The notes beneath the pieces were generated by a model that did not search any database, was not told where the DNA came from, and was given only the letters and a program-made list of their open reading frames with translations. DNA of 64,000 nucleotides from Azolla caroliniana. Lineage: Eukaryota; Plantae; Polypodiophyta. The DNA is taken from NCBI GenBank assembly GCA_043228905.1, contig JBHGNT010000018.1, positions 2,914,001-2,978,000 of the forward strand, read 5' to 3'. The position numbers and the translations under genes were made by a program. Positions 1 to 64,000 of the stretch are shown here, piece after piece. How positions within the stretch are numbered: the first letter of the stretch is position 1; every line of letters begins with the position of its first letter.

Positions 1-114
1 GCCGTGTCCCTGTGATTCTACGCTCGCACGTAGTGGGTCTCTCTCTTTTACTCTTCGGTACAGGACCCCCGAGGTCCCGCCTCACTCCACGTATCCGCGA
101 GGAATACCTCGACA
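1..114 (+). repeat. Gypsy 5' LTR, 3' portion only
   Basis: 112/114 identical to 6346-6459; ends ...CTCGACA just before the PBS. Confidence 0.95.
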
Positions 115-118
115 TATT

Positions 119-136
119 TGGTGAACCCGACGTGAA
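119..136 (+). promoter_or_regulatory. Primer binding site complementary to the tRNA-Trp 3' end
   Basis: TGGTGAACCCGACGTGAA lies 4 nt after the LTR and is the reverse complement of TTCACGTCGGGTTCACCA, the plant cytosolic tRNA-Trp 3' end as I recall it. Confidence 0.8.
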
Positions 137-158
137 GGAGGCGGCAGAAGAGCAGAAG

Positions 159-2285
159 ATGAGGGGGTCGGATCTTGCAGAGGCCATGGCTTCGGCCGTG
201 GATCGAATATTGAGCACACGCGAGGGCACCGGTGCCCTCGACAGAGCCATTGAGGCGGTCGTCGGTACGATCGGCCGTTTCAGCGGAAAGGATGCCACGA
301 GGTATTTGGCGTCCTACGGGGCGGAAATGCTGATGCGGGACATTCCGGAAGAGAGGCGTCTTGCCGGGTTCCCTCGGGTGGCGATGCCGAGCATCCATGC
401 GGAGGTGCTCGAGGTACGGGCGGAGAGTCGTACCTGGGAGGAGTTCGAAGGCCGACTCCTAGAGAAATATGGGCTGGACGACGCGCTTCGGCTTTCGAAA
501 TGGGACTTCATTGAATGGGTGGAGTCCCCCGGCAAAGGAAGAAACGCGTCGGCACTCCTCCGGGAGTTCGAAGAACGCTTTGCGCGCCTTTCGGCGCTTG
601 ACCGAACTATCCTGGATACGAGCCGGGTCCTACTGTTCGTCAAGTCGGTGGACGAGCGGGACCGGGATCAAGTCGGCTCCTTGCTGGAAACTGAAGACAG
701 GTTGACGACCGACTGGGCTGCAGTTAAGAGAGTCTGTGGCCGTTTCGACAAACGGCGAGAATGGGCTGACAACGGGGCGGCCGGTGCGGGCTCTGTTACA
801 GCAAGGAGGCTTGAACCGGCGCCGCAAGTGCGAAGGGAAGAAACCCGGGAATGGCTCGAAACCGGTCCGGCTTCGACCAGCATGGTCAATGGCTCGTCCG
901 GAGGAGCAGCGGTAGAGGAGTTGACGCGGGCGATAAAGGATCTCCAGATCGCCCAGACTCGAAGGGAAGGCGGCGATCCGGCTCGTGACCGACGGCCGGC
1001 AGCGGGGAACAGGTGCATGTGGTGCGACGAGGTCGGCCACATTCGGAAGGACTGCGGCGATTTCGCAGAGGCGCTGAGAAACCGGCTGGTGTACCTGTGG
1101 GAAGGCCGGGTGCACGCTGGCGACACTAGGAGGGCCCTGAGCCGAAACGACGGGCGAGGAGGTATGAAGAGACTGATGGAAGAGGCAGCGGCCCGACACG
1201 TGGAGGCCATCCACTACTCGGCGTCGGCCGGCATTCGGGTCGGGGGCAGCGAGGCCCGAAAGGAGGGCAAAGACGGATTCTGATCGGCGATGCTGGAAGG
1301 CCTCGCCGGCGCGCGACTGAGGAAAGATGAAACGGACCACGCTGAGAGACGGGTCCGGGAAATAACTAGGTGGAGCGATCCGGTCGAGGAGAAGACGGGC
1401 TTCGTAGAAGCCGCTTGCCGGAACTACGAGGCTCTGGTAGAAGAGAAACGAGTGGGGAAAGCTGGAGCGACCGGGCCCTCACAACGGTACGAGACCCGAT
1501 TCAAACAACAACGGAACGATGCCGGTGGGCCCGGCCCGCAAGATAACCCCAGGAAGGGCGGGTACCGACTGGGGACAGAAATAGAAAGGACTACGGACCT
1601 ACGGAAGGTCCTAGAGGAACGGATCCTCGACAGCAAAGTGGAGCTGTCATTGCGAGAGGTGCTAGGGATCGCCAAGAAGGAATTCCACGACTCCATTGTG
1701 GACCTGGTGAAACGGAAGAGGCTGCCAACGGAGACGGATGCGGAAAGACCGGTAGAGGTGCGGACGACGCACATCGACGACTCGGCGCTGGCAGATGAGT
1801 GGGCGGAGAGCCACTATTCGAGGCCACACTGGGCCCGAGCGACCGCGGAGACCCCGGTAAAGATCGGAGATGTTCGGGAACCGGTGGTGGCGTTGGTGGA
1901 CCACGGTTCGGAAATAAACCTAATGTCCATGGACTTCTATAAGAAGGGGAAGTGGCCGATCAACACCAAGCACGGGTGGAAGATACGGGCGGCGACGCGC
2001 GCCACCGAGGAACTGCATGGGGCCTGCCCGAACGTGCGAGTCAAGATCGGCGACGTCGAGGTTGACCAGCACTTCTTCGTACAGGAGACGTCTTCGCATC
2101 CGGTCATATTAGGGGAACCATACATCACGGCGGCAAGAATGGAGACCAAGGTGCTGGACAACGGTTCGGCTTACGCTAGGGTCAAAAGCCAGGACGGGCG
2201 CCATTCGGTGCAATTTTTGACGGTGCGGCCGAACCACGAGAGAAACCGCGAATCCCTCGGTGGCGAGAACCGGGAGGATTTTTAG
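159..2285 (+). pseudogene. gag: Gypsy gag-protease ORF with one premature TGA at 1281-1283
   Basis: First ATG after the PBS is at 159. Zinc knuckle CMWCDEVGHIRKDC. ORFs 12..1283 and 1290..2285 share a frame. Aspartic protease motif ALVDHGSEINLM. Confidence 0.9.
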
Positions 2286-2347
2286 AGAGGGCTGCCAAGG
2301 CGTGGGGCCGAGACAGTCCGGACACTCGGGAAAGACCCCACGACTGT
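2276..2347 (+). promoter_or_regulatory. Putative -1 ribosomal frameshift signal: G GAT TTT slippery heptamer plus downstream structure
   Basis: The heptamer (2276-2282) directly precedes the gag-PR stop. The -1 frame is open from here into pol. Complementary segments 2289-2294/2314-2319 and 2301-2307/2336-2342. Confidence 0.7.
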
Positions 2348-5300
2348 ACGATAGGTAGGGGATTTTGCTTCTCCGACAACGGAGGGTGTATGATGGTCGG
2401 CATCGTTGGCCGAGAAAAGACAAGGGCGGAAGAGCGACTTCGAGCATGCGGAGTTCTCGGCTCGGACGAGGAAATCAGCGGAGCCGTGGAGGCGGTCTCC
2501 TTCGACGACACCTTAGGGACGCTGAGGAAGGTTGCCGGAGAAAACCTCAACGAAGACCGGACGATACCGGTATGTTCCGAAGAGATGTACGAAGTCATCG
2601 CGGACTTCAGTCGGGGCCTCGGGTCGGATCGGACGGCACGAGTTAGCACAAAGTACAAGACTGTGGACCGGAAGGTAAGGCCAGTCGCGGCACCCTTACC
2701 GGAGGACAGCGAGTCCCGGATCAGAGGGGTTGCGTCGGACCCCAGTTTACGAGATCCGGCCCGCATAGGACACACCTTCACCGACGGGACGCTCCGGGAG
2801 CTCAAAATCGGTGGGGGCGGGTTCCTACTGCCGGCGGAGGAAGACCGATTTCGGAGGATGCTCGGAAGGCACGGGAAAGCCTTCGCATTCTCACCGAAAG
2901 AGATTGGGTGCGTAGACCCAACGATCGTGGAGCCGATGGTGATATTCACGGTACCGCATGTGCCGTGGAATCTCAAGCCGATTCCGGTACCAAGAGCTAA
3001 CATCCCGAAGTTGATGGAGCTATTGAGGCAGAAAGTAAATATGGGCATTCTCGAACCGTCGAGTGCCCCATACTCAAACCGATGGTTCACCATACCGAAG
3101 AAAAACGGAACGTTGCGCTTCATTCAAGACCTGCAGCCGGTCAACAGAGTGACCATTTGAAACACAGGAATCGGACCGACCATAGACGAGTTCGCGGAGG
3201 CCTTCGCCGGAAGGTCGATTTACTCGGTCGGTGATCTGTACTCGGGGTACGACCAGTTCCAGCTAGCCGTGGAGAGCAGAGACATTACGACAATGCGAAC
3301 TCCCCTCGGTCTAGTGCGAATGTGTACCCTGCCACAAGGAGGGACCAACTCGGTGGCCCACATGGTGAATGCAATGAACAAAGTACTGAGGGATTGCATA
3401 CCGGACATCACCATGCCGTTTCTTGACGACATCCCCATAAAGGGATGCCCGGTGGAGGAGAAGGACGAGACAGTCGGGCCGGACGGATGCCGGCGATTCG
3501 TGAAGAAACACATCGACGACTGCGAGAAGGTGCTACAAAGGCTAGAGGATGCTAGGCTCACCTTCTCCAGGGAGAAATCGGCCTTCGGGCAATCGGAAAT
3601 CCTGGTAGTCGGACACCTATGTGGGCCATATGGCCGGAAGCCGTCTCCGGCAAAGGTAGAAGCCATCTCCGTGATGAAGACCGACTGTGGCTCGGTTACG
3701 GAAGTTCGGAGGTTCCTGGGGGCATGCGCATTCTACCACATATGGATCCCGCATTACACCCACGTTGCGGAGCCGCTATACGGGCTGCTGAAGAAAGGGC
3801 AAAAATTCGAATGGTGAGACGAGCATACGGAGTCGGTCCGGAAGCTGAAGGAAGCTCTTGCGGCAGCACCGGCGCTCCGGAAGGCTGTTTACGGGAAGGG
3901 TACCCCAGTATACATAACGGTGGATACGAGTCCGACCGGGATCGGATGGGTCGTCAACCAAGAAGACGAGGACGGCATTCGGTTCCCGATCCGATTCGGC
4001 GCGAAGGTCCTCATGAGCGACAGCGAGGGTACGCCCAGGTTAAACGTGAACTCTGGGGTATCGTTTCGGCAGTAAAGGCCGACAAAGACTACCTGAACGG
4101 GGCAGAAGTGATTATCGAGACGGATTGCCTGCCAATTCTTGGCATGGTTTCTTGATGCGCGACACCGGACCTGGCAATGCTCAGGTGGATAGCGTACATC
4201 AAGTCCCTGGACCCGGAGATACGACACATTTCCGGAAAGGACAACGCCATGGCCGACATGCTTTCGAGGGCGAGGTTTGATGACGACGGCGGCATGGTTT
4301 CGGAGGACGAAGAAGTCGGCGTGGACTTCTTCGAGTCGGCGTACGTGACGACCGATGGGACGAGCACTCCGGCACTTAACGACTTCGACGAGAGCAAGTA
4401 CGACGGCGAGTGGCTCCAGATCGGTGGATTCTTGAGGACAATGACGCCGGATGCGTCATGGACGAAGGACGAGGCCAACCGGATCCGGAAGAAAGCTTAC
4501 CGATTCTTTCTCCGGGACGGATACTTATGGAAGCACCCGAAGAAGAGGGACGGCGCTCCGCTCCGGGTGGTGGCGATGAAGGAAGAACAGGAGGAGCTGC
4601 TGACGGCCTACCACGACAGCCCTTGGGCCGGACACCGTGGAACCTGGGCCACGTTCGAGAAGATAAAAGGGAAGTACTGGTGGCCGGGACTGTACCGGGA
4701 CATGCATCGATTCGTGACAACTTGCGAGAGCTGTCAGATGCACTCCATAGTCCGACACCGGGACGAACTTCACCCTACGTACCCTCCGACCATCCACTTC
4801 AAATGGATGGTAGACCTGGTAACGATGCCGATAGGAGTAGGACAGATGCGGTATCTGGTCCTGGCTCGGGAAGATCTAACGAACCAGGTGGAAGGCCGGG
4901 CCCTTCAGAACAAAACGACTGCGGCCGTATGTCGGTTCCTGCTCAAGGACGTAATATGCCGGTACGGGTGCGTCGGGAAGATCGTGGCTGATCGCGGGGA
5001 GTTGGACGCCGGAGAGACCGAGGAGCTGTTCGACCGGCTAGGAGTCAAGCTCTCGCTTACCACTGCGTACAATCCGGAGGCGAATGGAAAGGTGGAGCGC
5101 GGACACGGACCGATCGTCAAGGCGTTAGTTCGGGCATGCGGAGGTCGAGTCGGGAACTGGCCACGGCTACTGCCTTACGCGTTGTGGGCTGACCGGACTA
5201 CGCACAGTTCGATAACCGGATTCATGCCGGCAGAGCTCATGTTTGGGCAGAAGCCGATCATGCCGATCGAACGTACGGTCTCCTCATGGGCAACCGTGGA

Positions 5301-5748
5301 CTGGAGAGACGAGATGAGCCGGGAGGAACTGTTGACAGTGCGCATACGACAGCTCGAGCGGAGACCGAAGGACGTGGAGCAAGCTACGGAAAAGCTTCGG
5401 GGAGCAAGGATGAGGAACAAAGCCAGGTTCGACCGAACACACCGGCTCTGACCGAAGAAGATCGAGGAAGGCGACTGGGTGCTAGTCTATGACAGCAGCC
5501 TCGACAACCAGCACCGAGCGACGCGGAAGTTCGCAAGAAGGTGGTTCGGGCCTTACGTGGTACAAAGCGCCAACGACAACGGGACGTACCATCTAGCGGA
5601 ACTCGACGGTACGAGAATGACGATACCGGTAGCTGGGAAGCGGATCAAGACGTTCAAGAAGCGTCACGACGACGAGCCGGATCAGGTTGACTTGGACCAC
5701 GACGACGAGCGATCCGAAACCGAGGAAGAACCGACGGGCGAAGAATGA
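2282..5748 (+). pseudogene. pol: Gypsy pol (RT, RNase H, integrase), disrupted
   Basis: RT motifs LRFIQDLQPVN, DLYSGY, LPQG and FLDD. RNase H TVDTS...IIETDC...NAMADMLSR. Integrase H-H-C-C (HDSPWAGH...CESC), VDL, ADRG, NGKVER and GPY. TGA stops at 3158, 3815, 4153 and 5449, plus a frameshift near 4013. Confidence 0.93.
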
Positions 5749-5808
5749 AGGCTGGACCGGTTTCCTCCGTCCCATCACAATTTGGCGCATGCCGGTGGAT
5801 GCGCGGTT

Positions 5809-5821
5809 AGGTGGGGGCGGA
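5809..5821 (+). promoter_or_regulatory. Polypurine tract of the Gypsy element
   Basis: AGGTGGGGGCGGA immediately before the TGTCG LTR start. Confidence 0.8.
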
Positions 5822-6459
5822 TGTCGTGAAGAAAACCGTCCACAAGCGGAATCGGTGTACCGGAGCGTAGAAACCGACTCTTCATGCACGTGCGCCTTAA
5901 GTTGTACACGGGAGATCCTAGGTAGATTCGGTAGGTAGGGAGTAAAGGGGGGGGGAAACGGCTCCTTCCTTGCCTATAAAAGGAGGGAGACGAGGAGAGT
6001 AAAGGGATCGCGGAGTGTCGAGGACGAAGTGCGGACGGATTGGGCGCGAAGGCTTCTCTCTCTCTCTCTCTCTCTGGTTCGCAGACTCCATAGCTTCCTT
6101 CTGTGCAGGTTTCGGGAGGCTCGCGCTGCTCTGAGGAAAGCCCGAGTGCTTCCGGCAGCACCTCCAACCTGTTCCTGTCTTTCTATGCGCTTACGAACAG
6201 GCATCGACATCTGTCCGCCGGCCTGTTCGGTTGTAACCGACTTCGTGCTTTGTTGTCTTCGTGTTTTTGTCGTTTGTCTTGTGAATACATACATACTTTC
6301 GTGTCTTTTTGTGTCGCTGTCCCATTCACGTCTTTGCGTCGAAGGGCCGTGTCCCTGTGATTCTACGCTCGCACGTAGTGGGTCTCTCTCTTTTACTCTT
6401 CGGTACAGGACCCTCGAGGTCCCGCCTCACTCCACGTATCCGCGGGGAATACCTCGACA
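5822..6459 (+). repeat. Gypsy 3' LTR, 638 bp
   Basis: TGTCG...CGACA inverted termini; TATAAAA near 5975; (CT)n tract; 3' end matches 1-114. Confidence 0.93.
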
Positions 6460-6787
6460 ACGTGATTTTCTTCGACCAGTAGCATCGACTAGAGATCGAA
6501 GAAGGAGAGAGGATTCTCCCTCGCGAGGACTGCACATTGTATGATGTTGAACCAAAGTGCTAGGCCTCCGAGGCACATCTGCACCATTTCGTCATCGTCA
6601 ATGTTGACATTGATCGACCCAAGCGAGTGGCACAACTCCTTGATCTTCAAGGTGTGGTTGCCGATTCACATATCCCTATGTTGTATGTTGTTCAACTATT
6701 GTTAGAGTTGAAGCTTTCATGTGGTTGTGTTGGTCGCGAATATCTTTTTGAGGTTACCACACGCCTCCTTTGGTGTTTTTGCCTCCT
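6460..6787 (-). pseudogene. Degenerate Copia gag fragment that the Gypsy element inserted into
   Basis: Minus-strand translation EAKTPKEACGNLKKIFATNTT...KLQL...TLKIKELCHSLGSINVNIDDDEMVQMCLGGLA resembles the Copia gag domain and contains stops. Confidence 0.7.
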
Positions 6788-6862
6788 GTTGGATTCCTAG
6801 CTCTCCGATGAAGTCCTTCATCCAGATTATCTCCTTGTCGGCTTCTACAACTGCCATGTACT

Positions 6863-7653
6863 TGACAGGAACTACACGTCCCCTATGCGCAACGCTCGGC
6901 CACAATTGATCTTAGAATCATACACCAAAAAAAACAGGAATGAATGCATGACACACTGAAGAGAAGAGTACACAGGATGTTTACGTGGAAAACCCAAACT
7001 AGGGAAAAACCACGGCAGCCCACAGGCTGCAAACTATCACTATGTTACAGTGTACAACAGTAAAGCACTGAGGCAACAACCTCGAACTTCTATCTTCGCC
7101 ACAGGCGGCGGTTACAACAGAGGCAACGACCTCTTCCCCTCTCTCTCTCTCTCTCTGTACACAGTTACGCGCTCTGATTTTGCACAAACAAGAATAACAA
7201 CAACTCTCTCTAAAAGTTTGCCCTAAGTCATATTTATACTAATATGACTTTTCGGCTATTTACAAATATAGCCACGATGGACTCTCAGAAACATATTTAC
7301 GAATATGTCTCTTCATCCAGTGAGCACTCCTGACCGGGTCTGCACCATCCGGCACTTGCCGGGTACTCGCCATCCGGTTCTCACCGGGTCTTCCGTTTCT
7401 AGGTACTCCTCATCCGGTTCTCACCGGGTCTGCACCATCCGGCTCTCCGTAGTCGGGTTCTCCTCATCCGGTTCTCACCGGGTCTACACCATCCGGCTCT
7501 CCGTAGCCGGGTTCTCCTCATCCGGTTCTCATCGGGTCTGTACCATCTGGCTCTCCGTAGTCGGGTACTCGTCATCCGGTTTCGGCCTCGGCTGAGTTTT
7601 CTCATCAGCACTGTTCTTCTTCCTTCCCATCCGGGGGGACCTGTCTCCCAACA
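6863..7653 (-). mobile_element. Copia-type solo LTR, 791 bp, inserted in the RNase H of element B
   Basis: TG...CA termini; 5-bp TSD GTACT at 6858-6862 and 7654-7658. Removing it rejoins STMEAEY with MAVVEADKE. Shares blocks with the LTR starting at 11342 (CGTGGAAAACCC, ACTATCACTATG, GGCAACAACCTCGA, CAGGCGGCGGTTACAACA). Confidence 0.9.
7404..7580. repeat. 54-bp tandem repeat, about 3.3 copies, within the solo LTR
   Basis: Unit CTCCTCATCCGGTTCTCACCGGGTCTGCACCATCCGGCTCTCCGTAGTCGGGTT, visible as an 18-aa periodicity in the ORF track. Confidence 0.9.
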
Positions 7654-10600
7654 GTACTCCGCCTCCATGGTTGACAACACAACCGTCTTCTGCAGCCTCA
7701 ACTGCCAGGAAACAGCTCCCCTTGCATAGGTCATGACATATCCGTATGTAGACCGGCTGGTATCCGCAATCAGCCGACATATCCGAATCCGTGAATTCGT
7801 CAAGTTGGGGATTACCAGAGCCAAACCGGAGGCACATACTCAAGGTGCCTTTCAAATACTGGAGTATCCACTTGACCGCGTTCTAGTGTTCTCTTCCGGG
7901 ATTGCTCATGAAACGGCTCACCACTCCGACTGCATATCCGATATCCGGCCGGGTACACACCATTGCGTACATCAAGCTTCTGACAACAAAGGCAAATGGT
8001 ATCTTCATCATATCTTCCTTCTCTATCTTTGTCCTCGGGCTCTGATTTCCGGATAGCTTGCAGTTTGTCAAAAGAGTCGATCCGACTGGTTTCGCATCCG
8101 ACATGTTGAACCGCTGAAGCACCTTTGTCACGTACTTCTCATGTGACAACCACAACAGCTTCTTCGACCGGTCCTGGATGATGTGCATACCCAATATCTG
8201 TCTTGCTGGACCCAAGTCTTTCATTTAGAAAGTCTGGTTCAGAGCCTTCTTCAGCATCTGGATCTTGCCTTGGTCTCATCCAACGATCAACATATCATCC
8301 ACATAGAGGAGGAGTATCAGAAAGTCTCCTCTGTCAAATTTCTTCACAAACACACAATGATCGGCTTGCGTTTTGTGGTACCCTTGGTCGGTCATGAAGG
8401 AGTCGAACTTCCGGTACCATTGCCGGGGGGCTTGCTTCAATCTGTATAGGCTCTTATTTAGCCGGCACACCAAGTGCTCCTTCCCTTTTCTCTCAAATCC
8501 TTCCGGTTGATGCATGTAGATCTCTTCTTCGAGGTCTCCGTGTAGGAATGTCGTCTTGACGTGCAATTGCTCTACCTCGAGGTCCATGCTTGCCGTTATG
8601 CCCAATATCGTCCGGATGGATGTCATCTTTACTACTGGGGCAAAGATCTCATCGAAGTCCACTCCTTTCTTCTGCTCGAAGCCCTTCACCACGATTCGGG
8701 CCTTATACCTTGGTGGATTTCTGGTGTCTCCTAGTTTTAGCTTGTACACCCACTTGTTCCGGAGTGTCCTTTGTCCTTTCGGCAACTCCACCAATTCGTA
8801 TGTGTGGTTCTCATGCAGGGAATCCATCTTGTCCTACATGGCACTCAACCACTTGTGGCTGTGGGTGTCTCCCCTTGCTTCTTCAAAGCTTTCCAGCTCC
8901 CCCTCATTGGTTAGCAACACACGCTCTACATCTAGAAATCTCTAAGGGGCTCTTCTTTCTCGGAGAGGATATCTCTGTCCTTGGCTTCTGACTACCGGTT
9001 CTTCCGTTTGTTCTGAATCCGAATCCGATTTGGGATCTTGTCTGGTTCTGGTGTCTTCTCCTTCTTCAGTCGGTTCGGTTTCTTGTTCGTATCCGGCCGG
9101 TTCGTGGAGTGTCATCCGGTTACCGGCTAACATCCGGCTTTCAACCGCGTAGGTCCTTGGGTCCTTAGGCCGGTTTTCATTGGATGATCCGGAGTTGGTC
9201 ATCTTCTTCTCCGACTCCCAGTCGGCAATGGTCCTGTCTTCCATGAAGACTATGTCCCGACTCCGGAACACCTTCTTGTCGACCAGATCCCACACCCGGT
9301 AACCGAACTCATCGTCGCCGTATCCAAGGAATGTGCATGGCCGGGACTTCGGATCTAGCTTTGCTCTCTTGTCCTTCGCCACATGCACGTATGCGAGACA
9401 CTCGAACACCTTCAGATGCCGGTAAGATACATCTTTACCGGTCCATACTTTCTGAGGTGTGTCTCCTCCCAAGGGTACTGAGGGTGATTTGTTTATCACG
9501 TAGGTCGTCGTTGTTAGCGCCTCATCCCAAAACTTCTTGGGTGACTTGGCATGTGCGATCATGCTCTGGACTCTCTCCATTATGGTCTGGTTCATCCTTT
9601 TGTCCAGCCCGTTTAGTTCCGGCATCTTTGGCACGGTGAATTTGAGTCGGATTCCCTTCGACCGGCAGTACTCCTCGAACTACCCCCAATATTCTCCTCT
9701 ATTATCTGCTCGAACCGCCTTCATCTTCCGGCTAGTTTCTCTTTCCACTCTCGCGTGGAGCTCCTTGAAGACGGATAGCACCTGATCCTTCGTCTTCAAT
9801 GGTGAGACCCACAACTTCCGGCTATGGTCATCTATGAACGTCATGAAGTACTACGATCCGGCATGTGACTTCGTGTCCACTTGACACACATTTGTATGCA
9901 CCAACTCCAGTGGTGCATTCCATCTCATCGGTGGTCTTGACTGGAAGGAGGTTCGGCAATAGGTGCACTTCTCAAGTTGCATGTCCTTCACTGGAATGAG
10001 GTTGTCTTCGGCAAGCCTCTTCATCCCCTTCTCACTCATGTGACACGGTCCTTTGTGCCACAACACACCGGCAATGTCGGAAGCAAGTACATCAAGTACA
10101 ATGTGTTGACTTTCCAGGCCCGAGCCACTATTAAGCTCCCCTTGCTTAACTTCAAGACTCCGTTCCGGAGGCTAACCGTATAGCCTTCATCATCTAGCCG
10201 ATCGGCTGATATTAGGTTCAGTCGAACATCCTTCAGGAGCAACTTGCATCCGGTTAGTGTCGTCAACCACACATCTCCTATGCCGACAGTTCGGGATGTA
10301 CCTTCATTCCCCATCCAGACACAGCCACCGGCTGTGTAGGATGAGAAGCATTTCCGGTCCGGGGTAAGGTGGAACAACGCTCCGGAATCAACAACCCACG
10401 TTGTCTCGTCGTCGGCAATGTTCAACTCACTCTCCTCGGTGATGAGCATTAGTTCTTCTTCACTTGCCGTGATCACCGTCGTTCCCTTCCAGTCCGGGCC
10501 TCGTCGATCCGAACCGTTCCGGTCCGGTGATTTCTTCGAATCGGTATTGTCGGTTCCCTTGTCTTTCCGGAAATGCCGACAGTTTTCTAGATGTGCCCCG

Positions 10601-11326
10601 GCTTGCCGCAATAGAAGCAAGTGGGCCTCCCCCTTGACTTTGACCGTGTCCCCGACTTTTCCCGGTTATGGGGACTCCGATTCCTTTGTCTTCCGCGTTC
10701 CGATTTGGTAAGGAGGGCTTTGGCATCAGAGATCACCTCCTTGTCTTTCCGACACACCTCCTCATCTAACAAGCTTGACTTGACTCTTGCTAGGGATAGT
10801 TGTTTTCCTTCCGGCCTGGTGTTGCCCAACTTGACAACTAACGTCTCCTAGCTATCCAGGAGGGAACCGAGTAGGAGTAGAGGAAGTACCTCATCGGCGA
10901 GAGGTACTTCCAATGAGGTTGCCCGATGTATCAGCCCCTGGAAGGCATTCATGTGCTCTGCCATACTGGAGCCATCTTGGTACCGGAGCCTCACCAGCTT
11001 TCGAAATACCGAAACCTGATTAACAACATTCTTGTTCTAGAACATGATGTTGGTCTTCTCCCAGAGTTCATGAGCCTTGCTCACTTCATTGAAGTTGTTG
11101 TACAAGCTCATGTCGATGAAGCACCGACTGTATGTCGTCGTCTTCATGTGCATCACCTCCCACACTATGGTGTCGATCTTATCCGGTCTCTTGTCCCCGA
11201 ACTGAACCGGCAACCAAAGATCTTTGACCACCAGCATATCCCTCATCTTCGACTTCCACACTGAGTAGTTGGAGCCGGTGAGCTTGAACATGCTGCCAAA
11301 CGATTCTTCCATTTTCTGTGTTGTTT

Positions 11327-11338
11327 GCTCTGATACCA
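11327..11338 (-). promoter_or_regulatory. PBS (tRNA-iMet) of Copia B
   Basis: Minus strand TGGTATCAGAGC, 3 nt from the LTR end. Confidence 0.93.
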
Positions 11339-11341
11339 TAT

Positions 11342-12012
11342 TGATGAGAATCGCAGAATGTTACTCGGCCACAACCGAGTCTAGAATCATAGAAAATGAG
11401 GATGGAATACACAGAATGGGAACTCAAGAGTGAACACAGGATGTTTTCGTGGAAAACCCTAAATGGGAAAAACCATGGGAGCCCATAGATTCTGAACTAT
11501 CACTATGAAGAGAAGGGGTACAATCAAAGACTTGTAGGCAACAACCTCGAGCTCGGTTTCTTTGCCAGGCGGCGGTTACAACATGTAAAAGAATATGTTG
11601 TGCGGAAGCGTGTGCGTAAACACAGAGTACACAGTTCGAAGGAATAAGAAGGTTGGATAAAACACAGGAAACGTAGAGATGGAGATGGAGAGAGAGAGAG
11701 AGAGAGAGAGACCAAACAACAGAAAAACTCCAATTCAAAATAATGACTCTCTCACTATACATCGTGCTCAATGAGCAGCTTTTATACAAGCCCTGACAGT
11801 TGGGCTGACACAAGAACTAACAGTACTTGAATGCTCATAAATGAGCTTACTACACTAACTCCCAAAATTATTCCTTATGAGGAATACCATACTAACGGCC
11901 TTCCAATTTACGCACAGATACGGCCACGTTATGTGTACTGTTTTACGCACCCAATCTACGCACTGGGTTACGTACCGTATTATGCACTCAATGTTGAGCT
12001 TGTCACTCAACA
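11342..12012 (-). repeat. Copia LTR, about 671 bp, possibly composite
   Basis: Minus-strand termini TGTTGAG...CTCATCA; PBS on one side and PPT on the other; TATAAAA near 11780-11786. Confidence 0.8.
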
Positions 12013-14650
12013 CTCCCCCTGAAGCTCAACTTGAGGTTCCGTCCGCTCTTCCGGATCTATGCTCCGGTTCCTTCTGGCTTTACACCTCGCTCGCGCTCCT
12101 CGACCCGTTCGATTCCGCGCACTTTGACCCTTTTGGTCGGCTTGTCTACTCGTTCGGCCCTTCCCAACTCCCTTGATGTCGCAGTGTTGGCGCGTCCTCC
12201 ACTGCCCTTTTCTCCGCATGGTCTTCAGTTGATTCAGTGTATCCGAATCAAACATTCCGATTGAATCGAACTCTTCCGATTCAATTCCGCTCTCATCCGA
12301 ATTGGTTGCCCTCGGCTCTTCCCTACGGTTATGGCCCTTGCTCTTTTCTTCGACTTCTTCAGCCGTCCCGAAATTGAATTCTTAATCCGATTCTGCGTCA
12401 CGGTCACTTCCGCCCCGATGAACACCTCCTCTCCTTTCACGCTCTTGTTCTTGTTCTTCCTTTCTCCCCCTCAAGTTCGGCGTGTTGAGGTGACGCAACC
12501 CAAGCTCACCCGAGAAATGCTGTAACTTGTCGAGACCAAGAGGCTTGGTGAAGATGTCGGCAACTTGCCGATCAGTCGAAACATGCACTAGGTCGACTTC
12601 ATCTGAAAGGACCCTCTCGCAGACAAAATGGTAATGCACCTCAATGTGCTTGGTCCGAGCGTGGAACACGGGGTTTTTCGCAAGGTGGATACTGCTGAGG
12701 TTGTCACAATAGATCGTCGTCGGATCAGACACCTCTACATGTAGATCCCGTAATAGCCGTTTTAGCCAAATGACCTCGCACGCAGCAACAGTTGCCCCTC
12801 GATACTCGGCCTCCGTGCTTGACAGTGCTACTGTCGGCTGCTTCTTACTACTTCATGCGATCGCTGCACTTCCCAAGGAGAATGCGTACCTGGATGTGGA
12901 TCTACGACCATTGGCATTTTCAGCCCAATCGGCATACGTGTAGCCAACTAAGTGTTCGACTACACCTACTCGATATAGCAACGCCATGTCTTTCGTGCCG
13001 CTTACATATCGCAATATCCTTTGTGTGCATTGAAAGTGTTCGGCCGTAGGCTGCGACATAAATTGACTGATTAAGCCGACTGGGTAGCTAAGATCCGACT
13101 GAGTAATCGTCAAATAGATAAGGCTTCCGATAATCTGTCGGAACCGTGTCACGTCACACGCCTTGCCCGAATCTGGGCGAAGCTTCACGTTTCTGTCCAG
13201 AGGGGTTGAGATGGGTCTACAATCTGCCATCCCGAACTTGAAGAGCATATTCAGCGCGTAATCACGCTGGCTGATCAATATGCCTTCGGGGGTATGGATC
13301 ACTTCGATCCCGAGGAAGTAATGAAGGTCTCCGAGATTCTTGATTTCAAACGATGCCGCAAGCTGAGACTTCACACGACGGATTTCGTCAAGATCGGCAC
13401 TAGCGATGACTAAATCGTCAACGTACAAGAGCAGGCTGACCGGTCCATATTGACCTCGCCAAACAAATAGAGAAGAGTCTGATTTCGACGGCGCAAACCC
13501 CATCCTTCACAACTGTTGCGTAATCTTTGCATTCCAAGCTCACGGGGCTTGCTTTAGTCCCTATAAGGACTTCTTTAATCGGCAAACTGCTGAGGTGTTT
13601 TGTTCAGATAGAAATCTGGGGGGTTGTACCATGTACACCTGTTCCTCAAGATCACCTTGTAGGAACACATTCTTTACACCCATATGATGTAAGTGCCACC
13701 ACTTTGCCGCTGCTACGGCTAGCAGGACTCGCACGGTAGTCATCTTTGCAACAGGCGCGAAGGTCTCATCATAGTTCACGTCGTGCTTCTACGCATAGCC
13801 TTTAGCTACTAAACGGGCCTTGTAGCGGTTGACAGAGCCGTCCTTGTTGTATTTCACTTTATACACCCACCGGTAGTCGATCGGCTTCACACCCTTCGGT
13901 GCGTCAACCAGGTCCCATGTCTCATTCTGCGTTAAGGGGCGCATCTCTTCCTCCATCGCGGCACGCTAATTTGCGTCTTTCGTTGCTTCTATATAGCTCT
14001 CCGGCTCACGCACTTCCACCACTCGCGTCATATACACATAATGGTGCGCCATATATTCATTATACCCGTACCTCTTTACGGGGTTCTTCTAGCGGGTAGA
14101 TCGGTGTAAATCGTGATTACCCGATTTAACGGCTTTTTTGGCCGATTTCAACATCTTCTGTAGAGGTTCATTTTCGACTAGCTCGAGGTCAGATTCGCTT
14201 CGAACTGACTCGGCACTACTGAAATCGTATTCCAACGTCTTCTTCTTCCCCTTCTCCTTGCGCGTAAACTGTCTCCTCGGTTCTTTACGCGGGGGCATCA
14301 CGGCCGAGTCTCCACTACTCACAGTCTCATCATCTAGTTGGTCATCTCGGCCCAACCCCTCATTTGGCCCGCTTAGCCAAAATGAGATCGGACTCTCTCT
14401 TAGAGCTCCGATTTCTTCATCATGCGGAGGCATTTCGACCTCGCTAACATCGTCCTCAGAATTTGGAATGGAGTCATGAGGAGTTGGAGGTGAAGGCAAG
14501 TACCATGAAGCGAACTCATCGAACACGACATCTCGGCTTACGCGTACTTCCTTCGTTCGGGGGTTGTAACACTTATACCCCTTCTGCTCGTTTGAATAGC
14601 CGACCAAGATACATTTCTCGCCTTTGGTATCCAGCTTCCTCCTTTTCTTC
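12013..14650 (-). mobile_element. Ty1/Copia retrotransposon C, 3' half (integrase C-terminus, RT, RNase H, PPT), 5' truncated
   Basis: KLDTKGEKCILVGYS; NYDETFAPVAKMTTVR; LLLYVDDLVI; IYCDNLSSIHLAKNPVFHARTKHIEVHYHF. PPT AGGGGGAG at 12013-12020. Stops present. Confidence 0.93.
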
Positions 14651-15702
14651 GACCTTAAGGTTAACAGCCATACGCTATGACCAACTAAGCTATTGAAGCA
14701 ACATGCATGGCAACAAATACCAACTAACTTGAGATTTGCAAAACACCATGAAATAATACGAAGATCAATACTGGTTATTTTCAGTTCCAAGGTGCGCGTT
14801 TACAAGACAACATGACCATCTTCACTATATCTCAATGTTTGAAGCAGCAACATGCATTGCAACAAATACCAACTAACTTGAGATTTGCAAACACCATGAA
14901 ATAATACGAAGATCAATATTGGTTATTTTCAGTTCCAAGGTGCGCGTTTATAGGACAACATGATCATCTTCACTATATCTCAATGTTGGGCATCAAACTC
15001 AAGCATCATATTCTTGTTTTTAGTCTATATATCAAATCAATCTCATGAATTATACATTTATCAACATTCATCATATTTATCTACGCTCCAAGATGGGCTT
15101 GAACCACCGACCTTATGGTTAACAGCCATATGCTCTAACCAACTGAGCTATTGAAGCAATTTGAAACAAATAACATGAGATTTGTAAAACGACATGAAAC
15201 AATATGACTATCAATATTGGTTATTTTCAAATCCAAGGTGGGCATGAACCACCAATGTTATGGTTAACAACCATATGCTCAAACCAATTTTGCTATTCAC
15301 GAAAGGGAACTAAACTTAAACATATATTTTTACTTTATAGGATCTAAACAACATGATCATCTTCACAATATCTCAATGGTGGGTTTGAAACATTGTCATC
15401 ATATTCTTGTTTTTAGTCTATAGATAAAAAGATCAAACACATGATTTATACATTTACCAATCTTTTTCATATTTATCTACTCTCCAAGGTGGGCTTGAAC
15501 CATTGACTTCATGGTTAACAACTATACATTGTAACCAACTAAGTTATTGATGCAATGTGAAACAAATCTAACTAACTTGAGATTTGCAAACATTATGAAA
15601 CAATATGATGATCGATATTGGTTATTTTCAGTTCCAAGGTGGGTTTGAACCACCAATGTTATGGTTAACAACCGTATGCTCAAACCAATTGAGCTTTTCA
15701 AG
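14650..15702 (-). repeat. Decaying tandem array of tRNA-Asn copies (about 400-bp unit with two tRNA copies)
   Basis: tRNA-like segments at about 14650-14698 (partial), 15084-15157, 15231-15300, 15480-15553 and 15631-15702. Spacer sequences also repeat, e.g. TTGGTTATTTTCAGTTCCAAGGTG and ATGATCATCTTCAC. Confidence 0.88.
15084..15157 (-). tRNA. tRNA-Asn(GTT); structurally complete but may be a pseudogene
   Basis: GCTTCAATAGCTCAGTTGGTTAGAGCATATGGCTGTTAACCATAAGGTCGGTGGTTCAAGCCCATCTTGGAGCG folds as a cloverleaf: acceptor GCTTCAA/TTGGAGC, D GCTC/GAGC, anticodon arm TATGG-CTGTTAA-CCATA, T arm GGTGG-TTCAAGC-CCATC. No oligo-T terminator nearby. Confidence 0.8.
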
Positions 15703-16689
15703 AGAGGGAATCACTAAACCGTCAAGTTTACAACAAACTTTGTTTCAAGTGAAAACATTTTCACCATACAGTTGGAAGCAAAAAGAAATCAGCATCAATG
15801 GATGTTTGGAGCATGTCTCCTCCCAATTACATCTAAATAAACCACCCTCGTTATCTTTTATTTGGTGTCTTTCCTCTGACATAGCATAGCGCACTAAGTA
15901 GAAGGTAGGAAGATGTACTTGTATGTGTGGGTAATGCGTAAAATCGATGGAGAAGAGAGCTCTTCCACATATAAGAGTAGGCTCAAGTGCTAGTTGAATT
16001 GACAAGCACGCACAACGAAATGAAATGATTTTTTAATGTAATAATCTATTTTTGCCATTTTTTGGGTTCAATAGGTGTGCATTTATGTTATATTTAAGAA
16101 ATGCTAGTTATTTTGTCCTTTATTGACAATTGAGAATAGTTATGAAACCAACCCCTTCATCATTCAAGATCCATCTCATTAGAAAGAGCTAATTACAAAT
16201 CAAATTCATGAGGCGAAGTAGTGAATATACATGAGTTACGACAAATTTACAATCTCAATGAAGATTATCTTGATTTTCGATAGCTCATTATTAGGCGGTT
16301 TGTGCCAATTCAATATTAATGTATCCTTTTAAATAGACAAGAAATCCATGTAAATCCAAATAAGTTGCATTATGCTATCCAAAGAATACTAATGAGCATT
16401 GACATAAAGGTGTTGGCTCGAGGACACATGTACAATTGCTTAATTTCAAAAACGAATCTTTTGATATCAATATCTTGCATCCGATAACAAATGGGGAATA
16501 GTGAATTTTGCAATGTCGAAAGATACTTATTTCATGTTTTCAAGGGTTATTTTCCACACATGCCTTGACGATTAATAAAGAGAACGAGTTAGATTTAGCG
16601 GGGATATGAGGTGTTGTATGAGAGCAAAGGAAAAAGCAATCTAAGGAAACGGAACAAGAGAAAGTACAAATGATTGAACGAGAAGTGCT

Positions 16690-16702
16690 TATATATATAT
16701 AT

Positions 16703-16733
<31 letters not shown>

Positions 16734-16780
16734 TATATATACATACATACATACATACATACATACATACATACATACAT
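16690..16780. repeat. Compound microsatellite (TA)n(TAGA)n(CATA)n
   Basis: Directly visible. Confidence 0.95.
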
Positions 16781-19410
16781 GGAAACAATGAAAAAGGCAT
16801 ACATGTTCTCTCAAATCATTGGATGAGAATTCGTTACATATACCTATGTTTATTCAAAAGCGTAAGGCTTCCCTCAATTTTGGTAAGGAAAATGTCCACA
16901 CCTCATAATGGCATCCCTTTGGATGCGCTTTAACAAATGTAGGGCCAATATCATACTATGAAAGCATGAAAATATCTTAAATTGGGAGGATATGTGACCT
17001 TATTATGGGTCCATCATGGAATGGATTCAATTGCCAAATAATAATGACATCAATAAAATATGTAGGACGTGTTTTAGATTCATCAACATGAAATAGTGCC
17101 TTGAAGCTATGTTGACATTTGCCAAGGCCAAGTTGGTAGATAGATAGTAAAGAAACGAGTTGTCACGTAAGCATAAAAAGTGACAAAAAAAGGGCCCTTT
17201 GCTTTGTTTTCTAATGTTCATCTATTACAACCAAGTGAAAGTTTATTCTAGAGATGAAATCAAAACACAATTGTAAACGTAAATATGCATGCACTTGTTC
17301 AAGTGCAAGTGGGGATATGATGTTGAGACATATATACATCATTACATGCTTAATTAAGGTACCAAAAAAGTGTTGCTTTCTAAAGCAGGACATGAAAAAC
17401 ATCCCTTTATACATCCATCAGAGATTGTTTAGGTCATGTAAGGTCAAGTGTCGAAGTTTATATCGATAGGTATATTAGGGACTAATATATCTAACACTTT
17501 CTACAATCCAAATGGTTGAAAATGACATCATCACCTTCTTTGCTAAAATCAACATTACCTTTACCACTACACGCCTTTTGTTTTTTGTGTTCTATTGCAC
17601 CTTATCATTGCTCCGTAGGCGAACAAATGAAACCATCATTGTAGTAACTCAAGCATTGAGTATATATATGGCTTACTTCATTATCATTTGCATGTGCATA
17701 GTATAAAAATTTAGCTCCTTTTTAAGTCAATAGAAAGATCACATTATATTGTAAAAGGTAATCATGATTTTTACTCATACCTCTCAATGCATGATTATCT
17801 TTTCAATATCTTATCTATTGTGTATCTTTCACTTCTGTTAGATTCAACTATCAAGGTAACTATAAATGTGGAGAAAATTAGTATTGTTTGCACTTTAGTA
17901 TTAATACACTTATATTATTTTGGTTTAGTAAGTCTTGAATTGGACCTTTCTAAATAAGCGTCATTTTAGGTGATTAATTTAGTGATATATTGCATTCTCA
18001 CCATTTTGATGGTATCATTATCATCGTTATGCTTATGCTTGACAACACGGTTCGGAAACAATAAATTTTGTAGATTTGTAAAGACGCGTTGTAGATTTAT
18101 AATCATCTAGAATTATGGTATACATTGATGCATAAAGCTTAGAAGTACAATACATTCAAACCATATAAATATGATCGACCTAACAAACTACACATCACAC
18201 AAAATGTACATTATTGCCATGTTCAACTATATTATGTATCACATATGTCACCATTCTAGAATCTAACATACCTCATAATCCTTATCTTATCATAATTGTG
18301 GATATGCATGTATGTATATAGCATAAAACAAAGACACTAGATGCCAAAGCATTGTTTGAAGGCATGGCATATACAAATTTACACTATGGACTAATACATA
18401 AATGCATGTACACTTGCACATATTTGTGTAACTATATAGAAAATGTTACTCTAGTTTGTTACAAATCCTAGAATGTTGCTCGAGGTTAGTGAACTCCATA
18501 TTGTTTTTACTACTTATTAGGAAGTACTAGCAACCTATATTCAATAATTAATTTATCCTAGCCATCCATTTTTCTAATGAGCACACTATTTGTGCAATTT
18601 TAACTAATGTTAAACAAACAACTTGATGTTTATATATTTCGTAACTTTTGTTTAATTTCAACTAGAATGTTAGACTTGGTAAGCTATGTAGGCAATCCAA
18701 AAGTATGTATTATGTATTATGTATGTTTCCACATTTTTATATCTTATTTGGCTTGTTTCTCATCTCCATTCCTTTTAGGATTGTAACTACTTGTTTCAAT
18801 GCCCTTGTCCTACTATTGTGGACTTTAACCCTGTACACCATGACAAAGGAATTGTCCTCTATTTTTGTCAATAGTGAATACTTCCTAGGTGGGCCATGCT
18901 ACACATTAAAAACAAAGAATATCATTGATAGATAGCCATTGAATAAAATCTCTACACACTCTCTTTGTAGGATATCCTTATCGAGACCGTCAAATGATCT
19001 TAGCAAAAAATGATGAAATGGAATTGTTTTTCTTTTTCATGAAGTTTAAACTTTAGACAGGAATAAATCATGTAAAAAAAGTTAAGAAACATCAACATCA
19101 AATGATGAACACCGTAACTTAGAGTCCTTCATGGGAAAAGATGATAGGATCCATATCGAGTTTTTTTTTCCAAAAATAAACACTACTTCGCATTAGCTAG
19201 CAAACAAGGTATATCAAAGACCGACATGTTTCAGCAAAACTCACTCTGTTCTTCTCACCAAAGTGATCATAGTCCCCACCCCCTCATTTACAACAAAAGT
19301 ATCCCATCAACTCTTTTAACATGGTAATTACCTTGTAACACAGCTATACATATTTATAGCACCTGGTCACTAATGGAAGCCATTGGCAGAAATAGCCATC
19401 TAGGGTACAA

Positions 19411-20640
19411 TGTTAGTTCAGTAAGAGATTGGGAGGTTTTCAAAATAAAGAGAGAGGAGGGAGGGTCCCGTTGGTAGTACTTTGTTTACTGGCAAGCTGG
19501 AAAAGGTGACTCAGTTGATAGATAAGGTTGTTGATGGTCTAGCTAGGTTGAATGACGAATTAGGGGTCTGGTTTAGGTGGTTTGCAAATGAGGGTGATGC
19601 AGAAATTATTCATGGCAGGTGCCTATCTAATGAGTATCGTTTGTGGGGCAACCAAAGTGTTTTGACAAACAATGGCCAGTGGTTGGTAGTGCGGGTGGTA
19701 GTGTTGGAAGGTAAGAAGTGGCAAGTAAACCCGAACCCTGGGAAGCTGAAAACTGATTTTAAATTTTGGATATTTGACAATTGTAAACCCTTATGTGATT
19801 TTGAGTGGGATCCACTAGAGGTATGGTGGTAGAAACCGGGAATGAACCAACTGGAAAGGTTTTCCGAGTACAATACTAACCTAGGAAGGCAAATCATTGG
19901 CTCCAAATCAATGAGTGTTGATCAAACTCGCAATAGCTGGAGGGATAAGGGCATATCGGATGACTTGTTGATGTCGTTTTGGAGGAGACTATGGGCGTTT
20001 GATATGCTAGAAAAAATAAAGCTTTGGTTGTGGCTTCTTAGCCATAAGGTGGTACCTATGGGGGAGTGGCTGAGGAGTCGTGGTGGGGAGGTTGGTTGCA
20101 AGATGTGGACACTCTTTGGAATTGATTCCTCATTGTTTTTGGAATTGCGTAGAGGTGATTTGCATTTGGGGTAGACGTCTTAGGATTGTGGCAGCATGCG
20201 GTGTGAATGGGAGAGTCGTATGGGGATCCTTCTAGGGGCTGAAGTTAATAGGGGAAGGCTAGGTGGAACAGTTAAACCCCCATGGTCATGGATTTATAGT
20301 ATAGGGTGGCAATGTGTTTCAATGTGCTGGAGTTCGACCTGGTATAAACTCTGAATTTTTTGAGGAGATATGGATGATGGTGGCTTGCTTAACAGTCTAG
20401 CACATTTGGACTAGGCGTTGTAAGTTTGTTTTTCAACAACACAAGCTCCCAAGCAGTGAGGTGTTGTTAAACATCTGGTTCAACCTGGTATCTTGGTTGC
20501 GGGAAAGGTACGATTCGATTAAGGGGTAACGGATGAAGCAGAAAGTGCTCACTCAAAGTTTCTACTGAAATGGGGCAGTTCTCCTAAGGTGGACAGATCA
20601 TCTTCAAGGCCTAAATGGAACTACCAAGCACTCAAATCCA
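19411..20640 (+). mobile_element. Degenerate 3' fragment of an L1-type LINE ORF2 (zf-RVT region)
   Basis: WDPLEVWW, FWRRLW...LWLWLLSHKVVPMGEW and a frameshifted C..C...H...C are collinear with WDPLQWTW, FWQKIW...FQWLLIHKSLPVGAW...CVEC...H in the LINE at 44.5-46 kb. Boundaries approximate. Confidence 0.8.
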
Positions 20641-21105
20641 TATTGAGTTATGTAAACATGGAAAGATAATCTCTCAATAGAGTATATGCGATTGATAAAT
20701 GGAATCAATTATTCATTGCAACAACTTAAGCAAAGGGCGACAATCATTTTGTAGGAATTAACTTGCACATCATAGATAAATGATTGTGTATAACCCACTA
20801 AGGAACTTATTACATAAATTGTGTCAAATTTTATTGAGGTTTTAAGTACCTTACTCTAGTGATTGTTAGACTTCTACCCCTGAGGCATTTGGTTCAAGGC
20901 TTGACTATCACGCCTCTCTCCCCCCCCCCCCCCCCCCCCCCCAAAATTCTAGGTGCCATTGTAGAAAACCCTAAGTTGTACCATAATTAAGTGTGTTCAC
21001 CACCACAAGGGTAGTGGGACATATTGTATAGCCAATAGACGAGACAAACACCCCACTGAGGAAAGAATTTCTACATGCTCCACTAAAGAAAATTACCACA
21101 ATATT

Positions 21106-21146
<41 letters not shown>

Positions 21147-24100
21147 TCTAAAGTGGAATATCTAGCTTTGCTTTCAATCTTAGAGGGGGCTAGTTTGCTT
21201 ATTCCCTCTAGTCATATAATACTTGAACATGGATTTTTATATCTTTTTCTTATTTCTTAAAGCTTATGGGTCCTTATGCGAGCTATCATGTTGGTTGACA
21301 TTGATGCAACATTGTGGTTCCCAAATTAGTCAAATTCACATTTTAGCTTTCTTCAACCTTAAATCTTTCATCGTAGGGAAGTTTCATTCACTTCCAAGAG
21401 TAACCTTTCCCGATCACGATAACACATGATTCTCTAACACACTCCCTATAAAAACGGCACATCTCACTTTTGTCCCATGTTTAGAAAGGGTTTGCAATTC
21501 TAATCGGGAACGACACATTTTGGATCCCAACCACTAAAATCAAGAAAGTCATTTTCTTGATCACAAACAAAGTTAGATTCCCATGCACAAAACTCATCTC
21601 ATTTTCAGTTATTCTTGAGGATGCGATTTCCCTCACTTAACCTTATGTTGATGGGTTGATCATCATGATGATGACAAAGGGCATGTACTTGTGCCAAATG
21701 GATAAACAAGCATATTCTCCTATTTTGTGTACAAAAGAATCTCATCAAGTGATGTTAGTGGTTTTAAATAAGCTCATTGTGGTCAATTGACTTAATCAAG
21801 GTTTCATGGTTGTGTAATATAATACAATTAATCCAAGCTTCATAGTTAGGTACTACAACATGCTAGTCCATGCTCATTCAAACATCACAAGCAATTGGTT
21901 CCAGTGTCGCATGGTCTTAGTATAGAAACACATTGTAATCTCAAAGTACAACATTCATCGCTACCAAACATGGAGAGACCTCCGCCATGGATCATATGCA
22001 ATCCCATAACAAGGAGAGTGACAATAAGTTTGACACGCATCACCATATGTGAATATGGTCATAAGAGACCCATATTAAGAATATTAATGTGTCACAATGT
22101 AATACACATGCATCACCATGTATGAGGAAGCTTGTCTCAACATGTACATATTTGTTCACAAAGTTGCTTTAAAATGGAGTTAAGCCAAAAACCCAATTTC
22201 TATTACACAAACAAAGTTACCAACAAAGTAGTTAATGTATTCATAAAACTGATCTTGCAGAACACTTGAGTATCATAGCACAAGGAAAATGCACTGGAAT
22301 CCCCAACATTGAATAGGCCATGTCAATATGTAAACATCATATTAACATCCAATTATATAGTAGTGCAAGAGAGAAGTGGGGTGCCTTACTATAGCCAATG
22401 GTGAGGGAGAGAATCCTCATAATATATTCATTGAATTAAGAAATTTCAGACATGCCTCAAAATAGTCTAGATGCCAACTTAAGTAAGGAAGAATAAATCT
22501 TATAAGAATGATTTAAATTTAAATATCAAAGCTGAGAGACAACAAAGGTCGTTTCCCACAATTAATATTGAGGAAAATGGGACCAAATGAATGGCGCGAC
22601 GCAATATACCCCACCAAAAAGAACCTTTGATATCTTGGATAACTAATGAAAAACATTGTGTAGAATCAAAATACGTGCTTGCCAACTCTAATACCGAATT
22701 GTGCCAAACTAATGAGAGAGCAAACATGATTGTCTCCCAAAGCATCCAACTTTACATCATGCCATGCATCAGTAATATAGTGGACCTAGCTTTATTTTTG
22801 CTTTATTGGCTATTTGCTATAGTGGTATTTGCACAAGTGGTGCTCAACGATAAAGATTTCCCCAGTAAACCCTAGGTTGGACAAGTTGTTCTAATCATAT
22901 GCCATAATTATCGATGTTGTGCCAATAACATTGCCTAATTTCTATTTGAATAATGATTGGTTAAAACAATAATAGTTGTAAAAGAGGATATAAAAATTTG
23001 ATTCCCCATCCTTACTCAAATCTACCCCGACAATGAAGGATAATTGAGCCATAAAATAAGCTGAAAAAATTAGTTTAGAGTAGAAAATAGAGCCCAAAAT
23101 TATTCAATAGAACTTTTGGTCAATCCGAGTCAATCATTTTGAACACATGTCAAAATTTTGACGTAGAATTTCAAATACTCAATCACCCTCTTTAAAATTT
23201 GCGCTCGATTTGTTATCACGTTCTCAAATGTTGTGTATAGCAATTAAGAGTAATTAAATCAATAGTAAATTGTTTTAGAAATTTCTTGATGATGGATGCG
23301 AATTGTAATATGAATTTGAATTTGTGAATTTGATATGGTGATTGGGCTTGTTCATGTGTCATGGGTTCCACACTCCAACCAAAGCACTATATGGGGAAAA
23401 CCAATTTGTGAATTAAGATAGACTATCAGCATAGTTACAAATAAGCCGTTATACTACTTTTAGATGGATTATAAAGTCTTTTTCAGAAGAAGAAGAAAAA
23501 AAAGAGTTTTCATCTGATTTTCTTTATCCAATTTATCTGAGTAATTTTGCCAGTGACATTGATTTTGAAATTGTAGATAGTGAATATAGGCAATATTATC
23601 TCAAACTTTTGTTCGAGGTAACACTATGTCAAATTTGGATTCTATTTTGGAGCATGTTCGTTCGCATAGGAATATTGGCCCTAAGAAAACATGTTGATCA
23701 TAGCAAGGCATGGACATCGAATAACAATCACACGAGACCACACATGTTTGCAAACAGATAAGATATAAAAATAACCAAAAAAACAATTTTTATGCACATT
23801 AGCTCACCATTGATTGCAAGGGTGATCATTATATTATGACTACAAGTTATGGTTGTTCAGTGGGAATGGAAATATCAAATGTTTATTGCTCAAGGTTTCA
23901 CCCATGTCTGAGAATTTTACTAGTTGTTGAATAGGACCATGCATATGCCATGTACGATCGAGTTGAAGCCCATTTGCAAAATCTATTTTCATAATTATAG
24001 TTCACTTTTTAAGTCAAATTGAAAGACCTGAATATTGTTGGTGAAATGTGAGGTAGATATACCTCAATACTCTCTCATATGAGTAATGTCTCATCTCTTG

Positions 24101-26591
24101 CGCCTATTTTTTCATGCATACAGTGCTTGGATATGGAGAAGAATTCATGTTTTGAGTAGTATCTTGGGCATCAATACATGATACATGGTGTTCTTATATC
24201 TCTTTCTTGTTGAACAAAATCATTGACATTAACTACTATTGGAGACAAACCATTTTGTTTCGGTGAAGCCTTTTCAATGTTCTCAAGATAATGATCTTAC
24301 GACCATCTACTAGTAATAAACCACCACATTAATGTTTCAACATCATAATCATTATGCTATGTTTGCGATTATGCTAATGACACGCATTGTGTACTTACAA
24401 TCACTCATAAGTTATAGATCTACAATAAAGAGTAATACTATATGGACGTTAGTACTTAGAACCATTAAATATACTAAGTATCATGATGCCATCCTAGAAG
24501 GTCACGCAACACCATGTGTGCATTAATGCCATGTTCGAAAGGTTTAACATCCTTCTATACATTTCCATTTCCAAGCAATGACCCCACGACCTTTTGAGGA
24601 TTATATAATCATTGATACACTACAAAGATTTAAGCTATTTATATAATTACATCACATGGGTGTTTTGACCATGAATACTCAATTGTACTTTATTTAGATA
24701 GCCAAAAAATTTACAAGTGACTAAAATATGCTATAGTAGAAATGCGACATATGACCAATCTCAACGTAGAAGGTCATTTGCCAGAGTTTGGAAGCCTCCA
24801 TTTAAAAAACCTAAATCACAACCAGTATACCTTTGAAATAATGTTGACATTCATCTTGCAACTTCATTATGAGTATATTTACTCCAAGTTTTCTCACTCG
24901 TGCAAATAGATATGCATAAAAACTTCCCTTTTGTATGTCGTCCTCCGTTTTCTGTTTCATCTTGAGCGATTACGTATTCAATACACACTTTGTCATTTGA
25001 CAAGAAGACCCTTCATTTCACCTCAAGTGAACACGTAGGCAAGGATGCTAGTACCAAAATTCATTATGTCGCTATCAAATTCTTTTGGAAAAATGTGTTT
25101 CAAATACACAAACTAGATAAAAATATGCGTCACCTTCACTTGTAATTTGTAGGCATAGTCTTAAGGACCAAACCTAAAGCTAAATTTATTAGTTTAAAGG
25201 TAGGATAAGAGGGAAGCTAGTTATCCTCGGACTTTGGACAAACCCGTAAGGATGCATTTATACATGGTAGTTTGGAAACTTGGGCATTGGTTTATATAAA
25301 GGGGTCTTCATTACGACATCTTGAGACACGCTCGAGACTCGATTGTTGAGGCTAAGCTCCCTTCTTTGGATTAATGTTAGGTAACAACCAAGGTAAAACA
25401 TATAGTAATATTAGATGTTATGTTTCTCTCATATTCTTCACTTTGGGTGGTCGATGTACATAGTTAAACACCCTTAATCTATTCTCTTCCTTAAATATCT
25501 TATTATATTGCTCACCACTAATTTGATTTGTAAAAGCTACACACACATTTCGGTTTGGAAAACCTTGAAGTGAGGGTCAAGGCTAAGAAAACATGTTTAT
25601 GATTGATTGGACATAATGCAAGCATGGAATATAATATGCTATAAATATGCCCACCAATGCCATATAGACACATAACAAATGCACGTAATGGGGATCATTA
25701 GAGGAAAAACTTGAATAGCATATTCGAACTATAAAAGCATATTGGCCAAATTTTGTTGATCGTGAGTAGTCCAATCGCACACACTCACATACATAAGCAT
25801 TATAATATGATAAGTGGGTTCAAACAAGGGGAAGAGGGTGAAGGTTGTCCCCTCTTCGAAAGATAAGTAGAAAGCAGAGAAGAAAAAATAATGTGGGTAA
25901 GGAAGGAGGAGTCATAGTTCGTTTATAAATTTAAGAAAGCACATAGACAATGAACCAATAGATAACAAGGGCATTAAATGCATAGCTAGGACTTCACCTC
26001 GGAAATTGACCCTATATCGAAATAGATACGCATTGCTTCTCATTCACACCAAAGGGTATCGATCGATCGTTAGATGATTGATTCGACTAATAATTCGGAC
26101 GAATTCGAGCGACAGGTTTGATTAAAATCAATTCCAGCTTCGAAACAAAATAGGAATATTAATAAACAAAAAAAAAAAACTGAAAAAGGAGGAGAAGATT
26201 GGCAGGTAGTCAGTTATCTCGAGAGTTTGAAAATATGCGATATGTGTGTGTGTGTCGTTACGTTAGGAAAATGAAAAGGAGATATGCAGGTTGGGGTCAT
26301 CATCCACCAAGCAAGTGTGTGTGTGTGTGTGAGCATGTGAGTGAATGAGACGTAACACTTGGAAAAGTCGAACCAGAAGGCGAGGTATCATCATCGGAGG
26401 AGGAGGCCAATGCATGCCGTGTGAGGGGTTTTCGGAATTCGAAAGTAGGGTTTCGAGGAGTAGCGAAGACTACAGGAAAACAATTCAATAGCATCCCGGC
26501 AAGAGGCAGTGTGAAACGAGATCTCCTTGTTAGAGGGACGCGTTTCCGATGTCCAGCCCACCCCCGCATTCTCTTCTTTCGACCCCCGGGC

Positions 26592-26593
<2 letters not shown>

Positions 26594-26643
<50 letters not shown>
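26594..26643. repeat. (GA)n microsatellite
   Basis: Directly visible. Confidence 0.95.
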
Positions 26644-26646
<3 letters not shown>

Positions 26647-26659
26647 GCCCTTAGGTTTT

Positions 26660-27276
26660 GTTGACCTTGCAGCTGAGCTGGATCAACCACCGCCACATCA
26701 GCACACCATGAAATTTCAGCTAGGCCTCTGCTGACATGGCAGCTGAGCTGGATAACCGGCCGCCACGTCAGCGGGAAGGGGGGGATAAAGGTTTCCCTTT
26801 GGTTCCCGCTGACCTTGCAGCTGAGCTGGATCAACCACCGCCACGTCCGCGCACTGAAAGTGGTCCCTGCTGACATGGCAGCTGAGCTGGATCAGCCACC
26901 GCCATGTCGGCAGAACGCTAGGAGCTGCAGGGAGGGAGGGAGGCTTGGGCGGGTGCCCCTGCTGACCTGGCAGCCGAGGTGGATTAGCTACCGCCACGTC
27001 GGCAGAGTGCGCGTGGTGTATGTAGGCAGGCTTCGGCGACGTGGCCCCCCCTGCTGACCTTGCGGCTGAGCTGGATCGGTCTCCACCACGTCAGCAGCGC
27101 GGCGGAGGTGGTGTAGGTAGGCTTGGGCAGCGTGCCCCCCTGCTGACCTTGCGGCTGAGCTGGATCGATCGCCGCCACGTCAGCGGAGGATGGGAGCGGG
27201 TGTACATAGTTAAGCCTCGGGCGTGTGGTCCCTGCTGACAGGGCAGCCGAGCTGGATCAACTGCCGCCATGTCAGC
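26660..27276. repeat. Array of eight 43-bp imperfect palindromic repeats with variable spacers
   Basis: Copies start at 26660, 26730, 26808, 26869, 26961, 27053, 27142 and 27234. Approximate consensus GCTGACMTKGCAGCTGAGCTGGATCAACCACCGCCACGTCAGC. Spacers are 27, 35, 18, 49, 49, 46 and 49 bp. Confidence 0.93.
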
Positions 27277-27319
27277 ACAGGGCGAAAGCGTATCCAGCCT
27301 TAGGTGTGTGTATGGCCCC

Positions 27320-27393
27320 CCTTCTTCTTCTTCTTCTTCTTCTTCTGTTGATTCTTCTGCTTCTTCTGCTTCTTCTTCTGTTGATTCTTCTGC

Positions 27394-27432
<39 letters not shown>

Positions 27433-27441
27433 TTCTTCTTC
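27320..27441. repeat. (CTT)n/(TCA)n trinucleotide microsatellite in the COI1 upstream/5'UTR region
   Basis: Directly visible. Confidence 0.9.
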
Positions 27442-28012
27442 TGCCAATTCCATACCATAGCTCTCTGTGGCTCCACCATCAGAGCTCTCCCTGAACCCTC
27501 GGATTGATCCAGCCATCGCCTCGAGGTCTCCCATCTCTGCTCCCCCCCCCCCCCCAGAAACTAGTTCTCCATCTAATCTCCCTGAACCAGTTGCGTTCTC
27601 CGGCCGAATCTGTACCCACCCAGGAGGCCAGAGCTCTCCATGGAATCTTGATCAACCCCCCCCCCCCCCCCCCCCAAACTTGGTTCTTTTTACATCTTCC
27701 AAAGAAATCGAAGAAGCCTCTGACTTTGTTTTTCTGAGAAAACACTGAGAATTTCTCCCTTTTCTTTCTTCTGGGCCTCACCAATGGGTCAAATACCATC
27801 TCTACCTGTATTTGGTGGACAAACAATACCAGAAAACTGCCCCCTACCGATCGGCCTCCTCCTCCGCCGCCCAAATCTAGTTCTGAAATGAATAGCCCAC
27901 ATCAGCCTCTCTCACTGGCACAAATCAAGAAAATCAGAAGACAGTTCCCCCCGAAAGCAATCTAGATTGCACTGTTTTTCTTTCTCTCTACTCTTTCCAA
28001 CTTGAGATCACA

Positions 28013-29658
28013 ATGGGTCACAAATTGCCTCTCATCTCCAGAGGAGAAGCCATACCGGAGACGGCTCTCGAGTTCATCTTCAACTACCTCGACAACCCGA
28101 TCGATCGGAGCGCCGCGTCTCGGGTATGCAAGAAATGGTACAATGTGGACGGGCGCACACGAAAAGACATAACCATAGTGTTGTGCTACTCCATCGATCC
28201 CCCAACTCTACCGCACCGATTCTCAGCACTAGAGGCTTTGAAGCTCAAAGGTAAGCCTAGGGCTTCGATGTTTAAGCTTGTTCCCGAAGATTGGGGCGGA
28301 TATGCCAAGCCTTGGGTCTCCGTTATTACTGTGCATTGTCCATGCCTCAAATCTATACACTTCCGGCGAATGGTTGTGGATGATGATGATCTGGTTACCA
28401 TTGCTCAAGGGATGGGTAACATGCTTCAGGTGCTTAAGCTCGACAAGTGCTCAGGTTTCTCAACTAATGGATTGGAAGCGGTCACGAGATCTTGCAAGTA
28501 AGCCATTTATCTCCTCTTTCTCAAATGCTTCTTCTGTGTTCTTGGCTTGTGTTACAATGTCTTTATGTGTGTATGAATATGTGTTCCTTTTCTTGTGTTC
28601 CAATGTGTGTGAATGAGGGTGTCCAGCATAGATAGGTGGTTATATATACTTGCCTTAATTCCATGGGAAAGATAGAAACATCGACATGGATTTAATCTTC
28701 CGCAGGTGTTATCCGTAGGCAAAAAATAACCCTATTTCATCACAGCAGAAGCTTAAGAAAAAACAAAAAAAAAAGCCCATCATGACAGTAAACATTGGAA
28801 GCTTCCTATAAGATCTGAGTCAGTGACAATGCATCCAGAATTTCTTGAATGTGATGGTAAGTCATAAGATTACATTTGAAGGAAATTTCTTGAATGTGAT
28901 GGTTTATATGAGTACATTGATGGGTTGTATGGAAAGGAAACATAGAAAAGGAAATTTAAAACTCCATGATAAACCATGGTCTTGAAAGAATCCTATGCTA
29001 AAGATTGTCTTTGAGAATCCCTTGTTCAAGGGGCGAGAGTCTCGATTCTTACAGTGCTTCTTCTTTCTTTGTTAATGCTTCCTCCAGATCTCTAAGAGTG
29101 CTTCTTCTGGACGACAGCATTATCCAAGACCATGGAGGGACATGGCTACGCGAACTTGCGATTCACAGCAAATGTCTGGAAGTGCTGAATTTCTATGGAA
29201 CAGATCTTCAAAACATAGATACAGAAGATCTTCTAACTATAGCCACGAATTGCAAAGGTCTTATCTCGCTAAAGCTCAGCGAATTTAAGCTCGAAAGCTT
29301 GATGCCATTATTGAGCAAATCAACATGCCTAAGAGAATTAGGGGGGCTCTGTTTAGGTTCGAATGACGGAGTAAACATAGATGTTAGGTTACCATCTACA
29401 CTAACATCGTTGGTGGGTCTATATTATGCGGGTGCAGACGAGGGTGATGCGGTGATAAATCAAGTGATACGACCGATCGCATCGGGATTAAAGAAGCTCG
29501 ATCTTCAATTTGCATTCCTGAGTGTGAGTGGTCACTGCCAGCTTCTCAGCTCTTGCACCAATCTAGAAGCTCTGGAGGTACTTACTGCTCATTCATCCAT
29601 GCTCTGTCATGCATCATTATATACATATACATATATATACATATACATCTTTACACAC

Positions 29659-29690
<32 letters not shown>

Positions 29691-29778
29691 ACATATACAT
29701 ATACATACACACACATATATATATGGTGTAAGATCCCAAATCATAATATTGACAACATATATACACACATATACATAT

Positions 29779-29816
<38 letters not shown>

Positions 29817-30642
29817 GGTGTAAGATCCTAAATCATAATATTGAATGGTTCTCTCTTCATTGTAGGTGTTCAATGCCATTGGTGATGAGGGATTGGAGGT
29901 TATAGCGAACAACTGCAAGAAGCTTCGTAGGCTCCGTGTGGAACGAGGCGACCGAGATGTGCAGCAAGGATTCGTGACTCAGAAGGGGTTAACCGCAATC
30001 GCGTTGAGTTGCCACCAGCTCGAATACATTGCAGCATATGTCTCAGACATCGACAACGCGGCCCTAGTCACGATCGCATCGAATTGCCCAAACCTTAGAG
30101 ACTTCCGGCTGGTTCTTCTAGACGAGGGCAACGATATCTCGGATTTCCCCCTCGATGATGGTGTGAGAGCCCTAATGCAAAAATGCAAGTGTATGCACCG
30201 GTTTGCGCTCTATTTACGGCCGGGTTGTGTCACGGACCGCGGCATGAATGAGATGGGGATCTACGGGAAGAGCCTAAGGTGGGTGCTCTTCGGATTGCTA
30301 GGTGAGACAGACATGGGGTTAAGCCTCTTTGCCGACTATTGCCAAAGCTTGGAGAAGCTCGAGATCCGGGACTGCGTGTATAGCGAGGCCGCGATCGCGT
30401 CCGCGGTGCTGAAGATGAGGTCATTGAAGTATGTGTGGGTGCAAGGGTATAAGTCGAGCGGGAGTGGGCAAGACCTATTACCGCTTTGTAACGCGTGCTG
30501 GAGGGTCGAGTATATACCGGCCACAAAGACGATCGATGGCATGGAGCAACCCGTGCAATTCGTGGCGTACCGGTCACTTTCGGAGAGATGTAGGGTCGAT
30601 CATCCTCCGTCCGTCATTCTTCTCAATGAGTCCATGGTGTAG
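28013..30642 (+). CDS. COI1: Coronatine-insensitive 1-like F-box/LRR jasmonate receptor; exons 28013-28497, 29088-29577, 29866-30642 (583 aa)
   Basis: F-box start; LKLKGKPRASMFKLVPEDWGGYAKPW; LRRLRVER; LEYIAAYVSDI; DFRLVLLD; FALYLR; KLEIR; YVWVQGY. Both GT-AG introns keep the frame (AA|GTAAGC...CCAG|A and GAG|GTAC...GTAG|GTG). Three-exon layout typical of COI1. Confidence 0.95.
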
Positions 30643-31654
30643 TCGTAGTAGTAGTAGTGGCCCATCTCAAAAAGCCGAGTGTGAAACCAAGTTGATCGAT
30701 GACTCTTCTCATCATGTAGTTGGTTTGCTATTCTCAAGAGTGTTTGGACATTTGTTTCTTGTACTCTTGTGTCAACATTCTACCTCCTTGTCATCCATCA
30801 TTGGAGAGTGTGCCTATTCCTTGACATTCTTCCAACTTTATTCTAAACGGTCGTCAGAGAGGTCCTCTATTCTCAGGAGAGTTTTCAACACTTGTTTCTC
30901 GTGCATTACAATTGACCTTTTAGTTTTGGAGCCTTTGATTAGGGATGCCGATCTATGTACAAAAAAACATGCATGCTCTTCTAGTGATGGTGAATCTTAT
31001 GTAAAGAGAACATTCTCAACACACCTGATTACAAAGAATGCATTGTTCATTCTCCCCTTTTTTTCCCTTGAAAGGGTAGTGTGTGTTAAAATTGAGGAAA
31101 AGATCAAACATACACCTCCAAGTATATCGCAATACCCCTTGTATTTTCAAGACAAAGGGTACATTTTGATCATTGTTGAAAATGTAAAGGGTGTTATTCA
31201 CATTGCCCAAATACAAGATCAGGTGCATTTTTCATATTTTCTCTTAAAATTACATCCTTTTAATTTTACAATCCTTTGGAAACAAAAGGCCACATGACTT
31301 GTATCCATTCATAGGTCTAGGTCTTTTTGGCCTTTGGTAGACATACATAGGTCTAGGTCTATTATATTGATAGCTATATTTTAGTTGCATTTCATGATTG
31401 TGCTACTTTAGGCATAAAAGGGTTTGCTAGAACCGGAGGCATCTATACTTTATCATCCTTGTACCATGAGATTCAATAGTCATTTCATTTTCCATTGCCA
31501 TTATTTTTGTAGTGTTTTTTTTATTGCTTTCAATTATAGACATGATTTGTCTCTTAAGTTGATTTTGACCTTAACATCAAGAAATAACACTTTTCTTTGT
31601 TATTCTCCGCTGTTTGACATAGACAACATTGTTGCACAATAGATATCCTTATCT

Positions 31655-31693
<39 letters not shown>

Positions 31694-34600
31694 AATGTAG
31701 TCCTTGAGTATGAAGCAATTGAGCCTTAATGGAGTAGAAATGAGGTGGCAACATTAGTGGGCCAAAATAGCTTTTCTTATTTTTAATAAAAGCACCCTAT
31801 ATTTATTAAGACAACACAACCAAATGAAAAACGCTTGTACCCATACTACAATTATGAGAATCTCCATGGTAAGTTAAAACCGATTAGTTGTTGAAAGACT
31901 CATTGGAATAATCTTTAACTTTCTTAGAATGAGGCGAGTCCTTGGAATCCTTCTGGGTAATCAAATGCATCTTAGTTTGATCAACTTCACATACTCGATC
32001 TACTCCACATAAGTTTAAATTTGGTAAGAATGGAAAAGTCGCAACACCATTGGTGAAATATAATACATTGTTGGTGTCCCTCCCCACATATGATATATTG
32101 TTGGATATAAAAGTCACATTATTTCAAGGTCCATTGAACCTTGTTGTGCATAATTATTAACAATCCCATGATTTGATTGGATTGGAGGAACAAGAAGATG
32201 ATAATTGTGAGTCTTCAATGGGTTACATGCCTCTCATGCTAGATTGGAATGGTCCATCTACATGTCGATAGTAACCTCAAACATTGATACAATATTTTTT
32301 GTTGATCACTCTTCAATATTTCCTAAATATTTTAGGTAATGATTTCTTGGTAAATAATGACATGAGACATCCATAATGTATTTTGTTTGCATCAATATAT
32401 AAGAAAGGTTGGGCATCAAGTTACATTATTGTTGCCAACATATATCACAGAAGATGAGGTGGAAAATGTGCTTTCACGTTGTTATGATGGTAAAAATCTA
32501 GGTAGTATGGAATTATTAATGAGTTATTAACACTTTTGCCGAGGAATTTAGGGGTTCTTGTACGACGTTTGTTTTGAGAAGTGTGTAGGGTTATGGTAGG
32601 ATGAATGACTAATAGAAAACTTGACTCATCATTAATCTTCAACTGAAATTCCTCACATGTGGCTTTTGGGTAGTGGAGAGTTGAGACTTGACACCCTTGG
32701 CTTGAACACATAGATTATGTAAGTGTTTTATGTAAGTAATAACAAATCAACTTCAAAAGGTGGTATCTTCTATTGAGCACCCTATGCAATATGGATTTAT
32801 GATGACAAAGACACCATTTGAGTGTGCAAATGTTTGAGGATTATGCTAATGATTCAAAACAATAAACTATGATGCAGGTCTAACAAGGCATACGATCATG
32901 TAAGGTAGTTGCTTATTTCCGAACTTATGTCTCGTATGGGTTTTGATGCACTCTCAAATTCATGTTGGCCTAGGTGCAATGTGGCATGTTTTCTTAAATG
33001 ACTATGATGAAAGTGATATCTTCAACATGGTGTGATAGCCGTTGAGTTCGTCATTGTTTGCTATTGCTACTCACTTATCTCTTACGGCATTGCACAACTT
33101 ACATAACACATGTGAAATTGTTGTACTTGCACTCATGCAAGGGAGAAAATGCTACCTCAAGCCTTCACATATGATTCTTTCGTTTCCCTAAAACTTTTCT
33201 AATAGCTAATAATATAGTTAAAGTCATTAGAGCATGTGATGTAATTGGGCACACATTAATATAAATATAAATTAGTGCTTATCCAATGCACACAAAAACA
33301 CATAATTGATCTTGGATGGCATGACCAAATACTAGAATATGGCAATGTTTCTTGCCACTTACATTACTTAAATATTGTTGTGTCTCCCTCCTCAAAATTT
33401 GAAGTGGATCTCGAGTAAAATCTTGGATAAATTTGTTCACTAAAATTCTTAGGCATGATAATTTTTCACTTTACTCAAAGTGAAGTGATCAAACATCCTT
33501 ACTATGAATATGTATTTCGCGCCATTAGTTCCATGGGCAAAATGTTGTCGATTGATAGATTTCACCACTATGTATACACCATGGAAGCAAGGGTAAACAC
33601 TAGCCATGATTTGTGGAGTCATATGTTCACCCCAAACCATTGCGCTCCTACTTGACATGGAAACGTTATTTTAGAGACATTTAGTCGATATCTTATGATT
33701 TGTAACACAATTTATTAGTTAGAAACCCAAAACTATCAAAGAATGACAGACAAGCATAACAAAAAAAATATTCTCCTCATATTTTACCAATTCATGTGGT
33801 ATAGACTATAGTTATGAAGCTTCATTTCTTTCTCTTACTTGAGAACGTGAACTCTCCGTCACCCACACTTGTTTAACACATACTTGAACTAGGTCTTAGG
33901 CAAGCATATTTTGTACGACACTTTTTACTAACATGGAAGACTTGATTATGATTTTCTTAGGATCTCAAAGGTAATGTGCCTTGTGGATGATAGTACACTA
34001 TCTTATACTTATCGTTATGGTTATCCCTATCTCTCTCTTTCTCTCTGTCTCTCTCACACGCACACAAACACACAAAGATTTCTATAAGGAAATATCCTAA
34101 TAGTTTGAATTCAGTACACCTTTTTGTCCTAATTAACAAAATAATGAATGTGACTATGGTCACAAGCATATGTTTGACTAGGCATTGATAATGAACATTT
34201 ACGTTCCTAAGTGTAATTGGCATAAAAGCCTATCAAATCACGTACTCTAGAAATCAATAGTCTAACAAATCAATTCCTTCCCTCTCGAAAACAATCCATG
34301 AATGACAATGTTGATTAAGACATGCAAAGTTCTTTTGGTGAACATTTAAATCCATCTAAGAACTTTTTTTGTGTCTAAGCCACCATCAATACACAAAATT
34401 AGATCATCTCTCTCCCTCTCTCTCATTATCACAATGCAAAATTCAAATTCAAATGTAATAATGCAAAACCCTTATCTTATTTTGAAAGCAGCCTCCTCAC
34501 AAAAAAGCTTATATGGAGAGCAAATCACATTTACAAAAACATGGTAGGACCTTTTCATAAACAATAACTTTTCTAGTGCACAAGTCTTCAATTAATTAGT

Positions 34601-37600
34601 TTGGCAAGAGACCTAGTTAATATTCACCACTCAACAAATGTTCAAGGCTCTTTCTAGTGAAGTTTGAACATTAAGCATTAGAGGCACATTTTTAAGCACA
34701 AAGAGAATTGCTTGTATAGGAAGCAAATACAAATGAGAGTGGCTTAACATTTTAGAGTAGATGGTTTGTAATTTGGTATGATGTATGCAATGTTCCATGT
34801 AAGCATGACCATGTCCATGGGAGATTATCATGACCAAAAGTGCCATGGGGTCTTTCTAAAATGTCCACCCCCTTGCCCACACAATAGCACCTTTGTGTGT
34901 CCAGACCCACCCCAATAAACATCTTAGAATGGCGCCCACAATAGTTTAGGCCAAGAGACACACTATGGAATGGGGCCAAGCCCATGGCAAGGGTCAATAA
35001 TGAGTTCCCTCATTTTTATGACTTCAATGTGATAGTGTAAACCACCTAGCCAATAGCGATATATAGATAGAATTGACTATAGTTTCAGAAATCAAATAGG
35101 ACCTACGACACAAAAAATATAGGTTTTCCATGTAATACATGTGAAATTGAGAAGCAATTGTCAATGTTCGAGGACTTTATTGATGATTGTTACAAGTGAG
35201 AGTGCAAAATGTGACTGTGAGAGAAATTTATGCAAGGATTGGGTTTGGTCAAAGATGTGTGGAAAGAATAGTTTAATGTGATCAAGGAAAGGCCACTGTA
35301 TCAAGATGTGATACTCAAACTCCCAAATTTGTTTATAGTCGACTAGTCTCACCACATCAAAGTGAGTGTGACCTAAGTAGTATGGAAGCCATGGTTAAGA
35401 TGGCTGACAACATGGTTGGCTCTATCTTCTGGATCAAAATAATGATGGGCAAAAGAACAAGAAATTAAGGGGAAGAATGGATTAAGGATGCTTAACCACT
35501 CTAACAACCCCAAAGCAAAGTACGTGAGATAAACATAAAATACCATTAGATAACTCCCACACCACTAAATATTACCTTATGTTACACTTTGGTTGTTGAA
35601 ATAACATATCAAAAGAAAAGAGTTTAGCCTCACCAATAAAGTCTCAACAATGTCTCAAGATGTGATAATGAAAGGGGTAGCTAGTCCCCTTAATACAATC
35701 CAACATCTAAGGCTCCCAAACCATTATGTATTCCCATGTGTCATGTGTCCATAAGAGTTTGCCCTAATTCCTAAAATAAATGGTTTCTCAATTATAATAC
35801 CCATAACCCATTAAATTAAGCTATAAAATTGGGCCCTAAGGTCATGCATATAACAATCTAACATCTAGAAGAGAGAAAGAGAGAAAATACAATAGATTTT
35901 TGTGGACACCAAATTTGACCTATGGGGCTAAATAAACATATTGTCTTGTATGTACTCTTTGAAAATGGAGGTTACAATTGTATAGTAAAAGCTCTCTATG
36001 TGAGATAATGCCCACACATCTACAAGAGACGGACTGGAGTCCATGTGACAAGGCTTAGCCCATGGTGATTATCAAATTTTGTTTCTCCCAAATATATGAC
36101 TTTAATATTACAATGTAAACCATCAAGGCAAGAAAGAGAATTAATCTCTACTTGAGTCAACATATTGAAGACTAATCTTGAGTTCATAACACCAATGTGG
36201 CATACAGTTTAGGAAATTTTATATGTTTGCTAAACTAAGGATTTGAACCCAAGTCTATGTGTTAGGAACAATGATATGTGTGTTCAACTCCAAACTTGAA
36301 CACAAGTCCATGGATTAGCATCCTTATTGCTTACCACTAAGGATGATAATTTCAATGGTCAAGGCAACTATATTTCTTCATTGATCATGTACAATGGCCA
36401 AATATGTGAAGCGGACGCATTAGGTAAGCTAATAACAATTGATTATGATTTTGTAATACTTGTTTAGTGGAGTACATGAATTTCAAAACCTCTTTATAAA
36501 GGCAATAAAGATGTGGTTTTCTGTAGGGTAGGTTTCTCTACATAAACAAAATTGAGAGAGACAAGGTAGATCTTTATGCATGGGTTGTCCAAGGAAGGAA
36601 AAAAAGGCGTTCAACTCAACATTCATGGGGGGATGACGTTCTTGGTGACTCGAACATCTTACGTGTCAAGTATTGATTGGTACAAAACAATTGTGTTACT
36701 TCAAGACATTATTCCTTTTTCTATGCATGAGATTGATTTAATGGTTATCCTTAAAGGAGAAAGAACATGAAAATCAATCTAGTAATAATATACCTTTACA
36801 TCATGGGATTGATTTAATGTTTATCCCTAAGATCATTCTAGCAATAATATTCCTTCACAATCATTCTTCATTGTCAGATTGAATTTTCGTCCATCCATTT
36901 CATAGACGCCACAGACGTTATCCTCGAAGTATGTAGTTTGGACACCGTTACTTTCCTTCAAAACTCCATGTTTTCCACGTCTATAATGCCTTAAAACACA
37001 ATGGTTTGTGCAACCTATAGATGTGTACAACTCCTTTTTGTTTTAGTGTTCTAATTGCACACTAATCACAATGTGTTTGTGCATGCTAGAATGTTTTCGA
37101 AATACCTCAACGAATCTCACGCATAAAATAATTGAAAGTTTTAGGTATTGAAAAATATTGGTTTAGAAAGGCGATCTTTCAAATGTATCATCCAAGTTTA
37201 TGAGGTGAGAAATTCTAAGGAAATCTAAAGTGTTAAACATGACCCATGTAATTATCATTGTGAGAATCTTGCTTTTGAGGGCATTTCCCACTTCAACATT
37301 TCTAAGGTGTTGAATCGAACTCGTTTCATTGCATATGTGTGGAACACAAGACATGTCATTGGTAGGGTTTTTTCAGTGAGGCTCATTGTACCCCTATTTT
37401 CCATGAAACCTTTCAAACGTAATAAGATTCTTCCAGATAATCATATTTTAATATTCTTGCTGCAAAAAGTTGGATATTCGTGTTGGATCTCCTAAAAAAG
37501 AAACTTCGATATTGTTTGGGTGGTTATGCTAGGAATATTGGTTGCACCATAAAATAAAAGAAATGAATTTCTAGAGGCCATATGGTCAAACACATTTGAA

Positions 37601-40419
37601 GAACTTCAATCTCTTTTAGTTTCATAAAGGGTAGAAACTCCCATTTGGAATAAAAAAATTGCCGAAAAAATCATGTTAGCCATTGTTCATGGCAACATAG
37701 TAGTTACTCGAGTTATAGTGTATCAACAATTACTTGATACTTGCTTACGAAAATGTTTGTATGATGGAAAACTAATGTGGTACATGTATTCATCACGTTG
37801 CCATTTAGGAGTAGTAATTTGTTAGGTGGTTTCGTGGATACATATGTAAATTATGAATCATGATTAAAGACTAAAAGTAATGCTTCATTTTTTTAATGAA
37901 TTTCCAGCCTATTCTTTAAAACTGATTCACAATAGAATAGAAAATGTATTTTTTTCAATCGTATATTCTTGCTTGGATAAGTGAATGTAACATGCTTGTG
38001 CAACAGAACATAGATATACTTCAATGTGTACCATGTGATAGTTCTTGAATTACCTCAAAGTTCAATTTGTTGACATCGCTATGACCATCTTGTAAACGAA
38101 TTCTCTGCATACCAAATCACATGGATTGTTTTTCACTACTTTGTCGTATTTGTGTATTGAAGGAATGAAGTCATGATAACATCAATTGTCCTAGAGTCAA
38201 CTTAGTTCAAAGCAACATTGAACACAAATGTTTATGGCTTTGTGCGCAATAAAGTATTGTAGGTAGTTTTGTGATTGGACAATTAGCTCATCAAGATAGT
38301 AGAATCCCTATGTTGAAAGTATACATTCTAGTGCTAGAGTCATGAACCAAACTGCAATCTCAAAGGGCTTTTTTGTTTTTGCTATAGAGGTATAAAGAGC
38401 AAACTGAATGTTGTCATGACTCATGGAAATATATCGTCTATCTCGAATAATAGACATAGACATGGACTTGGTATGCATCCTAGTTCCCTTTTGACATATA
38501 AAATAACATCTTAGTTTGGGCCATACCATAAAACATTGTGTGAGAATTGACTTTTTTTCATAGATTCTAGTTTGCCTCTGTAGAACCTATGAGTAAAATA
38601 TGATAATATTGTGAACTATGGTTCAATATATTTCAGAATTGTCTCAAATATGGAAAAAGTCATTCATTTATTTGCAATTGTGAGAAAGTGATGTTGATAA
38701 TATATTTTGTAATCTCTATCTCGCTTATGGTGTTTACTTGGATTGTTCATATTGTTGTGTTCTTGCAATCAAGGAAAACATTTGGCAACATACGATGTGT
38801 GGACATGTAGATGAAACCCCTCCTAGTTTGTCCCTATATGATGCTATTTCAATATTGTTTGTAGTTAGTAGTTATGGTTCCTTGCACACCAATATCAAAT
38901 GTTTTTCCAACAAGATTTGGTATTGAAATGTCACCGACCTCTTTTGCCTCTTACAATAAGACCTTGACCCCTTTGTAATAACTTGTGCATGGATCCAATG
39001 TTGAGCTCCATGGACAATATGGACCATCCTCTATGAGGTAAATTTTTAGCAAACAAGTTTTTATTCGTATTGGCTATTTAGTCTTTTCCTCTCATTGTGC
39101 TCTTATGTTTTGAATTTATCTCACAACATTGCCAAGCACATAATTTGGCATGGTGTAGATGTTATATATAGATTTTTTCCCCTTACTTTGGGGTTTCTTT
39201 ACATTGTTAAAAAAATGGATGTTTGATTGTGTGTGTGAAAGCACCATCCTAAGTTCTACATATACTTTTCCTAGATAAATGTCTCCTAGTGAAAGTAAAA
39301 TCGTATATATTGAGAATGACTAGCGATCCATGATACAAATTTGTACATTTTACTAACTAAAGTATATTCAATGGCTATCCTTGATCACAAAGGTGTATAT
39401 TGAGAAGTTGTCAAAAGAATTAAGAGTTAAGAATGTTATACAAGTTTTGTGATGTATATCCATGTCTTTTGACGATGATTTCAATGTAATTTTGTTTTGG
39501 GGAAAATCACTAGGGGCACTTACGAGAATGGTATTATATGAGGCAAAATATATGTAAACTTCTAAAAAGAAGCGTATAAAATGGTCCTATGAATGGAATG
39601 AACCAAAATGGTCATTCTATGTTTTGTAAACCACCAAGTGAATATATTAATAGGCGATGCATTTCTCCCTTTCTAGATACTTCGGTTTTGAATGCATATT
39701 ATTGAGTAAGTGCGTGAATGAGTAGCTATATGTGACAAGAAAATATATATAAAGAGACTAAGAGTTATGGTTGCCCTATGGATGCATGCATAGTCAAAGT
39801 AAGTCACTCATTCAAGTGGTCCTATTGGACTTATGATTATATGATTATATGCATCGGGTTCATGTTGAACCTATTAAGCAAAAACAAAGTTCCAACACGA
39901 AAAGTAGACCGAAAAAGCGAGGAAATGGTTCCGTAAATATTTTGTAAAGCTACAACATGAGAATTCGGCGTAAATCATGTGCCTTTAAATAGAGTTGTGG
40001 CTATTAGTGTAGGTGGTCATTAGCAAGCAAGGCACAAAGAGTGAATATCTTTACTAACTTCCTATTAGCTTAATATGCTTAAGATACAATACCTGTGATT
40101 ATTGAATGCCATAGATCGTTCTATCATTAGCTAAACTCTTGTGGATTATTAAGCTTTAGGTACCAAACACGGTATTCAGTGTGTACTATTGAGCACCAAA
40201 GTTATATCGAATGCCATATCAGTTGGATCATTGGGCTCTTATGAAAATTCTACTTTATCGCATGAATGATTAAGCTATCAAGTTGAAATACCCATATCCA
40301 ATATCGAACCATTAAGCTCCTCCTACAACTAATATTCATTATTCGTAAACTAGGGCCTAAGAGGATTGGGCAGATCAAAGGCTTCACAATTATGCAGGAT
40401 ACCTAGGAAATTAGGCTCT

Positions 40420-40519
40420 ACACATACACATACACACATACACACATACACATACACACATACACACATACACATACACACATACACACATACACATACA
40501 CACATACACACATACACAC

Positions 40520-40598
<79 letters not shown>

Positions 40599-40600
40599 TA
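40420..40600. repeat. (CACATA)n microsatellite
   Basis: Directly visible, about 85 bp upstream of the ORF at 40684. Confidence 0.95.
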
Positions 40601-40683
40601 TTACATATTACATATATACAAGTTTTACAAGTAAATCAATATTATCAGGGCTTGGAACTGATTGATATCTTTGATTAGGAGTT

Positions 40684-42306
40684 ATGTTGGTGCATGATTC
40701 AATCAAGACCATTGTAGATGGTGTGTGGAGGAGGAAGTGGGAGATATACTATGGAATTGGCATAGTTTCCCTTTTGGGAAACCTGATTGCTTTGTTCATG
40801 AGAGCCTTAGATGTGAATATCTTGAGTTTGAATCATGTTTGTGCAATCACAAGATGTGTTGTGTCAAAGCTAGAGGAGGTTGTGGTGGTTTTCCATAGCT
40901 TCATTGTACCCAATGTGGTGGTTTTCCATGGCTTCATTTTGAGCCATGTAGTGGTTTTGTGCGAGCTAATGACAAAGAGGGGTGTGCTTTTCCTCATCTT
41001 CAATCTCATCTTGGTGGTTTTGATGATCAAATCAGGCCTTCTCAACAAGACTCTGTCCCATATCATCACCTCCTCTTCCCAATCTCAAGAGTTTCCCAAT
41101 TGGGAAACATCGCTCATGGGTGGTGCCAATCCTATTGGCCACCCCAACCCATCCTCAACTCACCCTTTACTTTGTAGCTCCACCACCCATCCTTCGGAAG
41201 ATCAGAATCGCCCATCTCAGATTTGGCTTCATCCAACCCATCGTTCTCAAGATCTCCACCGCCCATCTCTAGCTTTGCCCGATTTAGCCCATCCCTATAC
41301 CTTTCCCGTTAAGGAAACCTCCAAATGTCCGGGCAATAATCCTACAAGCCCATCCCACGGCGATGGCCCATCGCGAATTACCTCCGGTACAATAGAAGTA
41401 TGCCACGTGGCAGGTCATGAAGTGGCCCTAATCCACCGTGGGTCTTCCCAGCAAGCTGACGTGGCCAATCTTCGTCCACTCGTTCGTTGCCAAGTGGATG
41501 CCATTGTGGCCACTCGTGAAAGCTCGCAACATGGACCACTCATAAGTGGTTGCCAAGTGGACACCTTTGTTGCCACTCATGAAATCCCACAACATGGACA
41601 ATCCCATGGATGCCAAGTGGCCAACGTTGTCCCTATTTATGAGATCACGCAACAAGAACCAGTGGTTGCTTGCCAAGTGGACAACACCCTCGGTACTAGC
41701 CCGAAACATGAACTAAGTCTTGCATGCCAAGTGGAGCCGAAGGACGCCCCAACTCATGAGTTGATACAAGATAGACCAAGCATTGCTTGCCAAGTGGCAG
41801 AAAACAACTTGGTACCTCCTTCCCTAACATTGCATACACCAATAACTAGGTGCCAAGTGGACAACAAGGATATGAGCCATGAGTTAACACAACATCGACA
41901 AATCATTCCAAGCCAAACACCCAACGTCGTTGGCAGAACTCATGGGTCTAGACCGCGTGGACAAATTGGAGGGAGTTATGGAGAAAAGAGAAAGTCTTCC
42001 AAATTAAGCTTATTCACCATAGAGCCCCTAGAGGAAACTGAGGACAAAGACAAAGTCATGGAAGCATCGATGGATAGTGCTTGTGTTCGTCGTGATGGAA
42101 ATGAGATGGCACACCTAGAATTACAAGAGACATGTGGAGATAATGAGTTGGAGTTTAAGGAAAGGATCGATAACTTTATCTCGAAGTTCAAGAGGAGTCT
42201 CACTATACAAAGGCAAGAGTCTCTCACTCGTCTCCTTGCACTCGTGGGAGCATGCCCCCCTCCCCGTCCTAAATTGTCCTTTGTACACAAAACCTCCCGT
42301 GAATAG
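40684..42306 (+). CDS. Intronless DUF4408/DUF761 (cotton-fibre-expressed-like) membrane-anchored protein, 540 aa, with internal CQV repeats
   Basis: Long ORF in AT-rich DNA. Hydrophobic LFLIFNLILVVLMIKSGLL is DUF4408-like. C-terminal EFKERIDNFISKFKRSLTIQRQES is DUF761-like. Confidence 0.75.
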   Translation: MLVHDSIKTIVDGVWRRKWEIYYGIGIVSLLGNLIALFMRALDVNILSLNHVCAITRCVVSKLEEVVVVFHSFIVPNVVVFHGFILSHVVVLCELMTKRGVLFLIFNLILVVLMIKSGLLNKTLSHIITSSSQSQEFPNWETSLMGGANPIGHPNPSSTHPLLCSSTTHPSEDQNRPSQIWLHPTHRSQDLHRPSLALPDLAHPYTFPVKETSKCPGNNPTSPSHGDGPSRITSGTIEVCHVAGHEVALIHRGSSQQADVANLRPLVRCQVDAIVATRESSQHGPLISGCQVDTFVATHEIPQHGQSHGCQVANVVPIYEITQQEPVVACQVDNTLGTSPKHELSLACQVEPKDAPTHELIQDRPSIACQVAENNLVPPSLTLHTPITRCQVDNKDMSHELTQHRQIIPSQTPNVVGRTHGSRPRGQIGGSYGEKRKSSKLSLFTIEPLEETEDKDKVMEASMDSACVRRDGNEMAHLELQETCGDNELEFKERIDNFISKFKRSLTIQRQESLTRLLALVGACPPPRPKLSFVHKTSRE

Positions 42307-43327
42307 CGTCAATGCATATCTTATTTAAGTATTCCACTTGCTCTAGTTCCAACACCACCATGACATTGTAGGTCTATCACAAAATAATCATCATTAGTTA
42401 TAGAGAAAATTGTTTGTATCACATATGATCCCATTTTCCTTAAACCTTCGCAAACATTCTAGAGAGTAATGAAAACTAATGGATACATGCTCGTTGGTTG
42501 TTTGGAAAACCATAATGTAATAAAACGGGAAAAGTAAACATACTAAATTAGGCCATAGAGCTATTTTTTGCCTAATAGGGACTATTGCTTAGGTAGACAT
42601 TGAAAGCAAAATAGGATTGATCTGCCATGTAATATATTTAAGTTGCCCAAGTGGCACAATTGTAGCTACATACTAGTGTAATATAAATCCATTACTTTCC
42701 TAGTGTAATCTAATTATGTTGTAATCTATGTTGAATTGTGTTAATCTCAAGTATTTGACTCCCACTCCTGGTCTTATCACACATTGTCTAGTCTATGCAA
42801 GATGTGTGCATGAGGTCATAGGCAAATGTTGAGCACCAAATTTGTTTTGAGGAAATGTTGTTCCGAGTGTCATGACATGCCCTTGTATAGTATATGTGTC
42901 TTAACTCATCATAATTAATAGTGGCTATCAGTTTATATGTGTGGAGTAAGGAGAAAGCAATAACCATTAAGATAAGATGAACAAAACATCAAACCTACCA
43001 TCCTAATGCCCAATATATCGAGCCCTTTTGCAAACCATAACCTCTACAATTGCATCACCATGTTTCTAAAATTATGTTAGATTTTCATTGAGATGTCTTG
43101 GTCATTCTCTGAACTATGATATATAAAGATAGTAGCTTTACATTATGTTTGAACACGCCATCTCTTGTTAGTATTAGTCACCTTTCAAATTTGTGGTGTG
43201 AAAATAACAATTGTGTCAATTTCATACGCCTTGCTTTAGGGGCAAACTACTTTTGTGCATGAAATTGTACTAGACATTTTATAATAAACACAACCCCGGC
43301 CCTCAATGGTCAATTTTTGAACCCATA

Positions 43328-43522
43328 ACCCTAATGGTGGGTTCTTTATTTATAAATTGTTACAATGACCCTTTACAAAATCATATTGTTGTCGTTGATC
43401 AATCTCTCTTTATAAAACATTTCCCAGAACCCTAATGGTGGGCTCTTTACATTTATACATTGTTACAATGATCCTCTACAAAATCATATTGTTCTCATTG
43501 ATCAATCCCTCTTTTCAAAAAC
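43328..43522. repeat. About 100-bp tandem duplication
   Basis: AACCCTAATGGTGGG...ATTGTTACAATGA...ACAAAATCATATTGTT...TTGATCAATC occurs twice. Confidence 0.85.
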
Positions 43523-44319
43523 CTGGTTTCTCTTTCCCTCACACAACTGACACTCTCGTTGTTTTTATTTTGCTATGTCAATGTTGAAATTGCAAAACCC
43601 ATGGCATCACTATTTCGATTCATTAAGTGGATGATGAAATAGAGTGAACATATGTTGATGAGTTGAATTCTCGTCAATTGTATACAAGTCTTCATAGGGT
43701 ATGTAGGGAATTCCAAAGACAACAAGCATCACTATCAAATATTCTAGTGAGTATCATATGCTAGCAAAATGCTATGAAAAATGTTGAGAATATAAAGGAC
43801 AACGGGCAATTTGAGCCTCCAACTTGCCATGGATCGAAGCTCAACGAGTATATTTTCATTCCACATTGCTACAACATGTGGTGAGTTAATGATACAAATT
43901 CTACTTTTCCACTTGCCCCTCATCTCCTGGATTCACTTTTAACTCCTTTTGACCACACATTTTTAGGGGTTTCACGGAATTCAATCTTTATTGTCTTCAA
44001 ATTGGCCACTTGCCACTAGATTAAAGTTTGTGAAGAGTCATATTCATGCCATTTTATATGGTGGTTAAATTCTTTGTTGACAAAATTGTTCGATGACTAA
44101 ATATCTTGTTGTGGGACAATAGGTGTAGATGCCAAAATTAATGGGAAGTGTAGTTATCTTAAATATGATAGAAAGCCTTGATTAGATTAAATGCTTTATT
44201 TGAAGCAACAATACCTTAATTAGCATAATCAGTACTTTTTTTCTTTTTTTTCTTTTTTTTCTTTTTTTTTTCCAAAAAAAACACTCCTTCCATTAGTTAT
44301 AAAATTTTACAAATGAGAC

Positions 44320-47300
44320 GATTATGTACAAATCCCTAAAGGGACGCGATAGTTCCATCTAATGTGGAAGCCCACTGACTCAAGAAAGGGAGAGGACGAC
44401 CATTGTTGGATGAAGGCTATGCGTTGTCTTTCAACTCCCTCGGAGCCACCTTTAAGGCCATCATATTGGCTCTTCAGAGTGGCTACAATTTCACTCCATA
44501 TCTCTTGCAGTAACCTTGTTGGATGGGTGGTTTGGTTGGAGAAGACTCGCCTACATCATTGTTTCCATAGAATCCAATGGGTTATTGGGCTAACCAATTC
44601 CAACACCTCTTGAGATTTGTCATTAAGAGGAATATAGTGGACATTGCCGCTGGAGGAGAAAAGAACCTCTTGTGCTTTTCTCACCAAAGTCATCCCCTCA
44701 TCCTGATGCTCGTATCGGCCAATTGCAGCATGCCATGATAGCCAACATATATTTCCCCACTTGATTGAACCTTGCACCTGGCATAATTGCAACAAGCGGC
44801 CAACCCCCCGCCATATTCTATGGGACGTTGGGCAGTCCCACAAAGCGTGTCGTATGGATTCTACTGCATGTGGGCACTCTACACAATTAGGAGAGCTAAG
44901 GTTCCCACGTTGCCATGCTCCCACCGGTAGGGACTTATGTATTAACAGCCATTGGAAAGTGGTAATTCGCCTCGCGTGTTGTTGCTTCCAGATTTTCTGC
45001 CAAAACTTGGTGATTATTGCGGAGGGAACTTGAAATGTGTACCAGACCTTCGCAACAGCCGGTTCTCGGGCGGCTTGAGCAACTAGAATGTGGCGACCCA
45101 ATCTAGTTGTGAATTGGAAGAAAGGGATGGGTTTGCTTCCTTGCCCCACATAGGGATCACGCCATGTCCATTGCAAAGGGTCCCAATTGACCTTACGTAG
45201 CCATGTGTTTTCATGAGTACATATATGCCAATCGGGTTGTACTTTGATCGGATCAGGATCTACAATCCATTTATGACCAGTGTACGCGAGTACTCGAATG
45301 GTGTTATTCTGTGTGGGTGTCTCAGTATCTCGCAATTCATGGCCTTCGAGCCTGTCTGGTGATCCCCAACCTCTCGGGATCAGAGAACCCTCCTCCTCGT
45401 GTCCTATCCATTTCTCCATTGTCGTCCTTTGAGTAGCAGATTCCCTAATCAGTAGCGCGTTAATGATTTCCGATCTCATAGTCCATCCGCCCCTGATTCC
45501 ATGGAGTATGTTCGCTTGATCTTGTAGTGGCATTGACATAAACCGTCGCCAACATTCTATACTTTTGCCTGGACCTTCTGCAATGTATCCCCATGACAAC
45601 CCCTTCCGTGATCCCAGTAGTTGATTATATTCATCCTTGAGACATGGGTTCCATAGGATACGTTGACTGAGCCAGGTAGGTTCGGATCTCGGTTGATCAC
45701 ACTGGAGCCCTCGACGAATGTCACACCATGCCTTCCACATGGATGCACTGAATCTGTCCTCCAAATGGCGGGAGAAACTAGGTTTGAGATCCATGTTTAG
45801 AATCCATCCCGTTTGGGGGGCCCAATTGACCCTTTTTCGTGGCCTAAAGTAAGTGAAACGTAACCTCAGTAGCATTTTCAAACAATCATTTCCTGGTTGG
45901 AGTCCTCGCACCACGAATTTGGCAAGTAAGGCTTTCGATTGTGAAAGGGGATCAATAAGACCCAATCCCCCTCTCGACTTAGGCGTTGTGAGTATAGGCC
46001 ACGCCACCTTGGTGCGAGCTACATGGTCTTCCTTACCAGACCAAATGTAGTTGCAGACCAGTCGTTGAATTTGTGTATACTTTCCTTGGAGATTGTCCAA
46101 CATGATAGACTGTACCATGTTGTTGCGAGGAGTACCTGATTTGCCACTATGATGCGACCTGCTAGAGACAATTTTTTAGAGCTCCAATGTATCAACTTTT
46201 CTTGAATGGAAAGGATAACGGGTGCAATCATAATCTCCGGTGGTATGTTGAAGCCAATTTGGAAGCCCAAATATTTGGTGCTCGCTCCTTGATTGATCCA
46301 CTTGAAAGCGGGGTGTGGGTGCCACGCCGGAAGTGTTTCCTGAGAAAGCCATATTGCACAGGATTTGTGCCAATTGATCATGGTGTTGGATCGCTTGCAA
46401 AATAAAACTAGCCCACTTTCTAGCTTTTGGAGGTTTTCCAGGTCCCCTTGCAGGTAGACTGCTGTGTCATCTGCAAATTCTATATCCAGGATGCTTTGGT
46501 AAGAATGAGGTATGGGAAGACCACGTAGGTTGAGATGCCGCGAGTTGAGAAAGCAAGAGAGTGCTTCGGCGTATAATAGAAATAAGGATGGAGCTAGTGG
46601 GCATCCCTACCGTTGTCGTAGTGTAGGTTGCACACTATGTGGAAATTATATTGGAACCACCGACTCACGCAAACGATCCGGAGCCGAAAGGCACGACACC
46701 GTACCGAGTGGAATATTCGGAAAAAGGGGCCCCTTTCACATGCCAGCGAAACGCAACTGCTGCCATTCCTATAAAATCCTGCAATGCCTTTGATCCATGT
46801 CTCTTGAAAGCCGAGTTTCCTCATCACACTTTCTAGAAAGTTCCAGCATACCCTATCATAGGCTTTCTCAAAATCTAGTAGCACCACCGCTACCTTCTTG
46901 TTGGTCTGCTTGGCAAGGGCTACTGCTTCCCAAAATGAGAAGAGGTTGTCTAGGATGCTCCGATTTCTAACGAAACCTGTCTGTGATGGATGAATGAGTT
47001 GAGAGGGAAGTGGAGTTAAACGGCGTGCCACGATTTTTGCGAACAACTTATAGACAGTATTGAGAAGAGTAATGGGCCGCCACTTGTGAATGTCGTTGGC
47101 ATTCCCACCACTTTTAGGAATGAGATGTATCATCCCCTGTCCAAATTCCTCCAGCATGCTTCCAGAGGTGATGATCTCCTCATATGCCTGGAGGAGGTCT
47201 TCTTTAATAGTGCCCCAAAGGCATGTGAAAAAGTGCAGGGTGAGATCGTCAATTCCAGGGCAGCTCTCGGCATCTAAATCAGTGAGGGCCTCCCATATCT

Positions 47301-48708
47301 CAATGATTGATAGGGGACACACAAGCCAAGTATTCATTTCCGGTGTGACTTTCTTGGGTATGCTTTGGAGGATAATATCATCGCTTATGTCTTCCCCTGT
47401 AGCTATCATGTCTTCGGTAAGTAGGCGGCTATAATACCTTGTAGCAATATTCCTCATTTCGTCGCCATCCTCAGTGGTTGTTCCATCCTCCCGGTTGAGG
47501 TTGTGCATCACAGTTCTAGCGTGCCTCGGGCCTTTGGAGCGGAAGAATTCCTTTGTGGTTTTGTCCCCTACTCGAATCCATCGCGCCATGCTGCCATGAA
47601 ACTCCATGTCATATATTGCCTTTTCTGCCATGCTAAGTTCCTGTTTGGCCGTGGCGACTTGTCCTGCGATCCAACTACAGGATGGGTATCTCTGTTGGAG
47701 TCTTTGTAAGGCTATTAGTCCCCGTTTTGTCCTCTGTCGCTTCTCCTGAGCATCCTTGCGTCTAGTCTTGACAATCTCATGTAGGAGAGTAGAGGCTCTT
47801 GTTAATTTAGCTAAAAGTTTGTCCGATGCTGATGAGCCATTGACGGGTAATGACGATTGGTTGGATAGTTGGTCCTTCACGTCTATAAGTGTGTAAATAG
47901 TGTGTGGGATGCGAGTCTGGAATGGGCCCCATTTTCGATGCAATTGAAAATGACCAGCTATCGGGTAATGGTCAGAGAAAGTCGTGCCTGGAGTTATGTG
48001 ACACCACCCTCCCTTCGCTTCTAAAGCCTCCCCCACATAAATGCAGTCAATGCGAGATAGGGTGGGTCCACTATTCCGCCCGTCTGATCGGGAGAATAGG
48101 AGAGAGTCCCTTTTCCATTGGAAGTTGGCAGAATGCCAGATGTCTCGCAGGTTAAGGTGGACACATAGCTTCTCCCATTGTTTGCGTTCCCTTCCTTGTA
48201 GAACTATGGGATTGTTGTTGGAGCTATCATGAATGGATTCGATCATATTAAAATCCCCTCCAATGCACCACTCTTCCGCACCCACTACTTGTAGGCGGAT
48301 GCGGTCCCAGAATGTTGCTCTTTCTGTTCTGTTATTTGGAGCATAAACATTCATGAAGTTCCATCGTTGCCCTTGGATGGTTAGCGTGCAAAAATGTGCC
48401 CTACCAGGTATAAGTGATTCTTGGTGTATTAAGCCTTGGGCTAGACGTTCCCGAATGAAAGTGCAAATACCACCATGATTTCCATCCTCCCCAATTGCTG
48501 GCTCCCAAATCGTTCGCCATGATCCCGGTAGAAGGTCTCCAACTTCCTTTAACTGTGTGCTATCGAGGTGGTGTTCCTGCAACATGATGATGTCAGCACC
48601 ACTCCCTAGTAAATGTTCTTCAAGATCCCTTCTCAGTTTCCATCTATTTTGCTGGTCTAGTCTACTTCTGAGTCCTTGCACGTTCCATGTTATAATCTTC
48701 ATACTCAT
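44320..48708 (-). pseudogene. LINE ORF2 (endonuclease, RT, zf-RVT), disrupted
   Basis: Starts MSMKIITWNVQG at 48708. Broken by an 85-bp insertion (46614-46698), stops, and a frameshift near 46075. 3' end approximate. Confidence 0.9.
46614..46698. mobile_element. 85-bp miniature solo-LTR-like insertion
   Basis: TGTCGT...ACGACA perfect 6-bp inverted termini flanked by CCGT direct repeats. Excision restores the RT motif SVR(Q/*)GCPL. Confidence 0.85.
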
Positions 48709-49688
48709 GGAATGGGGTGGGAGGTTGCTAGTTGTGCCTGGTGCTTTGTACAATAGGTCATGAGTGGGGAGCACTCACCATTTAGACATCCAGTCATTTC
48801 CAGGGATGGAATAGTGGTCCACATCCACGAGTGGAGTTTGTGGGCTATCTTGTGGGCTTCAATCGCCCCTTCATGCTTCTCATAGAAATAGACAAAGCTT
48901 GGAGTTAGTTGGGTGTTTATGATAGTCTGCAGGTGGATGTGGCAAAGATGGGGGTCCTCTTCATCCATGGTGCACCAGAATTCAGTGTTATGCCAATGTT
49001 GCTTTAGTTCATTCATGAGCTCTTCATCTCTTATTTGTGCTACAAAGCACGCTGCTTGGCTACATAACATATCTTTAATCTTGGATTTCGACCAATCTTC
49101 CTGAGTCAGAAGCAAGAGTGGAAAGGAGATTGAGGTCGTCGGAACTCCGTTATTGTGCACCGCTGATACATGTACCCTTATTTTTTCCATTGCCTTGAGC
49201 CCTATACCTAGCCATTTCAAGGCGTTTTGTGGGTGTGGTTCAAGGTCTTGGCTAGAGGAAGCACACTCATTTGTGTCCGGGACGACTATGATTTGAGGCG
49301 TGACATTCACACTTCTGCCTTGGGTTGTTGCTTTTGCATTGGGTGTCGTTCCACTCAAGCTCCTTATTAGGGTCTTTACATGACTTATTCGTCTGCGTTT
49401 CCCTATTTTGTAAGCTTTAACGAGAACTTTCTCATGGGTGCTTGGTGTCACCTTAGGTCGTTCCTTGGGGCTTACGAAAGAACTAGGGGAATGCTCATCT
49501 GTGGGGGGGAGCTCTTGTAGTAGATCAAAGCGATTGGGGCTCATAGGCGATGGAGGATTTTGTGCCGGTGATGTTTTTCGAAGGACATGGGTTTTTTCCA
49601 CCACTCGCCATTCCATCACAACCTTGTCGGGTCGTGGTGGGGGAGGCGCTCCGGCTCCGGCTCCTGCTCCTGCTCCTGCTCCCATCAC
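48705..49688 (-). pseudogene. LINE ORF1, C-terminal portion, truncated
   Basis: 327-aa open frame directly upstream of ORF2; low-complexity P/S/T-rich with an NRFDLL motif; stop overlaps the ORF2 ATG. Confidence 0.7.
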
Positions 49689-50249
49689 TTTAATTCACAT
49701 AAGTAATTTTATTGGCACAATAAATAGATTAAGTGGCACAATCAATGCTTTAGCTACTGCTATCAATGGTCTTAGATGAGTCATGCATGTTGTGTTTGTC
49801 TAACAAGGTCTTGGATAGTCGTACATGCATCAAATGGGCATGAGTCATGAATGGTCATTAGGATTGTCATTGATGGTTCATACATGGTAAGTGATGGGGG
49901 TTCCATGATGGATGGTTAATAGATGTGTTATGAATGAGCATTTATGGGTCTTCTAGGTGACATTGACCAAATAAAAAAAGCTTTATTAAGAATTGCTAGT
50001 GACTTGAGAGCATCAAAATCTTGACAACATTGGAAACTAGTATGTTGGTGACAACATTTACCTAATTGTTGGGTTGCTCTCATTTATTGTATAAAATCAA
50101 GCTTTGACAATACTCTATGGACAAAACTAGAATACCGATAGTGAAGTGGATATTTGATCATCCCTTATTTTGTATACATAACTTTGTATAGAATATTGAT
50201 TCAAAGATAGTCTTTACTTCAGCTATTTTCGAGACGACTACTAAATGTT

Positions 50250-50742
50250 TCAAGTAGATTAATGCAACTTTTCAAAACATATATTTTTCGACAAAAACCG
50301 TTCAGGCCACACTTGTGTTGTTTTACTACAGTGAAGGCCAATGGGTTGGTCACCAATGTCTCTAGTATGAACCCTAGTGACCCACAATGCAATAAAAATG
50401 TGTCAAACAATCAATAAAAAGATGAAGATTGGCAAGCATCTATGATGTATCACTTTTTAATACATTTCCAAAAACTTCATTGAAAACATGTAAAGAGAAG
50501 TGAGATGTGTCTTTTGCTATTCAAATTAACACCATGTTGATTCATAAGAGCTAGTTTGATGTTTTGTGCCAAGTAGATTAATGCAACTTTTCAAAACATA
50601 TATTGTTCGACAAAAACCTTTGGCCACACTTGTGTTGTTTTACTACGGTGAAGGCCAATGGGTTGGTCACCAATGTCTCTAGTACGAACCCTAGTACCCC
50701 ACAATACATATTTCGTAAGAGCTAGTTTGATGTTTTGTGCCA
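50250..50742. repeat. Local duplication of about 140 bp (50250-50388 and 50570-50705) plus a 27-bp duplicate
   Basis: CAAGTAGATTAATGCAACTTTTCAAAACATAT...GAACCCTAGT occurs twice; TAAGAGCTAGTTTGATGTTTTGTGCCA occurs at about 50545 and 50716. Confidence 0.85.
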
Positions 50743-52165
50743 CCGAAAGAAGCTAGCACGTTCGATGCAGTCGAAAAATGGCAAACGTGCCTGAAACCAT
50801 AGTAGTCACTAGACCAGGAGGATGAACATATGGACTACAATACAAACACTCAACCCTCCAAGACCCATGTAGATTTGCACATGAAGTATGACCCACAACT
50901 ATGACAAAACCAATCATGACCCCACAACAAACTAACCACAATATTACATACCATGGAAAAGGCCAAGACATGGAGGAGGCCACCAAGTACAAGAGTTGGC
51001 ACTTTTTTCTTCCGATCAACTCCCTAGAGGAGGATAGAGGATTACATACCCACCATTCGTACCACCATTGACAAAAGGGGGAAAAGATTGGTCGGTAACA
51101 TGGTATGGGATGTGATCCAGTGTGTTGTCACGAAGTTACGCGTGTGCATGTGAAATTTTAGCAGGACCACGAGGGACTTGAATCGAAGAGGATGGGTTCA
51201 TTTGAGTTTTCCAAATGAGATGGTCAGGGATGTCGATGTTCAAATTAGTGAATGCTTTGATTTGTACGTCAGTTGTTGTGAGTATTTGTCAATGATGGAG
51301 GTAGGTTTTTAATTATTATTAAATTATATCTATACTTAATTAATTAATTTAATTACTTATTCGTTTAGTATTATAATTATTACTATTACAATAATAGTTT
51401 TTATAAATTATTTATTAATTCTATTTTGCTTAATTATTATTATTTTAGTATAATTTATTTATTTTCGGTATTTAACCATTATTTTGGTGTACTTTATTTA
51501 CTAAATATTGTAGTTAATTTACATATTTATTTTCTTGATCTATTTTATTTTATTTTATTTCTTTATTATTATATTCTCACTATTTTATTAAATAATAATA
51601 ACACGAATATTGTTATTATTATTTAGCTATTATTATAGCTTTTTGTTTTTTATTATCTAATTAATTTAATATTTCTATTATAAATAATTGTTTATAAATA
51701 TAAATATATATATATATATTAATGACCAATCAATGACAACAATGACAACGGAGGATTACATCCACCATCGCATTCATTTATCCCCTCAATCTCCTATAGT
51801 CAAAGTAATACTTAAACCTCCAACCTCCCACTCACAACACATTCTTTTACCAATCGAGCTAAGCCTTTTAGTTGTGTATAGTTCCAACTCACAGTATCTC
51901 CTTCCCACTAGACCTTGAACTATCATTCAACTTTTTTAATATACTTGATTCCTCATGCACATTTCCCACGTTACGACAATGTCTAGATTAATGGTGACGC
52001 AACACATTCTCTATATTGAGATCAAAAGACCATGGGGAGGGGGAACCATGCCAAAGTTCTACAAAGACTACTAGGAGTGATACTAGTAGAGTAAATGGAG
52101 AATGTATACATTGTATCCCCAAGAAAGCAAACTTTGGATAAGAGAAGAGAGTTGTGTGTGTGTGT

Positions 52166-52219
<54 letters not shown>

Positions 52220-52474
52220 CGCAAGGGTGCATACATGTGTGTGAAACTAGCGAAGAACTAATGGCATTGGGTGAGTTGGAGGCATCCCTTGCTTGGCATC
52301 TTCATCTTTGTACATAGCAAGGGATACAAGGTGCATCTACAAAGAGGTTTAAATACAGAAATGTGTGATGTTTGTAGTGAAGGGGAAATAGGGCATGGTA
52401 TACAATCTTAAAGAGAAGCTTTAGGGTCACGGGCAAGAGCACCTAATGAATCGTATCACAAGTTTGATACATCA

Positions 52475-52783
52475 ATGGTGTCTCAGGACTATATGCATAA
52501 TGATGATGACCATTGCCTCATACTCTATGTGGATAATATGTTTGTTGATGGCAGGAACATAGCAATTAAAGGCAAAGTTACAAGACACATTTCCCATGAA
52601 AGCTTTGGCAAAGCAAATCATATTCTAGGCTCTCATAGAAAGGATTTCCTATTACCTTTTATGGCTCTCTCAAGCCAAATACATATATGGAAAAAGTCTT
52701 CTCAAACTTTAATGTGGGAGGTGGTCCAATGTTTACTACATCACGACTCACCACTTCTAGATCTGAAACTTTGGAGATATTGA
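52475..52783 (+). pseudogene. Highly decayed Copia RT remnant
   Basis: CLILYVDNM...GKANHILG resembles LLLYVDDML...LGPARQILG. Confidence 0.6.
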
Positions 52784-54339
52784 TGACCTTAAATGCGATG
52801 AGACATCTTGGATTCCTTAAGTATCAACAATCGAGAGTCTCAAGTAGCAATCAACAACAATTTAGTTCAACTCAAACTGATTAGGGAGTTTCAAATAAAA
52901 ACTATTTTAAAACGTTGAAACTTAATCCAAAGCATACAGAATTATAAAACCATTTAAACCGAAACAATTTCAACATAACCATTTAAGAGATCTTGAAACC
53001 TAAAGTACCACATCATTTTCACATATTATCAAATAAAACCATTTAGCAAAGATTTCGGATAAAAAATAAAATTGAATATCAACTTTAAAATATAATAGGG
53101 TTTAGGACCTCAGCATTGATTTATATTAAACCAAACCATCTAAGTTGTTATGATAAGATTCCTCGATTTGTCCTTGGCTCAAATTGAACCATTGCCAATT
53201 GTGAATCTTCAATGCATACAAATCTTCCTTGAAAGTTTCATAGAACGATGTTTTTTCGCTAGATAGGAATTTCGGGCATGTTGGAGTGTTAGAGGCAAAC
53301 CAGGGAAGATACTACTGGAAGATATTGTTTGGTTGAGACACCTTAGTGCCAACATAGCCACTTAAGTTGTAGTGTCACTAATCAACGCCTCAATGCTAGC
53401 AAAGCCTTGGCTCGAGGACTAACCAAGTTGGGCAAATACCTTACGAAAAAAAATTGACTTATCTCTCATGGATGAAACCCACTTAAATTCTTGGACCAAC
53501 GGTAACATTTTTGGCATATTTCAAAGGATTCACTTCAAGCGCACTTAAGGGCATTTTGAAGGGCGTTTTGATGGTGGTATAACAAAATTTTAGCATGCAT
53601 TTTGGTGTTGTGTGTGAGATTCTTTCAACACACTTCACACTTGGTGGAGTTCTTCTTCTCACACCAAGACCATTATCTAGGGATTTCGGGTCATCATCTA
53701 CCCTATTATGGGGACATGGTGTTAATTACTACCGATGAACTCTTCATTAATCTAACTTTAAATGTCTCAAGATGAAGATCTTACCTAAAAATGAAACGAA
53801 GTTACCCAATATACTTAATTGCACGCTTAAGAAACTAAATGCAAAGAAATTAGAAGGGATCAAACATCATGCTTCATTTAGTTATAATACATTGTAATAT
53901 ACTTGTGTCAATTGTTCCTTAGTCATTAACGAGGTGTTAATTACTACAAATCAACCCTTCATTAGGGTAATATTAGACATTATTGAGAGAAAGAAAAGGA
54001 AAAGACTCTTGCCTAAAGAGATGATAAAGTGAACAAGGATCAAAATGCGTAACACCGACTTTTATAATCTTACACAACAGTTTAGTCCTTTTTACATTGT
54101 TTTTGTTGAGGTAAGCACATTATTCACAAAGAGTTGAAAAAGTGAATCAAGCATCTAAAGGATCCAAGCATTATATTTTATGTTTTTATCTCTTGTCCTC
54201 TTTCCTTTACATGTGACTCGTCTCTTGTGCATCAATACTAATCTCAAGGTTGTTGGAAGTGTACAACCAGTACTTAACATGTGTTTTTAAGGATAACATC
54301 TTAGGTTAATTTTGATTTTCAAGGATCGCAATCTATAGA

Positions 54340-54687
54340 ATATCTACATCAGCTAATGGTATGGTATCGTAGATGTTTCATGGACAAAACTATGTCGTCC
54401 TCTCCACAATAAAGGTAAAATGTATCGTCGCATGTGAATTATGTAAGATAGTGATATATCTAGCTTGCCTAGTGGAAGATATGGGCATTCACTTTGAACC
54501 TTTGATATTGCACAATGATACTGTGCGTGTTATTAAGATGGCACACAACTCAATATTTCATGTAAAGATCAAGCACATTAAGGTGTGCTATCATTTCATA
54601 AGGACTATGATAAATGACATGTACATGAAGCTTGTAAAGATTTACATTGATGATAACCCAACACTACTTTTCATTATTGGAGTGTAG
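54340..54687 (+). pseudogene. Highly decayed Copia RNase H remnant
   Basis: VVLSTIKVKC...MAHNSIFHVKIKHIKVCYHFIR...IYIDDNP resembles the Copia RNase H consensus. Confidence 0.7.
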
Positions 54688-57192
54688 CAGTAGAGAGCTT
54701 TACGTTTACACACATCAAGCAACTTGTGAGCAAGGATGAGGATCAATTGATATGCCTTTGTGCTTTGTACTTTGTACTCTCAATTGTAGTATATATGTAT
54801 GGGAACTTGTTAGGGTCAAGGGAATGTGAACCCAAGAAGCCCACTTCTTTATGAGCTAGTAAATAAAGTGCTACATTGCATCAAAACCCCTATCCCAATT
54901 ATCTCTTTCTCATGTCTACTTAGAGCTAGGATTTTTCATGTTAAATTCTTGACCAACATACACAATGTTGAGCACAAAAAACCTATTGCAAAGGAGAGAC
55001 TTAATTTGTTTATAAAAAAAATGTCATTTGAAAGTTTTTTTTACATAATGTTACTTATGACAACATTCTCAATCCTTTCGTTTTCATTAGGTTCTTTCCA
55101 TTGATAGGATGCAATTATCTCTTACAAACCCAAGACATTCATCACATATCATTGTATCAATCTCCCTTATAATGAAATTCTTCTAAAGAGAAAAATGTAG
55201 TCTCTTACTTTTTTTTATTATACTTCATTCATGTTGAAATGGCCCCACGCATGACTTCATCACCTCCATTTACATATTTTGTATGATGATAATGAAACGT
55301 TCAAATATATCTTGATAACGACACAAATAAAGTGGACAAAACCGACATTAAATGTGTCGATTTCTCTTCAATCAAGCACACTATTCTAATCTTGGTACTA
55401 GGGTAGGGTGTGTTGGAAGTGACAACAACAACAACCAACGTTATAAAGCAACCTAGTGGGTTCTACATGCTTAAAAAATCCTATGAATATGGAGGAGAAT
55501 AAAGACAACAACAATCTATTTTCATATTCTACAACTTGGTCGTGATTATGCCACCATAGGGTTTATGGGCATTCAATGCTACAACATTTAGTGAGAATGG
55601 TGTGATTTCTACTAGTCTACTTGTGTTTCGTTGGATTCTCTGGTGACTCCGTTTGACTATGTTTATGTGGAGAGTGGTGTACAGTGGTTTTGTAGAAGAC
55701 AATACCACTTGGAACTCTGCCACTTGATGTCAATTAAAGGCTCATATTTCTCAAGGAAGATATCAATAGTACCCATCATACTGGGGGGACAATATTGTTC
55801 GTAGCTTTTTGTAGTGTCGAAAATGCCACCTTGTCCCTTGGGTCAAAAAGTAGGCATATGCCCCACATGCTTGAAATCATCATCCTAAATATTTTGCATA
55901 ATCATCTATCCACAAAAATCACAATTTAGCATTGTGATATATTGTGGTCAGTGCATCCCTCTTAATGAATTATTCTTTTCATGCTAGATTGCCCTAAGCA
56001 TATGCCATCTTCAATTCAACTGTGGGTGTAGTGCCAATTACACCATTGTTTTTTCTAGACTTAGCTTTTTGCTATTTCTACGTTCCTTAATCCAATCCAA
56101 TTTTACAAGGGACGAGCTTGATTAAACAAAACAGATAATAAAATTATTTGTCATTTGTGATTTGGAAAGTCAAGAGTAGTTTGAAACAAGAAGTCCTAAT
56201 GACATCTCACAATAAATATATAACACACATGGGATCAAAACCACCTACTAGATTGACAAGAATAGACAAAATGGGTTAATCCCTCCGCTTGGAATCCATT
56301 AAGACCAATCATTATTATTTCTCCATCATGAAACTCTGAAAATGTAGAAGAATCATACAAAGAAGGGATGTTATCTTCAAGCCATAATATGCAAATCTAG
56401 GAAACAAGGCGAAGCAACACTCTCCTTTTCATTTTAACACACAATGTTGATGATTCACGAATCATTGGCAAGAAAATGTTTTCTACTTTCCACTTTAAAG
56501 AGCAATCTTTGAGCTTAGGAATGATGAGTTTGCAAAGTATTAAGATAGGATGATTCTCAGCAATCCAAAAGATTGTTAGGATATATTATACAAAAGTTAG
56601 CTACAAGAGGAGTGAGATACAATTATGCAACTTAAGCCAAAGCTAGAAAATGCATGATTTTAACATTTTGGAGGGAAGGGGCATTAAATACTTGCAAGAA
56701 TGTGACACAAACAACAACCAATGAAGATAACTATCCACTTCCAGCATTCTCAACACTCGGAAACTAATATGCTTGAAGTAGTGCCCAACCCCTGCATCAA
56801 GTCCCTAGTTTACAATACAAGGTTACCGAAGAATCTAACAACCCACATGTTTTTCCTTGGAGGAAGCATGAATCAATAGAAGACGCCTCAATTCTTCGGT
56901 TCCTTTATCTAGAGTGGAAATTATATGCATCAAAGATCTACTGAAATTCAATGCTCAAATGCTTTCTCCAAGATGAAGAACCCCACAATAGTTAAGAGCT
57001 TTCACCGAATGAAGCTTAAAAACTTCCGAGAGAGAGCTGAATATGCATCGAAGCTCATTAGTTCTTGGGTGGGTGAAGCATAATGAGATCATATGCTAGG
57101 AGGAAAGTAGCATAAAGATATATATATATAGCCTCTATAACTCGTCGTGAGTGGCAACAAGCTAGAGAATGTTAGAAAACTAACAAAGGCCT

Positions 57193-59023
57193 TTAGTTGC
57201 ATTGCAAAAGTATTTGATGGTTGTCCATGCACCCCATGGAAGCATGTCTTTTCTTGTGAAGAGGTGAAGGGGTTTGTTGGAATTTTGCACTTCCCCAACT
57301 TTTACACTTGGCCCTCATTGAGATGGTTCCTTCCATGTACCCGGGTTTCGTTGGAGATTGGTCCCTACTCCGAGAGGTCCTAGTGCCATGTACATGTTTC
57401 ACATGTTGGTGGTGCTCATGCCCAACACACGATTTCGATGCCGGGGATATCACTCCCGAATGACAATTCATATTATAAGCCATCTCCGGAGTGACTTTAG
57501 ACTTGTTTGCATCTAGCTCTAGCTCGAGACTCAATTGTTGTTCCCACATTTGCCAAAACTCGAGCTCCTTGCTCGCGGCCATTGCACGTCGGTAAAATGC
57601 ATAGGCTAATGCTCTCTCCCGTCTTATCGCAGCCGCATGCTTGTGGTGTTGCCTCCATTGGATTTCCTCGGCGCTTCCTTGGCAATCACACCATTCTCTC
57701 TTCTTCGATAGTTTTTGTAACACCAAGGATCGGATTTTGAATGGTTATATATTTATATGCAAAGATGCCAACAAAGGATCAATTTTAGGAGCCCACAAGA
57801 AATGAATTAAGTAATCTGAGATGGATTACCATTGTAACATCATTCACTTATTCTTGTACCTTAGATTCATGCATGTTCAGTTGATTGAAAGCTTGAAGAA
57901 AGACGGCAGCATTATACCGCCTCACCCGACGACCTCGAAAGAGTGCTTGGATTCTTACTATAGCTTTTAATGCTCTGAGTGCTCTTCTGGCCTACAATCA
58001 GCCAATGGAAGGATCAAATTAGAAATGATATGTGAATATGTCATTAGGGTTCAGGAAAACAAAAAACACACCCCTAATCTTGTTGGGTACTTCTTATTAT
58101 ATACCCAAGTTTTTTGAAAATTATTAGAAATCCTTGCCTCTCTATGATAATTTATCTTGAAGATTCACTGAGGATCTACTACCAGTAAGTGGCTAACAAG
58201 TTAGGGTTTTTTTTTTTTTCTGCTTCTCCAATGTATCACACTCTCTTAAGATGGAACTACACTGTCATTGTACAGCATTATTGTTCTAGACATTGCAATA
58301 ATATTTCCTTTGCTAAACATAATTCTGTTCTCATTTATAGATTAAATTGATACGAACCAGAAAACCGCGGAATACCGATTGGATTCGAACAGCCGCCCAT
58401 TGCATTGTGTAATGTGTAGGATATAAGATACAATCCTCTGGGTGCACATATCTCGCAGACATGCCATTCTTTCGATCATGTCTGTCGGAATTATGTGAAA
58501 GGTTCGATACATCCGATTTCCATATGATCCACCTCTTGGATTTGGCATGCTTTGGATATAAGATAGAATTCTCCGGATGGACGGCATATCTCGCAGACAT
58601 GCTATTCTTTATGTCGTGCCGATCCACCACATTCTTTGGATTGGCCGACGCTACTGAAGTAGTTTTCCATACGATCCACCTCTTGGATTTGTCATTTGTC
58701 GAGTTTTTCTGTGTGAATGTTAGACATAGAATACATATTTGCTCAGTCTCTCTCTCACTCATGAGCTTTACCCTAATGGGAAGCTATTTAGGCATTAAAC
58801 ACTCACTGATTTACAGAGCTAGCTAGCATCAAAGCCATGAACTTGAATAGCACAGTTACAATAATGGAACCGGAACTTCATGTTTCTTCCCTCTCTCTTT
58901 CTCTTTCTCAGACTCTCTCTCTCTCTCTCTCTCTTTCATTCATACCAGACTCTCTTGCTCGGAAGCTGCTTTGTTTTTCTTGAAGCCAATGAGAGCTTTG
59001 AACCATCTTGAAGTGGCACCCAT
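57193..59023 (-). CDS. IQD: IQ67-domain (IQD) calmodulin-binding protein; exons 59023-58946, 58708-58358, 57991-57860 and about 57702-57193
   Basis: MGATSRWFKALIG start. AAVRIQSVFRGFL|ARRALRALKAIVRIQALFRGRRVR carries the diagnostic phase-0 intron inside IQ67. WCDCQGSAEEI...AAIRRERALAYAF; GYMEGTISMRAK. The first three exon boundaries are clean GT-AG phase 0; the last acceptor is uncertain. Confidence 0.88.
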
Positions 59024-60539
59024 AGACACCAAAAACTGTTGCTTCAAGAACCAATCCTGAAATTCGAAACAAAAACACCCATGCAATTGAGAAATTGTCT
59101 TCGATTTTTTTTTAACATAAATCAGAATTTTGATGTACATTAATGTGTGATTTTTGAAAAAAGAAGCCGCTTATTTCTTGAGAATTCATCAAGAATTGAT
59201 TACACATAAAGAAAACTTCCAAATCGTTGTGGAATTTTAAAAATAAAAGAAAATTTCCCCCTCGACACAAGCCATGAAATTGTGTTTCAACATTTAAACA
59301 TATGAGATTAATTAAAGTAAAAGGATTATTGCTTAAAGTACAGGTCAAATTTAATCAAGAAAAGATTTAAAGACAATTTGTAAACTTTAAACGAAACTCA
59401 TAGATTAGGAATCGTTGATGGTGAGATTAATCAAAAAGGAAAGGTTTAATTCTGAAATTTAAAGGAAACCCCAGAAAATATTTGAATTATGAGATTTAAA
59501 GCTTAAACTAGAAATCTTTAATTTTGAGATTTAATGCAGAACCTAGAAGGCTTTAATTCTGAGAGTTAAAGCAAAGGCCCAGGAACCTTTAATTCCGAGA
59601 TTTAAAGCCAAACCTCACAAAGAAAGAAAGCTTACTTGTGAAGTGAATCAAAAGCCCACAAAGAAAGAATGCTACGAAATTGAGAGGATTGAGGAACTAA
59701 AAACCCTAGTAAATATAGAGAATGAAAGGTTTAGATGAGGAGGAGGGATTAAAGCGAGAGAGAGAAAGCTTTTTCTTTTATTAAATGCAATTGAGCAAGG
59801 GAAAAAGAGAAGATTAGTGTACTTACTTACTTACAATGAGTGGAAAATTAAAGAAGTAATTTATGAATCAGATTAGATAAGATTATATAAAAAAAAATGG
59901 GCAATATCTTCTTATTTCTTCCTGTTTATCTCCTCCTCCTCCTTCTTCTTCTTCTTCTTCTTCTTCTTCTTCTTCTCCCCCTCCTCCTCCTCCTTTCTTT
60001 ATTTCTTTAAGATGGAAATCAATCCGAAATGCTGTGATTTTTAAGTGTAAAACAGACAGTAAAAAAAAAAAAAAAGGAGAAAAGGAAGGAGAATTCAGGG
60101 TAAGAGAAAGATGGCTAGAGGAAATTTACTGCAGGATTTCTCTGTGTCTGCCCCCCCTATGTATCCATCCATCAATCAATCAATCCATCAATCAATCAGA
60201 ATCAAATGTTTTTGTGTGTTTTCCTGTCTGTCTGTCTGTCTGTCTGTCTGGTTTATTTTGGAAGGAGGAGGTTAGGGAGAATTGTGTGTGTGTTTTTCTT
60301 GCTTTCTTACTTTCTTTCCTCTCTCTTTTTTTTCCCTCACTTTCCCAATGAAATGTGATGAGATGAGATGAATTGAATTGAATTGAGAAACAGAGAGACA
60401 CACTCACACACACAGTATTTTTGTTTGTCCAAGTGTGAAACCAAATTTTCAAAAATAAATCTCTTCTCCTCTCTTCCATCTTTTTCCTTTTTCTTTGTTA
60501 ATTTGTTTCTTTTTTTCTGTTTTTCTTTTTTGTTTTTTG

Positions 60540-61182
60540 TTTTTTGGTTTTTGGTTTTTGGTTTTTCATTGTTTTTTTTTCTTTTTTTTTTCTTTTTAAT
60601 TTTTCATTTTTCATTTTTCCTTTTTCATTTTTCATTTTTCCTTTTTTCATTTTTCCTTTTTTCATTTTTCATTTTTTCATTTTTCATTTTTCATTTTTCA
60701 TTTTTCATTTTTCATTTTTCATTTTTCATTTTTCATTTTTCATTTTTCATTTTTCATTTTTCATTTTTCATTTTTCATTTTTTCATTTTTTCTTTTTCAT
60801 TTTTCATTTTTCATTTTTCATTTTTCATTTTTCATTTTTCATTTTTCATTTTTCATTTTTTCTTTTTCATTTTTCATTTTTTCATTTTTTCATTTTTTCA
60901 TTTTTTCATTTTTTCATTTTTCATTTTTTCATTTTTTCATTTTTTCATTTTTCATTTTTTCATTTTTTCATTTTTTCATTTTTTCATTTTTCATTTTTTA
61001 ATTTTTTCTTTTTTTCTTTTTTTCTTTTTTCTTTTTTCTTTTTTCTTTGTGTTTTTTTCATTTTTTCATTTTTTCATTTTTTCATTTTTTCATTTTTCAT
61101 TTTTTCATTTTTTCATTTTTTCTTTTTTCATTTTTTCTTTTTTCTTTTTTCTTTTTTCTTTTTTTTTCTTTCTTTTTCTTTT
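60540..61182. repeat. T-rich simple repeat, core (CATTTTT)n, about 640 bp
   Basis: Directly visible 7-8 bp unit; source of the spurious poly-Phe ORFs. Confidence 0.95.
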
Positions 61183-61642
61183 GGAATTGGGGGGGAGGAT
61201 AACCTTCTCTTAAGTTGGGGGTACAGTTTCATTCTCTCTTTCCTTTTCCTTTTCATTTTGGTTCTTTTTCCTCTTCCAAAATTCAAAATTTGAATCAACC
61301 TTTTGAAGCAATACCACCCCACACAACTTACAAACTCACTCCCCCAAGATAAAAAGCCCCCCCCACACACCTTGAGCAAAAAAAGGCGAAGGTGGTATGA
61401 GAAGTCACGACACCCACTCCTCTTCTTGATCATTGAACGTCGACTCCCACCCAATATAAATAATAAAGGGACATTTCGGGAATGATTGGTTTCTTATGGG
61501 CGAGAAGGGACTCAATAAACTTTGTGCACAAAATTCTCTCTCTATCTCTCTCTCATCTTCTATCTCTACATCAATTGATCGAAAATGTCTAGTACTAAAT
61601 ATAATAACAACAATAATTGAGCTTGAAAGTCCGCCCTCTTCA

Positions 61643-61679
<37 letters not shown>

Positions 61680-64000
61680 AATGTACCGTAACATGGGACA
61701 AATGTAGAGGATCACGCTTCACACATTATACGACACATGTTGCGCCTAACTACAAAACCATATTCTTTGTGGAACGGGGAAATCGTACACATTCGATACA
61801 TGTTAAAGCTCATTCCGTTGTCTGCCATTTAAACCATTGCTTCTATACGACTTAGCTCACATGCATTGCGATTTAAGATGGGGCGTTGGGGCACAAGTGA
61901 TGAGAGTGGTCGTATTTGACCGCCGAAGACGATAGTAGAATCTCTCTCTCTCTCTCTCTCCAATCAATAAAATTTAGTTGTTATGGAATGAGTGATATTT
62001 GCCTTTGCTCATAGTCGGGATTGGCCTTTACCTCTTTCTGATGCATGCTTTACACCATATCATATATGAACTCTAAAGATGATCATGGTTGGGCTCAGGG
62101 CAATACTAGAATTGGTGAAATAATGGGAAATCCTTATTTGCACCTTTTTTAAGTGTACTAATATGCCATATTTTAACTTAGAGGATGATAATCAAATCCT
62201 CAAGCTTGAGAATGGTGAATGAATGATTAAGTTCTAGCGTGCATCATGCCAAAAACAACAATTCTCATAAATGTCATTCTTGGATTCAAGTTTCAAGTTT
62301 TTTAAGAAGGGAACAATGACATAAACCCTCAATTGGCCATATCACCATCTCCATCAAGCTATTGCATTTGTTTCATGTAGTTGATGCTTTTGGATGAACA
62401 TTCTAAACTTGATTTACAATAGGGGTAGTTTATGTTCCTCCATTAAATGTTCATTTTAGTGTAAAATGTCACAATATCACTTGGTGGATCACCTCGAAAG
62501 TTGAATGTTGTGTTCCAAAGCAAGACTAATTCCACTATTGTACGCTAGTTTAGACATGTCCATAAAATGATGATTAAGATATGTAATCAGGAATATTGTA
62601 AACAAAATAGAAACATCATTTCCATTTATGTTGCTCGAGTGGATGAGTTGCAAGAATACCTATAAATGTTGGAAATAAAGATAACACCTTGTTTTTTTTG
62701 TGCCTTTTTTATCTTATTCTCTCGCAACGCTTCTTTCATGACAATTGATCTAGGTACGAACAACTAATCTATCACTCTAGGGACCGACCACATTTAAAAC
62801 ATTCAAACGAAACCCTTTACATATATCTCTACTTTTTGGAAACTCGCACACTAGCGAAAGAGAGCAAAATATGTGTTTGAAAACTAAAAAAGTGTGTCCC
62901 TCACAATCTAGAGAAATGTGAAACCTGGCAATGTAATCTTTCTTATACGTAGGTCTTATAAATCAAGGTTGGTATCAACTAGGGGCTGATAAATACTATT
63001 GTAATGGCCATTGATTTTATATCATTTATGGAAGACGAATAAATTTGCATCGAAATGAATGTCGCTATTGAAACCAAAACCCTTCAATTAGTAATGGTTC
63101 ATGAGACATGTCAAACTCTCGTTATGCATATCTAATAGCTTGTGTACATTAATTGGCTCACAACCCACACACAAATTATTTATTTTGCTAGCCTAAACAT
63201 TGTTTTTTTTAAATGTATTCAGTCCTATCCATATTTTGCCCAACCATAAATTGTTCGAAATCTTCAATAAAAGGCTTGTATCGAGTTTCACCTATATTAG
63301 ATGTTGTTGCTTTACTCATACTTGACAATGTATTCCAACAACTGTAATGTTTTCTTTGAGCAACAATTGTAATGAAACGATCATTGTCATAACTACTATG
63401 AAGAAAATTCTGTTGAAGCTCATTATGTATGACTATCATCACTATCGTACATAAATTTCTGCAACAAAAAAAAGCATCGATGTTGCTTCCGGAAATCCTA
63501 ACGATCATAAATGAAAAGGTGATGACATTTTACCGATAGTTGGACCAATATTACTTGCCTTTGTAAAAGAGTAATACAATACAACTACTACAATTTCGAG
63601 CTCTTGCCCTTACATTCGCAAAACTTGATGCATTATTTTATCTTAGAACATATGACATTGTTATAACAAACATTACTTGATCATGCTTGGGCCTCTTTGA
63701 AATTGTTATATTATTGTTGGTCGGTTGGTATGTGGAAGCTTCTAGGGGGGAGCCCTTCGGTAAGAGACACGTTGTTGACTATGATTGGCCATCCGGCGAA
63801 AGAAAATAAAAAGAAAAGAGAGCACATTGTTGACAATGGGCGAAAAGGTATTGTCTCAAATTATTTAACAGTGTTTTCACACATAAATATTTCACATTAA
63901 AGAATGTTTCGACGGACAGATCCATCATTAAAGAGTGCTTTCGACAACAATGAATGCTCACTTACAAATTGGTCATTTTGATATTATGTACGAAGTGTGT

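Follow-up and report, generated by a model that had tools for sequence, protein, structure and literature searches.

An old ~90-bp minisatellite upstream of a fern COI1 gene, with a 43-bp core that may be a multiplied protein-binding module

The subject of this article is a tandem repeat array that lies upstream of a COI1/TIR1-family F-box-LRR gene in Azolla caroliniana. By the window we mean the whole stretch of DNA that was analysed, 64,000 nucleotides (64 kb) in length. The first open reading frame of the gene (28013-28498, with the ATG at 28013) contains F-box_5 and Transp_inhibit domains, and when the three exons were searched separately the best named relatives were COI1 proteins. The nearest relatives of each exon are fern sequences (Adiantum, Ceratopteris and transcriptome assemblies) with 55-76% identity; the identity to COI1 proteins of seed plants is about 50%. 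The array is located 691 to 1372 bp upstream of the ATG, so that the distance of 0.7-1.35 kb given in the preliminary description of this DNA agrees with the 0.69-1.37 kb that we measured. There is no open reading frame of at least 130 amino acids between about 15 kb and the array; hence the array belongs to the upstream region of COI1. The relevant features are as follows.

26000-27322, no strand: CpG-rich, GC-rich island that holds the array, CpG observed/expected 0.64-1.36
26594-26643, + strand: (AG)25 microsatellite, adjoining the 5' edge of the array
26641-27322, + strand: whole minisatellite of about 8.5 periods, descended from a unit of about 90 bp; it runs from an incomplete leading spacer through eight 43-bp cores, with seven spacers between them, to a full ninth spacer
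26660-26702, + strand: core unit 1, GTTGAC...CACATCAGC, its ACGT gone through a CpG-to-CpA change
26730-26772, + strand: core unit 2, intact CCACGTCA octamer, arms complementary at 10 of 11 positions
26808-26850, + strand: core unit 3, CCACGTCC
26869-26911, + strand: core unit 4, CCATGTCG, the best hairpin; its 5' flank GTGGTCCCT is common to units 4 and 8
26961-27003, + strand: core unit 5, CCACGTCG, central block with two changes
27053-27095, + strand: core unit 6, intact CCACGTCA octamer, 90% identical to unit 7
27142-27184, + strand: core unit 7, intact CCACGTCA octamer
27234-27276, + strand: core unit 8, CCATGTCA, left arm TGACAGGGC
27277-27322, + strand: ninth (terminal) spacer, alignable with spacers 4-7, holding the right-hand CCTTAGGT
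27321-27442, + strand: (CTT)n/(CAT)n tract, adjoining the 3' edge of the array
28013-30639, + strand: COI1/TIR1-family F-box-LRR gene, coding exons at about 28013-28498, 29086-29589 and 29851-30639
Segments singled out within the cores: GCTGAC, GAGCTGGAT and CCACGTCA

The window otherwise consists mostly of retrotransposons. Its first 15,000 positions (1-15000) form a GC-rich block (50-61% GC, with strong skew) of nested LTR retrotransposons, where a Gypsy-type integrase occupies 4177-5451 on the + strand with DUF4100 on the same strand, and Copia-type open reading frames with RVT_2 and SH3_retrovirus occupy 12853-14790 on the - strand. A LINE with endonuclease, RVT_1 and zf-RVT domains extends across three open reading frames at 44556-49688 (- strand). 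An intronless open reading frame of 540 amino acids at 40684-42306 (+ strand), whose only match is a weak C-terminal one to DUF761 (cotton fibre expressed protein), is possibly a gene of the plant. Within COI1, intron 2 (29590-29850) is largely a compound microsatellite of (TA)n/(CA)n type, and it produces long spurious open reading frames rich in Y/I/H/T and C/V. A second local duplication (direct-repeat families D4, D6 and D7) occupies 27480-27690, in the interval that separates the array from the ATG; in it the pattern CAGAGCTCTCC(C/A)TG ... C14-20 ... AAACT(A/T)GTTCT occurs twice, 119-149 bp apart. Both of its copies contain poly-C runs (27542-27555 and 27656-27675), and it is probably because of these runs that the short-read contigs of a close relative, described below, break here.

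Direct reading, a direct-repeat finder, a degenerate pattern search and a script all agree on eight indel-free units of 43 bp, all on the + strand, which span 26660-27276. The spacers between them measure, in order, 27, 35, 18, 49, 49, 46 and 49 bp. A degenerate pattern of 24 nt has eight matches in the 64-kb window, each of them a unit of the array, whereas 100 shuffles gave none. No further copy in the window came up when either the unit or the full period was used as a profile, and the full-period profile matches all eight positions with E values from 1e-10 to 7e-23. Tandem Repeats Finder (TRF) reports a period of 89 bp over 26937-27189 (2.8 copies, 78% matches). Thus the units follow each other head to tail, in a single orientation and with a common period, as is expected of a minisatellite. 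The preliminary description had already noticed eight exact 43-bp copies without indels, the same spacer lengths, and the location of the block between (GA)n and (CTT)n tracts; all this is borne out by the pattern search, by the script and by the (AG)25 run at 26594-26643 and the (CTT)n run from 27321. Two of its statements need correction. It gave a degenerate consensus for the two arms of the repeat, and while the units themselves stand, the consensus arms are not found in every one of them: unit 1 has GTTGAC and CACATC, unit 3 GTCCGC, unit 6 ACCAC and unit 8 ACAGGGC. It also treated the array as eight repeats with seven spacers, which is right for the repeats and overlooks a complete ninth spacer after unit 8 (27277-27322). 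Further, the conserved segment reaches some 4-6 nt more in the 5' direction (CCCT) than the 43-bp unit.

In a whole-period alignment of periods 4-8, where the sequence 3' of unit 8 up to 27322 was counted as spacer, spacers 4-8 can be aligned with each other (...GTAGGCAGGCTTSGGC...GTGSCCCCCT), and therefore the object is a minisatellite of about 90 bp with 8.5 periods. Spacers 1-3 are shortened and retain only remnants of their ends, such as GTGGTCCCT and TAGGCC. Homology thus runs across the full period, well beyond the core, in spacers 4-8 and in the leading flank. This suggestion, that the array originated from a ~90-bp tandem unit in which the 43-bp core was better kept, was made in the preliminary description, and the TRF period, the spacer alignment and the column counts given below all support it. 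The array also starts and stops in the same phase of the period. We consider it to be an old, gene-specific minisatellite in which a segment of about 90 bp was copied head to tail for 8.5 periods, and this anatomy is seen directly. Most of its properties are shared with plant minisatellites in general: head-to-tail copies, a period of 10-100 bp, degeneration of the copies, a microsatellite on either side, and greater divergence and rearrangement of the copies towards one end. It differs from them in a marked difference of rates within the period and in a 43-bp segment that is strictly free of indels.

The phase of the array ends decides the fate of another idea. The octamer CCTTAGGT is indeed present as a direct repeat at 26649-26656 and 27298-27305, and in the preliminary description it was regarded as a possible 8-bp target site duplication (TSD) of a non-autonomous DNA transposon, in which the units would be subterminal transposase-binding repeats. 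The right-hand copy, however, sits at the GGCTTGGGC position of the period, and the left-hand copy is located in the partial leading spacer, whose homology to spacer 8 covers about 26 nt and takes in bases to the left as well as to the right of the octamer. A TSD would not show homology that continues into the element on one side and outside of it on the other, thus the CCTTAGGT pair is not a TSD. We searched for terminal inverted repeats (TIRs) and found none at 26657/27297 nor around the GC-rich island; the inverted pairs that do appear are either arms of the units or a single low-complexity 17-mer. The latter (26395-26411 and 27850-27866, 94% complementary, of GGAGGAGG/CCTCCTCC type) brackets the GC-rich island, but it is low-complexity, is not accompanied by a TSD, and its right arm, the sole arm that falls within the contigs of the relative, differs there. 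With neither TIRs nor a TSD limited to the flanks, the array lacks what characterizes hAT-like elements, and the main evidence for a transposon falls. Arrays of subterminal repeats in hAT and CACTA elements do resemble the array in their short motifs with partial dyad symmetry and in the apparent 8-bp direct repeat at the flanks. The resemblance ends with the absence of TIRs and of a true TSD, with the single orientation of all units and with the restriction to one locus in 64 kb. Retrotransposons are abundant in the window, which agrees with a mobile origin in a general way, but no transposase is encoded nearby. On the evidence of the 64-kb window we therefore regard a transposon remnant as highly improbable.

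Nor is this a CRISPR array, with which the locus shares a visual pattern only, namely repeats of fixed length and less similar spacers. Here we agree with the preliminary description, which used the term CRISPR-like and stated that this is not a true CRISPR. The locus is eukaryotic and nuclear, with a spliced plant COI1 gene among retrotransposons; its repeats are 72-93% identical; its spacers, 18-49 bp in length, are homologous to each other; and no cas genes are present. In public metagenome DNA the array was not found, and a 32-nt unit pattern gave there two single chance matches on bacterial contigs. Neither the CRISPR-like nor the transposon reading is supported, whether one takes a functional or a neutral view of the array.

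What remains to be explained is the difference in rate between core and spacer, the one respect in which the array is more than a minisatellite in simple decay. Among the eight units, the mean pairwise identity is 82% (range 72-93%), 26 of the 43 columns are invariant, and GCTGAGCTGGAT is exact in six units, with one change in unit 8 and two changes in unit 5. Across periods 4-8 the cores have 28 invariant columns, 15 variable columns and no gapped column, whereas the spacers have 10 invariant, 29 variable and 18 gapped columns; the difference in invariance is significant (Fisher p = 4e-4). The minimum number of changes per column is 0.37 in the core and 1.0 in the spacer, the Jukes-Cantor distances are 0.23 and 0.56, and the core has evolved about 2.5 times slower. 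Our own tally, made on the lengths of the spacers and the alignment of whole periods, comes to at least 9 indel events, with the large losses in spacers 1-3 included; all of them are in spacers and none in the 344 bp of cores, which under a uniform spread has p ~0.003 with the tallied count as input. That spacers are far more divergent than repeats was also stated in the preliminary description, and both the distances and the confinement of indels to the spacers agree with it. Within the core, the best-kept stretch is the 5' two thirds, which reads (CCCT)GCTGAC and then GC-R-GC-Y-GAG-S-TGGAT, with CCCTGCTGAC...GCRGCYGAGSTGGAT as the best-kept block. Columns 25-30 are hypervariable. The whole may be written as a block of fixed length, 43 to ~49 bp, CCCT-GCTGAC-NNN-GCRGCYGAGSTGGAT-N6-CCRCCAYRTCNGC.

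Constraint on the core is what these numbers suggest to us, as judged from paralogous copies inside one array. A neutral minisatellite without any function is possible as well, though we consider it somewhat unlikely; the gap between core and spacer would then reflect uneven mutation, due to G-runs and CpGs in the spacers, or the history of a small array. Several points are on its side. Such repeats are frequent in plant upstream regions, the block lies between two microsatellites, and the second duplication (D4, D6, D7) shows that local duplication has occurred again just downstream. The spacers contain GGGAGGGAGGGAGG and runs of C and G, and their G-rich, slippage-prone composition could be the cause of a higher mutation rate. 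The 26 invariant columns out of 43 in the core are near the ~22 that a hand calculation gives for about 28 randomly placed changes. To this one may add the decay of the ACGT box through CpG transitions and a consensus dyad that is within chance, both of which are treated below. However, a rate gap of about 2.5-fold together with the absence of core indels (p = 4e-4 and ~0.003) is hard to obtain from composition alone. Age is the second difficulty. The spacer divergence of 0.56 is about five times the neutral divergence of ~0.11 to the nearest relative that we found (contig L010 compared with the introns and leader of the window), so the array is probably older than the split from that relative. 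If the array does predate the species split, as seems probable from these distances, its cores have persisted and are still recognizable after a long time.

It was further proposed that the dyad symmetry of the repeat suggests selection, either for a protein dimer site or for a repeated RNA hairpin. We agree that dyad symmetry is present, but it is not compelling. The consensus has a dyad of 9 out of 11 positions, and an inverted repeat that is at least as good occurs in 27% of 2000 shuffled consensus periods; the consensus dyad is thus within chance if one corrects for the freedom in choosing its position. A dyad of 10 out of 11 (units 2, 4 and 8) is reached by 2.4% of shuffled periods. As to folding, copy 4 does form the hairpin that had been described (-25.5 kcal/mol, z = -4.4). 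Folding is stronger than in shuffles for units 2, 4, 5 and 7, borderline for unit 8 (z = -1.8) and no stronger for units 1, 3 and 6; the whole array has z = -2.8 on the + strand and z = -4.1 on the - strand. Good folding, though, is to be expected of any imperfect-palindrome repeat. In the alignment of the eight units, 84% of the cells in the 11-bp outer stem are paired, compared with 18-52% in slid controls. Not one of the 11 stem pairs has both of its partners changed, and the covariation score is the same as the mean of shuffled alignments. RNAalifold favours a different and weak structure. Covariation and RNAalifold analyses had been recommended as a check on a selected RNA hairpin, and their outcome lends it no support.

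Hence, it is very hard to give credence to a structured RNA, in which the units would either form hairpins within a long leader of COI1 and hold back its translation, or act as precursors of small RNAs. The folding of several units and of the whole array better than shuffles is in its favour, and so are the transcript leaders of two distant orthologues, of which L013 begins in an (AG)n tract and L006 in unit-like sequence (see below). Rfam gives a weak MIR5516-like hairpin at the junction of units 2 and 3, where the former contributes its right arm and the latter its left arm; its 28.7 bits are far under the gathering score of 93 for that family. Zero compensatory changes in an 11-bp stem, and three units that fold like shuffles, stand against it.

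The base composition around the array is consistent with a regulatory region. The CpG observed/expected ratio is 0.27-0.58 in the surrounding AT-rich DNA, 0.64 in the array, 0.8-1.1 in the exons and 0.9-1.36 over the 600 bp that precede the (AG)n tract. The strongest CpG enrichment nearby is that of 26000-26400, with a ratio of 1.36 at 40% GC. The array thus lies at the edge of a CpG-rich island of a kind typical of unmethylated regulatory regions, with signs of some CpG decay, and the pattern is compatible with a promoter element as well as with partial methylation of a tandem repeat. This raises the case of the Arabidopsis genes SDC and FWA. PMC2582956, with reference to Henderson and Jacobsen 2008, states that the promoter of SDC has tandem repeats to which siRNAs and non-CG methylation are recruited. 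By analogy, the repeats upstream of COI1 would draw small-RNA-directed DNA methylation and make the gene silenceable. The parallel extends to several points: a short tandem array located just upstream of one gene, a unit of tens of bases, and the fact that SDC is also an F-box gene. The array ratio of 0.64 is lower than the 0.9-1.4 of the adjacent island, and all three losses of ACGT in the array are CpG transitions, which are expected under some germline methylation. On the other hand, 0.64 is still higher than the methylated background of 0.27-0.58, and the fixed length of the core amid decaying spacers is left unexplained. SDC and FWA are targets of RNA-directed DNA methylation (RdDM), whereas the present array, which is read from sequence, has a longer period of about 90 bp, consists of a conserved core and decayed filler, and belongs to a fern lineage. 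We think that an epigenetic module is distinctly improbable.

If proteins bind the core, bZIP factors are among the candidates. In some units the right arm of the core contains the octamer CCACGTCA/TGACGTGG, which the preliminary description identified as an ACGT box bound by plant bZIP factors. This is a documented target. TGACGTGG is a G-box-like element for which the bZIPs TGA1 and GBF compete (Schindler et al. 1992, as listed in PMC9360754), while PMC3645738 gives TGACGTGG/A as the core of the UPRE and includes CCACGTCA in the plant pUPRE. The idea that this box is the conserved part of the repeat does not hold, however. The octamer is intact in three of the eight units (2, 6 and 7), and ACGT is present in 5/8 right arms and in none of the 8 left arms. 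The right arm varies exactly at its CpG: CACGTC is found in five units, CATGTC in two and CACATC in one, so the three losses are all CpG transitions. Since the octamer is the least well-kept arm, bZIP binding cannot alone account for the conservation of the core. In comparison with known clusters of ACGT elements (the G-box-like TGACGTGG/hex, as-1/ocs, and the UPRE with CCACGTCA), some of the units bear the motif in full, and the sites are placed head to tail, as in synthetic multimer reporters. They differ in the incomplete presence of the octamer and of ACGT just described, and also in spacing, since as-1/ocs elements are tightly spaced whereas the units of the array are 61-92 bp apart.

The TGAC of the arms offers other leads. 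W-boxes, as well as the sites of TALE-homeodomain proteins, have TGAC at their core, and this tetramer occurs as TTGACC in unit 1 and as TGACAG in unit 8; the arms may therefore be read as candidate sites of either kind. To our knowledge, there is no element that could be named with confidence for the best-conserved block, that is GCRGCYGAGSTGGAT together with GCTGAC.

With these pieces in hand we can state the reading that we prefer, to which we give a probability of roughly one half: the array may be a tandemly multiplied protein-binding module that acts on the transcription of COI1. A segment of about 90 bp from the CpG-rich region upstream of COI1 would have been duplicated head to tail to 8.5 periods. 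In each period a block of 43 to ~49 bp would have been held at fixed length and allowed to change about 2.5 times more slowly, while the remainder decayed through substitutions and took up all of the indels. Each core would then represent a composite site for sequence-specific proteins, with a putative bZIP half of the G-box-like TGACGTGG type and arms that contain TGAC. Taken together, the units would make up a homotypic cluster, in effect an upstream element multimerised by nature, which could set the level or the inducibility of COI1 transcription. A multimerised COI1 enhancer was among the options listed in the preliminary description, and it is the best surviving one, on indirect evidence of constraint within the array; what has to be given up is the ACGT box as its conserved part.

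Sequences of relatives bear on this reading to some extent. A homologue of exon 1 (P0269), 95% identical, is present on three metagenome contigs from ENA (L010-L012), which are 88-92% identical to the window over the introns and over the aligned leader and exon 1. These contigs end 160-210 bp upstream of the ATG, that is, short of the array. The ENA assemblies that go with this relative, which is diverged by roughly 10%, are ERZ27227298, ERZ1034407 and ERZ1034405. Look-up returned no exact record of the exon-1 open reading frame of the window. We also sought related arrays through the spurious open reading frames that such arrays would contain (four open frames, in exact and profile searches); the result was blank and carries no weight. 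The closest full-length relatives, P0159 and P0160 (~70% identity), have transcript leaders of 220-350 nt. The longest leader, L006, starts with GCTGATGTGGC and has TGCAGCTGAGCT 95 nt further in. It has a 12-mer and an 11-mer in common with units of the array (p ~0.02 against shuffles), and the sharing of 10- to 12-mers has p ~0.01-0.03 in 2000 dinucleotide shuffles. The transcript L013 begins in (AG)10, which is followed by two GAGCTGG. Against the transcripts and leaders of distant fern orthologues the unit profile gave no significant match (best E ~0.2), and three other orthologue leaders gave nothing. The occurrence of unit-like sequence and of a GA tract near the start of fern COI1 transcripts may thus be taken as a weak hint. 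The likenesses of L006 and L013 would also allow the array to be part of a long leader, or of an intron in such a leader, instead of the promoter.

A bolder version of the preferred reading takes in this hint, and we find it rather unlikely. The array would be an ancient selected multimer of eight phased 43-bp modules, each with two arms of TGAC type, an invariant GAG-TGGAT centre and a G-box-like half, which tunes the jasmonate receptor of ferns and has left relics in the COI1 leaders of distant species. If true, it would be a rare case in which the copy number of an upstream repeat determines how a hormone receptor gene is expressed.

As a structure, the array belongs among the ordinary features of plant promoters. 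If it is a neutral minisatellite, it is routine genome texture. If, as we prefer to think, its cores are real binding modules, the locus would be a natural experiment on the regulation of a hormone-receptor gene in ferns, in which the number of units could differ among relatives and scale the expression of COI1, and the 43-bp module would be directly testable as a fern cis-element.
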